IMG/VR virus record: IMGVR_UViG_3300031867_000035
Location: 12,296-76,295 of that record
Length of the DNA stretch: 64,000 nucleotides
From: a virus
Lineage: Duplodnaviria > Caudoviricetes
Direction: 5' to 3' (one strand)
The translations under genes were made by a program, and so were the position numbers. How positions within the stretch are numbered: position 1 is the stretch's first letter; the number at the start of each line of letters is the position of its first letter. Below, one piece after another: positions 1 to 64,000 of the stretch. The notes below the pieces were generated by a model. It was not told the origin of the DNA, did not search any database, and saw only the letters and a list, made by a program, of their open reading frames with translations.

Positions 1-1
1 T

Positions 2-1210
2 AAAAAAGAAAACTCTTCAGCATTTATTATGCTTGATGATAAAGGTAATCCTATATATGATGGATATAGTATAAAAATGGGTGACTGGAATACTATAGAT
101 GGAAAAGAAATAGTAGAAAACTATTTAAGCAATGACCCTTCTGGTCAACGTAGACAAGAATTCTTTGGCTATTTAGATACTCAATTAGCAGGTCAGAGTA
201 GGTCAGACTTCATTGACTGGTTAAAAGCTAAGGGATATATGGAAAAAGATGGTACAATTCAAGGAGATACTAAAGAATTATATGGAAAATTCTTAGGAGA
301 ATCTGATGTATTTGCTAACTTCATTGAAAAGAAATTTGGAGATTTATCTCCTGAAGATAAAAAAATACTAGCTAAGAAATTAAATGGTTATGATTTAACT
401 GTAAACTTACCTGATGGTAAGACAACAACATATACCCTAAAAATTACAAAAGAATCAGGTGGTTCATCTGATGGTTCATCTGGTGGTTCATCTGGTAGTT
501 CATCTGGAAATGGTACTGATAAAAAGTCTACAGAAACATTTGATTTAATTCTAAAGAAAACATATACAACAGCTAATCAAGATGATATGTTAAATACACT
601 TTTTAATACAGATAGTAATGGAGAATTAACAAATGAAAATTTTAAAACTCTTTTTCAAACACTTGAAAGCTGTACTCAATCAAACCCAGATACTTGGGAT
701 GAAGATAATGGTTGGTGGAACTTTCTAAAAGGTACTTATGGATATGGAAGTTATGCTGAAGCAATAAATTCCTGGGCTACAGCAACAGATAATTGGGAAA
801 AAACAAAGGCTGTAGGAAAAATTCTAGAAAATATTTCAGACTCTATAGGCCCAGAAAATTTAGAGTTATTAAAAAATATAGCAGATAAATGGACAAATAT
901 GTCAAAAAGAGATAGAGAATTACTATCTGATGAACAAAAAACTTATTATGAAAAAGCTACAAACTTTATGACAAAAGTAACACAAATAAAAGAAGCTTAT
1001 GATTATTATAGTAGAAATGATTCAAACCCATTTACGTGGAGTTATGTAGGAGATACTTGGGCAAAAGTAAGCCATAGCTGGTCCAATATGAATTCATTTG
1101 GAGATTTCTGGGGAGCGTTAGGAAGTTCATTTAGTGCTGTAGGAACATCCGTTGTATCAGGACTCGGAGGACTCATTAAAAATTTATTTTTTACTTGGAC
1201 TTGGGATTAA
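2..1210 (+). CDS. C-terminal part (5'-truncated) of a large virion/ejection-type protein
   Basis: Frame is open from base 2 (KKENSSAFIM...), so the gene starts before the window. Gly/Ser linker GGSSDGSSGGSSGSSSG; C-terminal Trp/Gly-rich amphipathic segment (WSYVGDTW...FWGALGSSFSAVG...GLGGLIKNLFF). Function inferred only. Confidence 0.5.
   Translation, partial: KKENSSAFIMLDDKGNPIYDGYSIKMGDWNTIDGKEIVENYLSNDPSGQRRQEFFGYLDTQLAGQSRSDFIDWLKAKGYMEKDGTIQGDTKELYGKFLGESDVFANFIEKKFGDLSPEDKKILAKKLNGYDLTVNLPDGKTTTYTLKITKESGGSSDGSSGGSSGSSSGNGTDKKSTETFDLILKKTYTTANQDDMLNTLFNTDSNGELTNENFKTLFQTLESCTQSNPDTWDEDNGWWNFLKGTYGYGSYAEAINSWATATDNWEKTKAVGKILENISDSIGPENLELLKNIADKWTNMSKRDRELLSDEQKTYYEKATNFMTKVTQIKEAYDYYSRNDSNPFTWSYVGDTWAKVSHSWSNMNSFGDFWGALGSSFSAVGTSVVSGLGGLIKNLFFTWTWD
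461..508 (+). repeat. 12-nt tandem repeat (ggttcatctg core, 4 copies) encoding a Gly/Ser linker
   Basis: ggttcatctg at 461, 473, 485 and agttcatctg at 497. Confidence 0.9.
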
Positions 1211-1220
1211 AGGAGAATAT

Positions 1221-1493
1221 ATGAAAATTAATTGTTTAAATGGTAATATTATTGTAAGAGTAACTGAGGAAAAGGTTACTACAAAAGCAGGACTGATTGT
1301 TAATACAACAGAACAAAGAGGAAAAAGAACTATTATTACAGGGGAAATAATTTATTCTAACAGGAAAGACAGCTTACAGAAAGGAAGCATTGTATACTTC
1401 CCTATGTTTGCAGCTCAGCCGATTAGCCTTGATGGGCTAGACTACGCTGCAGTTAATGCGAAGGATGTTATCCTAGTAAAAGAAAATGAATGA
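1221..1493 (+). CDS. groS: GroES-like co-chaperonin (90 aa)
   Basis: Start moved to ATG 1221 behind aaggag RBS. MKINCLNGNIIVR...mobile-loop-like TKAGLIVNT...GEII...GSIVYF...DYAAVNAKDVI follows the Cpn10 pattern; lies upstream of GroEL. Confidence 0.85.
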   Translation: MKINCLNGNIIVRVTEEKVTTKAGLIVNTTEQRGKRTIITGEIIYSNRKDSLQKGSIVYFPMFAAQPISLDGLDYAAVNAKDVILVKENE

Positions 1494-1605
1494 TGCTCTA
1501 AAAATTATTTTAGTATTCCTACTTGTACTAATTATTGTACCTGTAATAATATGGATAGCATTAAGTAATGCAGATAAAAACAAAGATGAAAATGAAAAGG
1601 ACTAA
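1486..1605 (+). CDS. 39-aa single-pass membrane peptide (not in ORF track)
   Basis: MNDALKIILVFLLVLIIVPVIIWIALSNADKNKDENEKD*; start overlaps the groES end; fills the groES-groEL gap; one hydrophobic helix and a charged tail. Confidence 0.6.
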   Translation: MNDALKIILVFLLVLIIVPVIIWIALSNADKNKDENEKD

Positions 1606-1620
1606 TATTCAAGGAGATTT

Positions 1621-3135
1621 ATGAAAACAAAGCAAACAAAAATTATTAAAACAACATTTCAGAAAATGTCTGATATTGTAACACCAACAATGGGAGCGAA
1701 AGGAAGACTAGCTGTCTTACAGGATGAGCTATCCAGGCCTTTCCTTACAGATGATGGAGTCACTGTTGCAAAAGAATGTATGAATTTTGAGGATGCATTT
1801 GAAAAGATGATAGCGATGTCGATAATTGAAGCAGCCAATAATACGGAGAAGCGTGCTTTTGACGGCACAACATTAACTGTATTATTAACGAATGAGTTCT
1901 ACAAAGCAGGCCTTCGTCTAATTAAGAGAGGCAAGCATCCTCAGGAAGCAGCAAAAATTATTGAGAAGGAAATTGATGCAGCACTAGCTTACATAGCTAA
2001 GATTAAAAAGCCTATCACAGATAGAGACACGGTGAGAAACGTAGCGAACATCACTACAAAGATACCTGTGATAGGAGAGCTTGTAGCAAGAGCTTATGAT
2101 TATGCTGGAAATAATATGAATGTTGTTATCGAACACGATAGAAAATCGAAAGAGTCTTCTATTGAACACGTAGACGGTATGGTAATTGATTCAGGATACT
2201 TCTCTGATGAGATGAAGCAGCTATGCGACAGCGAAGGAAAATGGGAAGCGAACAATGCAAAGCTAATATTATTAGCTGAAGGAATGCTTACCAGAAATGG
2301 ATTGAATTGTCTATTTAAATCCATAGAAAATCCTAACCAACCATTAGTATTCATCTTATCCAAGGACTTTAATCCTGAAAGCTTAAAGATAATCCTAGAC
2401 AACCTAATCCAAAACAAGTTGAGGTTTATGATTGTCTTTATAAATGATAGTAAACCTGAAGAGGTATTCTTAGATATTGCTGCACGCTCTAATGGAAAGA
2501 TTCAATCTGCTACATTAGGAACAACGGACTACAGTTTAGAGTATGCTGGTACAGCAGACAAGATTATTATTGAACAGGACAAGACGACAATACTATGCAA
2601 GGGTGATGACAAAGCTATTGAAGCGAGAGTTAAATCCTACAGGAAAGAGCTAGAAGACAAAGAGTTTAACACGGGAATGATTCGTGCTGATGTAATAAAC
2701 CGAAGACTTGCAAACTTAACTGCAGGCGTAACAAAGATTAAGATTGCTGCACAAACAATTACTGAGTACACAACGATTCGTTTGAAACTAGATGATGCGA
2801 TAGGAGCAGTAAGATGTTCCTGTAGAGATGGAATACTACCAGGAGGAGGCAAAGCCTTATACATTACTTCTCTTATAAAGGAAACTAAGAACATTAAACA
2901 GGCACTTCAAAGTCCTTGCTTGAAAATCATTGAGAATGCAGGATTGAAAAAGCCTGGAAGAAATGTATTGGAGACTGAGGACCGTGGGCTAGATGTAAAT
3001 ACAAACAAAGTGGTTAACCTCTATAATGAAGGCATCATTGATAGCTTTACAAGTGTAGATACAGCAGTAAGAAATGCACAATCTATAGCTTGCAGTTATC
3101 TAAAAGCCTATATCATAATTAACCAAACTGCATAA
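1621..3135 (+). CDS. groL: GroEL-like chaperonin (Cpn60)
   Basis: TPTMGAKG, TDDGVTVAKE, DGTT, GMVIDSGY, KLDDAIGAV, GILPGGG, GIIDS motifs; RBS aaggag; no GGM tail. Confidence 0.95.
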   Translation: MKTKQTKIIKTTFQKMSDIVTPTMGAKGRLAVLQDELSRPFLTDDGVTVAKECMNFEDAFEKMIAMSIIEAANNTEKRAFDGTTLTVLLTNEFYKAGLRLIKRGKHPQEAAKIIEKEIDAALAYIAKIKKPITDRDTVRNVANITTKIPVIGELVARAYDYAGNNMNVVIEHDRKSKESSIEHVDGMVIDSGYFSDEMKQLCDSEGKWEANNAKLILLAEGMLTRNGLNCLFKSIENPNQPLVFILSKDFNPESLKIILDNLIQNKLRFMIVFINDSKPEEVFLDIAARSNGKIQSATLGTTDYSLEYAGTADKIIIEQDKTTILCKGDDKAIEARVKSYRKELEDKEFNTGMIRADVINRRLANLTAGVTKIKIAAQTITEYTTIRLKLDDAIGAVRCSCRDGILPGGGKALYITSLIKETKNIKQALQSPCLKIIENAGLKKPGRNVLETEDRGLDVNTNKVVNLYNEGIIDSFTSVDTAVRNAQSIACSYLKAYIIINQTA

Positions 3136-3140
3136 TCAAA

Positions 3141-3165
3141 AAGGTCTCTAATAAATAGAGGCCTT
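3141..3165. terminator. Probable bidirectional intrinsic terminator between convergent genes
   Basis: aaggtctcta-ataaa-tagaggcctt stem-loop, A-run before and T-rich tract after. Confidence 0.8.
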
Positions 3166-3184
3166 CTTTATTTATACAGTCAGA

Positions 3185-3634
3185 TTATTTCTTATAAATT
3201 ACTCCACCAAAAGAATGAATCTTTTTATTAGGAGATTCATAAGGCTGAATGTTTACCTGAAGCTTAGTGATTTTAAGTAGAGTGTTAAAGAATAAACTCA
3301 TCTGACTTAAAATATGAGCTCTACAGAATTCAGCAACCTCGCCAACCTTAGTACAAGACGCAAGGTTTAAGGTATGTAACTTAGTTAATTGAATAAAAGA
3401 TTCAGCTTTTAAAAATGGGTGAGAATCCACACGTAATGTATAAGTAAAATCAGGAGAATTATGATAAGTATCTTGAGAAGTAACTTTACAAGCTAAAACA
3501 TTTCCATTATCCACAGCAATAACCATAAACAAAGCTCTTTGAACATTACCATTAGCAAAGGTTTTAATGTTACCATTTAAATCAATATAAGGAGAAGTAA
3601 TTATATCGAAAGTCTTTAAAAAAGTGTAAGCCAT
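3185..3634 (-). CDS. PemK/MazF-like endoribonuclease-fold protein
   Basis: QRALFMVIAV...LACKVTSQ...PFLKAESFIQLTKLHTL...KVGEV resembles the PemK pattern (R-P-x-x-V-I; x-P-x-T-S; L-x-x-x-S-x-I-x-x-D-Q-I-x-T). Confidence 0.65.
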   Translation of the reverse strand: MAYTFLKTFDIITSPYIDLNGNIKTFANGNVQRALFMVIAVDNGNVLACKVTSQDTYHNSPDFTYTLRVDSHPFLKAESFIQLTKLHTLNLASCTKVGEVAEFCRAHILSQMSLFFNTLLKITKLQVNIQPYESPNKKIHSFGGVIYKK

Positions 3635-3635
3635 A

Positions 3636-4919
3636 TTATTTCACCTCCTTTCTATTCTTGCTAATAAACTTGGAAAATATTTTCCAGAAGAACCAAATCT
3701 CAACAGGAGTATACAAAGTATTAAGAGGATACTGAGCCTGATAAGCAGGATTAGTAGAACCAATAAGACTAGCTAACCTTCGCCATATATCAGACCTAAC
3801 CTCTAAATTACTCATATCAGAAACATAAGTAAGATATTTAATCATAAACTCAGGGCCAGTCTTAGGTTTGAATTCGGATAGATATGCTTTAATATCTGCA
3901 CGAGCAATAAGCATCTCATTAAAGTCTTTATATTCTTGAGGAGTATAAACAACTCTAAAATAAATATCTTTATGCTGCTCAATAATACTTAAAGTATGCT
4001 TTAAACCAGCACCATCGTGGTCTAAGGAAAGAATAATATTCTTACCAGACAAAGTTGAGATATGAGAAGATGTGAATGCTGTACCCATAGCTGCAACAAC
4101 ATTAGGAATACCACAAGTAACTAAAGATAAAGCATCCATATAACCTTCAACGACATAAACAGATGGATAAGACTTAGCTTTATGATAATTAAATAAAGCA
4201 TAAGACTTCTTAAAGAATGAAGTCTCACAAGAATTGATATACTTAGGAAGATTAGGGTCTAAACTTCTTCCACTAAAGGCTATAACATCTCCTTTAGTAT
4301 TAGTTATAGGGAAAATATATCTATCTGAAAAGACACATTCACCATAAGAATTATATAAACCATCAACTAAAGGAAGATTAAGTTGAATCAAAATATCTTT
4401 TAAAGATATATGTTTACCTTCATCAGTAACAAATACACTAGGACAATAACCTAATTTGTATTCGTCAATAACTTCTTTAGATAAACCTCTATCTTCAAAA
4501 TATTTTGGATTAGGATTGACACCAGATTTATAACAAAAAGCAAATAACTTTGCTACATAATTATAAGTCTTAGTGTAATCAAGATACTCCTGATTAGGTT
4601 GAGAAGTAGAGTCTTCATACTCAATATTAAAATGAGTGCAAATTTCTTTAGCAGCATCCACATCGGTTGCAAAGCCATAATAATTTTTAACAAAAGCAAT
4701 AGAATCACCTTGAGAACCACAAGAGAAACACTTATACTTATCAAGGATGTTCTTTGTCTTACCATAAAGACCGAAACAAGGCGTGTTAGTACCAGCACCA
4801 CAAATAGGACAACTCATTAAAGTGTTGCGTCTTCTCTGAGGAACAGCAACACCACACATATCAGTTAATACTGATAATAAATCAACAGATTTAGCAGCTT
4901 CAAATAATTTCATTTCCAT
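3636..4919 (-). CDS. dnaG: DnaG-type DNA primase
   Basis: N-terminal Zn finger CPIC...CFSC; FSGRSL...PKYINS; TOPRIM VVEGYMDAL and LSLDHDGAG. Confidence 0.95.
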   Translation of the reverse strand: MEMKLFEAAKSVDLLSVLTDMCGVAVPQRRRNTLMSCPICGAGTNTPCFGLYGKTKNILDKYKCFSCGSQGDSIAFVKNYYGFATDVDAAKEICTHFNIEYEDSTSQPNQEYLDYTKTYNYVAKLFAFCYKSGVNPNPKYFEDRGLSKEVIDEYKLGYCPSVFVTDEGKHISLKDILIQLNLPLVDGLYNSYGECVFSDRYIFPITNTKGDVIAFSGRSLDPNLPKYINSCETSFFKKSYALFNYHKAKSYPSVYVVEGYMDALSLVTCGIPNVVAAMGTAFTSSHISTLSGKNIILSLDHDGAGLKHTLSIIEQHKDIYFRVVYTPQEYKDFNEMLIARADIKAYLSEFKPKTGPEFMIKYLTYVSDMSNLEVRSDIWRRLASLIGSTNPAYQAQYPLNTLYTPVEIWFFWKIFSKFISKNRKEVK

Positions 4920-4930
4920 TTTTCCTCCAA

Positions 4931-5176
4931 TTAAATTTCGAAATTTTTAGCAGAATAACTGTAGTCAGAATCCTGAAGCCAATCAGGATTACTTTCAAGA
5001 ATAACATTAAGAAGATTTTCTTTCTCCTCAAAATCCCAAGAATCTTCAACTTGGTCATCAATAACAGCTAAAACAAAAGCAGGAGGGTCTATGAAAGAGT
5101 CGTGCTCCTCATCATAAACCCATACCTGTTTAGTATTAAAACCTGTAACTGCGTAACATTTCTTAAAGTTCACCAT
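4931..5176 (-). CDS. Small acidic hypothetical protein (81 aa)
   Basis: RBS aggaggtg; 18 D/E versus 5 K/R by my count. Confidence 0.75.
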   Translation of the reverse strand: MVNFKKCYAVTGFNTKQVWVYDEEHDSFIDPPAFVLAVIDDQVEDSWDFEEKENLLNVILESNPDWLQDSDYSYSAKNFEI

Positions 5177-5189
5177 AAAATCACCTCCT

Positions 5190-7487
5190 TTACATAAAGA
5201 ATTTCTTAGCTACTTCTTCATAAATATCTGAAGGTAACTTAGTAACAATCTCATCAATAGAATAAGATTTAATAATAAGACCATTAATATCTCTCCATTG
5301 GCGAGGGGAGAAATCTAAACCTAAAATAAACACCAAAGCGTTATCTGCAATAGCTTGAGCAATTTCAGTATCAAGATAATCAACAGAACCATCAGTGGCA
5401 ATAAGAACTATCTTATAATATTTAGCATCCTTAAAATAGTAATCATTTAAAACAAAGTTTAAAGCACCCATAATATCAGTACCACCTTCATCAGTAATAA
5501 ACTTAAGTGCAGTTGTTAATTCTGAAGGATTACTAAAAGGAACATCTAAATCAAAAGGCTTAACAAGAGTAGTATCATCAGTGAAGGTCAAAAGACAAGA
5601 TTGAATATGAACAGCATTAAAGGCATACATTAAACCTTCAAATGCTTGCTTAGCAAATTCAAGTTTATCTCCAGCCATACTTCCAGAGACATCTAATAAG
5701 AAATAAGCGAGAATATCTTTACCAACAGGAGCAGGATATTCTTCTTTATAAATATTTAAAGACTTCTCTACAAAGTAATCAACTATAGCTTCCTCATCTA
5801 GTTCTCCTTGTTCTAGACCACGAACAACAACATCAGATTGAGTATATAATCTCTGCAATACTGAGGTAGCTTCATTATAAATATCAATAACCAAATTCTC
5901 AGGCTTAGATTTAATATAAGAAGGAGAGAAATACTGAGAAACACCATAGATTACATTAGAGTTAATGCTATTAACAACATCCTCATCAAGAGAAAGATTA
6001 TCATCATACTCACTTTCAGAATTAAAATCTTGAGAAACATCTTTAAGAGCTTCTTCAAGTAAGTCTTTCATCTCTTCCTCAGTTAAAGAATCATTATCAT
6101 CGTCAGGAGAAGGAGCAGCTGCATCTTCACCACCAGAAGACTCGCTAGAATTATCTTCAGAGTCTCCATCAGACTCTTCCTCAATGTCTCCGTCAGACTC
6201 TTCCTCAGCATTAGAATCTCCCTCAGTATCTTCATTGGAATCTTCACCAGAATCTTCATCAGAATCTTCATTGGAATCTTCATCAGAATCTTCTTCAGCT
6301 TCAGCTTCATCTTCAATATCATCTTCAATATCATCTTCAGAATCTTCTTCATCTAATTCCTTAGAATCTTCTGTATCTTCGGAATCTTCCTCATCTGATT
6401 CTTCTTCGTCTGATTCTTCTTCGGAATCTTCAGAATCTTCAGACTCATCATCCTCATCATACTCATCATCCTCATCAGAAGAACTAGAAGAACTTGAACT
6501 AGAAGAACTATCGGAAGTATCTTCACTGTTATTAGGGCTCTCGCTATTAACACACTCGTCATCCTCTTCATCTTCTGATTCATCGCTAGACTGAGTAGAT
6601 TTATATAACTTAGGCTGGTCTAATAGGTCGCCAGCACTAGAAGTCTTACTACCTGCTTTATTAACTAGCACTAATAAATCCTTATAGATTAAAGGACATA
6701 AAGTACCAACAGTATATCTACATCTAAGCTTAGTATCTGTGATACGAATAGCAGTATCAAAAGCATCCAATGTTTCTTGAGACCAAGCAAAATATTCTGG
6801 ATGATTCCACATAGATTGAACATCCGAATCATATTCATTATATACTTTCATAATAAACCAGAAAAGCTTTTGCTTTATATTTAACTCAAAATTAGAAATA
6901 TTAGCAGCTTCAACTTGCTTTACTATAGAAGTAAAAGACTGAACAGGTAAAGCACCTTGAGTAATACGAATACCTTCTTTGAAAACCTTTATAATATAAT
7001 TTGTATTGAAATCCATACAGAATTTCTTTTGAATTACACTGTCTTCAACTACATTATTAACATACGTAATTAAGAATCCAGGTAAATCAGGACATAATTC
7101 AAGAGCATAAGCTTTTAAATTCTTGATAGAATCTGTATATAAATAATGACCTAATTCGTGTAATGCACAGAAGTCTCTATACATCTCAGCAAATTCTTTA
7201 TAAGTGGACTTCATATCATAATAATCACTTCCAGAGATTAAGTCACCATCCTTAACAGATAATGGATTAGCTTCAATAACCTTAAGAACAAGAGCTCTAG
7301 GATTAAAAACTATCTTATGATTAATCATATTGATAGCGGCAAGACCATTAAAATTGTTATCAAATTTTATAGAGATTTTAGAAGTATCAATAAACTTAGA
7401 TAATAATCTCTTAACATCACCAGGATAACTAATATAAGAAACAATATCCCTAACAAAGGATTGTAAATTAAAATTAAAATCAGACAT
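5190..7487 (-). CDS. Zincin (HExxH) + acidic linker + vWA/MIDAS protein (CobT/DUF2201-like partner of MoxR ATPase)
   Basis: ALHELGHYLYTD then NNVVEDSVI; long D/E/S low-complexity linker; FLLDVSGSM, GGTD and IATDG MIDAS motifs. Confidence 0.9.
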   Translation of the reverse strand: MSDFNFNLQSFVRDIVSYISYPGDVKRLLSKFIDTSKISIKFDNNFNGLAAINMINHKIVFNPRALVLKVIEANPLSVKDGDLISGSDYYDMKSTYKEFAEMYRDFCALHELGHYLYTDSIKNLKAYALELCPDLPGFLITYVNNVVEDSVIQKKFCMDFNTNYIIKVFKEGIRITQGALPVQSFTSIVKQVEAANISNFELNIKQKLFWFIMKVYNEYDSDVQSMWNHPEYFAWSQETLDAFDTAIRITDTKLRCRYTVGTLCPLIYKDLLVLVNKAGSKTSSAGDLLDQPKLYKSTQSSDESEDEEDDECVNSESPNNSEDTSDSSSSSSSSSSSDEDDEYDEDDESEDSEDSEEESDEEESDEEDSEDTEDSKELDEEDSEDDIEDDIEDEAEAEEDSDEDSNEDSDEDSGEDSNEDTEGDSNAEEESDGDIEEESDGDSEDNSSESSGGEDAAAPSPDDDNDSLTEEEMKDLLEEALKDVSQDFNSESEYDDNLSLDEDVVNSINSNVIYGVSQYFSPSYIKSKPENLVIDIYNEATSVLQRLYTQSDVVVRGLEQGELDEEAIVDYFVEKSLNIYKEEYPAPVGKDILAYFLLDVSGSMAGDKLEFAKQAFEGLMYAFNAVHIQSCLLTFTDDTTLVKPFDLDVPFSNPSELTTALKFITDEGGTDIMGALNFVLNDYYFKDAKYYKIVLIATDGSVDYLDTEIAQAIADNALVFILGLDFSPRQWRDINGLIIKSYSIDEIVTKLPSDIYEEVAKKFFM
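6150..6600 (-). repeat. Low-complexity, partly 12-nt periodic region encoding EDSx/SDEE acidic linker
   Basis: Repeated gaatcttcatca / gaatcttcattg units on + strand. Confidence 0.8.
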
Positions 7488-7499
7488 AATATTTTCCTC

Positions 7500-8003
7500 C
7501 TAAATATAATATTTTAATATAACTGATAATAAATAATTAGCAATTTTAGTAGTTAAATCCTCAATAAGAGGGTCAGTAACTGATTGAGAAGCATTGATAT
7601 AAGAAGCTGCATCAATACCATAATCAATATCATAATGACAATAACCTTCATTGACAGCGGCATAAGAATTAGAATCTTTGGCTGCTACAATGAAACCACT
7701 AGGAACAACAATACAGTTGTCGATAGTTTTGTTTCTTGTCATAAAATAAATCTTTGTAAGAAAACCACATCTAGAATGATAAGAAGGAATTCTTATCAAT
7801 AAACTTGTAGCAAAATAATTTCTCCAAGATTTAACGCCAGCACCTACAATAAAATTATCATAGAAACCACGAGAATCCTCACAAGCAAGAAGCGAGGTAG
7901 GAGCTATTAAAAGCTCCATACCTTTACTCTCGCATAATTCAACAAGTTTAATTTCTACTAAAGCAGAAATAAATGTTTGTGAAAAATTGTAATATGTAAC
8001 CAT
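7500..8003 (-). CDS. Hypothetical protein
   Basis: RBS aaggagg; packed in operon; no motif recognised. Confidence 0.75.
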   Translation of the reverse strand: MVTYYNFSQTFISALVEIKLVELCESKGMELLIAPTSLLACEDSRGFYDNFIVGAGVKSWRNYFATSLLIRIPSYHSRCGFLTKIYFMTRNKTIDNCIVVPSGFIVAAKDSNSYAAVNEGYCHYDIDYGIDAASYINASQSVTDPLIEDLTTKIANYLLSVILKYYI

Positions 8004-8014
8004 AGTAAACCTCC

Positions 8015-9967
8015 TTACTTAATCTTAAAGCCTCTAGCCTTTAAAGCACTTATAGTTGAAGAAGGCTTAAATGCTGTACCTTCCTCATCATCAACGCTAA
8101 CAGCAGCAGAAGCAGAAGTACCAGATGATGAAGCAGGTGACTCAGAAATATCTACAGATACAGAGATATCTTCATCATCTTCAACTTCAGATTCTTCATA
8201 AACGTAAGAAACATTTTTACATACATCAAACAAATCATTATTGAATACAGTTGTATCAAAACCACTGAATAGATACTTCTGAAGAGATTCTATTTCAGCG
8301 GAAAGATTAGTTTGAATAGTCTTCCAAATAGTTTCAGGTGCATTGTCTTCAGAGGAAGTACCTACCTTGACAACATTACCTCTATCAACATTGTTTATGA
8401 TAGTAAACCTAGTAGCTTCTTCAACAGAAGAGAAGTTAAAGATAGTACTAACAAATACATCATAACATCTATTAGGTATCTGAATAGCATAACCTCTATT
8501 CTTTACATTAGTAACTTGACCCTGAGTAATTTGTCTTAACTGTTGATTAACTAAATCAAAATACTTAGTAATCAACTCATCAATCTTAGGGTCAAAGGCT
8601 ACTGTTACATCAGTATCGAAATGTGGTACATACTTACCTGTAACTGGTACAGGAGTTTTCTTATTACCATAAGTCTCTGCCAACCAATCTAGATTTTCTC
8701 TAGTAACAGTATTGACATCTACTCTATCTAAGATAGGAGTTAAAGAAGGATAAGTCTCTTTAACAGACTCGATAAGATTCATTTGATTTTCTATACCAAT
8801 AAATCTTGCAATCTTTAAACCTCTTCTGAAGGCAATCATTTCTTCTTGAGGAGTTTTATCTACTTGGACAAGTAAACGTCTATCCAAGAATGATTCAGGG
8901 AATTCTTGTTCACCGATAGAGCCTGGATTATATGCACATACATACTTTACAGCACGCTCTTTATCGTGAACAAAAGTTGTACCAACCATAATCTTACCTT
9001 CAGATATTAAGGTAGCAAAAGATTTATTATCCAATGAAGCAGCATTATTAACTTCATCTACAAAAACCAGTAAAGGTATTGAATTCATTAAACACTTACA
9101 GAAAATAGTAATAACTTTCATAAGTTCTACCTTTACTGTACCATCCTGTTGAGGTATACCTTCAGGAGTAATTTGAATGATATGCTTAGTAAAAGCTTCT
9201 CTGACATCAGCAGTCCAATAGATAACAGGAATATTATCTATAGGGCAAATATCCTCTAATATCATAGAAGTTTTACCAGAACCTGGTACGCCTGTCATAA
9301 TAGTATCAACGTACTTTCTACTTTCATAGTCAGTATAAAATTGTTGACGAATGTACTCACGTACATCTCGCTTACTATTATTATAAGCTATTTGTAGATT
9401 AAGTTTTGTCTTACAATAATCTTTTTCTGTATCAGAAAGAAGACTAGAGTTCCAGAAGATATCCCAATCAACAGCTTTATATTTAGGAGCGTACTTTCTT
9501 AAAGAGTTATAGTGTTGAGCTTCAACAGTATTAACATCTTTAAATGTAGCAAAATCTAATAAGACATCTTTTAAAGTTCTATCTGTTAAGAATGTATCTG
9601 CCAACATATAAGCAGCTACATCATTAGTTAGAAAGACAGGAGCATTAAACCACTCATAAAGGTTACGTTCAATAACGCAACCCTTAGATTTAATAACAGC
9701 TACACTAAAATCCATATTAGAAACGGTACTAATATGTGCACCAAGAAGAGTTAGTGGAGTACATAACTCTAAAGTATTTACAGAAGTAGAACTCTGAGCT
9801 AATACCTTAAACTCTTCAATATCAGAAATAGATTGAGGCTGATTAGTCACCTCAAAATAACCTATTACAAATGAGAAGTCATTGCTTCCAGATGTACTAG
9901 AAGGAGCTGCTACTAATAAGCACTCCTTACCTGCATAATTAACTAAAAATAATCCGTACTTTTTCAT
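8015..9967 (-). CDS. MoxR/CobS-like AAA+ ATPase with N-terminal extension (650 aa)
   Basis: Start moved to ATG 9967 (gaggaa RBS; the longer ORF overlaps the upstream gene). Walker A GVPGSGKT, Walker B VFVDEVNN, AYNPG...FPESFLDRR sensor/R-finger. Confidence 0.9.
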   Translation of the reverse strand: MKKYGLFLVNYAGKECLLVAAPSSTSGSNDFSFVIGYFEVTNQPQSISDIEEFKVLAQSSTSVNTLELCTPLTLLGAHISTVSNMDFSVAVIKSKGCVIERNLYEWFNAPVFLTNDVAAYMLADTFLTDRTLKDVLLDFATFKDVNTVEAQHYNSLRKYAPKYKAVDWDIFWNSSLLSDTEKDYCKTKLNLQIAYNNSKRDVREYIRQQFYTDYESRKYVDTIMTGVPGSGKTSMILEDICPIDNIPVIYWTADVREAFTKHIIQITPEGIPQQDGTVKVELMKVITIFCKCLMNSIPLLVFVDEVNNAASLDNKSFATLISEGKIMVGTTFVHDKERAVKYVCAYNPGSIGEQEFPESFLDRRLLVQVDKTPQEEMIAFRRGLKIARFIGIENQMNLIESVKETYPSLTPILDRVDVNTVTRENLDWLAETYGNKKTPVPVTGKYVPHFDTDVTVAFDPKIDELITKYFDLVNQQLRQITQGQVTNVKNRGYAIQIPNRCYDVFVSTIFNFSSVEEATRFTIINNVDRGNVVKVGTSSEDNAPETIWKTIQTNLSAEIESLQKYLFSGFDTTVFNNDLFDVCKNVSYVYEESEVEDDEDISVSVDISESPASSSGTSASAAVSVDDEEGTAFKPSSTISALKARGFKIK

Positions 9968-9995
9968 TTTATTTTTCCTCTTTTCTTTCCTTTTT

Positions 9996-11180
9996 TTATT
10001 GTTTATTTGCCTTGAAGGCAGTTGATACAGAAGCTGGTAATTCAGTGATAGAGATATCACCATTCTTAACAGCTTCATCTAATGCTGCACTATTTAAATC
10101 AGCAGCATTAGAAGCAAACCTATACTGTGTAGTAACACCAATTACTTTATCAGTAAGTAAGTCAGGATACTTACTAACTAATTCTTCATTAGTTAGACCT
10201 ACACCATCAATATCCTTACCAGGCTTAACTATCTTTAGTGTTTGTGTACCAACACCTGTGTTAATAGTTAATCCTCCAGGATATTTAGCAGATAAATCCT
10301 CTAGGGATTTATTTATTAACTCTTCAGTTAATCCATTCTCTTTAAGAAGCAATGCTCCAATGGAATTAACTAAAGCTACTGCAGTTAAAACTTCTTCAGG
10401 AGAAGCTTCCTCTAAATGACTTACAACTGCAGCAAACTTATCTAAGATATCCTCAGAAGAACTAACAGGATACTCACAAGAATACTTCGTTCTCTTCTTC
10501 TGAATATCTAAAGATAATAAATTCATATTATCTTCTCCGTTAGAATCCATACCAGCTTCAACAAAATCAAACTGAAGTTGTGAACCTAACTTCTTAGCAG
10601 GAGTAACACAAGGCATTAACCAATCATAAGGTTTACCTTGGTCCATCTGTCCTTCTTTATATAACTTTAAAAGGTTTCGCTTAGAACGAATTGTAGTATT
10701 TCTACAAACACCTTTTAAGTTATCATCAAGAACTCCGAATACATCGGAAGCTTCTTGAACATTTATATTAAAATGTTTCTCACATAATTCAATAGCTACA
10801 TCTAAGTTGATATCATCTTCAGAAGTAATATCAACATTAGAAATAACTAATGATGTATCCGTACCATCATTAACTGTGTAGCTAGTACCAGAAGGAACAT
10901 TAAATGTACCCTTAGCTAACTGGAAAACCATAGACTGAATAGAAGTTAATTCATCAATTAACTCCTTACAGGAAATTGGAAGCTTCTCAAGAATATCCTT
11001 ATATTCAGGAGTTAAGAAAGGACGATACATTTCCTGAGAAATGAAAGCCTCTCTAGCGGAAGAGTCAAGATTCTGTGCATCTGCTGAAGCCTCAGCGGAA
11101 GTAAGAGCGTTTGCTAAATCAGTGTTGATTTTTGCTGCAGCGGAACGAATAGATTTTAAAGTACCAAATGTTTTTGTCAT
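9996..11180 (-). CDS. Hypothetical protein (394 aa)
   Basis: RBS gaggtg; long ORF in operon; no motif recognised. Confidence 0.8.
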   Translation of the reverse strand: MTKTFGTLKSIRSAAAKINTDLANALTSAEASADAQNLDSSAREAFISQEMYRPFLTPEYKDILEKLPISCKELIDELTSIQSMVFQLAKGTFNVPSGTSYTVNDGTDTSLVISNVDITSEDDINLDVAIELCEKHFNINVQEASDVFGVLDDNLKGVCRNTTIRSKRNLLKLYKEGQMDQGKPYDWLMPCVTPAKKLGSQLQFDFVEAGMDSNGEDNMNLLSLDIQKKRTKYSCEYPVSSSEDILDKFAAVVSHLEEASPEEVLTAVALVNSIGALLLKENGLTEELINKSLEDLSAKYPGGLTINTGVGTQTLKIVKPGKDIDGVGLTNEELVSKYPDLLTDKVIGVTTQYRFASNAADLNSAALDEAVKNGDISITELPASVSTAFKANKQ

Positions 11181-11369
11181 AATAACACCTCGTAAAAAGC
11201 TCTAGTATATTCTTTCATTATATACTAGGCAAAATAAAAAAAGTGATACGTCTAATCATTCAGGAAAACCCAATCGTGTGGGGGGATAGAGTGTATCAAA
11301 CTCACCATATAATAAAAAACACAAGCCTTTCACCTTGCTCGAGTTTTACAACTGTCGAAATAATAAAAA

Positions 11370-11780
11370 CTACTTAGGGTAATATTTGTTTACCAAAGAT
11401 TTATATTTAGCTCTTTGATTAAACATAAAATCTTTTTGAGCTTTAGAGCACTCGGCTTTCTCGAAAGTATAACCGTTCTCAGTTACAGAGAACCAATTAA
11501 ACTTATCAAGCCAAGCTATTAACTTGTTACCTTTATCTCTTAACTCTTTAGCGAGAGAGTCAAGAGATTTTATCTCATCATAACAATGATAAGGAAGGTA
11601 ACAATCAGCAATAGGAAAATCACAAGACTCAACATACGCCTTAGCCTTAGCATAATTTTCCTTTGCTGCAGGTATTAAACTTTTTATTTTTAGTTTAATA
11701 GCTGTAGCTTCTTTTATTAAAGCCCAAGCTATTTTATAATTAGGACCTTTAGAAATATAAAACTTCTCCACATCAATCAC
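11370..11780 (-). CDS. Hypothetical protein (GTG start; 11771 is a plausible alternative)
   Basis: ORF track; aggagg RBS. Confidence 0.7.
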   Translation of the reverse strand: MIDVEKFYISKGPNYKIAWALIKEATAIKLKIKSLIPAAKENYAKAKAYVESCDFPIADCYLPYHCYDEIKSLDSLAKELRDKGNKLIAWLDKFNWFSVTENGYTFEKAECSKAQKDFMFNQRAKYKSLVNKYYPK

Positions 11781-12087
11781 CTCCTTTCAAATAATCTCTT
11801 GAAAGAGTAACAACAATAGGATTGTGTCCTTTATCTCCGAAACCAAGAGCTCTTAGAGTATTGTAATCAACCCACTCTTGAGCTTCTTCTTCAGAGCAAT
11901 TTTCATCTTCCATAAACTCTTGAATCATTGATTCATAAGAATATACTGCACGTCCATCTAATGCAGTTAAACCAATAATAGACTTATCATAAGAATGATT
12001 AGTGAAAAGACGAGGCTGGTCCTCTTCAGGAATACCCTCCTCTTTTAACATAGCAGCAACAGTTTTTCTAAATTCTTTATCTAACAT
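11773..12087 (-). CDS. Hypothetical phage protein
   Basis: RBS aaggag; SIIGL...AVYSYESMI...EEAQEWVDYNT resembles a small-phage-protein pattern; function unknown. Confidence 0.75.
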   Translation of the reverse strand: MLDKEFRKTVAAMLKEEGIPEEDQPRLFTNHSYDKSIIGLTALDGRAVYSYESMIQEFMEDENCSEEEAQEWVDYNTLRALGFGDKGHNPIVVTLSRDYLKGGD

Positions 12088-12100
12088 TTCAGTGTTCTCC

Positions 12101-12454
12101 TTAATATTTTATTCCTAATAAATTAAATACATATTCTAAGGCGGCATTATAGCCTTCCTCAAAATCAGTTGAAACTTCTTCTCCGACTAAAGCTTCGTGA
12201 TTCTTTAATTCATCTATAGTATATTTATTAGATTCATACAAATCTAATAAAAGCTTCTTCTCTTTATCAAAGAGAATAACATTTAAATCCTCAGCTTTTT
12301 CCTCAGGATAATAAGTGATATCAATATCAATTAAATCCTCAGGATTATTTAAGATGATAGTTTCAAGTTCATCCTTTACAGTCTCAAGAGCAGACTCTAA
12401 AGTCTTTCTTTTAATTCCACTAGAAGCATTAGAAGTAATATAAAATTTTTCCAT
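12101..12454 (-). CDS. Hypothetical acidic protein
   Basis: RBS aaggag; packed ORF. Confidence 0.75.
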   Translation of the reverse strand: MEKFYITSNASSGIKRKTLESALETVKDELETIILNNPEDLIDIDITYYPEEKAEDLNVILFDKEKKLLLDLYESNKYTIDELKNHEALVGEEVSTDFEEGYNAALEYVFNLLGIKY

Positions 12455-12456
12455 AA

Positions 12457-12723
12457 TCAGTTTTCTCCTTTTAAAATTTTTTCATTAAAAGCATATCTAT
12501 TACCTTGTGGTTCATTCTTATGAACACACACATAAGAAATACAATCACAAGAAACAAAAAGACTTTTAATAATTAATTCAATATCTTTATAATAAACTGT
12601 TTGACCAATTTTAAATTTAGCATCAGAGGTTGCAAAACAACACTTGTTACCATAATCAATATCAAATTTATAATGGTTACAGTTTTTACAAGAACCTTTA
12701 GGCTTATAACAAATAATAGCCAT
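12457..12723 (-). CDS. Hypothetical protein with Cys cluster (CKNCNH...CC)
   Basis: Start moved to ATG 12723 behind aggagg. Confidence 0.7.
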   Translation of the reverse strand: MAIICYKPKGSCKNCNHYKFDIDYGNKCCFATSDAKFKIGQTVYYKDIELIIKSLFVSCDCISYVCVHKNEPQGNRYAFNEKILKGEN

Positions 12724-12724
12724 A

Positions 12725-12994
12725 CTAATCAAAGTCCTCCTTAAAAATAATTCTTTCAACAATAAATTTAGATTGACCACTATTACCAGGTAATAGCATA
12801 CCTTTTAAAGAAACGAATTGGCCTACCCCAATATGAGATAAAACATCAAACAAAAAAGGTTCGCTAAGAAAACCTGTAAGAAAATAAGTATCAGAGAAAC
12901 CATCAATGTTCTCAAAAGGATTAGTTAATCCAAGAACAACTTGAGATTCATTGAAAGAAATAATTTTTCCTATAAGCATAACGTAGTTATACAT
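12725..12994 (-). CDS. ssb: Short SSB-like OB-fold protein lacking acidic tail
   Basis: MYNYVMLIGKI...LGLTNPF...DTYF...GQFVSLKGML...FIVERIIF parallels the SSB pattern (N-x-V-x-L-x-G-R...TDF...KG-x-x-V-x-V-x-G-R-L...V-x-A-E-x-V-x-F); start at ATG 12994 behind ggagg. Confidence 0.55.
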   Translation of the reverse strand: MYNYVMLIGKIISFNESQVVLGLTNPFENIDGFSDTYFLTGFLSEPFLFDVLSHIGVGQFVSLKGMLLPGNSGQSKFIVERIIFKEDFD

Positions 12995-12995
12995 A

Positions 12996-13292
12996 CTATT
13001 CACCTCCTTTCAAAATAGATGTAGGATTTAAAAGAACAAAGTCTTTAAACTTTGTATCTTTTAGATTGAATAGCTCATCTACAAGGCTGTCTTCAGCCTT
13101 GTAATAAGCTTCATCTTTTAAATCACTTGAGTCTAATAATTCAGCAGCAAGCTTTCTTATTAAACACAAGTCAATCTCACAAATCTCGCAAGCTTCGTTG
13201 CAAGTCTGTTCATAAAGACATCCTGCACAAGTAATATCGTGAATATTAACATCAGGATATAAACTTAAATCGATTCCAAATCTATTCTTCAT
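12996..13292 (-). CDS. Hypothetical protein with Cys cluster (CAGC...C...C..C...C)
   Basis: Start moved to ATG 13292; probable metal binding. Confidence 0.7.
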   Translation of the reverse strand: MKNRFGIDLSLYPDVNIHDITCAGCLYEQTCNEACEICEIDLCLIRKLAAELLDSSDLKDEAYYKAEDSLVDELFNLKDTKFKDFVLLNPTSILKGGE

Positions 13293-13293
13293 A

Positions 13294-13659
13294 CTATTCT
13301 TTCTCCTCATTTAACTTAATTTCTAACAAAAATTTTATCTGTTCTTCTTGTTGAAGCAAAACTTGTTCAATAGTATCTAACATACTACTATAAATTACAC
13401 CTAAATTACTTCTTAATTCTTCTAAACTTTTTAATGCCTCATTAAGATTAGGGTTAAAATTACAACTTAATCTAATAATAGAAAAGGCGTAAGAGTTAGT
13501 AAGCTTATGTAAATAACAAGAAGAAGTACGTGCTGCAGTATCACCAATATGATACCACACGAAACAATCTCCATTGTCACACACTCTTTTAACAATACCT
13601 AACTCAAAACAATCTTCGTTCTGATAAAGAACTACTTCACCTTCAACAAACTTTTCCAT
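13294..13659 (-). CDS. Hypothetical protein (SH3/KOW-like N-terminus, coiled-coil C-terminus)
   Basis: FVEGEVVLY...ELGIVKRV...CFVWY; shared RBS cassette. Confidence 0.7.
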   Translation of the reverse strand: MEKFVEGEVVLYQNEDCFELGIVKRVCDNGDCFVWYHIGDTAARTSSCYLHKLTNSYAFSIIRLSCNFNPNLNEALKSLEELRSNLGVIYSSMLDTIEQVLLQQEEQIKFLLEIKLNEEKE

Positions 13660-13672
13660 ATTATCTTTCTCC

Positions 13673-13978
13673 TTACCAATTAATTTCTATAATATCAGGC
13701 TCATTCCAAGAATAACCTTCATCTCTAGTAATACATTGAATAATTTCAATCTTAGAAGTATCTTTATAATCTTCAAAGTACTTATGATATAACTTATTTA
13801 TAATAGGGTTATCAAAAGTCTCTTCTTCTGTATAAGAATAATTCCAAATTAGTTCAGCCACTTGTTCAATCTTCTCCATTATTTCAGGCTTAGCTGTTGA
13901 ACAAATTAAAAAACTTAAATCTGAATTATCACCTGTATAAGTATCAATAAAATGATATAAATACTCTTTCTTCTCCAT
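13673..13978 (-). CDS. Hypothetical protein
   Basis: Start moved to ATG 13978 (MEKKEYL) behind the shared RBS cassette. Confidence 0.75.
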   Translation of the reverse strand: MEKKEYLYHFIDTYTGDNSDLSFLICSTAKPEIMEKIEQVAELIWNYSYTEEETFDNPIINKLYHKYFEDYKDTSKIEIIQCITRDEGYSWNEPDIIEINW

Positions 13979-13979
13979 A

Positions 13980-14207
13980 TTATCTTTCTCCTTTAGCTTC
14001 TTTAATAAGTCTATACAATCTACCAGGGATGACAAACTTTTCATCACAAGCATCACAACATCTAGCATCTATGTTAAAGATAGGTTCACAAACGTTGCCG
14101 TTTGCATCCTTCCACATAGCGCCAGCTGGATTGTTACCAAAATAATTAGGACAACCTTCCTTAACGATAGGCTGTCCGCAAATACAACATAATAATTTCT
14201 TTTCCAT
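13980..14207 (-). CDS. Small Zn-finger-like protein, paralog A
   Basis: CCICG...GNNP.GAM...CCDAC...VIPGR. Confidence 0.8.
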   Translation of the reverse strand: MEKKLLCCICGQPIVKEGCPNYFGNNPAGAMWKDANGNVCEPIFNIDARCCDACDEKFVIPGRLYRLIKEAKGER

Positions 14208-14208
14208 A

Positions 14209-14421
14209 TTATCTTTCTCCTTTTGTATTCTTTATTAGTCTATAAATTCTACCAGGAATAACGAAAGCTTCGTTGCAAGCATCGCAACATCTTTCATCTT
14301 CCTTAAAAGTAGGAGTGCAAAGTCTATTAAATAAATCATAGTACATTGCACCTTCAGGATTATTACCATAACCCTCAATGTACGCACCACAAATACAACA
14401 AATTAATTTCTTAGTTTCCAT
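14209..14421 (-). CDS. Small Zn-finger-like protein, paralog B
   Basis: CCICG...GNNP.GAM...CCDAC...VIPGR; same KGER C-terminus as paralog A. Confidence 0.8.
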   Translation of the reverse strand: METKKLICCICGAYIEGYGNNPEGAMYYDLFNRLCTPTFKEDERCCDACNEAFVIPGRIYRLIKNTKGER

Positions 14422-14433
14422 TTCTTTTTCTCC

Positions 14434-14757
14434 TTAATAATTTAAATTAAATATTTTTAATACTATAGCTAAAGCTGCTGAGTTACATTCTCTTAAATCT
14501 TTAAGAGTTAATTTATACTCAGGGGTTCTGTAGCCATAGCCACAGTCCTGATATAAATCAACAACAATATTAGCAAGAAGTTGAATGTAACCATTATTAA
14601 AGTCACTATAAATTATGCTAGTGAATGCACATAATAAATCAAAAACCTTATCTGAAACAGGTTTAGATAAGGCAGAATCAATAGCTAATAAGACTTGACA
14701 ATCCATATTGTCAACATCATTAGCCTTTAATAAGTCTCTTACAAAACTATATCGCAT
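14434..14757 (-). CDS. Hypothetical protein
   Basis: RBS ggaggtg; packed ORF. Confidence 0.7.
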   Translation of the reverse strand: MRYSFVRDLLKANDVDNMDCQVLLAIDSALSKPVSDKVFDLLCAFTSIIYSDFNNGYIQLLANIVVDLYQDCGYGYRTPEYKLTLKDLRECNSAALAIVLKIFNLNY

Positions 14758-14758
14758 A

Positions 14759-15280
14759 CTATTTCACCTCCTTTCCTTGAGGATTTTCAAATGTGTAATG
14801 ATTTAAACACTCGATGCTAACATACTTCTTGTATAGCTCGATGTTACAATTACACATTAAGAAGATAGCCTCTGCTTCATACTGGCCATTATCATAGAAC
14901 AAACTATGAAGACTGACCATAGTTCCGCAGAAGCTATTGTTTCTGAATCTGTTGTAATCAGCATCATAACTAAGGCTGACTTTATTGTCAGCTATAGTAT
15001 GAGCAGATTGACAACACTTAAATCTCTTACAGATTTCAGGTCTAACAGGATAAATGCTGCAATGCTTGCAACTATCCTTAACAAAAAATGGACAACGATT
15101 ATCAAACTCGCCATCAGAAATATAAATGTTCTCTTGGATATTATGCTTCTTAATGTAAGCCTTAATATTCTTAACCTCACGCTTAGTAAGAGGTATAAAA
15201 TCAACACAGCATTCTCCACAGTTGGAGCATTTATTACCAATACAACTGTTGATAATGCTTAAAATTGTTTCATCTTTCAT
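14759..15280 (-). CDS. YkgJ/UPF0153-like (CxxCxxCC) Zn/Fe-chelating protein
   Basis: KCSNCGECC...RCPFF...CSIYPVRPEICKRF; start moved to ATG 15280 behind aaggagaagg. Confidence 0.85.
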   Translation of the reverse strand: MKDETILSIINSCIGNKCSNCGECCVDFIPLTKREVKNIKAYIKKHNIQENIYISDGEFDNRCPFFVKDSCKHCSIYPVRPEICKRFKCCQSAHTIADNKVSLSYDADYNRFRNNSFCGTMVSLHSLFYDNGQYEAEAIFLMCNCNIELYKKYVSIECLNHYTFENPQGKEVK

Positions 15281-15296
15281 TTTAAAAACCTTCTCC

Positions 15297-15674
15297 TTAT
15301 TGTACAATATTTTCTTTATTCTTCTCAAAGAACTCTTCGAATTCATCGAATGAAGAATCATCTTCTTCGTCCAAATTCAAATCATCTTTGATAGAAGCAA
15401 GAACTTCTTCAAACTTTTCAGCTGCCTCAGGATTTTTAAGGTGCAAACAAATGTCAATAACGCAACCTAAAAAATTAAAGCCTATGTTCTTCTCTAAGGT
15501 AGAGAATAAAATTGCATAAGCTTTACAAACAGTGAAACAAGCCTCGCTTGTATCGTCAAGCAAAGAGTTAATGTTAAAGAATGTCTCAGTGTTAGCCTGA
15601 GCTATTCCTTTAACAAGGTCATCTAATGTAAGACCAGTAGTCTTTTCAAAATCTTTTAAAGTTTTCTTTTCCAT
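15297..15674 (-). CDS. Hypothetical protein with acidic C-terminus
   Basis: RBS gagagg; packed ORF. Confidence 0.75.
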   Translation of the reverse strand: MEKKTLKDFEKTTGLTLDDLVKGIAQANTETFFNINSLLDDTSEACFTVCKAYAILFSTLEKNIGFNFLGCVIDICLHLKNPEAAEKFEEVLASIKDDLNLDEEDDSSFDEFEEFFEKNKENIVQ

Positions 15675-15678
15675 ATTA

Positions 15679-16722
15679 TTATTCCTCTCTTTTTGTATAG
15701 TTTAAAACTTCTTCTTCAGTTTTAAAGAAGTGAATACCTGATGCACACTCTACATTATACATCAGGTCAAAATTATCTACCTCAATAGTTTTATCAACTT
15801 CATAAATAAATGTATCATCAAAAAATGAAGTAGCCTTTTTATAATTTTGTTTACCATCAAGACTAGTAATACTAATTACCTTAGCCTTATTAGTTCGACA
15901 TTTCGAATTGTTAATCGAAAAAACAATAGCTCCTTTAGGAATGCGAAGCTTGACAATCAAATTATTCTTGCAAAATTTATATCCTATTAAAGATTTCTTT
16001 AGGATTACACCTAAACGAATCTTTTCCTTTTCATCAAGAATAGTAGTGTTTAAATTAGCATTATCAAATTCTACTCCATTTAAATATGTGTGACTTAAAT
16101 TTGCATAACTTAAATTTGCATAATTTAAATTTACACTTCTTAAAAATGCATAACTTAAGTCTGCGTTAGTTAAAACAGCACTAGATAAATCAGTATGAAC
16201 TAACTTAGCGAAATTTAAATCTACTTTATATAAACAAATATCAGGCGCAGTAACAAATCTAAAATCTACACCATATAAATTTGCTTCTGTTAAATCAGCA
16301 CCAGATAAATTACAGCTTCTTAACTGTGCGTTTATTAAACAAGCAAAAGATAAATCTGCGTCAACGAGAACTACATTGTATAAACGTGCACCTTCTAAAT
16401 TAATACCACATAACTTTGCATTGTTAAACCTTATATCAGGTAACTCATCAGGTAATTCTGATTGACGCAAATCAGCATTAGTAAAATTAACAGCAGTTAA
16501 AGTTGCAAGTAAATTAGAATGATATAAAATAGCATCTCTAAATTTAGCGCTAGTTAAATTAGCATTACTAAAATTAGCATAACTTAAATCTAAATTACTA
16601 AAATCAGCATTAGATAAATCTAAACCACTGAAGTCAGCACACTTACCTTTTGAATGGTCAGCTAACCACTTCTTATGGTCAGCTAAAATCTTTTTAATTT
16701 CTTTCTTTGTAATTTTTTTCAT
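15679..16722 (-). CDS. Pentapeptide-repeat protein 1 with C-terminal DUF5758-like domain
   Basis: A[DN]L[ST]x repeats; GYKFC...IVKLRIPKGA...KCRT...ECASGIHFF. Confidence 0.9.
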   Translation of the reverse strand: MKKITKKEIKKILADHKKWLADHSKGKCADFSGLDLSNADFSNLDLSYANFSNANLTSAKFRDAILYHSNLLATLTAVNFTNADLRQSELPDELPDIRFNNAKLCGINLEGARLYNVVLVDADLSFACLINAQLRSCNLSGADLTEANLYGVDFRFVTAPDICLYKVDLNFAKLVHTDLSSAVLTNADLSYAFLRSVNLNYANLSYANLSHTYLNGVEFDNANLNTTILDEKEKIRLGVILKKSLIGYKFCKNNLIVKLRIPKGAIVFSINNSKCRTNKAKVISITSLDGKQNYKKATSFFDDTFIYEVDKTIEVDNFDLMYNVECASGIHFFKTEEEVLNYTKREE

Positions 16723-16745
16723 AATAATTTTCCTCTCTTTTTATT

Positions 16746-17879
16746 CTAATAATTTTCTGCTTCTTCTCTAGTACGGAAGAAATGAATACCTGCGGTACAC
16801 TCTACATTGTACCTTAAATCGAATTCATCAGGACATACTATATCACCTACCTTATATGTAAATTTTCCATCATACCAAGCAAGAGCCTGGTCATAAGTAT
16901 TACCATTATTATCAGTAATACTTATAACTTCAGCCTTATTGGTTCTGCACTTACCATTGTTAATCGAAAAAACAACAGCTCCTTTAGGAATACGAAGTTC
17001 AACAATTAAATCATTAAGACATTTCTTATAACCTGTCATAGGATTATCTACTATAAGTCCGAGACGAATACTCTCCTTATCATCTAGGGAGGTACTGTTT
17101 AAAGTTGCATAATTAAAATCTGCCTCATCTAAATCTGCACCTTTTAAAGTAGCATAACTTAAATCAGCATACCTTAGATTAGCTTTAACAAAGTAAGACC
17201 TAAAGAAATTAGCACATTCACAATAAGTGTTCGCCAAGTCCGTACACTTAAAGTTCGTGTACTTAGCAGTAACGGATGCTAAATTAGCCTTAAATAAACC
17301 AGCCTCAGTTAAATTAGCGTGCATCAAGTCAGAGTGACTTAAATCTGCACCTACTAATTTAGCCTTTGTTAAATCAGCGGATTCTAATTCTGCATAACTT
17401 AACTTAGCATCATTTAAATAAGCCTCACTTAAATTAGCCTGAATTAAATGAGCATAAGTTAAGTCAGCACCAGTTAAATTGGCTTTAAACAATTTAACTT
17501 GATTTAAGTTAGCGTGCCTTAAACTAGCCTCACTTAAGGAAACATAACTTAAATCTACATTAGAAAAATAAGCAAAATTTAATTTTGCTCTTACTAAATT
17601 AGCATCATTTAAATTGGCGTTGCTTAAATTGACATCTGTTAAATCAGCTTCTACTAATCTAGCGTGCCAGAAATTAGAGTTAATTAAAGTTGCACAACTT
17701 AAATTAGCCTGAGTTAAATCAGCGCCAATAAAAATAGCTCCTTTTAAATTAGCGTGACTTAAGTCGATACCTCTTAAATCTGCATTAGTAAAGTCAGCAC
17801 AAACACCTCCTTTACCTGCTAACCACTTATGATGATTAGCTAAAATTCTTTTTAATTCTGTCTTTGTTATTTTTCTCAT
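16746..17879 (-). CDS. Pentapeptide-repeat protein 2 with C-terminal DUF5758-like domain
   Basis: Start moved to ATG 17879 (MRKITK, gaggag RBS); longest repeat run; GYKKC...KCRT...ECTAGIHFF. Confidence 0.9.
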   Translation of the reverse strand: MRKITKTELKRILANHHKWLAGKGGVCADFTNADLRGIDLSHANLKGAIFIGADLTQANLSCATLINSNFWHARLVEADLTDVNLSNANLNDANLVRAKLNFAYFSNVDLSYVSLSEASLRHANLNQVKLFKANLTGADLTYAHLIQANLSEAYLNDAKLSYAELESADLTKAKLVGADLSHSDLMHANLTEAGLFKANLASVTAKYTNFKCTDLANTYCECANFFRSYFVKANLRYADLSYATLKGADLDEADFNYATLNSTSLDDKESIRLGLIVDNPMTGYKKCLNDLIVELRIPKGAVVFSINNGKCRTNKAEVISITDNNGNTYDQALAWYDGKFTYKVGDIVCPDEFDLRYNVECTAGIHFFRTREEAENY

Positions 17880-17946
17880 AACAATTTCTCCTCGCCTGCT
17901 ATATTTTTTTGTTAAGTATAATGACCGTTGGTTTAGCAGTCTTGCC

Positions 17947-17974
17947 ATTATACTTTGAGTAATTAAATACTCAA
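17947..17974 (-). promoter_or_regulatory. sigmaA-type promoter TTGAGT-N16-TATAAT overlapped by a palindromic operator
   Basis: Minus strand TTGAGT ATTTAATTACTCAAAG TATAAT upstream of pentapeptide gene 2. Confidence 0.65.
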
Positions 17975-18048
17975 TTAGTAGTATGGATTATTTCTAACCC
18001 ATACTACTCGGTTGAATATTTAATTATTGCATTCAACACAAACTTAAA

Positions 18049-18264
18049 TTAAAATTCTCTTATTATTTCATTTCTCTTCATAGCATCATATAATCTGTCT
18101 AAGACAGACTTATCTTCTAAAGCAGCTATCTCTCTAACGGTTAAGAAATACTTTTCTCCACCAAAATTATCTCTGGTGTAATAATACCAAAGTCCATCTC
18201 TTCTGTCTTTAAAAGCGTGCCATACTTCTTTTCCTACATTTAATGTTATCTTTAATTCTTTCAT
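18049..18264 (-). CDS. Hypothetical protein (71 aa)
   Basis: RBS gaggag. Confidence 0.7.
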   Translation of the reverse strand: MKELKITLNVGKEVWHAFKDRRDGLWYYYTRDNFGGEKYFLTVREIAALEDKSVLDRLYDAMKRNEIIREF

Positions 18265-18285
18265 TATTTTCTTCTCCTCTTCTTT

Positions 18286-19155
18286 TTAAAAATAATATTT
18301 TTCTGCTTCTTCTTTTGTTTTAAAGAAATGTATACCCGAAGTACAATCAACATTATACATTAAACTAAAACTATCTGGTTTTATAACATCACCTACCTTA
18401 TAAATAAATTTAGAATCATAAACCGATATAGCTTCTTCATAAGAATTACCTTCACTATCGGTGATACTAATTACTTTAACTTTATTAGTTCTACAATCAG
18501 TGTTGTTAATTGAGAACACAATCGCACCTTTAGGAATACGTAATTTTACTATGCGATTTCCAGAGCACTTCTTATATCCTATCATAGACTTTTCCAAAGT
18601 TATGCCACGGCGTATCTCCTCCTTCTTATCTAATGAAGCATCGTGTAAATCTGCACCTTGTAAATCTGCACCTTGTAAATCTGCACCATTTAAAAAGGCT
18701 CTTAAATTTGAACTTATTAAAGAAGCGTAACTTAAGTTTGCCTTTCTTAAATCTGTTCTAAATAAACAAGCATCATTTAAATCTGCACCTTGTAAATCTG
18801 CATTTTGAAAATCAGCCAAACTTAAATTTGCACGATATAAATTAGCTTCTTTTAAAATAGCATAATTTAAATCAGCCTTTGTTAAATCAGCTCCTTTTAA
18901 ATTTGCGTTACTAAAGTCTGCAAATTTAGCAGAATAAATATTTAAATAAGCATAACTTAAATCTGCACCTTTTAAATTTGTATTATTTAAAACCGCATTA
19001 AGTAATACTGCCTTATATAAAGAAGCATTAGATAAATCAAGACCACTAAGGTCTACATTCTTTAAATTAAAACGCTGTCCATCTGGCATATTATTAAGCC
19101 ACTCTACGTGCTTCTCTAAAAGCACATTCAATTCTTTTTGTGTTAATGTTTTCAT
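18286..19155 (-). CDS. Pentapeptide-repeat protein 3 with C-terminal DUF5758-like domain
   Basis: ADLQGADLQGADL repeats; GYKKC...IVKLRIPKGA...DCRT...DCTSGIHFF. Confidence 0.9.
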   Translation of the reverse strand: MKTLTQKELNVLLEKHVEWLNNMPDGQRFNLKNVDLSGLDLSNASLYKAVLLNAVLNNTNLKGADLSYAYLNIYSAKFADFSNANLKGADLTKADLNYAILKEANLYRANLSLADFQNADLQGADLNDACLFRTDLRKANLSYASLISSNLRAFLNGADLQGADLQGADLHDASLDKKEEIRRGITLEKSMIGYKKCSGNRIVKLRIPKGAIVFSINNTDCRTNKVKVISITDSEGNSYEEAISVYDSKFIYKVGDVIKPDSFSLMYNVDCTSGIHFFKTKEEAEKYYF

Positions 19156-19246
19156 TTTCTTTTCCTCTCATATTTTTATAATATATTTTTTTGCCTGCAG
19201 CCCAGGCTCTGCTTCCAAGGCTGGCCGTTTACGCCAGCTAAATAAG

Positions 19247-19732
19247 GGACCCTAGTGTTTGAATAATGAAGCAGTCGGGTCCGAATCCAAAAAACTTTTC
19301 CTGTAGAAATAATGATACCCTATTGTTTTAATAATCTAAGTAACAATAGTATGTACAGAAAAAGTTTTTTTAAAACGGACCCTAGTGCTACAAAATCAAT
19401 CAAGCTAGGTTGCATTAAGCGTTTTCATAGGGAAAAATGAGGTTTCAATATTTTTTCAGTGTATTTTCATAATTGTTTTCATAGATTTTTACCGAAATGC
19501 TAACACACTCGACACAAAATCCACACTAAACAATTAGTAAAACAACACAAAAAATAAATTTAGCACTCGTCTAGTTAGAGTGCAACCTCGTTTTTGCCAG
19601 AAAAAGTGCAAAAGCAACCTAGCTTGTTCGAAATTAAAACAGTCGGGTCCGTGCACATCTCGGAGACATTTGTCATTCTCAGAGACATACATAGCTAGAC
19701 CCTGCTGTAATAACTTTGAAACACTAGGGTTT
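19247..19732. repeat. Nested inverted-repeat locus with four 36/37-bp dyad elements
   Basis: E1 19247-19282 / E2 19697-19732 inverted; E3 19377-19413 / E4 19614-19650 inverted; hairpin arms 19289-19305 / 19354-19370 (16/17 match). Confidence 0.85.
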
Positions 19733-19838
19733 CAGATTGAGTACTTAAATACTCAATTAGAGATACGGACTTTTATCAAGCCCGTGAATCTCTCGGCTGA
19801 GTATTCAAATACTCTTTAGGCCTTATAAGGCTAAAAGC

Positions 19839-20168
19839 TTAGGCTCTAAATGTGTTCCAGAAATAATATAGGAACATATCTACACAGTTACGATAATCCT
19901 TATCACTTACTGTGAAGTCGAAATCATCTGTTCCATAGAAAGTAATTCTGTACTTGTCATTAAAGTAACTAACTGCAATCCAATCTTCAGATGGAGTGTA
20001 ATCTAGAGAACTAGGGATACACTCATCATTGAAGTAATCCTTCATACATACAGGTCGAACGTAAGCAGGCTTACCACCCTTAGGTGCCTTAGCCTGAGCA
20101 GCTACATAGCGAGCGAATGATTCGCCGATTAACATTGTTAAATCTAATAAAAAGTTTTGTTTTGTCAT
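19839..20168 (-). CDS. Hypothetical protein
   Basis: RBS gaggagg. Confidence 0.75.
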   Translation of the reverse strand: MTKQNFLLDLTMLIGESFARYVAAQAKAPKGGKPAYVRPVCMKDYFNDECIPSSLDYTPSEDWIAVSYFNDKYRITFYGTDDFDFTVSDKDYRNCVDMFLYYFWNTFRA

Positions 20169-20337
20169 ATTTGTTCCTCCTCACCTTGTTATGTTCAAGG
20201 CTGGTCTAATCTGCCGACCATCTCGCAAAATAAATGTAAATATTATATCTATAAGATAAAACTGATATCTTTAGTGTCCGTCAGTGGCGGACAGATAAAG
20301 CAATCATAGAATAATCTGATAACCTTATAAGAGAGAG

Positions 20338-20559
20338 CTATAGTATCTCTACTATAGCATTCTCTTTCTTAGCCCATCTCAAAATGTCTTTGTAAGATGC
20401 AAAGCCTTCAGAGACTTTACTAGTAATCCTTTTATTACCTATAAAGTAATGAATTCCTCCATCTCTGGCATTTTGAAACATTGGTATAACTTCTGTTTCA
20501 TATTCCTCATAGAAACAGGTTACGCCAAAAGCATCTAATACAATCTTATAAGATTTCAT
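20338..20559 (-). CDS. Hypothetical protein; first gene of leftward arm
   Basis: RBS aaggag. Confidence 0.7.
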   Translation of the reverse strand: MKSYKIVLDAFGVTCFYEEYETEVIPMFQNARDGGIHYFIGNKRITSKVSEGFASYKDILRWAKKENAIVEIL

Positions 20560-20615
20560 ATTTTTGTTCTCCTTCTAGAGAGAATTAATCTCTCTTATAA
20601 GATTACCAGATTCTA

Positions 20616-20848
20616 TCACCAGCAGTAGGGTAACGAGTTTTTTCACGGCCTTTATCTTGACCATCGTCTCTCTAGCGAACAACCAGGGGACATCTCGATA
20701 TGGTTCGACACACGCAATGTCATTCCTGTGTTCAGAGAAACTTTCTTATTCTGCTCTATTGCTCGAGCACTTTCATTATCTTACGCTCATTCATCAGACG
20801 TTCAGACGGCACTAGGCCTTCTCGCAAATCTAATGCGTAAGCTGGTGA
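20616..20848 (-). ncRNA. Candidate structured non-coding RNA / 5' leader (about 233 nt)
   Basis: About 45% GC in 20641-20820 versus very AT-rich flanks; closing 8-bp stem 20616-23/20841-48; crossing helices 20647-51/20814-18 and 20780-86/20835-41; TATAAT on minus strand at 20870-75. Strand inferred. Confidence 0.45.
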
Positions 20849-21149
20849 AAAGATTTATATATTAATAGGATTATATCCTAGGGTTTTTTATTTGTTATGT
20901 TGTTGAATATTATTATCCTTACTCGTATTAAATATATTTTTTTTGTTAGGTTGTGGTTTGTTTTGTATATATTTAATGGGTCGCTCAGATAAGAGGTACA
21001 CCCCCTAAATAATAAACACAACTCAACATAATATATATATTAAATGGGATACAACATCAACATAATATATTTTTAGGACGGGTCACAGAATTTTCAGGAT
21101 TTTTCAATTCACCCCTAGGTAACTTTCTCAAAAACATTTGTCATTCCCC

Positions 21150-21178
21150 TTGACATTTGTCATTATTCGTGCTATACT
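21150..21178 (+). promoter_or_regulatory. Near-consensus sigmaA promoter for rightward arm
   Basis: TTGACA (21150-55)-17 bp-TATACT (21173-78) with TG extended -10. Confidence 0.85.
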
Positions 21179-21240
21179 CTTAGTGTATAGAGGATAACTC
21201 CCTGGGGTAAACGCCCAGGAACTGCAAAGGGGGTAACACA

Positions 21241-21753
21241 ATGTATAAACTAAATAATAGATTATTTATTGTAACAGACATTTCTACCTTAGAGGAGAAG
21301 ACATATGAAGGTATGAGAGGATGCAGTGAGGCCACGGGTATCACAATGTATAAGCTACACCTGATAGCTGATGCTGGAGACAATAAGGATTGGTACGTCA
21401 CTACTACAAAAGGCAACGCCTACAAGGTGAGATGCACTGTGGATGTGAACCAGCCTGTTATTGTAGCCTATCCTGTAGTGCCTGATATGTTTGCACCTAT
21501 AAAGTTTAAGAGTGTTACGAAGCTGATTCAGCAGTTTGGTATAGGTAAGAACACAATCTATAGAAGATGGGCCGAGGCTTACCCTGTGTATGAGGATAAC
21601 CCTACAGAGTTGATAGTCAAGTACTGGCAGCATAATACTCCAGTGACCTGCAAGAGTGGTAACGCCTATGGGGAGCAGTTCGTGCTAAGGTTCTACAAGG
21701 AGTATAATAAGGGAGATAAAGAAGCTTTTGAAAAACATAAAGGTTATAAATAG
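21241..21753 (+). CDS. Putative DNA-binding protein with two NUMOD1/HTH-like repeats
   Basis: KTYEGMRGCSEATGITMYKL and KFKSVTKLIQQFGIGKNTIYRR resemble NUMOD1-type helices. Confidence 0.45.
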   Translation: MYKLNNRLFIVTDISTLEEKTYEGMRGCSEATGITMYKLHLIADAGDNKDWYVTTTKGNAYKVRCTVDVNQPVIVAYPVVPDMFAPIKFKSVTKLIQQFGIGKNTIYRRWAEAYPVYEDNPTELIVKYWQHNTPVTCKSGNAYGEQFVLRFYKEYNKGDKEAFEKHKGYK

Positions 21754-21763
21754 GAGGAAGAGT

Positions 21764-22321
21764 ATGAATAATTTTATTACAGAGATTAGTGAAGAGGATT
21801 TCAAAAGATTACACCTGATTGGTTATGATAATGAGAGGGTAGATAATGGTGATGGTAGCTTCAGTTTCAAGTTCATCAAGAAGAGTTTGAATGATAAGCT
21901 CGAGGAATATAAGAAGTACCTTGCAGAGACTATCCTAAAGGATAAGGTAGACTTACCTTGGGTTATGGCAGTATGTGTACATATAGAGCCTACGGAAGAA
22001 GGGGTAGCTAAAGAGAGGGAAGTGCTGCAGAATTTTACAGCTAACATTAATCATCCAAGACACGGTGAGGTTATTGATTATAGTAAAGAGGCTTATCTTC
22101 AAGCTCTATATAATTTCAGCTACTATGATAAGTGGATGGATAGAATGGGTCACACTACCTATGAGTTTGGCATTGGGCTAGACCATTTATATTCTACAAG
22201 GGATAAGTGGATGGCAAAAGGTTGGATAGATTATTTTGAGGTTAGGAAGAAGGATACGAAAGCAGTATATATTATTCATCTTGAAGGAAAGCCAGAGGAT
22301 TATTTAAATGGTAAAAATTAA
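21764..22321 (+). CDS. Hypothetical protein
   Basis: Start moved to ATG 21764 behind aggagg. Confidence 0.75.
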   Translation: MNNFITEISEEDFKRLHLIGYDNERVDNGDGSFSFKFIKKSLNDKLEEYKKYLAETILKDKVDLPWVMAVCVHIEPTEEGVAKEREVLQNFTANINHPRHGEVIDYSKEAYLQALYNFSYYDKWMDRMGHTTYEFGIGLDHLYSTRDKWMAKGWIDYFEVRKKDTKAVYIIHLEGKPEDYLNGKN

Positions 22322-22604
22322 AGTTACAGATATATTATTAAACCCACTTGTCAAAACAGATTACACAGTGGTCATTGATGATGAAGAAGAAAGCTTAAAC
22401 AATGCTATCATCGAGATTCTAAGAGCTGAACAGACAGAGAAGGAAGACTTAAACACTTTAATCAGGAAGTATAATTCAAGTGCTAGAAGATTCAACAGAG
22501 GTCTATCGAATACTATTTTCATTTACACACATCCTGCAGAGGGTGTAGTGCTAAGAACCGTCATAGAGATTTATAAACAGATAGCAAAGGAGGTGAGCCT
22601 ATAA
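22308..22604 (+). CDS. Hypothetical protein
   Basis: Overlapping operon ORF. Confidence 0.7.
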   Translation: MVKIKVTDILLNPLVKTDYTVVIDDEEESLNNAIIEILRAEQTEKEDLNTLIRKYNSSARRFNRGLSNTIFIYTHPAEGVVLRTVIEIYKQIAKEVSL

Positions 22605-22840
22605 TGGATTTCGGTGAGGCATTAAGACTTCTAAAGCAAGGCGGAAAAGTTGCAAGACACGGCTGGAACGGCAAAGGTATGTGGCTAGAGCTACAGAGAC
22701 CTGATGTACATTCTAAGATGACTCTACCTTATGTGTACCTTAATTACCCTGTAGGTGATAAGTACCACAATGGTTGCAGAGTTCCGTGGTTAGCATCACA
22801 GACAGATATGCTAGAGGAAGACTGGGAGGAAGTAAAGTAA
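22604..22840 (+). CDS. tad2: DUF2829 / Tad2-family anti-defence sponge protein
   Basis: MDFGEALRLLKQGGKVARHGWNGKGM...PWLASQTDMLEEDW matches the family pattern F..AL..LK.G..V.R.GWNGK...W..SQTD.L.EDW. Confidence 0.85.
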   Translation: MDFGEALRLLKQGGKVARHGWNGKGMWLELQRPDVHSKMTLPYVYLNYPVGDKYHNGCRVPWLASQTDMLEEDWEEVK

Positions 22841-22842
22841 AG

Positions 22843-23169
22843 ATGAACGCACAAAAGCCAGAGGATGTTATAAAGAGCACCCAAGACTTGAACATCAGAA
22901 TGATGGAGTTCCTTCTATCACAGAAGGATAAGAAGCTTAGCTACGCTGATGTAGCAAGTATGATAGCAAGGTCGTTTTCAGAGTTTGAGAAGGATTCTAA
23001 AAAAGAGACAAGTCATTTCAATAAGGAGAAGCTAGCTGGTAAATCACCTGAGCTTGTCTACAGTATGACGATGTACGCTTGCTTCACTCAGTTAATAGGG
23101 GATTTCTTATTCTGTTGTTCACCAGAAGAGGCAGAAAAAATTACTGCACTATTGCAAAAGAAAGATTAA
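22843..23169 (+). CDS. Hypothetical protein
   Basis: Start moved to ATG 22843 behind ggagg. Confidence 0.7.
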   Translation: MNAQKPEDVIKSTQDLNIRMMEFLLSQKDKKLSYADVASMIARSFSEFEKDSKKETSHFNKEKLAGKSPELVYSMTMYACFTQLIGDFLFCCSPEEAEKITALLQKKD

Positions 23170-23180
23170 AGCTATATAAT
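23152..23180 (+). promoter_or_regulatory. sigmaA promoter for tRNA
   Basis: TTGCAA-17 bp-TATAAT; leader hairpin gtacagc-taag-gctgtac at 23187-23204. Confidence 0.75.
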
Positions 23181-23210
23181 ACTAGAGTACAGCTAAGGCT
23201 GTACCTACAT

Positions 23211-23286
23211 CGGAGAGTAGAGCAGTGGTTAGCTCGCTTGGCTCATACCCAGGAGGACGGGGGTTCAAATCCCTCCTCTCCAACCA
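23211..23286 (+). tRNA. tRNA-Met(CAT), initiator (fMet) type, CCA encoded
   Basis: 76-nt cloverleaf CGGAGAG TA GAGC AGTGGTTA GCTC G CTTGG CTCATAC CCAGG AGGAC GGGGG TTCAAAT CCCTC CTCTCCA ACCA; C1-A72 mismatch and A11-U24 are initiator hallmarks. Confidence 0.95.
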
Positions 23287-23325
23287 TATTATTCTTTAAT
23301 AGCTTTTTTGCTCACTATTAAAAAG

Positions 23326-23358
23326 ATAAGGCAACAGATAACGTTGTCTTATTTTTTT
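23326..23358 (+). terminator. Intrinsic terminator after tRNA
   Basis: ataaggcaac-7 nt-gttgtcttat followed by T-run. Confidence 0.85.
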
Positions 23359-23372
23359 GTCTATGATATAAT
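23344..23372 (+). promoter_or_regulatory. sigmaA promoter for the giant gene, overlapping the tRNA terminator
   Basis: TTGTCT (23344-49)-17 bp-TATAAT (23367-72) with TG extended -10. Confidence 0.75.
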
Positions 23373-23423
23373 TAATATAGATAATCGTTTATCCAAAATA
23401 AATAGAGAGGGGTCTACACAAAA

Positions 23424-26400
23424 ATGGAAAGAGATTATAAAAACAACAACATTTTTTATGAGAATACCGAAGATTTAAATATCGGTAAGACAAATCAGAA
23501 GCCTGCAGAAGTAGAGCAGTCTACTCCAAAGTTTTCTATCAAGCTTGACAAAGACGAGGAAGCTGCTAGACAACAAGGCTTTTTAAATTTTAATTCAGGT
23601 GTATCAATGATTGATACTTCTGAGTATTCACAATCAGATATTCGTTCAATGTTAGGTTCAAGAACTAAAGTTGATTTATCTGATACAAAAGAAGATACGG
23701 GTACATATAATACTACTAAAGCTTTAGCAGAAGATTATGTTAGTCAAGACGAGGAATATATTACTTCTGGTAGACTGTGGAAAGATATATATGGTTCAAC
23801 CGCCTATGCAGAATTAAAACATAAATGTGGTTTAAGTAAAACTGATTCATATACAGATTATTATAATAAAACAAAATATATACCTAAGGGTTATGAGATA
23901 GAAGCTAAGCTGTTATTAGCTGAAGAAAAAAGAATGAATTATTATATGGAATATAAGAAAGGTAATATATCAAAATCAGATTTCTTATATCAAGCTTATG
24001 GTAAAGATTTAATGAAAGAGGATGGCGTTGATTTATCTTCTCCATTATATTGGTACAATAAAGCAAAGAAGAATGATTTTACTAACCCACTTGATAGTGA
24101 TACATTCTTATCACAATTAATTACAGATTCAGAAAAATTATGGCACGCAGAAACTTGGTATCAATCTGCTGCTACAAGAAATATAGGTTCAACTTTAGCA
24201 GGATTATCTACTGGTTCAGAATTATCAGAAGAAAGTTTCCAAAATGTTTTTAAACAGCAAGTTGAGGCATTAAAACCATATTTCGATAATGATGTTAAAA
24301 AGATTATGACATACTATCAAGCTGGTTTCTTAGGCTCAGCATTCTCACCAATGATAGACATTGACGGAGATGGTAAGTATGACTATTACTATCATAGTGA
24401 TGGTAAACTATATGCAGTAGATGGTTCATCAGGAACTGGTTCATCTACCTGCTCTATTGTTTATAATGATGATGGTTCAGTACATTCAGTACAAGTACAC
24501 GAAGCTGTTGATGGTTGGTTAGATTCTTTATGGGATGGATTCACAGGATTCTTTATCGGCTTTGCAGATTTATTTGCATTAATCCCAGGACTAATTAATA
24601 CAGATGCTATGGCTAATTATGAAGCTTGGAAGAAAAGAACAATAGCAGATGAAGATAGAGTAGTCTTTGATTCTATGGATAAATGGAACGGAGATGACTG
24701 GGGTAACGCTGTAGCTGAAGGTGTAGGTACAATCGCAGGTATGGTTCTATTATTAGTACTTACTTATGGTATAGGTAACGCAATATCAGCAAGTGGTGAA
24801 GCTGCAAAAGCTGGTATGGACGCAGGTCTACAAGGAGCAGTTAAAATAACTTCCCAAGAAACAGCTACTACCTTTGCAGAAAATATTGCTAAAGAAGCTG
24901 CTGATAAATTCACAAGTAAAGCTTTACAAAGAGCTTTTATGGATAACGCTTTAAAAGCTGCAACAAAAGAAATCAGTAAGAATGTTGCCCTAGATGCTGC
25001 TATTAAAACAGCTTTAAAAGAAGGTGCTAAAAAATTTGGTGCTAGTGCTGCGAGAGCTACTGCATTAAATATAGGACGTAATGTCGCTGCTGCAGTTGTA
25101 GGCAAAGGTGGCTTCACTACCACAATCTCTCAAGCTAAGGGTGGTACATTATTAAATACTACATTAGCTAAAGTAGCTCAAAGAAGTTCAAGTACAGGTT
25201 TAAAAAAGATTGCAGCTAACGCTTGGGTACGTAGTAGTTTAACTGCAACTGAATTAGCAGTAAGAGATTATATTACTGTAACAACACAATTAAAAGCCAA
25301 GAACAAAGCTCTACAATATTTAGAGTATGCTACTAAAGGGGAAGTAAAAGCTTTAAGTGATGGTGAGATAGCTGGCAGAGCTTGGCTTGTTGCAGGAACA
25401 GATTTAGTTATTTCAACTATGTTCCGTGCTGTAGGTTCGCAAGGTGCTACATCTAGATTCGTTAAAGACTCTGATACTTTATTAAAAAACATAAATGCTA
25501 ACACTGCAGATGTCATCAATAGGTATGCTCAGCATTTAAAAACATATTGTAGAATAGATGCTGCTTTTGATATTTTTGAAAACATCACTACTTCCGCTGT
25601 TCAAGCTGCAGCAAGTAATCCTTATGCTAAATTAGGCTCAGAAGAATCTTGGGCTACAGCTATGCAATCAATAGTTAACCCTGCTTTCATAGCAAGTAAC
25701 TTATATGCTACATATAACAACTTAGTATCTTGGGGTGGAAGAAATGGTGCTCCAGTAAGTACTTCTATTTATGATGATAGAGTGGAAGCTATTGCAAGAC
25801 AGATTAATATTAGTGCCAATTCTTTGGGAGACCAATTAGATACATTAAGTGAAGCTTTAGTAGCTAAGAATTCAAATGTTTCTAATGTTATTGAAATACA
25901 AGAATCCTTAGATAGAGTTAAGCAAAAAACAATGGAAACATTAAACAATTCTTCTAACTCTAGAATTGATAACTTACTTCAAGCTGCACAAGACTTGGAT
26001 ACTTTATTTACAGAAGATGTAGTTGCTGCTAACAAGAAAGAAATTCTTGATAGTTTTAATATAACCCTTTCAGAATATAATCAAATAAAGGCCTTAATTA
26101 AAACTTATAATGATAACAATCCAGATAAGCCTATTGGTTTAATTACTGGTAAAGTCTTCTACTCTGCTCAAAAAGAAAATGATGCTAATGTAGCTAAAGC
26201 ATATAAGGCTGCTTTAGACTTAATGACCAAGAGAAGCACTGAGCTTAAAGCTAAAGAAGAGCAGGTAGCTAAAATCTTCCTTAAAGGTGCTAGATTTGTT
26301 ATGACTAAAGCAAATGAAGTATCTTTAAAATATGTAAACCAATTAATTGCCGAAACAACTTTCAAAACTTCTGGTGTTCATCTAGAAGAAAGATATCAAA

Positions 26401-29400
26401 AAATAGTAAATACTTTTATAGCTAAAAGATTTGAAATGCTAACTGATATAACTACAGAAGGTAATGAAGAATTAAGAAACAAAGAGTTAGCAGAATTAGA
26501 GACATATTTAAATTCTGAATACTTTAAGTTCCATTCTTTATCTACTTCATCAGCTACAGCAGATGTTTCTTATACAATGGTTCCAGTTTATGATGATAAA
26601 GACAATACTAAAATTAAAACATATAAATTGGATAGCACAGCTACAGGAGATAATATTCTTATTAAGTTATTAAGTAACTACGATAAGAACAAGGCTGTTA
26701 TTGAAGCTCTATGCAATAGATATCATCTTATTGATGTAGTTAAAAATAACGATGGTACTTTAACTATTAATACAGCTAATATGGCTCCTTGGTATGCTCT
26801 TGAATTAGATAATTCAAAGAACAATCAATTATTAGCAGATATTTCTAATAATAAATATTTAAAAACATTTATGGACGTTATAGACTCAGTTGCATATATG
26901 TTTGAAAATTCAGACTTAAATGAATTAAATGTTGTTGATTATGATGAACCTTTAATTCTAAAGTTAAGAGTAGCTACAGGTAACACTAATGGTTCTAATG
27001 AACAAGAATATATCAATATTTATTTGATACCAAGTAAGATAAGTGGCAACATCGATACAGGTACAAGTTATGGTGATGTTGCTAATAGACTTATGGCACT
27101 TCAAGGTATCTTATACTCAACATACGGTTTATTCAAACAAGCAGCTGATGGTGTAGTAAATAATGAATCAGCTGTAAAATATCTAGCACAATTAGGTGCA
27201 TTACTTACAGAAGAAAAAGCAATGGACCCATTCTATGATTTCTTAAAACTATTTAACTCAGATAACGAAGAGGAGAGAAGATTAGCTATAGAAGAGAATC
27301 TACCTAAAGCTGTTATGGCTATATTAAGTAGATGTAAATTTAATATGGTTGATGGTAAAGAGCCTTCTGATTCTGTATTAACTAGAAAGCAATTATTAAC
27401 ATTTGTTAAAGCTGGTGTCTTTGGAGAAAAAGGTGAGTATGCCTTATTAAATAAAATTATTACAGAGAATTCTTCTGGTAAAAATGGTAATGCTTCAGCT
27501 AATAATATTGCTAAGATTGCTCAAGAAATTTTAGACTATGTTAATACTATAGACAAGATTGAGGGTACTCTAAAAATCTTAAACGACTATGCAGAAAATA
27601 CTAAAACTGATTTATCAGCTAATGAAATATCTAAGCTTAAAGATTGTGTTAACACATTAAAAAATAATCAAGACTTAACCGATTCTTTAGATGCAGATGG
27701 TATGTTACCTGACACAATCAAAAGATTATTAAAAGAGAGTACACTTGAAAATTTTTGGCAAGGGTCCCAAAAAAGAGACAGTCATTTGGAAGCCCTATCA
27801 AAAAACTTATTAAGACTGTCAGACAAAAACATCCAAAATCAGGAAGAGCTAAAGACGCTTCTTAAAAAATTCTTAGATGAAGATTTGATGAGTATTCAAA
27901 TTGTTAAAGATAATCCTTTTGAGTTATCAAAACAATTCTTAATTAGATATTTCAACTCTTTTGATAGCTATAAAAACTCTTTTGATAGCTTTAAAAAAGT
28001 ATCATACTTCTTAGAAGCATTAAATACTTCTGATTTTAAAGACTTCTTAAAAAATCCTACAGATTTTATTAATGATTATAATGCCAAAAATTCCGCACCT
28101 GGATATAATATTAAAAATTTCGCTCCTGACTTAAAGTTAGAAGACTTTGGTCATTTATTTATTACTAACGCAAAAGGTGTTAGAAAGACAGATTATAATT
28201 TCTTGTTAGGCTTAACATTAATAAATAAATTCAGAAATGATTTAAGTAAGAATGATTTCGTGGAAGCTTCTTTCTATGATACTGAAACTTACTTAGATTC
28301 TTTATACAATAACGTGATTAAAGACCCTAACTCTGTTGAGTTCCAATATATCAGTAGACTATACAAAATAGCTACCGACAAAGATTTAAATATTCATATG
28401 CTTAGCATATCAGACCCAACAGCTAAAAATTACAAGAGACCTTTCAGTACTTTAATGGTACATAATGCTGATGGCACAACAGAGAGTATTGGGGATTTAA
28501 TTTATAAAAGTAATAAAGCTGCATCTGTTCTTGTAGAATCTATAGTAGATGATGCTATAGAAAGTAAGATGGAACTATTACAAGATGGTATAGACTATTA
28601 CTGGAGGGATACTACAGTTACCCCAAAACAAAATGTTATTGAGATAGATATGCTAAACTTCTTACCAGCTAATTTAAGAATAGCTTTAAAGTCTTTCTTA
28701 AATAGTAGTGACCTAGCTACAAAGATGGGTGCAGAAGCAAAAATTAAATCTGAAGAACTTGCTAAAGAATTTAAAAATTTATTAGCAGGACATTCTTCAA
28801 ATGCTACTTATTCACAATATAAAGCTTATAAAGTTTTACTTTCTGATTGTTTAGCTTCTGGTAATTTCATATTAAGATATAACGTAGATAACGCTGCATC
28901 TATGAATAGTTTAAAAGTTTTCTTAACTTCTTGTGGTTATGATAACTTTGATGTTGATGCTGCAAGAAACGGCATATCTGAAATAGAAGGATTAAATTTC
29001 AAAACAGTAGATACTCATAACATTAATTCAACTTTAGCAGCAGAAAAATTCTATCGTGCTGCAAGATTATATAAAACAAAGTATGGTATTGCAAAGCCAA
29101 TATTAGGTGAGAAGATTAAAAAGAACTACACCAATGTTCTATTCAATTTATTCTCGGGAATAACAAAATTTAATGATGATACTAATATACAGCTTCTTGA
29201 TGAAGATGGTAAAGCAATTCCTTATTACAGTATTATTTATAAAAAAACTGACCCTAACAAAGCATACACTTTCGTAAATGCTTTTGGTAATACTGAACAA
29301 GCACGTTCTGAAAAAGGTACATTAAGTGGTGGTGCACAGACATTACAATATATAAATAAGTATAGAGGATTAGGTATAGATGTTAAAGATGATAACTTAT

Positions 29401-32400
29401 CTTTAGATTCAAAATCTTTTAAATCATTTACAATAGTTAGATTAGCAGAAAAGACTGCTGAATACTTAAACAACTTAACAGGTAAACAAGCTCAAACTAT
29501 TCAAGTAACAATACCTAAAGCTGAGCAAGACACATTCAAAGAGATGTATGAGGATGGTAAAGGTTTCTTTAAAATAATGGGTGAACCTGAAGGAGATACA
29601 TTTAGACTAGAGCCTACTTATAAATCTGCAGAAGAGTTCTTGGCTTATGTTAATGAAGAAGGCTTTGATATAAGACAAGTCTTACCTGTTGTTTGGAATA
29701 ATGATAAATCAATTAAGAATACAGAGTTTAGAGCTTATGAATATATAAGTAATGAAACTTTGTTTTCCGAGTTAGCTAATTTAAAGATTGAAGGATTAAA
29801 AACTATTGATGATTTTATTAACTTCCAACCTATCCCTAAAGATGAAATATATAGTTTTGATTCTAAAGAATATTCAGATTTCTGTTTAGCACACTCTAAT
29901 AAGAATGTAGGAAATATTCTACAAGATTTGGGTGATATAAAAAATAATTATTATTTAGCTTGTCTAAAATATGAATTAGGACTTTCAAAAGCTTATTCAG
30001 ATTATGCTATTAGTTATCTAGGCCAAGATGCAGACTTAATTGATTTAGCTAATCCTAGAATTTATAAGATACTAGGTTCATTATTAAATGATGGTTCAAG
30101 TTTAGATGAATACAAATTCAGCTACTTATTAAATAAGAACTATACTATAACAGAAGATGATGTTAATAAATTACTTAAAGCTTTAAACGAAGGTATAACT
30201 AATTCAGAAAATATCTTTCCAGAGCAAGCTACTGATACAGATAATGTAGATACAAAAAATAATTTCACTTCACTTGACGTTGAAAAACTTAACTCATCTA
30301 ACAACGTATCATTAGATATTAAAAAGGAAACTATAGCTAAATTATTAGATGTACTAAGAAACTCTGAAGATTATTTAATTACTAGATTATCAGAACCCAT
30401 TGATTTAGTTCAACCAGATAATTTAATTTCTTGCTTAGCATTATTCTGCGAAAATTCTGGAGGTTCATTGTCTATTCCTATGGAATACTTAATGCGTTCA
30501 TCAAAGAAGCAACGAGAAGCATTCTTTACATTCTTAAATGCTATTATCGCAAATCCAACAGAATATAATTTTAGTGATGATGATATTAAAAAGTTAAACG
30601 ATTTAATAACATTATTAAATACTAAAATAGATTTAATGACTAAAATAAATCCTACTAAAGATGTAGATGTTAAACCTGCAAGAGTTATATTTGAAAAAAA
30701 TGCTGTAAGTGCTCCAAGAGTAGGTGTAGAACCAAAAGCTGGTTTCTTAAGTAATGGTACTGGTAAACTATCGAATGCACAATTACAAAGAATAACAGAT
30801 TATATAGTGGCAGCAGAAAATAATAAAGTTGACGTTGCACCATTCATTAAGTTATCTAGTATTAATCCAAATGATAGTGTTGTAGAAACTCCTTTCAAAC
30901 ACAGCTTAATCAAATTATTAAATGCAACAGTATGTAAAAATTCCGATAAACCAGGTTCAACTATGGTTTATAATATGGATAGTGATGAAGCTATAGTTAA
31001 TGCATTAGTAAGTGTTCTTGCTTTTACAGAAAACACTAAACTATTATTGCAAGATTTAGGTGTGCCTGAGATTCAAAAAATTCCTTTAGATATATTAATG
31101 GAGTTAGGTTTAAAAGCAAATCTATTAACTACTGGTGCTGACTACCAAGCAGAGTTCGCATCATCCCTTATTCTAAAATGGAATAAAGAAACTAACGAAT
31201 ACTCAATAGTTCCTTTAAGAACTTCATCATCAGATACAGAACAAAGTTTATATAGATATTTCTTAGGCTTAAAGACTGGTGATTCTGATGTTAATGATAT
31301 AACTTTAAAAACAATAAACGAAGATATAGCTAATAATCCTACCCATTATTTCTTATTATCTTCTTCAAAAAATGCTTTCTTAGAAAGTCCTGATGGTTAT
31401 AACGAAACAACAAGACTTCTATATTTAAATGATATCAATGTTCAAAAGAGCTTAAGAGAAAATATGGTTAAAAAAGCAATTATAGCTAGAGATGGATTTG
31501 TACTTAATGTTCCTGGTGAAAATGATTTAATGAATTTATTAGATTCATATTATAATGTTCACGCAGTAACAACTTATGATGTATGGAGAAATGTTGTTGA
31601 TTCTCTACGTACATTAGGCGTATCAGATTCTGTTGCAGACTTATTGTATCCTACAGTAGAGAGTTTATATGTAGGCAACCCATCTTCTTTAAACGACCAA
31701 TGGATACAAGATACTCTAGCAGAATTCATTGACAGCTATAAAGGTAAAGTTCCTTCAGTACAATTCAAAATTTTCTCAGATGCAATAGCTTGGGGAATAA
31801 CTAATAGGGTATTAAAAGCTCAAGATATAGCAGCTTTAAAGAATAATGAAATTGAAATAGAGGCTGCTTATAGAGAAACTCAATTAAAAAAAGGCATAAC
31901 TCAAAAAGAAATATCTAATAATACAGAACGTGTAGAAGCTATAATAGATTCTATCAAATCTAATGATACAGATATAATAGATTATGCAAAGCAAAATATT
32001 AAATCATTAGATAAGGATACTCAAGTATATCTAATTCAAAAATTATTATTAGATAGAAAAGATGGTTTTGATTTATATGCTATTCTTAATATGAGCTCAA
32101 AAAATAAAACGTTATTTGATATTTCAGAAAGTATAAGACCTACTATTAATAACGAATTATCAAATGACTGGGTTCATTCTCCTAAGAATAAAAGTAAAAA
32201 CATTACTGCCACAAATGTAGTATCAGATACAAATCACGTTGTTTATGATGCTGAATGGTTTATACCAGAAAAAGATAAGAAAAATAGTTTTACAGATGTA
32301 TATCAAATAGGCTTATGCTTACGTAAAGCTGTTAATGATAAAGATAAAGCTAGAATTATTGATAGCGATACATTAAATAATTTAGAGAAGCATAATATTT

Positions 32401-35400
32401 TAATTAAAAAGAATATTATGAACAACAAAAATAAATTATATGTTGAAGCTAAAGATTCTTATGATGCAAAGATAAAAGCTTGTACAAGTGGTAAAGATAC
32501 TTATGTAGACTCAAAAACAAATGTTATTTACCATATAATCGATGGTGGTCCTAATTCTACATTAGAGGATGATGTTAGATTAGCTTATACTACATTTGCT
32601 AAAATTATAAATGATAATGATGTATCTGTAATTATGTCTTACGGTGGTAAGAATGATAATAGAGAAGAAATAAGTGATAACAACTTAATAAGACACTGGT
32701 TAGGTGATGCTTTCTTTAATGATGTAGATGAGCTAGATATATTAAATGATGTAGCTTACAAAGTGTGGTCACGTACTACAGAAGATATGACTTCTTATTC
32801 AATGGATTCAATGCGTAGAGAAGGTAAGATTAATTTAAATAACTCTCTTTTAGAACACGATGCAGTATCTGATAGTTTAGATGAATATGAGTTATTTGTT
32901 AAAATAATTAATAACAAAATTAATATAGATAACTTATACTTAAAGCCTTTATCTGACATTGCAGAATTATTTGGTGAAGATGTAGATTACAGAAATTGGT
33001 CTGATGATTTCAAGAATACTTTGAAAGCTGTTAAATTTAATGAGTTAAAAGATATAACAGATAACTTAAAAGATATTGTATCTAAAATAGATATAGATAC
33101 TTCAGTTTTTACAAGAAGTAATGAAGCTATAAAATCTGTTATGGATGCTTATAAATTAACATTCGAACACGTATGGAGAAGAATGGAATTTAAAGATTTA
33201 GAGAAAGTTAGAAATAACTTCCTAGATATTTATGATTCAAGTTATAATTCAACTTACTTTGCTTCTATTAAGAATAAAAAACATAGAACAGAAGTTAGAA
33301 ACATTCTTCTAGGCATTGTAAACGAAAGATATGATTTAAATGAAGGTTTCTCTGCTGTATTGGAAAGAGACCCTGTAACTAACAAATTTAGAACATCTGA
33401 TATTAAAGGTGTAGAAAATTTAAAAACCGCTTTAAAGTATATGACTTCTATATTAGCCGAAGCCGCAAGACTATATAAAGAGGATACAAAAAATCCTTAT
33501 AATCCAAAATATATTTCAAACAGAAATAAAACAAAGTCCTTCTATTCAGAAGATGCACAGACTATAGCAAGATATATTGCTGAAGCTAAAACAACTTTTG
33601 AAATTACAGACTTAGATGCAAGACGTAGTAAAAGAAATGACTTTAAGCAAAATGAGAAAACTTTAACACAGGCTGTAATAGATTCAAAGTTTAATTTAGA
33701 TAATAATACATCTGAAGCCTTAAGAGATATATATTCAATGTTAAGAGATGAATCAACTGATTTGCTTTCATTGAAAGATTATAAGCATACAGTAACTAAC
33801 CAAGATTTTTATATCCAAATTGCTAGACCTTTGGCTAATGTATTAGGTATTAATGTTCAAGATTCTGACGCTACAGCATCAGATGAAGTTGTTTCAAAAA
33901 CATTCTCCGATAAATTAAGAGCTGCCTTATTCAATGATTTACTAAGTGTATATGGTAGAACAAATGCAGGTAAGAGAACTCACGAGCAAATAATAAAAGA
34001 TAATACTTACAATGGAATAAGACATACCTTAATAGATAAAGCAGATACTTATAAAAAAGGAATGATTGAGGCATTTACTTCTAGTAAGGGTTTATTTACA
34101 GGTAACTTAAGAACTAAAACTGCTTTATGGTCAATGGGTCACGAAAGATATAAGAAGACAATGACTGGTGAATATGGTACTTTATATATAGGCGAAAAGC
34201 TTCTTACTTCTAAGAAAGCATTTAAAGATTTATTTGGTATGTATAAAGCCACATATAAAACAGATAGTAATGGTAAGCAAGTTGTTGACTATGATGATAA
34301 CAATCAAAACACTTTCTATACTTTAGTATGGAGACAACCATTACAGCAAGAAACTCCTATTCAACTTATGAAAGTTAAAGTTGTTGATGGTGATACATTC
34401 TCTATGACAACCACAACTGCCGATAACTTCTTTAATGGAGACTTCGATGGAGACCAATATTTCTTCTCTCATCCTTCTCAAATAACTAATACTAAAGAAG
34501 CTAAGAGATTATTTGAGCTTCAAAACAAACAGACAGAATTATTCTATAATCTATTTAAGAAGGATAATAAATTAACGCTTACTAATCAAATCTTATTAGA
34601 AGAAAAATATAGAAATTTAGCTAGAGATGTATTCTTAAGCAGTAACGTCCAAAGTGCTTTTAAGGCTATATTTGCTAACATTGAATTATCTAGAGATAGT
34701 ACAGGTAAAGCAACTAAAGTTAAAGACCTTCCTATATTCTTAGGTGATGCCACATTAATAGATAAATTTAAACAGGAATATTATAAAGCCTTTGATACAA
34801 TAGTTACTTCAAAAGAATATAATCAACTTTCTATTGAAGATAGAGAAACATTAAGAGATTCATTCCTCGAAAACTTTGGTGTAAGAATAATTAAAACTTC
34901 AAAAGGTACAACAGTTCTTTCTGACAATCCATTCTATCGTGAGGATAGAGATACTACTATGAGATTAAAAGCAACTAGAAAATTCTATATGCTAGATAAC
35001 CTTTCTAATAGTGGTATGGATGCTCCAGAAAATGGCCAGTTGGCAAAGAACTATAAATGGCAAAAAGGTTCTGTTGATATGAATGAGGCTTATAGATTAT
35101 TCTACAATTCAACATTCTCTTTAAAAGAAGATGACTTACATTTATTTAGTAACTTACTTGCTAAAGAAGGTAACTCATTAAGCTCTGTAAAGATAAACAA
35201 ATATCTAGATTCTTTATCATCTTTAATAGGTAAAGATATGGTTGACTGGGCTAAAGAATATGTTGACAAAGAAATAATAACATACGTTGAAGAACAGCAT
35301 AAGTTAGGGGTTAAAGATGCTCAAACTTATAACATAGTTGTAAGAAGATTATCTAATTTAAGTAATGCTATTCAGCAAAATATAATAACTTCAAAAGAAT

Positions 35401-38400
35401 ATAATGATGTATTAAATGCTTTATTACCAAAAGTTTTAGCAGTAGGTAATGAAGAAGATTACCAAAAGTATAAAGCACTTCATTCCTTTATGTATAATGA
35501 AGGATACATATCTGATAAAGACCCTAGAGGATTCTCTTCAGAAGTTCTTCAAAAACCAGAAGGTGATAAGCTTAACAATGGTATAGATATTCTTGTTGAA
35601 GATACTTATCTATTTAATAAACTATTTGATGATGAACAAAGAAAAGGATATATAAATACTATAAGTAATGACTCAGGAACTTTACAAGATTTATATCTTA
35701 ACTTTATATTCAGAGGTGATAATAAAAATGCAAACTTTGAGTATAGAGATGGTGCAGAAATTCTTACAAGAGATACTATCACTTCTTTAAAAGGTAAGAG
35801 CAATAAGCTTCTAGGTTTAGGTTCAGCTTATGTTGCTATTGATATATCTGAAGATGGTTCATTAACAGATACTATTGCTTTATTCAATAATGGTCAGAAC
35901 TCTTTATCATTTACTAAACCTGTAGAAATAAATTTCTCTGGATTAACTAAAAAGCAAAAAGATAATCTATTAAATCTAATTAAGAATACACGTGGAAATT
36001 CTATTATCAAGAGTGAGGATATAAGTAGAGCACTTAATACAAACTTTGATAATAAGCCTTATCAAATAGCAGGCTTTGTAGATTCAGTGGGTAATTCTCT
36101 ATTAAATAATTTAAACAATTTATCTCCTTCAACTTTAAACCACGCTAAATTAATTCTTTTAAACAGAACGCCACTATACGCTATGCTAGAAACAAATGAA
36201 ATTAAACTAGGTATGGTAGGTTCAAAAGCTTTAAAAGGTACAGTAATGAATGGTTTAAATCTAGAAGGCAGAGGAGAGAATACTATATCAGTAAAAGAAT
36301 CTAAAAAGAATAAAGATGTAGTTGCTACTGCTAAAGACAGAACTAAAGCTATTAGACCAGACTTAGCTATCAGTGCCAGCTTATTCAAAGATATTAATAG
36401 TGATTATAATCTAGATTACGAAGAAGTACTTACAACTACTGATGGTAGATATAGAATAATAAAAGTAAACGACTTAGCAATTCTTAATGCTTTAAATTTA
36501 GATGCGCAAGATAGAGCAAGCGAACGTTACATAGATACAATCGGTATAGTTCAAGGTGCCCACGGTACAGGTTCTCTATTCAGTTATGGTAATATGTTCT
36601 TAAGATTCGATGCTGATAATAACAAATGGGAATTCGACCCTCAAGGCTATAATGAATTAAAAGATAGATTACATTATCATAATTTAGAATCCTCTTATAT
36701 GGATGGTAATGGTGCAAGAAATGTAAGACTACTAAGAATAGCTTACTTACTAGATGCTTTATCAGAAGATAAGAGACAAAGAGTATGTATGGAGATTCTT
36801 GGTAATACATCAGTTCCTACAATAGAGGCCGCCTTAGAATGTATTTATTCTGCAGGTGATTTAGGTGGAGATTTTGGTGAAGACCTTGAAGCTCATATCT
36901 GTGACCAATTATCAAAAGAAGAGTTTGAAAAACTAGCTCTTAGACTTAATTCAACTTCTAAGAAAAATTTATTAGGTAGAGTTGCATTTAGTGAAGAAAT
37001 GAATGACCAATTAGTCAATAGGTATGCTACATTCTTTAATGAGGATGTTAATAATCCTATAATTAAAAAGCATCAAAAACCTTCAGACAATGTGAGAGTA
37101 TCTAATGTTAGAAACTATTCTGATAATGCTGATTACTTAGCTAGACACGAAGGTAGTACTCACGATACTAATACTTCTTATGTTTCAAAAATTTCTTTAT
37201 TAAGAACTATTCTTGAAGAAAACGGAGGCTTCTTAAATCTTGCAACATTAAAATCTGCAGCTGATGAAGATATAATAAATATAGCAGATGGCTCACTAGG
37301 TACTTTATATAATGGCTATAAGTTTACTGATGCTAGAGAGAGCTTAGCCTTAGACCCTTATGATGAAGAAAAACAATCATCTAAAAAGGCAGGTAACAAA
37401 GAGCCTTCTTCTCAATATAATGAGGTAAGAGATAATCAAAGATTAATACCTTTATTATCTAAAAGTGTTTTAAGTGATAGTTATAAAGATTCATTAACTA
37501 ATGCTAACGCAGATATATTATTAAATAACAATTTATATCAAGATGCAGCTGCTTATAATCAAGCTAGATTTATGCTACCTTTCTTCTCAGAAGGAACTGA
37601 TTCACAGATATATGATGCTACAAACCTATTCTCTAATAGATTCGTTGACTCATTACATCAAAAATATCCTACAATGAATGAAGAAGGTCAGCTAAGAATA
37701 GGTACTAAAACATTCAAACCAGAAGTAAATAAGGAAACTAATATGCTTAGCCATTTAACAATGGAAGAAGAGGAACAGAGAATCATTCAAAACTCTAAAT
37801 CTCCTAAGCAAGTTAAGTTACTATTAGAAAAGCATAAAGAGATTACTGACCAGCTAACTAAAGAAGATTATGAAACTTTAGGTTTAACAGACCAATTAGC
37901 AGTGGCAGACTTAATTTCTAAAACAGGTAATTCTAAAATAATGTCTTTCTTAAATGAGCTTTGTAAAGAGTATGACATTAAGACAGAGTATGAAAACTAT
38001 AATACTACTCCTGTCCAAGGCGACCCATTCTCCTTACTAAGAGCTATAAGAAGAGATAATAATGATGTACTACACGTTGCTGAATTCTATTCAGATGATA
38101 ATGGTGTTAAGCTAGTAAACTCTTGGCTTAGAAGCTGGGGTTTCAAATCTTCAGATAATAGAGATATATCTTTAGGTAATCAAACAATCAATGCCAGAAA
38201 TAAATTCGCTGATGTAAAAGACCAATTACTTGGTGATGATTATGCCTTATTAATGTATAATGCTAAGCACAACAAAGCTTCCTATATGTTATTAAATCAG
38301 TATATGAATGCTGAAGAATTAATTGAAGCTTATGATGAATTAACTTATAGACAAGATGTCTGGGTAAAGACTTTAGGTAGAGACAAATATACCGAGTATT

Positions 38401-41400
38401 TAAATGAAGTTAATAGACTTATTGATGGAGATATAAATTCTCTAAGAAATAAGCAACAAGAAATACTAAAGAGTCATCCAACATTATCTATCTTAGTAAA
38501 AGCAGCAAGCAGAATAAATAAGAGACTTATGCTAGAAACAAGAGCACAAGACCCTTATGCATTCTTAGGTTGGTTTACAGATTTAGATTATGGCACTAGA
38601 CCACACTTACTAGGTTATAAAAATGTACAAATAAAAACATTTGTAAAAAATGATTTCATTAAGGGGTTAAACTTTGATTTAGAAAAAATGCCTGAATCTA
38701 AGTTAGCTTCTATCTTCCATTCAAAAGATTACGGTTATGTTCCTATGGTTGAGAAGATAGCTTCACAATTAGCAGCTGCTAAAACAACAGACAGTCTTGC
38801 TAAGTATATGAAGTCAGCTGGTTATATGCAAAATGTTGATACATTTAATATAGCTATGGACACTTTACAACAAACACTTGATAAGTATTTCGAGACTTAT
38901 ATATCAGAACCTGGTAATGATAGAGAAAATAACAATAGAGCTACATACGACACATTAGTTCAACAATGCTCTTTAGCTGGAATCGATATGTATGATGTAG
39001 GAGACTATGCAGATGAATCTTCTATATATGATTTATTTAAATACTTATACAGAATTAACGTTGAGAATAAAGAAAAATTAGGTATGGCTGGATTAGGTTC
39101 GGCAGATTATACTCAAGAACTATATCAAAGATTAATTAATGCTAATGATTCTCAAAAGAATATTTATAAGACTGCTTCTAAAACTAATGAAATACTATTA
39201 AGTATGACTTCTGTATTAGTTAATATGATGGAAGAACTTGATTCAAATAAAACATTATTAAAAGATATTAACAATTCTTTATTAAAGTTAGAATCAAATG
39301 GTAAAGTATTAGTTGATAGATATGGTCAAAAAGTTAATAGAGGTAAGTTAATTAATGATTATTCAAGTTGGCACATTTTTGAAGACTTCTTACATTTAGC
39401 TTCAAGAGATTTAGATAACAGAGATTATCTATCAACTTACATTGCTAAACAAGCATTAGAAGGTAATGTATACTTAATGGATTCATCAGTAGCAGACCAA
39501 CTAGAAAAGAAAGTATTTACTAAACGTATTCATTCTCAAGTGAGTGAGGCTATTAAAAAAGCAAAAGCAATAGCTACAACATTAGTAATGTCTTCACCTG
39601 TCCAGTTATTAGACAGAATGATTAACTTCCCTATGTTTGATATAGGAGTAACTGGTTCAGCAGATGTAGAAACATTTAAATATATGCCTACTGCTATTTC
39701 AACAGTAACTAAATTCATACAAGGTGGTGATTACTTAACAGAGGATGATATTGCAAAAGATGATAATATGAAACTTCTTTTAAGATTCTTATCTGCTCAA
39801 GGTAATTTAGATATTAAGAATGCAACAGTTCGTGGCGAAAGAATATCCGTAACAAATATTCCAGGTATTAAACAATACTTAAAATTAGTTAATACAATGT
39901 ATCAAGCAGGAAATTTAATTCCTAGATTCGCTTACTTTATGAACCTAGTTAATAGTGCTGATATTAATTATAAGATTGCTAAAAACAAAACTGGTGTTGC
40001 TTATCATCTATATGATTCAATAGTAGGTGTTGAAGGAGATAAAGCTACTGGTATCAAGTCTTATATTGATAATCCTGAAAAAACTCCTTATTATAAAGAG
40101 TTCGGTGAAAACGCTAAGAATGTGGCAGACCTAGATGCACAAGCTGTACAAATCATAGCAGAGCATAATGGTATCGAAGGTAATATGCCTTATGCAGCTA
40201 GATGGTTAAACGAGAATTATAATACAATGTTCTTAACATTCCCTATGGCTTTAATGCGTTGGGGTAAGAATAGACTTCAATCTCTAGGCTATGCATTTAT
40301 GGAATCTGATTCTACAGACGTAAACTACTTATTAAATCAAGCAAAGAGTGTATTAATAACTCAAACTATTTTACTTGCAATTCAAATCTTATTATCTCAA
40401 AATACTCAAGAATATCTTAAAAAGAAATTAACAGGTAAGGACGATGAGATAACTGAAGAAGAAGAGGAGAATGCACAGAATATATTATTCCGTGGTGGCT
40501 GTGTAAAGTTATTTGAATCAGCATTAAAAGGTGAAGAAGTAACTACAACGGCTCAGAATAGAGGACCAGCATCTGGTTTATTCAACAGCTATGTAGCAGA
40601 CTTTATTCCAGCATTTAATGATGGTCAAAAATTTATGACTACATTAAAGAATCAATTAGTATCTCACACTTGGGGTCACGTACCTTTTGTAATTAAAGAT
40701 ACAGTTGAATCTATCCCAGGTAACACTGCATTACAATCTGCTTCTTGGTACGTACCAGGTAATAACTTCTTCGAAAACTATGGTAGAAAGATACTTGGTT
40801 ACAATTTAGGTTCTACTCAAGCTAATGCATTTATAGATTACTTACAAGCTCATAATGCTAATAATGATTTAAATGAGTCAAGTGTAGCTAGATTACGTAA
40901 TGCTATGTCGTATGCATTTAGCAAAAAATATTCTAATTTAAAAACAAACAAATCAGAAGTAAGAAACTATAAGAAAGCTTTTGAATTAGTTTATAATTAT
41001 TTAGATACAGTATATGGTAATTCATCAATTACTTCTGCTACTACATCAACTAATAAAGATTTAAAATCTGAATTAAGAAAAGCAGTAGAAACTTCTAACT
41101 CATCTGCAGATGTATATTATACAATTCAGAGAGCTATATCTAAAGGAAGTTCTTATTCAGATATTCAAAAAGCTTTAAACTCTATATCTTTAAGAGAAAG
41201 ATTATTAACTCTTAGAAATTATAATGCATTTATAGATTCACTTGATAGTAGTGAAAAAGCTACAATCAAAACTGCATTACTATACGAAGAAGAAAATTAT
41301 CCTTACTTGGAAGATATATTAACCGATGTTAATAATAAAGCTCACAAAGAATATCTAAATTCTAACGCTTCTTATAGTTCTAGAAATGTAGCTTCTATAT

Positions 41401-41672
41401 TAAAAAGTATGGCTTACAATACTCCAACTTATTATAATTACAACTCAAATCGAAATAATTATATTAGTCAAGCTAGATTCTTAAATAATTACAATAAATC
41501 TTATAGTAATTATCAAAAGCAGCAACAAGATGCTTATGAAAGAATGCGTAACATTGTTGACTATGGTACTTCAAAAGATATTTGGGGTACTGAAACTCAA
41601 CATTACAAAGATGGTACATCCTATACAAAGAAAGATAGAGGGTACAATCCATTTAAAGGAGGCAATAAATAA
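23424..41672 (+). CDS. 6082-aa polyvalent virion protein: membrane segments + DEDDh exonuclease + two-barrel RNA polymerase
   Basis: VWRQP...NGDFDGDQ (aa ~3635-3678), KGLFTGNL, LGLGSAYVAI...TDTIAL, KLGMVGSKALKG, RPDLAIS, LNLDAQDRASER; exonuclease VVYDAEW...EHDAVSD; next to terminase/portal/capsid genes. Confidence 0.85.
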   Translation: MERDYKNNNIFYENTEDLNIGKTNQKPAEVEQSTPKFSIKLDKDEEAARQQGFLNFNSGVSMIDTSEYSQSDIRSMLGSRTKVDLSDTKEDTGTYNTTKALAEDYVSQDEEYITSGRLWKDIYGSTAYAELKHKCGLSKTDSYTDYYNKTKYIPKGYEIEAKLLLAEEKRMNYYMEYKKGNISKSDFLYQAYGKDLMKEDGVDLSSPLYWYNKAKKNDFTNPLDSDTFLSQLITDSEKLWHAETWYQSAATRNIGSTLAGLSTGSELSEESFQNVFKQQVEALKPYFDNDVKKIMTYYQAGFLGSAFSPMIDIDGDGKYDYYYHSDGKLYAVDGSSGTGSSTCSIVYNDDGSVHSVQVHEAVDGWLDSLWDGFTGFFIGFADLFALIPGLINTDAMANYEAWKKRTIADEDRVVFDSMDKWNGDDWGNAVAEGVGTIAGMVLLLVLTYGIGNAISASGEAAKAGMDAGLQGAVKITSQETATTFAENIAKEAADKFTSKALQRAFMDNALKAATKEISKNVALDAAIKTALKEGAKKFGASAARATALNIGRNVAAAVVGKGGFTTTISQAKGGTLLNTTLAKVAQRSSSTGLKKIAANAWVRSSLTATELAVRDYITVTTQLKAKNKALQYLEYATKGEVKALSDGEIAGRAWLVAGTDLVISTMFRAVGSQGATSRFVKDSDTLLKNINANTADVINRYAQHLKTYCRIDAAFDIFENITTSAVQAAASNPYAKLGSEESWATAMQSIVNPAFIASNLYATYNNLVSWGGRNGAPVSTSIYDDRVEAIARQINISANSLGDQLDTLSEALVAKNSNVSNVIEIQESLDRVKQKTMETLNNSSNSRIDNLLQAAQDLDTLFTEDVVAANKKEILDSFNITLSEYNQIKALIKTYNDNNPDKPIGLITGKVFYSAQKENDANVAKAYKAALDLMTKRSTELKAKEEQVAKIFLKGARFVMTKANEVSLKYVNQLIAETTFKTSGVHLEERYQKIVNTFIAKRFEMLTDITTEGNEELRNKELAELETYLNSEYFKFHSLSTSSATADVSYTMVPVYDDKDNTKIKTYKLDSTATGDNILIKLLSNYDKNKAVIEALCNRYHLIDVVKNNDGTLTINTANMAPWYALELDNSKNNQLLADISNNKYLKTFMDVIDSVAYMFENSDLNELNVVDYDEPLILKLRVATGNTNGSNEQEYINIYLIPSKISGNIDTGTSYGDVANRLMALQGILYSTYGLFKQAADGVVNNESAVKYLAQLGALLTEEKAMDPFYDFLKLFNSDNEEERRLAIEENLPKAVMAILSRCKFNMVDGKEPSDSVLTRKQLLTFVKAGVFGEKGEYALLNKIITENSSGKNGNASANNIAKIAQEILDYVNTIDKIEGTLKILNDYAENTKTDLSANEISKLKDCVNTLKNNQDLTDSLDADGMLPDTIKRLLKESTLENFWQGSQKRDSHLEALSKNLLRLSDKNIQNQEELKTLLKKFLDEDLMSIQIVKDNPFELSKQFLIRYFNSFDSYKNSFDSFKKVSYFLEALNTSDFKDFLKNPTDFINDYNAKNSAPGYNIKNFAPDLKLEDFGHLFITNAKGVRKTDYNFLLGLTLINKFRNDLSKNDFVEASFYDTETYLDSLYNNVIKDPNSVEFQYISRLYKIATDKDLNIHMLSISDPTAKNYKRPFSTLMVHNADGTTESIGDLIYKSNKAASVLVESIVDDAIESKMELLQDGIDYYWRDTTVTPKQNVIEIDMLNFLPANLRIALKSFLNSSDLATKMGAEAKIKSEELAKEFKNLLAGHSSNATYSQYKAYKVLLSDCLASGNFILRYNVDNAASMNSLKVFLTSCGYDNFDVDAARNGISEIEGLNFKTVDTHNINSTLAAEKFYRAARLYKTKYGIAKPILGEKIKKNYTNVLFNLFSGITKFNDDTNIQLLDEDGKAIPYYSIIYKKTDPNKAYTFVNAFGNTEQARSEKGTLSGGAQTLQYINKYRGLGIDVKDDNLSLDSKSFKSFTIVRLAEKTAEYLNNLTGKQAQTIQVTIPKAEQDTFKEMYEDGKGFFKIMGEPEGDTFRLEPTYKSAEEFLAYVNEEGFDIRQVLPVVWNNDKSIKNTEFRAYEYISNETLFSELANLKIEGLKTIDDFINFQPIPKDEIYSFDSKEYSDFCLAHSNKNVGNILQDLGDIKNNYYLACLKYELGLSKAYSDYAISYLGQDADLIDLANPRIYKILGSLLNDGSSLDEYKFSYLLNKNYTITEDDVNKLLKALNEGITNSENIFPEQATDTDNVDTKNNFTSLDVEKLNSSNNVSLDIKKETIAKLLDVLRNSEDYLITRLSEPIDLVQPDNLISCLALFCENSGGSLSIPMEYLMRSSKKQREAFFTFLNAIIANPTEYNFSDDDIKKLNDLITLLNTKIDLMTKINPTKDVDVKPARVIFEKNAVSAPRVGVEPKAGFLSNGTGKLSNAQLQRITDYIVAAENNKVDVAPFIKLSSINPNDSVVETPFKHSLIKLLNATVCKNSDKPGSTMVYNMDSDEAIVNALVSVLAFTENTKLLLQDLGVPEIQKIPLDILMELGLKANLLTTGADYQAEFASSLILKWNKETNEYSIVPLRTSSSDTEQSLYRYFLGLKTGDSDVNDITLKTINEDIANNPTHYFLLSSSKNAFLESPDGYNETTRLLYLNDINVQKSLRENMVKKAIIARDGFVLNVPGENDLMNLLDSYYNVHAVTTYDVWRNVVDSLRTLGVSDSVADLLYPTVESLYVGNPSSLNDQWIQDTLAEFIDSYKGKVPSVQFKIFSDAIAWGITNRVLKAQDIAALKNNEIEIEAAYRETQLKKGITQKEISNNTERVEAIIDSIKSNDTDIIDYAKQNIKSLDKDTQVYLIQKLLLDRKDGFDLYAILNMSSKNKTLFDISESIRPTINNELSNDWVHSPKNKSKNITATNVVSDTNHVVYDAEWFIPEKDKKNSFTDVYQIGLCLRKAVNDKDKARIIDSDTLNNLEKHNILIKKNIMNNKNKLYVEAKDSYDAKIKACTSGKDTYVDSKTNVIYHIIDGGPNSTLEDDVRLAYTTFAKIINDNDVSVIMSYGGKNDNREEISDNNLIRHWLGDAFFNDVDELDILNDVAYKVWSRTTEDMTSYSMDSMRREGKINLNNSLLEHDAVSDSLDEYELFVKIINNKINIDNLYLKPLSDIAELFGEDVDYRNWSDDFKNTLKAVKFNELKDITDNLKDIVSKIDIDTSVFTRSNEAIKSVMDAYKLTFEHVWRRMEFKDLEKVRNNFLDIYDSSYNSTYFASIKNKKHRTEVRNILLGIVNERYDLNEGFSAVLERDPVTNKFRTSDIKGVENLKTALKYMTSILAEAARLYKEDTKNPYNPKYISNRNKTKSFYSEDAQTIARYIAEAKTTFEITDLDARRSKRNDFKQNEKTLTQAVIDSKFNLDNNTSEALRDIYSMLRDESTDLLSLKDYKHTVTNQDFYIQIARPLANVLGINVQDSDATASDEVVSKTFSDKLRAALFNDLLSVYGRTNAGKRTHEQIIKDNTYNGIRHTLIDKADTYKKGMIEAFTSSKGLFTGNLRTKTALWSMGHERYKKTMTGEYGTLYIGEKLLTSKKAFKDLFGMYKATYKTDSNGKQVVDYDDNNQNTFYTLVWRQPLQQETPIQLMKVKVVDGDTFSMTTTTADNFFNGDFDGDQYFFSHPSQITNTKEAKRLFELQNKQTELFYNLFKKDNKLTLTNQILLEEKYRNLARDVFLSSNVQSAFKAIFANIELSRDSTGKATKVKDLPIFLGDATLIDKFKQEYYKAFDTIVTSKEYNQLSIEDRETLRDSFLENFGVRIIKTSKGTTVLSDNPFYREDRDTTMRLKATRKFYMLDNLSNSGMDAPENGQLAKNYKWQKGSVDMNEAYRLFYNSTFSLKEDDLHLFSNLLAKEGNSLSSVKINKYLDSLSSLIGKDMVDWAKEYVDKEIITYVEEQHKLGVKDAQTYNIVVRRLSNLSNAIQQNIITSKEYNDVLNALLPKVLAVGNEEDYQKYKALHSFMYNEGYISDKDPRGFSSEVLQKPEGDKLNNGIDILVEDTYLFNKLFDDEQRKGYINTISNDSGTLQDLYLNFIFRGDNKNANFEYRDGAEILTRDTITSLKGKSNKLLGLGSAYVAIDISEDGSLTDTIALFNNGQNSLSFTKPVEINFSGLTKKQKDNLLNLIKNTRGNSIIKSEDISRALNTNFDNKPYQIAGFVDSVGNSLLNNLNNLSPSTLNHAKLILLNRTPLYAMLETNEIKLGMVGSKALKGTVMNGLNLEGRGENTISVKESKKNKDVVATAKDRTKAIRPDLAISASLFKDINSDYNLDYEEVLTTTDGRYRIIKVNDLAILNALNLDAQDRASERYIDTIGIVQGAHGTGSLFSYGNMFLRFDADNNKWEFDPQGYNELKDRLHYHNLESSYMDGNGARNVRLLRIAYLLDALSEDKRQRVCMEILGNTSVPTIEAALECIYSAGDLGGDFGEDLEAHICDQLSKEEFEKLALRLNSTSKKNLLGRVAFSEEMNDQLVNRYATFFNEDVNNPIIKKHQKPSDNVRVSNVRNYSDNADYLARHEGSTHDTNTSYVSKISLLRTILEENGGFLNLATLKSAADEDIINIADGSLGTLYNGYKFTDARESLALDPYDEEKQSSKKAGNKEPSSQYNEVRDNQRLIPLLSKSVLSDSYKDSLTNANADILLNNNLYQDAAAYNQARFMLPFFSEGTDSQIYDATNLFSNRFVDSLHQKYPTMNEEGQLRIGTKTFKPEVNKETNMLSHLTMEEEEQRIIQNSKSPKQVKLLLEKHKEITDQLTKEDYETLGLTDQLAVADLISKTGNSKIMSFLNELCKEYDIKTEYENYNTTPVQGDPFSLLRAIRRDNNDVLHVAEFYSDDNGVKLVNSWLRSWGFKSSDNRDISLGNQTINARNKFADVKDQLLGDDYALLMYNAKHNKASYMLLNQYMNAEELIEAYDELTYRQDVWVKTLGRDKYTEYLNEVNRLIDGDINSLRNKQQEILKSHPTLSILVKAASRINKRLMLETRAQDPYAFLGWFTDLDYGTRPHLLGYKNVQIKTFVKNDFIKGLNFDLEKMPESKLASIFHSKDYGYVPMVEKIASQLAAAKTTDSLAKYMKSAGYMQNVDTFNIAMDTLQQTLDKYFETYISEPGNDRENNNRATYDTLVQQCSLAGIDMYDVGDYADESSIYDLFKYLYRINVENKEKLGMAGLGSADYTQELYQRLINANDSQKNIYKTASKTNEILLSMTSVLVNMMEELDSNKTLLKDINNSLLKLESNGKVLVDRYGQKVNRGKLINDYSSWHIFEDFLHLASRDLDNRDYLSTYIAKQALEGNVYLMDSSVADQLEKKVFTKRIHSQVSEAIKKAKAIATTLVMSSPVQLLDRMINFPMFDIGVTGSADVETFKYMPTAISTVTKFIQGGDYLTEDDIAKDDNMKLLLRFLSAQGNLDIKNATVRGERISVTNIPGIKQYLKLVNTMYQAGNLIPRFAYFMNLVNSADINYKIAKNKTGVAYHLYDSIVGVEGDKATGIKSYIDNPEKTPYYKEFGENAKNVADLDAQAVQIIAEHNGIEGNMPYAARWLNENYNTMFLTFPMALMRWGKNRLQSLGYAFMESDSTDVNYLLNQAKSVLITQTILLAIQILLSQNTQEYLKKKLTGKDDEITEEEEENAQNILFRGGCVKLFESALKGEEVTTTAQNRGPASGLFNSYVADFIPAFNDGQKFMTTLKNQLVSHTWGHVPFVIKDTVESIPGNTALQSASWYVPGNNFFENYGRKILGYNLGSTQANAFIDYLQAHNANNDLNESSVARLRNAMSYAFSKKYSNLKTNKSEVRNYKKAFELVYNYLDTVYGNSSITSATTSTNKDLKSELRKAVETSNSSADVYYTIQRAISKGSSYSDIQKALNSISLRERLLTLRNYNAFIDSLDSSEKATIKTALLYEEENYPYLEDILTDVNNKAHKEYLNSNASYSSRNVASILKSMAYNTPTYYNYNSNRNNYISQARFLNNYNKSYSNYQKQQQDAYERMRNIVDYGTSKDIWGTETQHYKDGTSYTKKDRGYNPFKGGNK

Positions 41673-43255
41673 TGGCACAAACAATAGTTATAACTCCTAA
41701 CTATAAGCCTACTCCAAAACAAATATTATTACATAACGCTCCTGTATCTTACGATGATATTTGGATTATATGTTATGGCGGTGCAAGAGGTGCTGGCAAA
41801 TCTGCTGGCATCCTTGCCGATGCTTTTATGTTTTGTCAAACTTATCCTGGTGCAAAATGTTGTATCCTACGTGAAACCCTAGATGCTGTTAAGCAGTCTT
41901 TCTTGGATAAACTACCAACATTATTTCCACCAGAAGTTAATGGTATAAAGATATATGAGTACAAAGAGAAATCTAGTTCTTGGTATCCTTCACGTTCTAT
42001 AGTTTTCCCTAATGGTAGCTACATTACCTTGCAGCGTGTTGCAAACTATCAAGAAGCTAAAGCAAAGCAAGGATGGGAATTCCATTACTTAGCTATCGAT
42101 GAAGTAACTAAACAAGAAAAACGTACAGTTGATTATCTATTAACCTGCGTACGTTCCGCCACGGTATTAAATAAATATACAGGTAAACCTATTCAGATTC
42201 CAACTAAGGTTGTGTTTGGATGTAACCCTGGTGGTATAGGACATAAGTGGGTAAAAGAAAGATTTATCGATACAACAGTAGTAAAATATGATGAGCATAA
42301 AACACCTATCCAAACTAAAGACCATATTGAATTTGTTCAAGACCCTAGAGACGGTCATTGGATAAAGAGATTTGTTAGATTCATACCAGCATCCTATATG
42401 GATAACCCTTATCTAAATGCTTCTTATGTAGCTAACCTTGAGTCTTTATCTGAACATCAAAAGCAGATGGATATGTATGGTAACTGGGATGTAGTAGCTG
42501 GAAGATATTTCGATTTAAAGCCAGAGCAATTACTTCCACCACAATCTATAGCACAAGACTTAGAGAGACTTGCAGGCCACGTAGAAATTTTTGCTTCAAT
42601 AGACTGGGGTTACAAACCTTCCTATTATTGTTGTTTATGGCACGCAGTATTCCCTGACCATAGAGTTATCACTTTTAAAATACTATATGGACAAGAACTT
42701 GTCTTTGAGGATTTTGTAAAAGAGATAGCAAAAGAATCTGAGAAGTTTGAAATTTCAGCTACGTGTTTACCTCACGATATGTTCCGTGGTGGTGATAGGT
42801 ATAGAAATGATACTGGAAAAATAATAGGTGAAACTAAATCAGATGTATTTGAATTCTATGGATTAAATCCTATAGGCGTAGAATCTGGTAAAGGTAAAGT
42901 AATGATGAGATATGATAAAATACATTCAGCAACTACCCTAAAGAATCCTGATGGTGTTTATAAGTTCAGGATATCCACGGCTTGCACAGATTTAATTGAA
43001 GAATTAAACAATGCAGTTCACGATGATGATAATCCTGAATTGATTGCACCTAAGTGTAAAGACCACGCAATAGATGCTTACGGTCATTTCCTAGTATTTT
43101 ATTCTGATGACATTGAACCTCTAGGCTTTGAATCTTTAACAAAAGACAATAGAACATATCTTCAGATTTTATTAGATGAAGATGAAAAGAAACTAGAAGA
43201 AGAGGAGGAAGATGAATACACAATTAGTGTTGATAGTATTTTCGATTTATGTTAA
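41672..43255 (+). CDS. terL: Terminase large subunit
   Basis: Walker A YGGARGAGKS, Walker B LAIDEVT, GCNPGG, nuclease ASIDWGY and DHAIDA. Confidence 0.95.
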   Translation: MAQTIVITPNYKPTPKQILLHNAPVSYDDIWIICYGGARGAGKSAGILADAFMFCQTYPGAKCCILRETLDAVKQSFLDKLPTLFPPEVNGIKIYEYKEKSSSWYPSRSIVFPNGSYITLQRVANYQEAKAKQGWEFHYLAIDEVTKQEKRTVDYLLTCVRSATVLNKYTGKPIQIPTKVVFGCNPGGIGHKWVKERFIDTTVVKYDEHKTPIQTKDHIEFVQDPRDGHWIKRFVRFIPASYMDNPYLNASYVANLESLSEHQKQMDMYGNWDVVAGRYFDLKPEQLLPPQSIAQDLERLAGHVEIFASIDWGYKPSYYCCLWHAVFPDHRVITFKILYGQELVFEDFVKEIAKESEKFEISATCLPHDMFRGGDRYRNDTGKIIGETKSDVFEFYGLNPIGVESGKGKVMMRYDKIHSATTLKNPDGVYKFRISTACTDLIEELNNAVHDDDNPELIAPKCKDHAIDAYGHFLVFYSDDIEPLGFESLTKDNRTYLQILLDEDEKKLEEEEEDEYTISVDSIFDLC

Positions 43256-43279
43256 AATATAAACAAAAAGGAGACATAT

Positions 43280-43546
43280 ATGCAAAGTAGATATTTTTTA
43301 GAACACAGTTCAAAAGTTTCAAATGCTGGTATAAATCCTGTACGATTAGGTTTACCAGTGTCTCTCCACACAATCAATGATATTTGTTTGTGCTGCAGAG
43401 GCTCTTCAGAATTTATTCCTCTTAACGCTGTAATTTTAAGAGACGCTTTATTAGCTGACCCAGAAAAAACAAAACAATTTTTAGGGCTAGAAGTGAAAGA
43501 TGTTTTAAAACCTAAGCCAGTTAAGAAGGAGGAAAAGAAGAAGTGA
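43280..43546 (+). CDS. Hypothetical protein
   Basis: RBS aaggag; head module. Confidence 0.75.
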   Translation: MQSRYFLEHSSKVSNAGINPVRLGLPVSLHTINDICLCCRGSSEFIPLNAVILRDALLADPEKTKQFLGLEVKDVLKPKPVKKEEKKK

Positions 43547-43836
43547 ACAATGTAATTTTTATTTCATTAATCGTGGCTCTTGTTATTATAGTTATTGTAA
43601 TCGCTGTTCTTTTATACAATCAAATGCTTTTACTAAATGAAGTAAATAAAAGATTATTATTGATGGTAAAAGAAAGCGTAGATAAAGAGAGAGCTACACA
43701 AGAAGAATTAACAGAGGCTTTACAAGAGCTCGAAGCTTTAGCTAATGAGCAACCAACAAAGCCTGATTCAAGCATTATTCCAGGAGAAAGTGAGGAACCA
43801 TTCAACCCACATACATATAATCCTGATGATTTATAG
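43543..43836 (+). CDS. Membrane-anchored coiled-coil protein
   Basis: GTG start overlapping upstream TGA; N-terminal hydrophobic helix VIFISLIVALVIIVIVIAVLLY. Confidence 0.75.
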   Translation: MNNVIFISLIVALVIIVIVIAVLLYNQMLLLNEVNKRLLLMVKESVDKERATQEELTEALQELEALANEQPTKPDSSIIPGESEEPFNPHTYNPDDL

Positions 43837-43846
43837 GAGGTAGCTA

Positions 43847-45769
43847 ATGAGACAGATGGCGAAAGATATTGCAACATATATCGAAATGTTTGTAGATGAC
43901 TCTATGTCAAGTTTAAACCCATATATTCTGCAAGGCAAATTAAATAATGAGTATATAGCAGGCAATCAAAATAAAAAAATAAATGTAAGAAAATTAAGTA
44001 TAGAGCCTAAGCAGACAGACCCTAATGTATATGTAGAGAAGAAAACTTTCAATAGACTTTTGCCTATATATCTTACACGCTATGGTATACTCACTCAAAA
44101 TATGCCTATCCCTGGTATCATCCCTCATAGCAATAGTAGCAAAGCAGTTCAAGATTCTTTAGAAGTAAATAAATTTATAAATGAATTTATGTTACAAACT
44201 AATTTTAAAAGCATATATGAAAAAGCTATTAAACGAAATGATGTCTATGGAATAGAATGGTTTAAAACTGGTATAGATTGGACAGCTGGTGATAAGATAG
44301 CTGACCTAGAAGATGTTACAATAGGAGATACAAAAGGTAAACTTTCTATTTACGAAGGTAGACCTTTCGTTATGCCAGTACCTATTCACGAAGTCTTTGT
44401 TGATTCCTACTATATTGAATCAATGGATGATGTAAATGAGTTAGTACATAGACGTGTATTCCCTTGTGAGTATATTAAAGCCAGATGGGGGTTTGCAGCT
44501 GAAAAAGAATCCGTTGAAGATTCTAAACTATCTACTTATCCTAGATATACTAACTTCGGTATGTCAAATGGTGGAGCAATAGAGTATGCTTACGTTTATG
44601 AGTATTACAAAAAGCCTGATGCTTTATATCCAAAGGGTAGATACGTTGTAGTTTGTAATAAAAAAGTTTTATATGATGGTATCTTACCTTATGAGAATGC
44701 CGCTAACGGCAAAAGAGTTATACCGTTTGATATACTAAGGCCTCAAACAATTCCTAATAAATTAATAGGTGTAACTGTTTATTCTCAGTTAATCCCTATT
44801 CAAGATACATATAATGCTGTAAAGAATAGATACCTAGAGTATGTAAACCATATTGCTATAGGTCAGTTATATTATTGGGAAGGTTCCTTAATAAATAAAA
44901 ATAATTTTACTAACAAACCAGGTAAGCTTATAGGTTTAAAGAGAAATGCAAAAGCTCCAGTACCTGTGCAGAAAGATAAACTTGCTCAAGAGTTTATTCA
45001 ATATTTAAAAACACTTGAGGATGATATGCTAGTTACAGCAGGACTATCACAGATGTCTGCATTTGGTTCTACAAAATCAAATGTAAGAACAGATGGAGTA
45101 GTAGATAAGCTTGCCGAATCCGATGAAAATAAATTAGTAAATGCCTTAGACAATGTATCAGATTGTATGATAGAGGTATTTAAAAAGGTTATTTATTTAG
45201 AAAAACAAAGAGGTAAGACTCTAACTGAACAATTAAAACTTGCAAAGTTAGATACTTATATGTTAAAATATAAATTAGAAGAGGTGGATGCCGAACAGGT
45301 TACGATTATTAATCGAGACTTCTTGATGAAATCAGACCAAGTGTTCGACAAAAAACTTCAACAAGCAGGTAATTTCGGTTTGTATAATCCTGAGTCTGGC
45401 TTAAGTTATCAGGCAAAAGTGGAGCTTCTTAATTCAATGCACGCTAATTATCTTAGAGATACATTAGACCCTGCAGAAAGAAGCAACCACGATTTAATTT
45501 GCTGGGAAAATGACTTAATGCTAAACAAAAAGGAGATACCACAAGCTTACGATTACCACAAACACGAACAACATATTGCTGAACACAATGTTTTCCGAAT
45601 CTCGCCTGAGGTACTGTGTCTTAAAGAACGAGATGAAAAAGCGTGGGAAATGCTACAGGAGGCTATATCAGCACACATTGAGCAGCATAAGAAGTTCGTA
45701 CAGCAAAGTCAACAAGGTAATGTATTACAAAATGCCAAGGACGCACTAAAACGTACAGCTAAAAAATAG
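43847..45769 (+). CDS. Portal protein (podovirus/P22-like)
   Basis: 640 aa between terL and scaffold/capsid; clip/stem-like PIQDTYNAVKNRYLEYVNH, MLVTAGLSQMSAFG. Confidence 0.8.
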   Translation: MRQMAKDIATYIEMFVDDSMSSLNPYILQGKLNNEYIAGNQNKKINVRKLSIEPKQTDPNVYVEKKTFNRLLPIYLTRYGILTQNMPIPGIIPHSNSSKAVQDSLEVNKFINEFMLQTNFKSIYEKAIKRNDVYGIEWFKTGIDWTAGDKIADLEDVTIGDTKGKLSIYEGRPFVMPVPIHEVFVDSYYIESMDDVNELVHRRVFPCEYIKARWGFAAEKESVEDSKLSTYPRYTNFGMSNGGAIEYAYVYEYYKKPDALYPKGRYVVVCNKKVLYDGILPYENAANGKRVIPFDILRPQTIPNKLIGVTVYSQLIPIQDTYNAVKNRYLEYVNHIAIGQLYYWEGSLINKNNFTNKPGKLIGLKRNAKAPVPVQKDKLAQEFIQYLKTLEDDMLVTAGLSQMSAFGSTKSNVRTDGVVDKLAESDENKLVNALDNVSDCMIEVFKKVIYLEKQRGKTLTEQLKLAKLDTYMLKYKLEEVDAEQVTIINRDFLMKSDQVFDKKLQQAGNFGLYNPESGLSYQAKVELLNSMHANYLRDTLDPAERSNHDLICWENDLMLNKKEIPQAYDYHKHEQHIAEHNVFRISPEVLCLKERDEKAWEMLQEAISAHIEQHKKFVQQSQQGNVLQNAKDALKRTAKK

Positions 45770-45815
45770 CCAAGGCAAAAGCATTACAGCATAAGAGAGG
45801 AGAAAAAAATAATAT

Positions 45816-46451
45816 ATGACTATTGACGAAGCATTAGCAAAAGTAGCAGACCAAGACGCTAGAGCCTTTCTGCAGAAGGTTATCAGTGACCAGAATGGTT
45901 ATGTTACAAAATTAGAAGCACAAGTTGCCGAATTAAAAAAGGCACCTGCTCAAACTCAAGCTCAAGGAACAGATGATATCACAAGAAAATATCTAGAAGA
46001 TAATATGAGACGTGACATCATTAACCAGGCAACAGCAAACATTAAAGCCGCATACGGTGATGCAATCGCAGAAGCTTGTATGCCTGACTATTTAGATTTC
46101 CTAAAAGCTAATATGACTTTAAAAAACACTACTGTTGAATATGCTACAGATGCTTTCAATCTGGTATATGGTAGATGTTTTGCAAAGAAGGACCATCCAG
46201 TGCACAACGTTGGCAAGGCCACAGCTCCTAATGGTACACCTACACCTCAAGTACAAGCTGGAAATAATGCAGCAGGAGTACAGCAAGTTGCTTCAATCAT
46301 AAATGGACAGCCACCAGTTATGAATCCAAACGACCACTCAGCTGGTCAAGGATTGCCAGGTACTCAAGGCACTCCTGTAAAAAATACTAGGGATGCTTTC
46401 AAAGCATTCAAGGATAGAATGACGCAAGGTGGTAGTTCAAAATTCCAATAA
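45816..46451 (+). CDS. Probable capsid scaffolding protein
   Basis: Position before capsid; N-terminal coiled coil, Q/P/G-rich C-terminus. Confidence 0.6.
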   Translation: MTIDEALAKVADQDARAFLQKVISDQNGYVTKLEAQVAELKKAPAQTQAQGTDDITRKYLEDNMRRDIINQATANIKAAYGDAIAEACMPDYLDFLKANMTLKNTTVEYATDAFNLVYGRCFAKKDHPVHNVGKATAPNGTPTPQVQAGNNAAGVQQVASIINGQPPVMNPNDHSAGQGLPGTQGTPVKNTRDAFKAFKDRMTQGGSSKFQ

Positions 46452-46472
46452 AAATAAGAGGGGAAAAGAACT

Positions 46473-48113
46473 ATGAATGATAAGAGTGTAAATTCAGGAA
46501 TTTATATGGGTGATACCTTAGGTGGAGGTAATTACTCAACTAAAAATGTTATCGAAGACTTTATGAGAACTGAGTATCAGGAGGGCTTCAGAAACGAATT
46601 CAATACAATGGAAGCTTTAATTAATAAGCTACCAAAGGATACTATTACTGGTAAGGTAAAGTATAAGTCCTTTAAGTTAGGTATCTCTGATAATGTAAGA
46701 GCTGTAGGTTCAGGAACATTTGACCGTTATGAATTAGGTATGAATGATTTCTGGGGTCAGGGCTCTGAAACAGTAGAAGCTCAGTTCGATACTACTAAGT
46801 TAATGGCTACCTTCTCTATTACAGATGAAGCAATCTTAAAGGGCACAGGTGACGGCTCATTAATTGATGTATTAAAGGACCAGCTATCTAATATGGAATT
46901 AGGTATGAAGCATACTTATAACCGTTATATCTATGGTTCATATACTGGTAAGATTGGTGTTATCAAAGATAAGGCTTCTGCAGATGATACATATCATATT
47001 ACTGCAGTAGATTTAAGTACTTCAACTGCTGGTGCAGCTATTGATAGATTACGTGATAATCGTGGTGAATATCATAACCAGTTTGATTATCAGAAGGCTC
47101 CTTGTGTAGTTTCCTTTAAGATGGTTAACTCTCATTCTTTAATGGAAGGTATGGGTGCTATGATTCAGGTAGAAACTAAGACAGGTGCAAATGCTTGGTC
47201 TACAACAGCTAATGCTCAGAAGAGACTAATTGGTAGAATCTGGCAGAAGGATAATACCCTTATCCACAGTGAGAAGATTTTATTCATTGTAGAAAAAGTT
47301 GTAACAGGTACAGCAACTTCCGCAGGTGTAATTACTTGGGGTACTCCAACTGCTCCTGCAGCTGCAATTAACATTACATTAGGTGCAAACGATGTAGCTA
47401 CAGTTTACTCTCGTCAGTTAGATGACGCAGGAAAAATCGCTAAGGAGTATACTGGTCTTGAAGATATCGTTGTTACTCAGAACAATAAAATCTTCGGTGT
47501 AGATAGAAATATCTATCGTTCATTAAACTGTACTGCAGTTGATATGAATGATACTCAGTATGTCAATGAGGAAATTCTTCGTGACTTATCTGACCACTTA
47601 GCATTAACATCTCCTGATGGAACTTCCGTTACATTATGTTGCGCTAACCATAGAATTATCTCCCAAGTTGAGAAGGCATTATATCAGTTCAAGAATTATA
47701 ACTTAACTAATGTAGGCCAGGGTATGCAGCTTGGTGGTAGCTATGAATTAAAGTTCGATAACTATGTATTATACAAGGATAAGTATGCTAGAGATAACAA
47801 CTTATATATGTTAGACCAGACTAAGATTGGTGAATTAGTAAGACGTGATTTCACTTGGATTACTTCTGGTGAAGTAAACGGTGTATTACAGCGTAGACCT
47901 GGTACAGAAATGTATGAAGGTATTATGAACAAGTATGCTGATATGTATATCGATGCTTGGAGATGCCACGCAGTTCTAAAGCACTGCAAGGTTACTGAGC
48001 CAGGTACATTCTTCAGCTATCAGTCTAATGGTTTACCTAAGGGTATTGCTGATGGTGCTACTTCAGTTCAAATCACTGGTGTAGCAGATGGAGTTAAATT
48101 CCCTCAAGAATAA
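46473..48113 (+). CDS. Major capsid protein (HK97-like fold, with insertion)
   Basis: E-loop-like FDTTKLMATFSITDEAI, spine helix QLSNMELGMKHTYNRYIYG, YVLYKDKY; followed by a strong terminator. Confidence 0.85.
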   Translation: MNDKSVNSGIYMGDTLGGGNYSTKNVIEDFMRTEYQEGFRNEFNTMEALINKLPKDTITGKVKYKSFKLGISDNVRAVGSGTFDRYELGMNDFWGQGSETVEAQFDTTKLMATFSITDEAILKGTGDGSLIDVLKDQLSNMELGMKHTYNRYIYGSYTGKIGVIKDKASADDTYHITAVDLSTSTAGAAIDRLRDNRGEYHNQFDYQKAPCVVSFKMVNSHSLMEGMGAMIQVETKTGANAWSTTANAQKRLIGRIWQKDNTLIHSEKILFIVEKVVTGTATSAGVITWGTPTAPAAAINITLGANDVATVYSRQLDDAGKIAKEYTGLEDIVVTQNNKIFGVDRNIYRSLNCTAVDMNDTQYVNEEILRDLSDHLALTSPDGTSVTLCCANHRIISQVEKALYQFKNYNLTNVGQGMQLGGSYELKFDNYVLYKDKYARDNNLYMLDQTKIGELVRRDFTWITSGEVNGVLQRRPGTEMYEGIMNKYADMYIDAWRCHAVLKHCKVTEPGTFFSYQSNGLPKGIADGATSVQITGVADGVKFPQE

Positions 48114-48125
48114 TAATCAACAGAG

Positions 48126-48156
48126 AAGGACTTGCTTGAAAGAGCAGTCCTTTTTT
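48126..48156 (+). terminator. Intrinsic terminator after capsid gene
   Basis: aaggact-t-gct-loop-agc-agtcctt followed by T-run; an extended -10 TGtTATAAT follows immediately. Confidence 0.8.
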
Positions 48157-48184
48157 GTTATAATAAAAACAAACGAGGTGCATT

Positions 48185-48565
48185 ATGAATTATATAGATA
48201 TTCTTAGAACAAATCCACACTTAAGAAAGTGTAATGTTAATAACATTTGTGATAGATTTTTAAAAAGAACAAACGGTAATGCTTTTGTTGTTTTTAATAA
48301 TGTACAGCAAGCTTACGAGATACATACAATGGAAGCTTACTTTCTCTCTGGTGATTCATATAACACCACAATTCTATTAGAGAATTTAAATGAGTCTACA
48401 ATTATAGAATGCTTAACGCAGGATTTCTCTAAAGACTTAGATGATATTTTAAGTGAGAGGTTATCTAATGAAACTTGGAGAGAGAACTGGCAAAAGAATA
48501 AAAGAACAAACGAATTGAATCAGCAGTTCAAAATTATAGAAAGGGTAATGGGTACAAAGCAATGA
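48185..48565 (+). CDS. Hypothetical protein
   Basis: RBS gaggtg. Confidence 0.75.
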   Translation: MNYIDILRTNPHLRKCNVNNICDRFLKRTNGNAFVVFNNVQQAYEIHTMEAYFLSGDSYNTTILLENLNESTIIECLTQDFSKDLDDILSERLSNETWRENWQKNKRTNELNQQFKIIERVMGTKQ

Positions 48566-49260
48566 CACTATATGATTTATACTTAAGAGTTATAGGTACT
48601 ACAGGATTAGATACCATAGATTTAGTTTCTTTAAGAGCTTGTATCTCCAACTGTATGGCAGACTTAACTAGCCGTGGATACAAATTATTTAAAGAATTAC
48701 ATCTAAGTGATTTTGAAAATGTTGAACGAGATTTAAACTGGGTATGTCTAGACCTACCAAAAGATATCCGCAAGATAAATTATCTTAGATTATATTTATC
48801 TGAGAATGCCACAGTAGCAAAACGTGTACCTTTGACAGACCCTCGTATTCAATGCAGTTTTAAAAACAATAGATTCAGAAGTAAAGTAGATGACTGGGAA
48901 GCAATCTATTATATTCTTAATGATAAAATTTATATTGAGTGGAATGGGCGATTCGGCACAGACCTGCTAGAATTATCCTTTGGTTATTATCAAAAGCTTT
49001 ATGCTCCAGAGATGCCTTTAGACCCTAATGATTCTGATAAATTAAAAGATATAAAATTAGATATAAGACCAGAATTCGAGGATGCTTTGGTACTTTACGC
49101 TGCTTATTTCTATACAGCTAGAGTTCTTAAGGATACAGATAAAATCAATCTGGCTCTTTCCAATTATAAATATTATATCGAGGATATCATTCACGAACTA
49201 TCTTATGAGGATGAATTTAATGAGGAAGATGCAGTGATAAAGTTAGAGGAGGAGGAATAA
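48562..49260 (+). CDS. Probable head-tail adaptor (tail tubular A-like)
   Basis: MTLYDLYLRV N-terminal helix, PEFEDALVLYAAY; position between capsid and nozzle. Confidence 0.6.
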   Translation: MTLYDLYLRVIGTTGLDTIDLVSLRACISNCMADLTSRGYKLFKELHLSDFENVERDLNWVCLDLPKDIRKINYLRLYLSENATVAKRVPLTDPRIQCSFKNNRFRSKVDDWEAIYYILNDKIYIEWNGRFGTDLLELSFGYYQKLYAPEMPLDPNDSDKLKDIKLDIRPEFEDALVLYAAYFYTARVLKDTDKINLALSNYKYYIEDIIHELSYEDEFNEEDAVIKLEEEE

Positions 49261-49262
49261 GT

Positions 49263-52193
49263 ATGCCTACAAAGTACAAAGACTATCCTATATACTCCTA
49301 TAATGAACCTGCAACCTATAGTGATTTTACTGGAGGAATAAATACAGACCCAAGTAATGAGCATCTTTCTGATAATGAAATGCGTGACTGTGTTAATATG
49401 ACATATTTATCAGGAGCTTTAGTAAAAAGAAAAGGTGCTAAAGAAATCTGTAGAATTACTTGTGATGAAGATATAAGAAATATCCAGGGTGTGTTTTTAT
49501 TCACTTATAAAATCACTTATATCATTGTAGCTGCTGATGGTAAATTATATCAGAGTCCTTTCAATGAGAACACCACATTAAAATTAACTAGATTAAATAT
49601 CTATAAAACCAAAAATTATACAAACAAAGTTTATGATGAAACTTCTGTGTTTGATGGACTAGAGGTTTATCAGAAGTCAGATATAATCCCTGATAAGCAC
49701 AATGGTTTTATTATGGATTACATCCGTGAAGAATTAACAGGTAATGAGATTCAATTAAATAAAAGAAGTGACTGGGAAAGTATTACTTCTGGTATGATTG
49801 AGAAAGGTGATTTTTTCGAGGTTAGAGAGGGTTTATATCAAACCAAGTATGTTTGTATCACCTCTTTTGAAAAAACTTTAATAACACCAGAAAACATTAA
49901 CTACTGGGAAGTATATTCTCCTACTGAAAATGACACACCTATTAATTGGTCAGTTAACATTTATACTCAATGGGTAGAAGGTACTGTAATTAAATACAAT
50001 GGTATTTATTATAGATGTACACAATCTCATTATAATAGAAAAAATTCATTATATGATAAAAATTTATTTATAAAAGCTTCTTCTTTCAATACAAACTATT
50101 CTTTCTTTAGTTTAATGTTTTTTCAGAATTATAGAAAGATAGAGGCTGCTACTTTCAATAACAAGCTTTATGTTATGACAGGTACAAGAATCGTTACAGT
50201 AGAAGTTTTAGAAAACAAATTAACAGCCACGGTATTAAAACCCTATCTTTGTAACAGCAGTGAAATAACTAACATCGGCTACAACTATATTAGTCCTTAT
50301 CCAGAGTTAGCTGTTGCTTCACAAACAGACACTGTAACAACAGGACTTACACAGTTATTAGTTAAAAAACTTTTATACAATAGATATTTGTTAGAGCCTA
50401 TATTTAATGTACAGCTTGGAGATAGTATAAAAAATTACTGGTTCCGTTGGGAAAAATTTGTAAACGATAAATGGTACACAATCATTCCTTTCAGGATTCA
50501 AGACCCTAATTATCAAGCCAGTCTTAATATATCTTCCTCTGATGATTATAGCAAGATAGAAGTAGACGATGCTGATACTACATTATATAGAGTAACTTTT
50601 GCAATCTCTTTTGAAACACCTAACAGCATAATTAAAGACTGGAAACTAACAGATGGTTATAGCTTTAAAGATGGAGACCTTGTGAAATACAAGGATGTAA
50701 TTTATAAATGCATTACCTCTCATAACTCATCTCAAGCTCTTTATCCTGATAATGCTTTTGTAACTATTGCAACAATAGAAGATACACAGCAAGTATTATG
50801 GGAACCCTACCTCGAGTGCGAAACCTTAGATTATTTATCTTACGATGCAGATAATAAGCCTATTTATTCTACAGTACAAGATTACAAGATAGATAAAATT
50901 GATGGAGAGTATTTCGGTCAAGCTACAAGTGTTATCTGGAAGAATCCTTCTATAAGTGATACTTTCAAAGTTATACATTCTTGTACTAAAATTCTAGTCG
51001 ATGGTAATAAATTACTTTATTATAGTGATAATTATAATACGGGTAAATGGTACAAAACCATTTTAAACAACCCTAACTATGTTACTGACAGAGGTGCACT
51101 ATCTTTTAAAACAACAAAGAATGAAGCTTTAATTAAAGTCTTAGCTTTTCAAGGTAACATTATTTGTTTTGCCAATGCAGACAATGTAGGAGGAAGTATT
51201 CACATAGTTACAGGAAACGGTGATGACTATGATGATAAAACAGGTTACTACTCCCCATATCAAAGGAGAACCATAAACTCTACAGTTTCATCTGATAACC
51301 CTGATACAATTCAAGTATGTGATAACATTTTAATTTTTAAATACTTTAAGAAGTTGTACTACATAAATGCCTCCGACTTGTCTAATGATGTTATTAAAGT
51401 TAATCAATGTAATAAAAGGTTACTTTCTGTTAATCAAGAAGTTGATATCCCTTGGGATGATAATAGCTGTGTATCTGAAGTGACTAATGATTATTATGCA
51501 TTACTTTGGAGAGAAAAATTTTCTATTGATAACAATAATAACCTAGTTCAAGAAAGACCAGCTATCCGAGTAAAGATGTACTTTAATATGGCAAATCAAC
51601 TAGAAGATAAGTCATATAATATGCCTTGGCTAAGAGATGAATCTAAATACTTTAACGTAAGTCATATTATTTATTTTAAAGGTAAGAGTCTTCTGCTATA
51701 TAATAATTTGCTTCTAAGCTTTAATGAAGACACCTATGAAGATTTAGGTGAAGAAGTAACGTGTACTATAAGATTAAAGGGTGAGGAATTAAATTACGCC
51801 AAGATATATAAAATCTTATCTGGAATCCTAGTTTATTATCACAGAAATCAACATTCAAAAATTGATTTTAATTTAATTGCAAGAAACGAAGCAGGACACG
51901 TTCTATATAATAGCAAAAATAAATTGTTTAGTATCGGAGACTTAAGAATATTAAAAGAAGGAGATAAGGTATCCAGTGAACGAATCCGTCTAGATTCAAC
52001 AATTCAGGATACTAAAATGTTTACCGTTGTAAACAAATTCCCTTGTTTATTAGTTGAAACATCCATCACTGTAGAAAACAAAGGACGCTTCTCTCTATCA
52101 AGTATAACTTATTATTATGAAACAATAGATAGTCCTGATAGTAATCCTTATGATTATTATACTAATATTATAAGACCTGAGGAGGTAGAATAA
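49263..52193 (+). CDS. Probable tail nozzle / stabilisation protein (P22 gp10 / T7 gp12-like)
   Basis: YSDFTGGINT...LSDNEMRDCVNM...GALVKRKG N-terminus typical of podovirus nozzle proteins; beta-propeller-like composition. Confidence 0.7.
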   Translation: MPTKYKDYPIYSYNEPATYSDFTGGINTDPSNEHLSDNEMRDCVNMTYLSGALVKRKGAKEICRITCDEDIRNIQGVFLFTYKITYIIVAADGKLYQSPFNENTTLKLTRLNIYKTKNYTNKVYDETSVFDGLEVYQKSDIIPDKHNGFIMDYIREELTGNEIQLNKRSDWESITSGMIEKGDFFEVREGLYQTKYVCITSFEKTLITPENINYWEVYSPTENDTPINWSVNIYTQWVEGTVIKYNGIYYRCTQSHYNRKNSLYDKNLFIKASSFNTNYSFFSLMFFQNYRKIEAATFNNKLYVMTGTRIVTVEVLENKLTATVLKPYLCNSSEITNIGYNYISPYPELAVASQTDTVTTGLTQLLVKKLLYNRYLLEPIFNVQLGDSIKNYWFRWEKFVNDKWYTIIPFRIQDPNYQASLNISSSDDYSKIEVDDADTTLYRVTFAISFETPNSIIKDWKLTDGYSFKDGDLVKYKDVIYKCITSHNSSQALYPDNAFVTIATIEDTQQVLWEPYLECETLDYLSYDADNKPIYSTVQDYKIDKIDGEYFGQATSVIWKNPSISDTFKVIHSCTKILVDGNKLLYYSDNYNTGKWYKTILNNPNYVTDRGALSFKTTKNEALIKVLAFQGNIICFANADNVGGSIHIVTGNGDDYDDKTGYYSPYQRRTINSTVSSDNPDTIQVCDNILIFKYFKKLYYINASDLSNDVIKVNQCNKRLLSVNQEVDIPWDDNSCVSEVTNDYYALLWREKFSIDNNNNLVQERPAIRVKMYFNMANQLEDKSYNMPWLRDESKYFNVSHIIYFKGKSLLLYNNLLLSFNEDTYEDLGEEVTCTIRLKGEELNYAKIYKILSGILVYYHRNQHSKIDFNLIARNEAGHVLYNSKNKLFSIGDLRILKEGDKVSSERIRLDSTIQDTKMFTVVNKFPCLLVETSITVENKGRFSLSSITYYYETIDSPDSNPYDYYTNIIRPEEVE

Positions 52194-52196
52194 ATT

Positions 52197-53873
52197 ATGA
52201 AAAAATTAAGACACGGCCAAGACATAACAAGTGAGTTTATCAATGATTTAATTGATGAGCTTAACACTTTAAAAGAACAGCATCGTCAAGCAGAACTCGA
52301 TAAGACAGAAACACAGAATAAACTATCCTCTTATAATGCTAGACTAGACACATTCGAGGAGACTTATACTTCCGTATTAAAAGCTTGTCCTGATTTCCCT
52401 GAACTACTTCAAATGTATTTACAAGCCAAGGGTGCTTTTGTAAATGAAGTTTCAGACTCAACACCTACTATAACTTCAATCTCATCTGTAACGATAGGTT
52501 ATTTAATTAACGGAGAATCTTATTGTTGGACAGATGAATCTGGTGCTGGTAATATAAATGAACCAACTAAATTCACAGGAGCAAGTGGTTATTACTGGGG
52601 AATCATTGAAACAAATAATGGTGTTACTAAAACTGTGTACCATACAAAAGAACCAGCAAGAGGTCCACAAGGACCAGAAGGTCCAGCTGGTGCTGTAGGT
52701 GCTACTGGATTCACGGGTGCTGTAGGTGCCCGTGGACCTCAAGGCGCTCAAGGTCAAACAGGCGCATCTGGAAAAACTCCTAGATTAACTTTCGCTTTTG
52801 CTGATAATTCTGAAGGCTTAAATAGAGTTAATGATGCTAGTTCAAATAAACCTTATATTGGTATTAAAGTTTATTATGATGATGACGACCCAGCTGTTAT
52901 TGAATCTAAACCATACGTTTGGTATCGAGCAAGAGGCACAACTTATTACCCTGTTCTTACTGAGGATGGTTATCTATCTTTCAGTGAGCAGGTTCCTGCT
53001 AATTCCAGTGCCTCTATAAAAGTAAAAGGAGATAAAGGAGATAAAGGAGATAAAGGAGATAAAGGTGCAGATGGTACATCCATTACTATCGCAGGCACTA
53101 CAACTAATGTTGCTTCTTTACCTACACCTTCTTCTGTATCACAAGGCAGTGGTTACATCGTTGAAACAGATGAGAACCACGATAATATGCTTGGTACTCT
53201 TTATGTATCAGACGGTACTTCTTGGAAATATTGTGGTCAAATTAGAGGTCCTAAAGGTCCAACAGGTCCCCAGGGTCCACGGGGTAACCAAGGCGTACAA
53301 GGAGATAGAGGTAGTGTTTGGCTAACATTTGAAAGTTCTCCTACAGGAACAGTCAATGACAAGGAAGGCGATATGGCATTAATCAAAACTAATGGTAATG
53401 TCTATAGATATACAAATGGTTCTTGGGCTTTAATTTGTAATATTCACGGAACCCCAGGAGCTAATGCAGGCTTTGGTACTCCTACAGCTACTGCAACAAC
53501 AGTATCTCCTTCTACCTCCGCAGCAGTAAGAATCACTTCTAGTGGAACAGACGCTGCAAAAGTTTTTAATTTTTCCTTTGATATTCCTAAAGGAGAAAAA
53601 GGTGATGCAGGCGTTTCTATAAAATCAGGAAGCTACATTTATAAACCTACTACAACTTCTTGGCAAACTCTTTTTATTGATTTAATTTCTTCTCATCCTG
53701 AAGTAAATTTATATATAAAAAGCACAGCTAATCACATTACAACTTATACAAAAGTTCTCTATAATGTTAAAGATGGTCTTCACCCTATGATAAGTCTTTA
53801 CTATGTAGATGACGATGGTACATTAAAACAGTTATCAGAATCTGATAGATTTTATTATGTTTATTATGAATAG
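52197..53873 (+). CDS. Collagen-like tail fibre protein
   Basis: Several Gly-X-Y runs (GPQGPEGPAG..., KGDKGDKGDKG, GPKGPTGPQG). Confidence 0.85.
   Translation: MKKLRHGQDITSEFINDLIDELNTLKEQHRQAELDKTETQNKLSSYNARLDTFEETYTSVLKACPDFPELLQMYLQAKGAFVNEVSDSTPTITSISSVTIGYLINGESYCWTDESGAGNINEPTKFTGASGYYWGIIETNNGVTKTVYHTKEPARGPQGPEGPAGAVGATGFTGAVGARGPQGAQGQTGASGKTPRLTFAFADNSEGLNRVNDASSNKPYIGIKVYYDDDDPAVIESKPYVWYRARGTTYYPVLTEDGYLSFSEQVPANSSASIKVKGDKGDKGDKGDKGADGTSITIAGTTTNVASLPTPSSVSQGSGYIVETDENHDNMLGTLYVSDGTSWKYCGQIRGPKGPTGPQGPRGNQGVQGDRGSVWLTFESSPTGTVNDKEGDMALIKTNGNVYRYTNGSWALICNIHGTPGANAGFGTPTATATTVSPSTSAAVRITSSGTDAAKVFNFSFDIPKGEKGDAGVSIKSGSYIYKPTTTSWQTLFIDLISSHPEVNLYIKSTANHITTYTKVLYNVKDGLHPMISLYYVDDDGTLKQLSESDRFYYVYYE
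53025..53060 (+). repeat. 9-nt tandem repeat (aaaggagat x4) encoding KGD
   Basis: Direct reading. Confidence 0.9.
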
Positions 53874-53884
53874 GGGGTATCAAA

Positions 53885-54637
53885 ATGTTTAAATATATAA
53901 ATGAAATTTTAGAATATACTGGAGAAAAAATAGTTTCAAATGAAACTATAATTACATTAGTTACAGACCTTCCTAATACTGTAAGTATTTTTGGAGAGTT
54001 ATTTCTTACTAATGGGTCTTCTGTTATAACAAGATTCTTCTACTACAAAGATAATGTATTTAAATCTAAGCTGAGTCTTTCTGCTCAAACAAAGCAGTAC
54101 CTTCTAAACTCTAAATTCAAATTAATTATTATTGATACAGGAAACCATAAGACATCTAATTATGTTAATTTAAATTTCGATTTAGAAAAAATAGCTTTTA
54201 CTTTTAATAATTCTGCATCAACAGATATAAAAAATTTATACTTAAAAGTAAATGAATTAGAAGATAAACTTAAACATTTGATTGATGGACATATAATAAC
54301 ATCTTTACCAATTAACAATAAAGAATACATTAAAGCAGGTATGATGCTCCAAGCAATAGACGATAATGGTAACTTCATTGCTACTTATCCTTTTGCTGAT
54401 GTAGTAAAAGAGGTCAATGGTCAAAAAGCTGTAAATAGTTCTATTATTTTAGATGCTTCTATGATACAATATAATCAGAATAAGACAATTTTCTCTGTAG
54501 TATCCGAAGTAATTGAAGCTTTACAGGCGGTTAATTTAACATTAAAGTCTCACAGCTCTGCTTTAAAACAATTACAAGAAGATATAAACGGAGTAAAACT
54601 TCAGTTAGAAAAACATCTTAATGATGGAATAGTGTAG
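53885..54637 (+). CDS. Hypothetical structural protein with C-terminal coiled coil
   Basis: Tail module position. Confidence 0.7.
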   Translation: MFKYINEILEYTGEKIVSNETIITLVTDLPNTVSIFGELFLTNGSSVITRFFYYKDNVFKSKLSLSAQTKQYLLNSKFKLIIIDTGNHKTSNYVNLNFDLEKIAFTFNNSASTDIKNLYLKVNELEDKLKHLIDGHIITSLPINNKEYIKAGMMLQAIDDNGNFIATYPFADVVKEVNGQKAVNSSIILDASMIQYNQNKTIFSVVSEVIEALQAVNLTLKSHSSALKQLQEDINGVKLQLEKHLNDGIV

Positions 54638-54650
54638 GAGGAAAATTACT

Positions 54651-55148
54651 ATGGATAGTTTAAATGAATTTGTAAATGTAGTATTCGGTGGTAGAATTAC
54701 TGTTGACCAGATAGTAACTATGCTTGTAGCTATATTTGCAGTTATTAAATCCTTTACTGAATGGTCTGCTAAAAAGAAGTTAATCAATTCTACCAGAACT
54801 CTTACTTCTGTTGAGCAGGAATTAAAAGAAGAGAGAGAAGAAAACAAAGCTTTAAAAGATGCTTGTTCTAATTTAGCCGAGATTGTTGTTACAGCTTATC
54901 TAAGTTCAAACACAATATCCTCCGAAACTAAGAAGGAATTAGTTACAATGGCTAATAAATTAAAGCAGAATGCTAATATTAAAATTTCTGAGCCTGTTAC
55001 CACTTTAATAACAGCTGTTGAAAACGGAGTCAACGTAGACTTAAGTGATATTAAAGAGGAATTAAAAAATAAAGCAGAGAACTTAGAAGAAATTTTAGAT
55101 GTAGCTAACGAGACAGCACAGACAGCTATTGATAAATTAACTGTGTAA
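54651..55148 (+). CDS. Membrane-anchored coiled-coil protein (holin-like)
   Basis: RBS aggagg; hydrophobic helix IVTMLVAIFAVI followed by coiled coil. Confidence 0.6.
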   Translation: MDSLNEFVNVVFGGRITVDQIVTMLVAIFAVIKSFTEWSAKKKLINSTRTLTSVEQELKEEREENKALKDACSNLAEIVVTAYLSSNTISSETKKELVTMANKLKQNANIKISEPVTTLITAVENGVNVDLSDIKEELKNKAENLEEILDVANETAQTAIDKLTV

Positions 55149-55161
55149 GGAGGTGCTAACC

Positions 55162-55731
55162 GTGGCTTCCACCTATACAAAAGCTAATGTAAAAAAAGAA
55201 AAGCGTTTAAGATTTATTTATAGAATTTTATTCTTCTTAATTACATTAGTTACACCCTGCATCATTTGGGGAGTGAACTACCAATTTATGCAGACAAGAG
55301 TAGTAACAAAAATATCTATTATGTTTTTCCTTGTAGCTTATGTGCTATGTAGACGTTTTAAAAATGAAATTAAAACCTGGGTGAATTCCTGGGAGTATAG
55401 TTCATTAAAATATATACTTCTTGGTATAGGAAAAAATATTTGGCTTATCATTATATTGATACTATGCTTTGTATTATCCTATAAATTACCTAACTGGTTA
55501 GCTCTTTCCAAGGAGGCTTGTGATTCATTATTAAAAACACTACAAAAATTTCTTGTTTGTGTAAGTGCTACTATAATTTGCCAGCTCATTGGTTATTTAG
55601 TTGTATACCCTATTGAGAGAAAATATGACTTCTTAATCAAGAGAGAGTTAAGAAAACAAGAGATGAGAGAAACTAATGCAGAACAGCTAGAGGATATTCG
55701 TGAAATAATAAAAGAAGAGTTAGGAAAATAA
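55162..55731 (+). CDS. Multi-pass membrane protein
   Basis: Start moved to GTG 55162, 8 nt after aggagg; about four hydrophobic helices. Confidence 0.75.
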   Translation: MASTYTKANVKKEKRLRFIYRILFFLITLVTPCIIWGVNYQFMQTRVVTKISIMFFLVAYVLCRRFKNEIKTWVNSWEYSSLKYILLGIGKNIWLIIILILCFVLSYKLPNWLALSKEACDSLLKTLQKFLVCVSATIICQLIGYLVVYPIERKYDFLIKRELRKQEMRETNAEQLEDIREIIKEELGK

Positions 55732-55734
55732 TTT

Positions 55735-56667
55735 ATGAAGATAATTGAAAGATTACAAATAGTTCTTTTGTTCTTAATATCTTTCCTTATAGTAGGAGGA
55801 GCCTCTTTATTTACAGCTAATATGGGCTGGGGATTATTAAAAGATGGTTACTTCTATGTAAATCAGTTAATAACAGATGTAGCAATCGTTTGTGTAACCT
55901 TCGGTTCTGTTTATTTATACCTAGATTGGTTTAAAGAAAACAATAAAGAATATCTAGACTGTATCCAATATATAAATAACTTCGCTTCAGGTGAAACAAA
56001 CATCCCTTCCATCTTACTAAGATTCTTAGCAAGCTTTAATAGAAAACGAAAGATAGCTCAATATAAATATCAGATAGGGTTAAAGCTAAGTAAGCTAGAT
56101 TATGTTGTACTTAACTTTTGGTTATTTAAAATAAAGAAGTTAAGATACTCTGAAGAAGAGATGCACATTTGGAATAAAGGTACAGAAGAGCAGAAAGCAA
56201 AAAGTAAATATTGTAGAAAGAGAAAGATGTATGAAGAGCAATTAGATGATAAACTAATTGAAGACATAATTGATACTACCCCAGTTAAGTATGACCGTGT
56301 AACTATAGGTACTTTATTATCTGAATATTATTCAGATGATGAAGAAGCAGGACCTAATGAGTTCATAGAGAAACACGAGAATACTCAAATAGTTAAGTAT
56401 CGAGTACCTAAACTATTCTTCTCTTTTGGATTTACTTTCTTATTATCTAGTATTATTTTTGATGCTATTGTTTTCAATAGTGCAGGTCTTATGACTTTAA
56501 CAATTAAAATTTTTACTCTACTATTTAATATGTGGAGCTCTACAATGTATGCTAAAAAACACGCAAACAGAATAACATTACACGATGCTAGATTCAGAAA
56601 AGGTGTGTTAATGGAATATGAGAAATGGATTAACCAGGAAGCTGCTAAAGCAACTTCTGCAGAATAA
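55735..56667 (+). CDS. Multi-pass membrane protein (2+2 TM with soluble middle)
   Basis: Hydrophobic N- and C-terminal hairpins. Confidence 0.75.
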   Translation: MKIIERLQIVLLFLISFLIVGGASLFTANMGWGLLKDGYFYVNQLITDVAIVCVTFGSVYLYLDWFKENNKEYLDCIQYINNFASGETNIPSILLRFLASFNRKRKIAQYKYQIGLKLSKLDYVVLNFWLFKIKKLRYSEEEMHIWNKGTEEQKAKSKYCRKRKMYEEQLDDKLIEDIIDTTPVKYDRVTIGTLLSEYYSDDEEAGPNEFIEKHENTQIVKYRVPKLFFSFGFTFLLSSIIFDAIVFNSAGLMTLTIKIFTLLFNMWSSTMYAKKHANRITLHDARFRKGVLMEYEKWINQEAAKATSAE

Positions 56668-56689
56668 TAATCTATAGGAGGGGAAACCA

Positions 56690-57313
56690 ATGTCTGACTT
56701 AGAAAGTTTACTTGAAGAGATGTTACCATATTTGCCAAAAATATATACACAATCTTCTTACACTCCTGCAATGAATGATTCAGCAAGAGATTTTAATTTA
56801 ATCTATAAGTTTTCTAAACTTCCTTCTGATTGTTTAATATTCTTTGTGCCAACACAAGCGAGTATAGAAGGAACTAATACACTTGTAATCAAAGTTCCAA
56901 CTAACATTAACAACGGAGAAGTATCTTATGTATCTCACAGATTCACAATAGTTACTGAAACCAATGATGGTAATACAAGAGCAGCTACAACAGGAGATAT
57001 TATTCCATACAGGATGTGTATTTTCAGATTTGCAAAAGGGAATACGAATGTAGTTATATTAACAAATTCTTCTTCTTATAATTCTTTACAAGTATCCAAT
57101 CTTACTGCTTCTTCAGCCAAATTCTTAAATACCCCTATTATAGGTTCAAACCCTATAAATGAGGAGAAGGTTGTAACAGCTAAAGAATTATCTCAATGTG
57201 TTAAAAGGATTGAAAATTTAGAAGAGAAAATAATTTATGGTTCATCAGAACCAGAAGAAGTTCTAGCTTCTAAACCTAATGGTACAATTTATATTCAAAT
57301 AGAGGAGGAATAA
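56690..57313 (+). CDS. Hypothetical tail-associated protein
   Basis: RBS aggagg; C-terminal IIYGSSEP...KPNGTIYIQ tail-fibre-like motif. Confidence 0.7.
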   Translation: MSDLESLLEEMLPYLPKIYTQSSYTPAMNDSARDFNLIYKFSKLPSDCLIFFVPTQASIEGTNTLVIKVPTNINNGEVSYVSHRFTIVTETNDGNTRAATTGDIIPYRMCIFRFAKGNTNVVILTNSSSYNSLQVSNLTASSAKFLNTPIIGSNPINEEKVVTAKELSQCVKRIENLEEKIIYGSSEPEEVLASKPNGTIYIQIEEE

Positions 57314-57314
57314 A

Positions 57315-58601
57315 ATGATTAAAGAGACAAATACAGATTGCAAAATAACTGACATCTCTGTTGTTGGTTCTACAGCAACACTGACTTGTCTCTTTTTTGC
57401 AAACAATAAAACGGAAAAAGCTGTAGGTTTAAAGTTTTTATTTATAGATTTAGAAACAGAAGAAGTTTTTCAATTAGATAATACAACCTACTGGGTAGAT
57501 AGTATAAACAGTACAGATTCAAATCTATTAAATGTTAGTGTAAATGGTTATAAAGAAGTAAGATTAGTAATAGATATCACCAATAATAATACCGCAAGTA
57601 TGCAAAAATCTAGGTGGTATCGAAAGGGTTACTTAATCTTAACAGATATAACCGATGTATATAATAAACCTTTATGGCAAAGTGAAACTTTTAGTTTAGT
57701 ATCTGAACAAATATCTATACCAAAAATTAAAGATTTATTTATATATAATAAACCTGTATATGTAGCTGTTTTATCTGAAACAGAGAACAGAATATTTATA
57801 GAGTTTAAATATGAATACGATATAGATATTGATTTTAATTATAATAACTCTAATTTAAAAACTTTTATTATTATAAAATCAATAAGTACAGGAACTGTAA
57901 TTGAGACTATCAAACCCGAATCATCTCAATACATAAAAGCAGAAAGTTCTTTAGGATACACCTATAATGAACCTGTAGCTATTGATATTTTTGTTACAAA
58001 TTTAAAGAAAGAAGTTTTAAAACAGTTCTCTGTTTTATATAAACCTTTTACAAAGAAAGCGTGTGGCTACGTTAAAACTGCCTATGGAGTTAAAAAAATA
58101 AAGAGACTTATCGTTAAAGACTCAAGTCAACTTATAGTTAATCCAAATAACTTTGATGTAAAAATTAGTTATGATACTCCTATATATGCTCATTATGATA
58201 GATATACATACAGAAAGATGGTAAAAAATCCTAATACATTGCAAGAGGAACTTGTTACTTATCATAGATGTATTCTACATATAGATACTTTTCTTTCAGA
58301 AACAAATTTTAAAAATGTTGTATATGAAATTATAAATAATGGTAATATAGTAGCTAGTCAAAACACTGATGTGAATGAAACTACATACCTTCTTCAAAAT
58401 GATTCTAATCCAAGGATAGATGTAGAAAAAAATAGCTATACAATAAATGCTGCCTACACTTCAGAAACTACTACAAAAAATACTGTTCTTACTAAAATAA
58501 ACAAAACGATTGTTTGTTCTAAAAAATTAAAAGTACATAATACATTATACCCATTTAATTATGGGAAAGTATTTGGACAGGAGGTAAATGATAATGAGTA
58601 G
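57315..58601 (+). CDS. Hypothetical beta-rich tail-associated protein
   Basis: Packed ORF. Confidence 0.7.
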   Translation: MIKETNTDCKITDISVVGSTATLTCLFFANNKTEKAVGLKFLFIDLETEEVFQLDNTTYWVDSINSTDSNLLNVSVNGYKEVRLVIDITNNNTASMQKSRWYRKGYLILTDITDVYNKPLWQSETFSLVSEQISIPKIKDLFIYNKPVYVAVLSETENRIFIEFKYEYDIDIDFNYNNSNLKTFIIIKSISTGTVIETIKPESSQYIKAESSLGYTYNEPVAIDIFVTNLKKEVLKQFSVLYKPFTKKACGYVKTAYGVKKIKRLIVKDSSQLIVNPNNFDVKISYDTPIYAHYDRYTYRKMVKNPNTLQEELVTYHRCILHIDTFLSETNFKNVVYEIINNGNIVASQNTDVNETTYLLQNDSNPRIDVEKNSYTINAAYTSETTTKNTVLTKINKTIVCSKKLKVHNTLYPFNYGKVFGQEVNDNE

Positions 58602-59649
58602 AACCAACCCTTATGTTAAAACAACCTGGGTAGATGAAGAGACAGAGATAAATGCTAACAATTTGAATAACCTAGAACAAGGAGTCTATGGTGCACACTC
58701 TGCTATTATAGCTGCAGAAGATTCTTTGGCAGAAGCCCTAAGTAATTTGCTAGAGGATAATACTGTAGACACAGCAAAAAAGGCTGTATCTGATGCTGAT
58801 GGAAATCCAATAGATGCAACGTATGCAACGAAAGCTTATGTAAATGAGACTAACTCAGACAATGTAAAGTATGATGATGTGGTTAATAACTTAACAGATT
58901 CTTCTACTACAAAGCCTTTATCTGCTGCACAAGGTAAAGAATTAAAGCGTCAAATAAATGAGTTGTATGCTTTCCTAGATACAGCTACAGAAGATGTTGA
59001 CACTACAATAAACAGGATGCAAGATATCTTTGCTTTCCTAGATAGTGTTAATGATAATCAAACACTATTAGATTTATTAGATGAGAAAATGCCCTTCACT
59101 TCTTTAGTAAAAGACTTAATAACAAACGATGATAACCTTCCATTAGCAGCAAGCCAAGGATATCTACTACAACAACAGGTTAATGAAAAAAATGATAAAC
59201 CTTTTAATGTAACTACTTCAGATTTACAAAACTTAACTTCTTATACAAACGGAGCATATACAGTTACTCTAAGTGATGCATTAGTTTCTACTATTATAGA
59301 CTTTAAAAGAAGTCTTAACATTAATTGGTCATCCTTCAGGAGTTCAATACTTGAAAATATCACTGCAGCTAAAAGCACTCTTATTCCGACAAATATAGAT
59401 GTAGTAAATAATACTAATAGATACTTTTATAACGCTGTAGGATATAATAAAAATATCACCATTGCTTTCTTCTATAAAGACAATGGATGGAATCTGCTTT
59501 TAAGTTTTGAGGAGCTTCCTACAAACTATAATATTGATTCAGCTATCGCAGAAGCTCTTGACAGATTCTTACGGTCTTCAAGATTCGAAGAAAAAGTTAA
59601 GTCTATTGTAGCTGAAGTATATGCAGATGTAAGTGAGGTGGAGTATTAA
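58588..59649 (+). CDS. Tail fibre-like protein
   Basis: YVKTTWVD...INANNLNNLEQG; two copies of NNLT...KPLSAAQG-type fibre repeat; start may be 58594. Confidence 0.75.
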   Translation: MIMSRTNPYVKTTWVDEETEINANNLNNLEQGVYGAHSAIIAAEDSLAEALSNLLEDNTVDTAKKAVSDADGNPIDATYATKAYVNETNSDNVKYDDVVNNLTDSSTTKPLSAAQGKELKRQINELYAFLDTATEDVDTTINRMQDIFAFLDSVNDNQTLLDLLDEKMPFTSLVKDLITNDDNLPLAASQGYLLQQQVNEKNDKPFNVTTSDLQNLTSYTNGAYTVTLSDALVSTIIDFKRSLNINWSSFRSSILENITAAKSTLIPTNIDVVNNTNRYFYNAVGYNKNITIAFFYKDNGWNLLLSFEELPTNYNIDSAIAEALDRFLRSSRFEEKVKSIVAEVYADVSEVEY

Positions 59650-60011
59650 TGACCGCTACAGAATTACAGGAATTGAGACAAGAGTGGGAGAACATTGATA
59701 ATACAACATCTGCAACAGAGTTTGGTAGAGTCGATATAAGGACTATTAAAAAAATAGCTGCTACAGTAAGGAAGTGCTTATATATTTCTGAACCTATCTC
59801 TATGAAATCTCTACCTCAATTCATTATCAGGATAGCTCAACTATCTGCTTCAGAACATAACACTATAGATGACATTGTGTTATCTGTAGGAGGGCTAGAA
59901 ACAAAAGTTGACGATGTTAAAGCAGATACTACAGAAATAAAAAGCTTATTAGACTTTACAGATTCGGAGGATGATGAGAATATTATTGGAGAAATAACAG
60001 GGGGTGATTAA
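59649..60011 (+). CDS. Hypothetical protein
   Basis: Coupled ORF. Confidence 0.7.
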   Translation: MTATELQELRQEWENIDNTTSATEFGRVDIRTIKKIAATVRKCLYISEPISMKSLPQFIIRIAQLSASEHNTIDDIVLSVGGLETKVDDVKADTTEIKSLLDFTDSEDDENIIGEITGGD

Positions 60012-60462
60012 TGTGGCTAAGATAGTTACATACAACACTCTGGTAAGAGTTGGGAAAGCACTTCTTACTCAAATGCAAGAAGAGAATGAGAACTCTTTAT
60101 TGTCATTAACAGGAGTTTTCAAAGGTTATATTAGTAATCAAAATGAATTAAATAGTAATGTTCTTAAAGGAGACTTCTATATCTCAAGTGATGTTATGAC
60201 TTTCAGCTATAACAATGGAGAATCAATTATGGGAATTTCAAAAGATACTATATTTATTGCATTGAAAGATAACCCTGCCTCAAGTAATAGAGAAGATTGG
60301 GTAATCATCAAGTCAATACTTGTAACAGAAATGCTTGATTTAAAAGCTCGATTAGAAGAACATATAAACAACAAAAATAACCCTCACGAAGTTACCTTAA
60401 CACAGGCAAACGGTGATACAATAAGTGATAGCACATTTTCAGAAATTTTAGAATTAGTTTAG
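60004..60462 (+). CDS. Tail fibre-associated protein
   Basis: HINNKNNPHEVT fibre repeat motif; GTG start (60013 alternative). Confidence 0.7.
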   Translation: MINVAKIVTYNTLVRVGKALLTQMQEENENSLLSLTGVFKGYISNQNELNSNVLKGDFYISSDVMTFSYNNGESIMGISKDTIFIALKDNPASSNREDWVIIKSILVTEMLDLKARLEEHINNKNNPHEVTLTQANGDTISDSTFSEILELV

Positions 60463-60477
60463 GAGGAGAAAAATAAA

Positions 60478-61764
60478 ATGGCTAATAATACTTATACAAA
60501 TCTTAAAGAAATTTTACAGCAATTTGAAATACAGGTTGTTCAAAAAAAGCATTATAAAAAGGAAGAAGTTTATACTAAAACAGACACACTTACTGCTATT
60601 TCAGATGCTATTGCTACAGCTATTCAAGGAGTAAATCAATTTAATATTGTAAAAGCATCTTCTGCATCAAACACTCCAAAAGGAATTGAATGGACTAGTG
60701 GTAGTACAACTATTACAGGTGAATTAGAAGCAAAAAATGCTGATAGACATACTATTTATTATGTTCCTAGTGATAACGGCACAAATGATAATTATGATGA
60801 ATATATGTCCTTAGAAACAGGTACAAGCACTTATGTTTGGGAAAAAATTGGTAATACCGATGTAAACTTAAAAAACTATTCTACACTTGGAGAAACGGTA
60901 TCATCTATTAGTTTTGATGATACAAATGGTTTGTATTATATTTATGCAAGTGAGCATATTGCTACCGACAAACACAAGGTAGGTACTGCAGCAGATTGGC
61001 GTGCATTTTTAGGTGCTACAGAGACAGCATCTAACTCAAATGCAGGTTTAGCAACTCCAAAAATGGTTTATAATCTACAAGAAAAAACTGTAAATAAGTC
61101 TTCAGCAGGTGTTAAATTAGGTGGAACAGTTGGTGCTCCAACTATAACTGTAACGGGCGGAAGTGTTGCAAATAATAATGGTAGTGTAGTAACGGGTGGA
61201 ACTGTTTATACATACATTACAACTAATTGTCAACAAAAGGATGCCGATTTAACTGCGATTGCTGGATTAACAGGTACAAGTGGTTTCTTAAAGAAAACTA
61301 CTGCTGATACTTGGGCGTTAGATACAAATACGTATTTAACAACTACTGATGCTACAGATACTTATCTATCACAAACTGATGCCGCAGATACTTATTTATC
61401 GCAAACTGATGCTGCAACTACATATCTTTCGAAAAAAGCAGCTAACTCTACGTATCTTTCGAAAAATGAGATTTCATCTGCATATCTTTCAAAAAATGAT
61501 GCTTCATCTACGTATCTTTCGAAAAATGATGCATCATCTACATATTTAACTATAGAAGCTGCTGGTACTACTTACGCACAAAGGTCAGACGCTATATGTT
61601 ATATGGACTTTAGTTCTGCCAACGGGTTAAGATACCAAACAGTAGAAAATTTCGGTAACGTTCATACACAAGCATTTACAACCGTTGCTACTGCTGATGA
61701 TTTAAAAAGGGCTGTGTTGTCTATATCCGATAGTGATTTCTCAGATATTTTAGCTGCAGTTTAG
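60478..61764 (+). CDS. Tail fibre protein with 10-aa repeats
   Basis: QQKDADLTAIAGL fibre motif; TYLSxxDAxx repeats. Confidence 0.8.
   Translation: MANNTYTNLKEILQQFEIQVVQKKHYKKEEVYTKTDTLTAISDAIATAIQGVNQFNIVKASSASNTPKGIEWTSGSTTITGELEAKNADRHTIYYVPSDNGTNDNYDEYMSLETGTSTYVWEKIGNTDVNLKNYSTLGETVSSISFDDTNGLYYIYASEHIATDKHKVGTAADWRAFLGATETASNSNAGLATPKMVYNLQEKTVNKSSAGVKLGGTVGAPTITVTGGSVANNNGSVVTGGTVYTYITTNCQQKDADLTAIAGLTGTSGFLKKTTADTWALDTNTYLTTTDATDTYLSQTDAADTYLSQTDAATTYLSKKAANSTYLSKNEISSAYLSKNDASSTYLSKNDASSTYLTIEAAGTTYAQRSDAICYMDFSSANGLRYQTVENFGNVHTQAFTTVATADDLKRAVLSISDSDFSDILAAV
61330..61593 (+). repeat. 30-nt tandem repeat (8 full copies plus a partial one), TYLSxxDAxx
   Basis: Units start at 61330, 61360, ... 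61570. Confidence 0.9.
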
Positions 61765-61776
61765 GAGTGATTATTT

Positions 61777-61950
61777 ATGGCAAATTATACAGATATTAAA
61801 TCCATTCTTCAAAAATTTGAAAACACAGTTGTTAAAGGTAAGCATTACACAAAAACTGAATCCGACAACAAATATTTAACAAAGTCGGCTGCGGGTACAC
61901 AAGTAACATATACCTTTAGCAATGGTACATTAACAATAACAACTAAGTAG
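61777..61950 (+). CDS. 57-aa mini-paralog of the fibre N-terminus (not in ORF track)
   Basis: MANYTDIKSILQKFENTVVKGKHYTKTESDNKYLTKSAAGTQVTYTFSNGTLTITTK*; RBS aggagtg; fills the gap between 61764 and 61959. Confidence 0.8.
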   Translation: MANYTDIKSILQKFENTVVKGKHYTKTESDNKYLTKSAAGTQVTYTFSNGTLTITTK

Positions 61951-61958
61951 GAGATATT

Positions 61959-63491
61959 ATGGCTTTAAAATGGCAAAACAATTCGGTAAATACAATAAAA
62001 TATAGTGGTAGAAATTTGCAGCCAATTAAAGATTGGTCAGAAAGAACAATAAATGGTGTTACTTGTTCTATAAAAGATGGCGTGGGGTACCTTAATGGTA
62101 CCTCTACTGCTGGTAGTTGGCAACAAACTGAAATTGGCACAATCATTTTACCTGCAGGTACATATACTATATACTTTTGGACCAATTTTGTTCAAGCTTC
62201 TGACCCTCAATGGTTAATTAACATAGGCTTAGGTTTAAGAAACTCAGCCTATGATAACCTGTACATTTGTAACACAAACAAATATAGAACATTTACATTA
62301 ACCGAACAGCAAACATTTAATATTGTTTTCTGGTGGAGAGTTGGTGGTATAGTGTTTGATAATATTTGGATAAAATCTATGGTAAGACCTGGTACGTATG
62401 ACCCATCTACTGAATACGACCAATATGGTATTGACACTAGCAGTTTCAACTTGATAAATTATAAAAACATTTCAAGCTATGCATTTACCGATTTAGGTGG
62501 TGGCTCTTTTAAACTTAATTGGGGTGGTGGAGTTTCTACAATTACATTGCCTTATTCATCCTTTAAAGCGAATACTCAATATTCTTTTACTTTAACATCT
62601 CTTAACGGTGCTAAGTATTGGGCTTATAATTTGATGTGGAATTATTCGGACGGCACTAGTGAAAGATTTACAAATAATCAAGGTGTTGATTATGGTACAT
62701 ATTCATATACCAGTGCATCTGGTAAGACTATATCCTCTATTACTTGGGTTATAAATTTTGAAGCCGATTTTTATGGATTGATGTTAAATGAAGGACAACC
62801 AAAAAGTTATGTTGATAATGATGTAAAAATGTTAAAATACAATAATACTATTGCGTGGTGTAAACCTTTAACATTTACTGCAAGTGCAAGTGGAGTAACA
62901 GGCACATACTATAAAGAATCAACAAGTGAACCAACGGCTTCGACAGGAATTATTTCAAGTGGTGCAACAATACATTATAATGATTCACTAAGTATTAAAT
63001 ATATTAGCGAAGCTAAAACAAGTACCTCATCCGTAAACCCAAGTAGTGTAACAGCACCTGTATTAAAAAACCTATATACAGGTTCTTATGGAGCTACTGT
63101 TAAAAATAATAATTCGTTTGCAGTTGATGCATATTATAAATTGAACAATGGTTCATATTATAAAAAGTCTACCATTTCTGCAAACTCTAGTGCAACGTGG
63201 GTTGGTTTAACCCGTACTGCAAATACTGTTCTATATGTTTATTTTAAGGCTTCTGCTACAAGAACTACTACCACTACAACAAAATATTATTCTTGTACAT
63301 CAAGTGGTATTCAAAGAACTCGAACAATAGAAACCCCATTAGCTACAGGAGATGTTGCTACAGAAATAATAGCGACAGCCATAGATAATGTAACTCTAAC
63401 AATTTCTAGTACAGGTACACCATCTTCAAGTACAACACCAAGTTCTACAACAGTACAAAGTGCAACTTCACAATTAACAATGCACAGATAA
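61959..63491 (+). CDS. Probable receptor-binding / distal fibre protein
   Basis: Two beta-sandwich-like segments with Trp/Tyr, then a Thr/Ser-rich C-terminus; last gene before a terminator. Confidence 0.6.
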   Translation: MALKWQNNSVNTIKYSGRNLQPIKDWSERTINGVTCSIKDGVGYLNGTSTAGSWQQTEIGTIILPAGTYTIYFWTNFVQASDPQWLINIGLGLRNSAYDNLYICNTNKYRTFTLTEQQTFNIVFWWRVGGIVFDNIWIKSMVRPGTYDPSTEYDQYGIDTSSFNLINYKNISSYAFTDLGGGSFKLNWGGGVSTITLPYSSFKANTQYSFTLTSLNGAKYWAYNLMWNYSDGTSERFTNNQGVDYGTYSYTSASGKTISSITWVINFEADFYGLMLNEGQPKSYVDNDVKMLKYNNTIAWCKPLTFTASASGVTGTYYKESTSEPTASTGIISSGATIHYNDSLSIKYISEAKTSTSSVNPSSVTAPVLKNLYTGSYGATVKNNNSFAVDAYYKLNNGSYYKKSTISANSSATWVGLTRTANTVLYVYFKASATRTTTTTTKYYSCTSSGIQRTRTIETPLATGDVATEIIATAIDNVTLTISSTGTPSSSTTPSSTTVQSATSQLTMHR

Positions 63492-63543
63492 AAGAAAGGC
63501 AAAGCTTTAAAGTATTATATGACTTTTTAAAGATTAAAAAATT

Positions 63544-63569
63544 GAGATACATTTTTGTATCTCTTTTTT
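63544..63569 (+). terminator. Intrinsic terminator ending the structural module
   Basis: gagatac-attttt-gtatctc followed by T6. Confidence 0.85.
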
Positions 63570-63570
63570 G

Positions 63571-63599
63571 TTGACTTACTATAAACTATAGTGTATAAT
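63571..63599 (+). promoter_or_regulatory. sigmaA promoter with internal palindrome
   Basis: TTGACT-17 bp-TATAAT with TG; spacer holds actata-aac-tatagt dyad. Confidence 0.85.
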
Positions 63600-63626
63600 A
63601 TAAAGTGAACAAAGGAGGTAAGGTCT

Positions 63627-63878
63627 ATGACATTAGTCGAAGAAATGACACAAGAATTTAAAAAGGTAGGGCTGGAATTAAAAATCACTAAAGAATACAA
63701 CAACAAATTCAATGGTGTGTTAGTGGATGTGAAAAGTAATGAGGAAGTACCTTATGAATTAAACAAAGCTTTACAGCACAGCGAAATTAAAAATCATATC
63801 CAGTGGTGTAGAGGCTACGTTGATTTAGCTATTAAATTCAAAAAGCTGCAAGATGAATTAAAGAAGGAAGAAGAATGA
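63627..63878 (+). CDS. Hypothetical protein
   Basis: RBS aaggagg. Confidence 0.8.
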   Translation: MTLVEEMTQEFKKVGLELKITKEYNNKFNGVLVDVKSNEEVPYELNKALQHSEIKNHIQWCRGYVDLAIKFKKLQDELKKEEE

Positions 63879-64000
63879 GTAAAGAATTAGAGTATGAATT
63901 TAATAATTTTGCAAATTTATTACATAAAGATTGTATGAATCTTATGGAGTGCTTAAAAAAGCAAAGTGAAGATAACAAGCCTATACTTTATTTAGGTAAG
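63875..64000 (+). CDS. Hypothetical protein, 3'-truncated
   Basis: ATGA overlap; MSKELEYEFNNFANLLHKDC... open to the window end. Confidence 0.6.
   Translation, partial: MSKELEYEFNNFANLLHKDCMNLMECLKKQSEDNKPILYLGK

Follow-up and report, generated by a model that had tools for sequence, protein, structure and literature searches.

A predicted DEDDh exonuclease module ahead of a putative two-barrel RNA polymerase in a family of giant phage proteins

Why would a very large phage protein that appears to contain an RNA polymerase also carry a DnaQ-like 3′-5′ exonuclease immediately ahead of it? The question arises from a 64,000-nucleotide stretch (the window) of the Caudoviricetes record IMGVR_UViG_3300031867_000035, whose open reading frame list and translation include a giant protein of 6,082 aa, P0001 (positions 23424–41672, + strand). 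The gene of the terminase large subunit (41672–43255, + strand; matching PHROG 979 and PHROG 2) lies directly downstream as the first gene of the head/tail block, and the P0001 gene adjoins terminase, portal and capsid genes. Relatives of P0001 are 5,248–6,428 aa long and occupy the equivalent position beside the terminase. From these gene neighbors, and by analogy, we infer the polymerase of P0001 to be a virion protein. A hydropathy scan indicated two hydrophobic segments in the N-terminal part of P0001 (aa 372–393 and 427–458; 24537–24797, + strand), consistent with an ejected protein that inserts into a membrane, and by analogy P0001 is probably ejected into the host.

The phage belongs to a widespread, uncultured family without relatives among deposited phage genomes: tblastn searches of deposited phages with the exonuclease domain, the polymerase region and a canonical relative yielded nothing useful, and the terminase shares only ~28% identity with those of deposited phages.

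Position, motifs and fold of the exonuclease module

A sequence-only reading of the window had placed a DEDDh exonuclease at positions 32235–32900. The location held, with the true extent being slightly wider, as the module covers aa 2921–3170 (32184–32933, + strand), its limits being taken from an in-frame deletion in a relative (L049, described below); a profile match spans aa 2926–3170. All exonuclease motifs that the reading had quoted were found at the residues it named within the 6,082-aa frame, with VVYDAEW starting at aa 2939, YQIGL at 2960, MSYGG at 3071, ELDIL at 3103, SYSMDSM at 3124, EHDAVSDS at 3144 and YELF at 3155, followed by the polymerase motif GDFDGDQ at 3672.

Exo I (D2942-x-E2944; 32247–32255, + strand) is invariant in 35/35 relatives and lies in model strand 15–22, the first strand of the core fold. 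Some 140 aa separate D2942 from D3085 of Exo II (Y3073-G-G…D3085-N-N-L-I; 32640–32690, + strand), which forms part of an ISD sequence and begins model helix 162–170. Alignment of the 35 relatives indicated the Exo II loop of P0001 to be 6 residues longer than the canonical form, N-x-x-x-F/Y-D, and to carry Gly instead of the usual Asn, a column occupied by N in 33 and by G in two of the 35 relatives. The ELDIL strand with D3105 (32730–32744, + strand) is the counterpart of the DEDDh ‘iDTl’ strand; D3105 falls in an invariant column of alignment A2, and the strand aligns with ‘vDTL’ of TREX1-like and PolC exonucleases. Exo III (H3145-D-A-V-S-D3150; 32856–32873, + strand), an H-x4-D motif that supplies the ‘h’ of DEDDh, has its His and Asp invariant in 35/35 relatives and aligns with HGALLD of E. 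coli epsilon. In a further alignment, A1, divergence was too great for pattern scanning.

Profile searches pointed to the same family. When seven divergent relatives alone were used to build a profile, its sole significant match in P0001 was at aa 2926–3170 (30.9 bits; domain E 1.4e-11 with Z=1). Searched against the PDB, the exonuclease family profile retrieved DEDD-type exonucleases only (best E 1.1e-4), with the Exo II, DTL and H-x-A-x-x-D columns lined up. The Pfam RNase_T search (PF00929) proposed along with the sequence-only reading had a mixed outcome: 5 of 12 homologs matched this family (best E 6.3e-6) and four of the 12 matched RNase_H_2, while the P0001 copy itself matched neither Pfam nor PHROGs. 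The family link of the P0001 copy is transitive, through divergent relatives with textbook motifs.

The structure prediction proposed at the same time returned an RNase H-like fold. Built from an alignment with 12 homologs, the AlphaFold (AF2) model of the module reached a pLDDT of 80.7 and a pTM of 0.85; prediction without an alignment reached a pLDDT of only 32. The top 50 matches of the AF2 model among solved structures, as ranked by VIA-align, were all DEDD exonucleases, with Z scores of up to 12.5, and its BFVD matches were likewise exonucleases. DNA and RNA exonucleases both occurred among the structural neighbors with tied VIA-align Z scores; the nearest Foldseek and VIA-align matches act on DNA (PolB exonuclease domains, epsilon, ExoI, TREX1, ExoX and DinG). 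The motif agreement is far beyond chance, and the motif set with its complete catalytic residues, kept across the 35 giants, upheld the DEDDh assignment. Judging from sequence and model, aa 2921–3170 are almost certainly a true DEDDh exonuclease of the DnaQ-like type, with a presumably functional active site.

Conservation of the module and its polymerase partner

Searching IMG/VR with single domains recovered either no relatives or only an unrelated small exonuclease gene (L005). We therefore describe conservation across 35 related giant proteins recovered through the homologous terminase genes beside them, using a terminase anchor with 260 homologs. The giants are highly divergent (33 share <90% identity; median pairwise identity 16.5%) and can otherwise fall to ~24% identity while their terminases stay at ~80%. 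Nevertheless, D2942, E2944, H3145 and D3150 are invariant in 35/35 giants, and the D3085 column holds Asp in 33 and Glu in the remaining two. The catalytic residues are thus conserved, as the sequence-only reading had required of a functional domain, which points to selection for catalysis.

The same reading had set the exonuclease upstream of a virion RNA polymerase. Indeed, Pfam RNA_pol_Rpb1_2 (PF00623) matched P0001 with E 4e-6 and 27.6 bits, above the cut-off of 25.3, at NGDFDGDQ, the catalytic motif of the two-barrel RNA polymerase (34434–34457, + strand), which is of the beta-prime DxDGD type that binds metal in a double-psi barrel. The three Asp residues of GDFDGD are invariant in 19/19 sequences, and an R-x-P preceding them is conserved in all 19. 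Between exonuclease and catalytic motif lies a region of ~500 aa (32934–34433, + strand), presumably the N-terminal part of the beta-prime-like half, which would put the exonuclease directly ahead of that half of a single-chain two-barrel RNA polymerase. The distance from the exonuclease to GDFDGD is 402–535 aa in 35/35 giants, and this fixed spacing despite divergence argues for coupling to the polymerase. Predicting the exonuclease and the next 731 residues as a complex gave a score of 0.00, which speaks neither way.

The pairing, whose retention among homologous giants had been put forward as a test, is kept in 35/36 giants, the terminases of which range down to ~45% identity. In the one exception, L049, exactly the exonuclease module is missing through a clean in-frame deletion, and its 21.5-kb locus contains no other DEDDh domain. 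This clean loss implies that the module is separable and probably accessory; it is a discrete cassette of ~250 residues. A search for fused forms of 488–2,000 aa found none, which counts as weak evidence.

Candidate roles of the exonuclease

We tentatively favor a role in cis, in which the exonuclease would trim nascent RNA 3′ ends for the fused polymerase, a reading that we regard as plausible rather than probable. Two Mg2+ ions would be coordinated by D2942, E2944, D3085 and D3150, with H3145 as the general base, and nucleotides would be removed singly from a free 3′ end. Upon misincorporation or backtracking by the fused polymerase, the module would shorten the nascent RNA 3′ end and so replace Gre/TFIIS-assisted cleavage, which minimal single-chain two-barrel polymerases would lack. 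Stalling would thereby be averted in early transcription and in any DNA entry coupled to it, a function that may be helpful without being indispensable. The proposal, which takes in activity, substrate, virion packaging and coupling to the polymerase, builds on the observed fold, motifs, conservation and architecture.

In the established polymerase–exonuclease fusions (PolA, PolB and PolC) and in the coronavirus nsp14–RdRp pair, the exonuclease edits the 3′ end of the product, which speaks for the cis role. So does YonO, a single-chain two-barrel polymerase that has no trigger loop and for which no RNA cleavage was seen (PMC5467207). The deletion in L049 would fit an accessory function akin to that of Gre factors, but it also means that the module is dispensable for the polymerase lineage. 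Transcript fidelity, moreover, is of small consequence when only a few early genes are transcribed. In cellular enzymes, the beta-prime N-terminus is located by the RNA exit and the clamp, whereas the 3′ end of backtracked RNA protrudes through the distant secondary channel, so the geometry may not suit editing.

Alternatively, the substrate might be the phage DNA as it enters, with the exonuclease working from nicks or the 3′ terminus to expose a single-stranded template or promoter for the fused polymerase or to prepare the genome end. The N4 virion polymerase requires single-stranded promoter hairpins, the nearest structural matches of the module act on DNA, and its position beside the polymerase is fixed. 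For the crAss-like polymerase gp66, moreover, single-stranded or denatured DNA is an efficient template, whereas native double-stranded DNA is transcribed weakly or not at all (bioRxiv 10.1101/2020.03.07.982082). However, a 3′-5′ enzyme working at a duplex end removes the very strand needed for inward transcription; with only the 5′-ended strand remaining, transcription could proceed solely outwards, towards the end. The clean loss in L049 would also be hard to tolerate if template generation were essential, and terminal repeats or genome ends are not defined in the IMGVR_UViG_3300031867_000035 record. Action on the entering DNA seems unlikely to us. We consider it similarly improbable that the module does not serve the polymerase at all but is an independent injected effector, one cargo enzyme of a polyvalent ejected protein, directed at host or defense nucleic acids such as the 3′ ends of host DNA or RNA, or at immune signaling oligonucleotides. 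Giant ejected phage proteins often bear several unrelated enzymatic domains for host conflict (PMC5512222), and the loss of a separable module in one lineage is a fate often seen in accessory counter-defense modules; the defense-linked Cap18 and oligoribonucleases are among the structural matches. Yet counter-defense modules usually turn over quickly, whereas this one is kept in 35/36 giants, always at the same place ahead of the polymerase and with catalytic residues that are invariant, among phages whose terminases have diverged as far as noted above. Nor did Pfam and PHROGs reveal another recognizable effector domain in P0001.

That the module could instead be an inactive exonuclease-fold scaffold, comparable to the exonuclease-like domain of Pol alpha or to Exuperantia, is very improbable. 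The failure of Pfam to detect the P0001 copy, together with the 6-residue insertion and the Gly in its Exo II loop, would fit a remnant. Dead exonuclease folds, however, lose their catalytic residues, while here the five catalytic positions are kept in 35/35 giants at 16.5% median identity, the only substitution being Glu for Asp at Exo II in two giants. A replicative proofreader was rejected: the phage encodes a separate PolA that itself includes an exonuclease domain, as well as primases and helicases, and thus does not need the module for replication.

Relation to known polymerase–exonuclease systems

Trimming in cis would place P0001 beside several known systems, each of which it resembles in part. 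The module shares its fold with E. coli DnaQ epsilon (1J53; Z 12.3, rmsd 3.7, 167 residues aligned with a solved chain of 174), and the D-x-E, N…D, iD(T)l, sLD and H-x-A-x-x-D elements of epsilon and RNase_T (PF00929) align column by column. Unlike epsilon, it forms part of a 6,082-aa phage protein and adjoins an RNA rather than a DNA polymerase, and it differs in the longer insertion that separates Exo I from Exo II, the 6-residue Exo II loop and the sub-threshold Pfam score. The best matches are the exonuclease domains of family B polymerases (yeast Pol epsilon 4M8O, RB69 gp43 and HSV-1; Foldseek E 2.7e-5, VIA-align Z 12.5 for the Pol epsilon domain), which likewise combine exonuclease and polymerase in a single chain. 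Family B enzymes, however, are DEDDy exonucleases with Tyr in Exo III, whereas the P0001 family has the invariant His of DEDDh and, as partner, a two-barrel RNA polymerase.

On the polymerase side, phi14:2 gp66 and gp96 of Thermus phage P23-45 are comparable to P0001 in being very large proteins encoded among structural genes, with a two-barrel polymerase and a DxDxD-type motif, and all are presumed to be delivered with the DNA for early transcription. They differ in that P0001 has the cellular-type motif NGDFDGDQ, and the word ‘exonuclease’ had no text match in either the gp66 preprint (bioRxiv 10.1101/2020.03.07.982082) or the P23-45 paper. The N4 and crAss papers among those listed likewise showed no exonuclease domain; in the paper on polyvalent proteins (PMC5512222) ‘exonuclease’ matched once, in the reference list. 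Bacillus phage 0305phi8-36, guessed to carry a similar fusion, matched neither PF00929 nor PF00623. A literature search combining ‘DEDDh’ and ‘two-barrel’ found no paper, in agreement with the earlier view that no characterized virion RNA polymerase has a DEDDh domain, and we found no published description of the pairing.

Coronavirus nsp14 ExoN (Z 9.1 to the module) is also a DEDDh exonuclease teamed with an RNA-synthesizing polymerase, and to our knowledge nsp14/nsp12 is the only established case of RNA 3′-end proofreading by a dedicated exonuclease. Yet nsp14 is a separate subunit working with an RNA-dependent, right-hand polymerase in the replication of an RNA virus genome, while the module of P0001 would share its chain with a DNA-dependent two-barrel transcriptase. 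GreA/GreB and TFIIS offer a functional analogy only: they, too, are non-essential and release polymerases from backtracking by shortening RNA at its 3′ end, but they have no nuclease fold and reprogram the polymerase active site through the secondary channel, whereas the module would cut with a site of its own.

In all cell-type RNA polymerases known to us, correction or rescue is carried out by the polymerase active site itself, aided by Gre or TFIIS. It is possible, though we consider it rather doubtful, that the present family is the first DNA-dependent two-barrel RNA polymerase with a built-in editing or rescue exonuclease that supplants the Gre/TFIIS route. If so, a dedicated 3′-5′ exonuclease on a cell-type polymerase would be a second, independent solution, bringing transcription nearer to the polymerase-plus-editor design of DNA replication and paralleling DNA polymerase proofreading and nsp14. 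With a naturally occurring deletion variant and a sharply bounded 250-residue cassette, the question is directly testable. Should the module instead trim incoming DNA or attack nucleic acids of the host, it would still represent a conserved enzymatic activity that is probably delivered at the first moment of infection.

Evidence for a DEDDh exonuclease domain

The window, which belongs to a 76.3-kb IMG/VR virus record, encodes on its plus strand a giant protein of 6,082 residues (23424-41672; ORF list and translation). The sequence-only reading had placed an intact DnaQ-like DEDDh 3′-5′ exonuclease upstream of an RNA polymerase in this protein, and residue-by-residue inspection found its motif positions all correct. 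Within the module (aa 2921-3170; window 32184-32933), VVYDAEW at aa 2939 gives D2942 and E2944, followed by YQIGL (aa 2960), MSYGG (aa 3071) and then ISD with D3085, ELDIL (aa 3103), SYSMDSM (aa 3124) and EHDAVSDS (aa 3144), the last giving H3145 and D3150. Exo II carries a 6-residue insertion in the window's subgroup, and the window's own copy has Gly where Asn is usual. C-terminal of the exonuclease motifs lies the beta-prime-type motif GDFDGDQ (aa 3672), where Pfam RNA_pol_Rpb1_2 scored 27.6 bits against a curated threshold of 25.3.

Recognition by Pfam RNase_T, proposed as a check, held for five of 12 family members (best E 6.3e-6), further members matching RNase_H_2, DEDDh_C or Rv2179c-like; it failed for the window's own copy, with which family-level searches (Pfam, PHROGs) gave no match. 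A profile built from seven canonical relatives only, however, returned one significant match in the 6,082-residue protein, at 2926-3170 (30.9 bits). Searched against all PDB sequences, the family profile matched DEDD-type exonucleases only (best E 1.1e-4), among them Pol III epsilon, the PolC exonuclease, TREX1 and homologues, RNase T, CRN-4 and PolB exonuclease domains, with the Exo II, 'DTL', 'sLD' and H-x-A-x-x-D columns aligned between them.

Single-sequence fold prediction of the domain was uninformative (pLDDT 32), whereas AlphaFold modelling from a 12-sequence alignment gave a confident model (pLDDT 80.7, pTM 0.85). The best 50 matches of this model among 48,161 solved chains were DEDD exonucleases throughout (50/50) and included ExoI, TREX1, 3′hExo, RNase T, Cap18, Cas2-DEDDh and nsp14; Z-scores reached 12.5 for the Pol epsilon exonuclease domain and 12.3 for E. 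coli epsilon (167 aligned residues; solved chain, 174), and Foldseek against PDB and viral models had the same outcome. The model places D2942 and E2944 on the first strand of the core and D3085 at the head of a helix; H3145 and D3150 mark where the last long helix begins, as their counterparts do in epsilon. Profile and structure comparisons thus support the DEDDh assignment.

Conservation in related giants and loss in one lineage

When 1.8 billion representative proteins were searched exhaustively, only two further full-length giants, both retaining all motifs, and one fragment were found. Additional giants were reached via the conserved neighbouring terminase, by taking the DNA upstream of related terminases; in every locus so obtained, a giant ORF (5,248-6,428 residues) runs up to the terminase. 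Identity between giants falls to ~24%, while the adjoining terminases share ~80%; compared with the proteins encoded beside them, the giants change much more quickly. The same domain was found at the equivalent place in related giants, and several copies have textbook form: that of locus L002 reads D-V-E, then G-F-N-S-D-K-F-D, then S-H-D-A-A-Y-D.

Across an alignment of 35 giants with the region covered (33 of them <90% identical to each other; median pairwise identity 16.5% over the segment), the catalytic residues proved as intact as proposed, with D2942, E2944, H3145 and D3150 kept in 35/35. At the D3085 position, 33 giants have Asp and two have Glu (L026 and L075, whose Exo II reads Y-N-G-D-N-F/Y-E and which retain all other catalytic residues). 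D3105 is Asp in 32, and the remaining three have an Asp that the aligner put two columns off. Since almost no other position in the domain is invariant, this pattern is, as judged from sequence, the signature of an active enzyme and not of a relic; that the module serves as an inactive scaffold is very unlikely.

The pairing with the polymerase likewise holds among homologous giants: the order is fixed in 35, and the distance from the Exo III histidine to GDFDGD is 402-535 residues in 35/35. In bacterial beta-prime, ~460 residues precede NADFDGD, a similar spacing. Given this resemblance, and given that invariance in the 730 residues after the exonuclease is confined mainly to an R-x-P motif and the three GDFDGD aspartates (19/19), the module probably adjoins the start of the beta-prime-like half.

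The sole exception is L049 (contig AUXO010597904.1; L049:1-10000), a related giant that aligns with the window's protein in two stretches: its residues 3-528 pair with 2386-2920, and 524-969 with 3171-3686. The 250 residues 2921-3170 are cleanly absent, in frame and with the ORF still open, and no DEDDh domain was found elsewhere in the available 21.5 kb of this locus. As all other lineages carry the module, even those with terminases only ~45% identical, the L049 state represents a loss. This shows the module to be a separable cassette, the polymerase lineage being viable without it in cis.

Genome context

Directly 3′ of the giant ORF follow genes for the terminase large subunit, an SU10-type portal, a capsid protein and tail fibres. 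Hydrophobic segments lie close to both ends of the giant, at aa 372-393 and 427-458 on the N-terminal side (window 24537-24797, plus strand) and at aa 5640-5658 on the C-terminal side (40341-40397, plus strand), possibly membrane-insertion elements of an ejected protein. We infer that the giant is packaged and ejected, which fits these segments, two N-terminal and one C-terminal, and its position in the structural block.

The genome further encodes DnaG-type and D5-type primases, an SNF2 helicase and a PD-(D/E)XK nuclease. A Cpn60/GroEL-like chaperonin is encoded at 1621-3135 (plus strand; Pfam Cpn60_TCP1, E 5e-33); the product of 5190-7487 (minus strand; 765 aa) has a von Willebrand A domain at its C-terminal end. 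Three paralogous minus-strand genes (15679-19155), each encoding a DUF5758 domain after pentapeptide repeats, lie in what is presumably the early block. Deposited phage genomes contained no close relative (terminase only ~28% identical) and no match to the giant protein; the family is common in metagenomes and absent from deposited phage genomes. One terminase homologue (P0098, 862 aa) carries a LAGLIDADG_3 domain (PF14528), and at L059:699-2760 526 matched residues spread across 2,062 nt, which suggests an inserted intein or homing endonuclease in the terminase of some relatives.

Possible role of the exonuclease

Fold and chemistry of the module are ordinary, and it can safely be inferred to hydrolyse nucleic acid from free 3′ ends by a two-metal mechanism. 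Replicative proofreading was rejected, as the genome elsewhere encodes a family A DNA polymerase (PolA) with its own 3′-5′ exonuclease domain. Tentatively, we favour a module that serves the fused polymerase and would shorten nascent transcripts from the 3′ end when a wrong nucleotide has been incorporated or the enzyme has backtracked, because pairing and spacing stay fixed despite extreme divergence and because, to our knowledge, exonucleases joined to polymerases (PolA, PolB, PolC, nsp14 with nsp12) edit the 3′ end of the product. Loss in one lineage also fits a helpful but dispensable role, resembling that of Gre factors. Against this reading count the distance of the cellular beta-prime N-terminus from the secondary channel and the little importance of fidelity in early transcripts. 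RNA 3′-end trimming is further favoured by YonO, a single-chain two-barrel polymerase without a trigger loop, for which RNA cleavage was not observed (PMC5467207).

Processing of DNA ends, whereby the module would expose single-stranded template, appears unlikely: gp66, the virion polymerase of crAss-like phage phi14:2, does transcribe single-stranded or denatured DNA efficiently and native duplex weakly or not at all (bioRxiv 10.1101/2020.03.07.982082), yet 3′-5′ polarity destroys the strand needed for inward reading, and the loss in L049 speaks against an essential step. That cassette-like loss would suit an independent injected effector within a polyvalent protein (PMC5512222), but near-universal retention at a fixed site fits poorly, making this role improbable as well.

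Two-barrel polymerases in giant phage proteins were already known from gp66 (bioRxiv 10.1101/2020.03.07.982082) and from gp96 of Thermus phage P23-45. We found no published description of a DEDDh exonuclease fused to one and no literature pairing 'DEDDh' with 'two-barrel'. A cultured jumbo phage picked as a possible carrier of such a fusion, Bacillus phage 0305phi8-36, matched neither PF00929 nor PF00623. The word 'exonuclease' was not found in the gp66 preprint, the P23-45 gp96 paper, the N4 ejection-protein paper, the crAss genomic survey or the Crassvirales review; the polyvalent-protein paper (PMC5512222) has it once, in the reference list, and gave no match for 'DnaQ'. Overall, the sequence-only observation of a DEDDh exonuclease upstream of the polymerase was borne out. 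The fusion unites known kinds of enzyme in a new combination, the function of which is testable.

Follow-up and report, generated by a model that had tools for sequence, protein, structure and literature searches.

Within the 64,000-nucleotide stretch of phage DNA analysed here (the window), a giant gene (23424..41672, + strand, as are all features below unless said otherwise) encodes a 6082-aa protein that appears to carry a single-chain, two-barrel RNA polymerase whose beta-prime-like barrel precedes its beta-like barrel. This arrangement, proposed in a first-pass annotation from motifs alone, is supported both by residue conservation among 24 family members and by predicted folds. Every motif then named lies where it had been placed in the open reading frame, which has no internal stops: KGLFTGNL starts at aa 3555 (nt 34086), the catalytic DFDGD loop covers aa 3673-3677 (34440..34454), and LGLGSAY, RPDLAIS and LNLDAQD follow at aa 4130, 4311 and 4357, respectively; WRQP is found at aa 3636. 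We consider it likely, from sequence and models, that the giant protein is a virion-packaged RNA polymerase injected for the transcription of early genes, with a reversed core at aa ~3500-4500, docked barrels and an accessory exonuclease.

According to a published list (PMC2919709), eight active-site residues are invariant among two-barrel polymerases, and the giant protein has all eight: R3637, P3639 and D3673/D3675/D3677 in the beta-prime-like barrel and, 480-600 aa C-terminal to these, D4149, K4261 and K4271. Among 24 aligned homologues, whose cores share a median identity of 16%, the three Asp residues, P3639 and K4271 are conserved throughout; R3637 is kept in 22 and both K4261 and D4149 in 20, being replaced or unaligned in the other two and four members, respectively. 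The beta-prime barrel comes before the beta barrel in 24/24, and in all of them the Asp triad and the Lys are 461-619 aa apart in an unbroken frame. Since colinear contigs covering this region exist from other studies of the cattle gut, and the order is common to all homologues, the reversed arrangement is not an assembly artefact. The extreme divergence of the region, and the few members without one catalytic residue, would fit a dead relic serving as a structural ejection protein, but the catalytic residues are almost the sole invariant positions in the polymerase region, and we hold this reading to be extremely improbable.

The first double-psi barrel (DPBB-A; aa ~3555-3701, 34086..34526) has the RxP and DxDxD motifs characteristic of the two-barrel superfamily, and N3671 alongside R3637 and P3639. 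Its beta-prime motifs are not due to chance, because the Pfam family RNA_pol_Rpb1_2 (PF00623) matches aa 3630-3696 above the curated cut-off (E 9e-6) and the family profile aligns along its RxP...DxDGD stretch with a bacterial RpoC (E 7e-4). Its predicted fold (model residues 93-232) likewise matches Rpb1/beta-prime (7aoc_A, Z 7.5, rmsd 2.8, 97 aligned). A new observation, going beyond the first-pass annotation, is a bridge-helix-like motif between the barrels (34971..35063), ~195 aa after the Asp triad, where G3871 is present in 24/24 members and K3875 in 23/24. From its likeness to the GYxxRR end of the beta-prime bridge helix we infer a candidate bridge helix; that of gp66 lies 170-200 aa beyond its catalytic motif. 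No trigger loop was identified after DPBB-A of the giant protein.

The second barrel (DPBB-B; aa ~4122-4362, 35787..36509), which includes an inserted flap/wall-like domain, contains the metal-B Asp (D4149) and the two Lys (K4261 and K4271) expected of it. By sequence, the beta half had no match in profile searches, including comparison with single RpoB sequences; its identity is supported by motif conservation and by the predicted fold (pLDDT 69, pTM 0.60; two alignments of poor quality, A3 and A4, were left out of folding). The top five matches among 48,161 chains are beta/Rpb2, as are, with the insert included, 50 of the 50 best matches listed (best matches at Z 5-6.5, 178-219 aligned, rmsd ~6), although for both barrels the scores are modest (overall Z 6-8) and within the range that the structure-search tool rates as common. 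DPBB-B also aligns to gp66 902-1105 (Z 4.4, rmsd 3.9, 108 aligned) and to QDE-1 676-786, which in both enzymes is the N-terminal barrel, and the order in the giant protein is therefore reversed. A genuine beta-like barrel upstream of DFDGD, which would have undone the proposed order, was not detected: N-terminal to the loop there is neither a beta-profile match nor an invariant Lys pair nearby. The whole-core model (1031 aa) reached a pTM of 0.38, too low to show how the barrels would meet. The linker at aa ~4030-4130 is variable and of low model confidence, and one may imagine the same virion RNA polymerase being cut between the barrels into separate beta-prime-like and beta-like subunits, so that the reversal would be one of gene order only. 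Cleavage is thought to occur in crAss-like giant cargo proteins, in Burro virions a protein of 4491 aa is represented by a ~250 kDa piece, and the beta half does resemble multisubunit beta. We nevertheless regard a cut polyprotein as unlikely, since neither a protease domain nor a conserved cleavage motif could be recognised in the giant protein and all members keep the two barrels in one unbroken frame at the restricted spacing given above.

The first-pass annotation had overlooked both the extent of the family and a DEDDh (DnaQ-like) 3'-5' exonuclease domain at aa ~2936-3165 (32229..32918), with D2942, E2944, D3085, H3145 and D3150. The ExoI DxE, ExoII D and ExoIII HxxxxD motifs of DEDDh nucleases occur in that order, and the residues are kept in 22-23 of the 24 members aligned; a fragment without the region is the exception. 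The domain is absent from one relative, L038. Profiles match DnaQ (8h18, E 2e-4) and the PolC exonuclease (2p1j, E 1e-3), and Pfam RNase_T was found in four family members. An intact nuclease closest to the proofreading domains of DnaQ and PolC, which in almost every member precedes the Asp triad by 500-700 aa, could suggest a DNA polymerase of the two-barrel type, or a primer-maker, that does its own proofreading, analogous to archaeal PolD. This we judge very improbable: (i) the phage itself encodes PolA and DnaG primase; (ii) the whole Asp triad is retained, as is the Arg that reads the ribose; (iii) the giant gene sits in the virion operon; (iv) the nuclease is missing in L038; and (v) it is of the DEDDh type, not the phosphoesterase type of DP1. 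A DEDDh nuclease fused to a two-barrel RNA polymerase was not found described in the literature, and the pairing offers a direct way to test exonuclease editing in transcription.

The genomic context points to the virion. Among the large genes of the virion operon the giant gene comes first. Its stop overlaps the start of the terminase large subunit gene (41672..43255), followed by genes for a portal protein (43847..45769; of P22/SU10 type in relatives) and the major capsid protein (46473..48113; a weak PHROG match, E 5e-5). It lies directly 5' of terminase-portal-capsid in all relatives examined, and an ORF of 5.3-6.2 kaa adjoins the terminase upstream in every close relative with enough flanking sequence. 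Two hydrophobic segments (aa ~372-390 and ~427-445; 24537..24758) lie in an N-terminal region strongly conserved by density of invariant columns, and hydropathy at their place is 1.6-1.9 in nine of the ten full-length giant proteins, which makes them a candidate membrane anchor or ejection channel. The most conserved part of the protein is the C-terminal region (aa ~5200-6082; 39021..41672), which matches no known family and presumably has a virion or ejection role. No tape measure or sheath was recognised in the phage, and this, together with the portal type, fits a podovirus. Just 5' of the giant gene is a sigma-70/sigma-A-like host promoter match with a TG before the -10 (23344..23372), a match to consensus only. 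Three GAGTA-N6-TACTC palindromes are further candidates for promoters or operators. A single RNA run yielded short pieces at low depth, which are no evidence of expression. A host-type promoter in this position, and the fact that packaging is deduced from gene context, could speak for an unpackaged RNA polymerase working in the infected cell on middle or late genes. We find this improbable, as the gene heads a structural operon, the protein has some 6000 aa and N-terminal hydrophobic segments, and comparable giant proteins have been located in virions.

Based on gene position and the hydrophobic segments, the injected polymerase that we favour would operate as follows. The giant protein would be expressed late alongside the capsid genes, packaged, and ejected along with the DNA, its N-terminal segments anchoring in the membrane; it would then transcribe early genes, probably the leftward block at 3185-20168. 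The phage has a PolA, a primase and helicases of its own, and no second RNA polymerase was found in it. In this DNA-dependent core the beta-prime half with the Asp triad precedes the beta half with its Lys pair, and the barrels would dock as in all two-barrel enzymes, with D3673/D3675/D3677 and D4149 holding two Mg ions, R3637 reading the ribose, K4261/K4271 binding the RNA end and the triphosphate, and the G3871/K3875 helix acting as bridge helix. The nuclease might serve as an accessory 3'-5' exonuclease, either in RNA trimming or proofreading or in degrading nucleic acid at entry. Polymerase activity, packaging and host are all inferred from sequence.

The phage comes from the cattle gut and is uncultured. 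Relatives were reached via the adjacent terminase gene; scanning viral contigs for patterns of the giant protein had found none. On this sequence evidence the giant protein marks a large, unclassified, undescribed and widespread group of 67-79 kb phages comprising >100 terminase clusters. No cultured member was found; the terminase is at most 28% identical to those of cultured phages. No shorter or split homologue was found either, although one may still exist; the candidate P0012 (2470 aa) was rejected as a short form, its frame being open for 5612 codons. The Firmicutes/Mollicutes host suggested earlier has weak support from a single relative, which was binned into a Bacilli MAG. The assignment of another, L039, to a PVC-group MAG was rejected as probable mis-binning (GC 0.34 vs 0.59), and the fact that no endolysin was recognised in the phage is too weak an argument for a wall-less host. 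As in this phage, in the Microbacterium podoviruses Burro (gp27) and cluster EK (Akoni gp31) a giant gene heads the virion operon and diverges from genes running leftward; its product is virion-associated and in print has no assigned function (PMC7302621). Both proteins carry RxP and then DxDGD at aa ~810-875 and match the beta-prime profile of the giant family marginally (E 0.03-0.05); the beta, nuclease and C-terminal profiles match neither of them, and no beta-like barrel was detected. They are at most candidate relatives of the 6082-aa family, and the reversed polymerase suggests a function for these unexplained genes of cultured phages.

Scenarios for the origin of RNA polymerases, whether by fission of an ancestral chain or by repeated fusions, lean on the beta-first order (PMC7281927, PMC3417536). 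A natural enzyme with the predicted beta-prime-then-beta order would mean that the core can accommodate its halves joined the other way round, and would speak for fusions having occurred repeatedly and independently. Here, that beta-prime and beta genes, once separate, were fused independently seems to us somewhat likelier than circular permutation of a gp66/QDE-1-type chain. A bolder proposal, that an undescribed and widespread phage family injects a reversed single-chain polymerase born of such a fusion, whose product is proofread or trimmed in cis by the DEDDh nuclease, is tentative and on balance doubtful. A minimal core of ~900 aa would also allow the needed parts to be tested without clamp linker, alpha or sigma.

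Giant virion RNA polymerase polyproteins have precedent in crAss-like phages and in P23-45 (PMC10770324, which distinguishes 23 RNAP families). The beta-first order that the first-pass annotation gave for single-chain enzymes holds for gp66, QDE-1, NCgl1702, killer-plasmid Orf6 and the P23-45 enzymes; P23-45 and NCgl1702, both beta first, were rejected as precedents for the reversed order. A full-text literature search found no description of that order or of the giant-protein family, though an earlier mention elsewhere is possible. Comparison with known systems reveals both similarities and differences: (i) Like phi14:2 gp66 (PDB 6VR4), the giant protein has a single-chain two-barrel enzyme with a DxDxD loop encoded among virion genes, and in fused crAss-like cargo the polymerase sometimes lies, as here, within a huge polyprotein. 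However, in gp66, QDE-1 and both P23-45 enzymes the connector (1095-1238 in gp66) runs from DPBB-B to DPBB-A, an order that the giant protein does not share; its loop is DFDGD, with the canonical Gly, instead of the DFDID of gp66, and unlike gp66 it bears a DEDDh nuclease. No tblastn or phmmer match to its core was found in deposited phage genomes and PDB sequences. (ii) P23-45 gp96, a tape-measure-fused virion RNA polymerase, likewise has its two-barrel polymerase within a virion protein of >5000 aa (PMC10770324), but gp96 and gp64 are arranged B then A, and the gp96 polymerase is N-terminal in the tape measure of a long-tailed phage, whereas that of the giant protein is internal. (iii) QDE-1/RdRP, NCgl1702 and Orf6 have the same eight invariant active-site residues, but QDE-1, in which D709/K743 precede D1007, and NCgl1702 and killer-plasmid Orf6, both beta::beta-prime, are described as beta first (PMC2919709), in contrast to the giant protein. 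(iv) The multisubunit RNA polymerases (bacterial beta/beta-prime, Rpb2/Rpb1, poxvirus, ASFV and phiKZ/AR9) provide the best structural matches for both barrels, and share with the giant protein the beta barrel insert, aligned over 178-219 residues, and the candidate bridge-helix motif. No beta N-terminal lobes, alpha, omega or sigma were recognised with the giant protein's core; and while the multisubunit enzymes consist of separate subunits, or of beta::beta-prime if fused, the giant protein has one core of ~900 aa in the opposite order.

The two-barrel polymerase feature in the giant protein is real. The virus record, of which the window is part, comprises 76,295 bases from cattle-gut metagenomes, and the region is colinear in contigs from other studies; in our translation, ORF 23424-41672 (+) encodes 6082 aa. 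Every polymerase motif named in the first-pass annotation lies at the position claimed, and the beta-prime assignment is borne out by a Pfam RNA_pol_Rpb1_2 match at aa 3630-3696, above the Pfam cut-off. Direct searches returned 11 homologues of 5.7-6.2 kaa (25-97% identity) and none that was shorter; P0012, a relative's protein considered as a short form, was rejected, as its start was mis-called and the frame has 5612 codons. The adjoining terminase forms >100 clusters (55-83% identity), many of them on 67-79 kb contigs. Wherever the retrieved flank of these loci was long enough, a giant ORF runs up to the start of the terminase and carries RxP...DxD[GS]D 2150-2540 aa before its C-terminal end. 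The family's metagenomes come from ruminant gut and other sources; searches of deposited phages found no close cultured phage. In some relatives the terminase is interrupted or lengthened (split calls at 17447-19776 of locus L011; proteins P0108 and P0134; an 862-aa form with PF14528; 308-aa pieces), which suggests introns or inteins.

Two-barrel RNA polymerases all share eight residues: five lie in the largest subunit (three Asp, one Arg, one Pro) and three in the second (one Asp, two Lys) (PMC2919709). Among 24 aligned members, whose median identity over the beta-prime half is 16%, D3673, D3675, D3677, P3639 and K4271 are each present in 24/24, R3637 in 22/24, and K4261 and D4149 in 20/24; K4268 (13/24) is invariant among close relatives only. 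With these residues kept, a dead relic is scarcely credible. The Asp triad precedes K4271 by 461-619 aa in every member, both sites in one frame; that the same enzyme is cut into two subunits appears unlikely. About 195 aa past the triad, an inter-barrel helix bears G3871 (24/24) and K3875 (23/24). Several members resemble there the end of the cellular Rpb1/beta-prime bridge helix, and gp66, the virion polymerase of crAss-like phage phi14:2, has its own bridge helix at a similar distance, making this a candidate bridge helix. No trigger loop was found in the giant protein. A second conserved DxDGDxK motif, in its N-terminal region (aa 312-318; 24357-24377), looks like a calcium-binding loop and not a polymerase site.

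The predicted folds support a beta-prime-first order of the barrels. In the model of aa 3470-4500 (pLDDT 58, pTM 0.38), residues 93-232 match largest subunits (8hil_A, Z 8.0; 7aoc_A, Z 7.5, rmsd 2.8, 97 aligned) and residues ~620-890 match second-largest subunits (8q3b_B, Z 6.1; 4c2m_B, Z 6.0), in keeping with the beta-prime-before-beta order first proposed. For aa 4111-4410 alone (pLDDT 69, pTM 0.60), the top five of 48,161 chains were beta-type chains of the Pol I, vaccinia, Pol IV, ASFV and phiKZ polymerases (Z 5.4-6.3, 178-210 aligned, rmsd 6-7); numerous further double-psi barrels rank below them, and a second look returned Rpb2/beta in 50/50 rows. Although the Z values are modest, the kind of chain among the top hits and the conserved residues agree. 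This model also aligns to gp66 902-1105 and QDE-1 676-786, barrels that stand before the connector (gp66 1095-1238; QDE-1 793-919), so that the N-terminal barrel of those enzymes is C-terminal here. In ten full-length proteins, neither a second beta-profile site, which would have put a beta-like barrel N-terminal to DFDGD, nor an invariant Lys pair was found upstream of the first barrel. The beta barrel carries an insert and therefore aligns to multisubunit beta chains over about twice the residues aligned to gp66 or QDE-1. An insert of this kind is reported absent from the RdRP/YonO/NCgl1702 types (PMC7824862); this would favour, with rmsd high, an independent fusion of separate subunits somewhat over permutation of a gp66-type chain.

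The stretch preceding the first barrel is occupied by a nuclease (aa ~2936-3165), whose DxE, D and HxxxxD motifs (D2942, E2944, D3085, H3145, D3150) are kept in 22-23/24 rows. Its profile best matches DnaQ (E 2e-4) and the PolC exonuclease (E 1e-3) in the PDB, and four members match Pfam RNase_T. The DEDDh domain is accessory, since the giant protein of L038, a 77,758-bp contig from a Bacilli MAG, lacks it and keeps both barrels. A partial precedent comes from cyanobacterial RdRP-like polymerases to which an RNase H domain is joined (PMC3417536).

Most likely, the giant protein would be packaged and ejected, and would transcribe early genes as a single-chain RNA polymerase. Terminase, portal (P22/SU10-type in relatives), capsid and tail-fibre genes follow it, with no recognised tape measure or sheath in the gene context, and 9/10 giant proteins have N-terminal hydrophobic segments; an RNA polymerase outside the virion is decidedly improbable. 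A DNA polymerase is less probable still: translations of the remaining genome show PolA along with further replication proteins, among them an SNF2-like helicase. The phage has no second two-barrel gene. Two proteins set apart from the main virion operon (707 aa, Gln/Ser-rich, and 273 aa; 11382-13505 of contig G000 C1, ending at window 1210), near a small-terminase-like gene, may be further ejection proteins.

A tRNA-Met (23211-23286, +) immediately precedes the giant gene; also upstream are a divergent non-coding region and four small genes read rightward, and a near-consensus extended sigma-70 promoter (21150-21178, +; 11/12) would serve the rightward block. Among the leftward genes are DnaG, a VWA protein and, at their head, three tandem pentapeptide-repeat paralogues with DUF5758 (15679-16722, 16746-17948, 18286-19155, -). 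Intergenic and ahead of this block, the palindrome GAGTA-N6-TACTC occurs three times (17957-17972, 19739-19754, 19799-19814; two with 7-bp arms; 0.1 expected by chance), once in the relative G003 and in neither G004 nor G005; it may act as a hairpin promoter that the virion polymerase uses, or as an operator. The VWA protein (765 aa, long acidic repeat) follows two unassigned ORFs (687 and 394 aa), with which it may form an AAA-ATPase/VWA module (5190-11180, -). A GroEL-like chaperonin (1621-3135, +), with a small GroES-like ORF in front of it (1152-1493, +), could, speculatively, help fold the 6082-aa protein. As to the proposed Firmicutes/Mollicutes-type signature, strong Shine-Dalgarno sites, TG-extended promoter matches and a single relative assigned to a Bacilli MAG, with matching GC, point weakly to a Bacillota host.

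Cultured phages Burro and Akoni encode giant 'hypothetical' proteins, gp27 (L054 9189-22664) and gp31 (L055 7985-21448), with RxP and, ~40 aa on, DxDGD (aa 871 and 809; region near 810-875); this family's profiles found neither a beta barrel nor a family link in them, and Burro gp27 is virion-associated in print. The beta-first order stated for known single-chain enzymes holds for gp66, QDE-1, the tape-measure-fused gp96 of Thermus phage P23-45, NCgl1702 and Orf6; the last two are beta::beta-prime, unlike the giant protein. We found no description of a beta-prime-then-beta order in the literature searched. The giant protein may be likened to gp66 and gp96 in its mode of working, whereas the barrel order that defines them is not its own.
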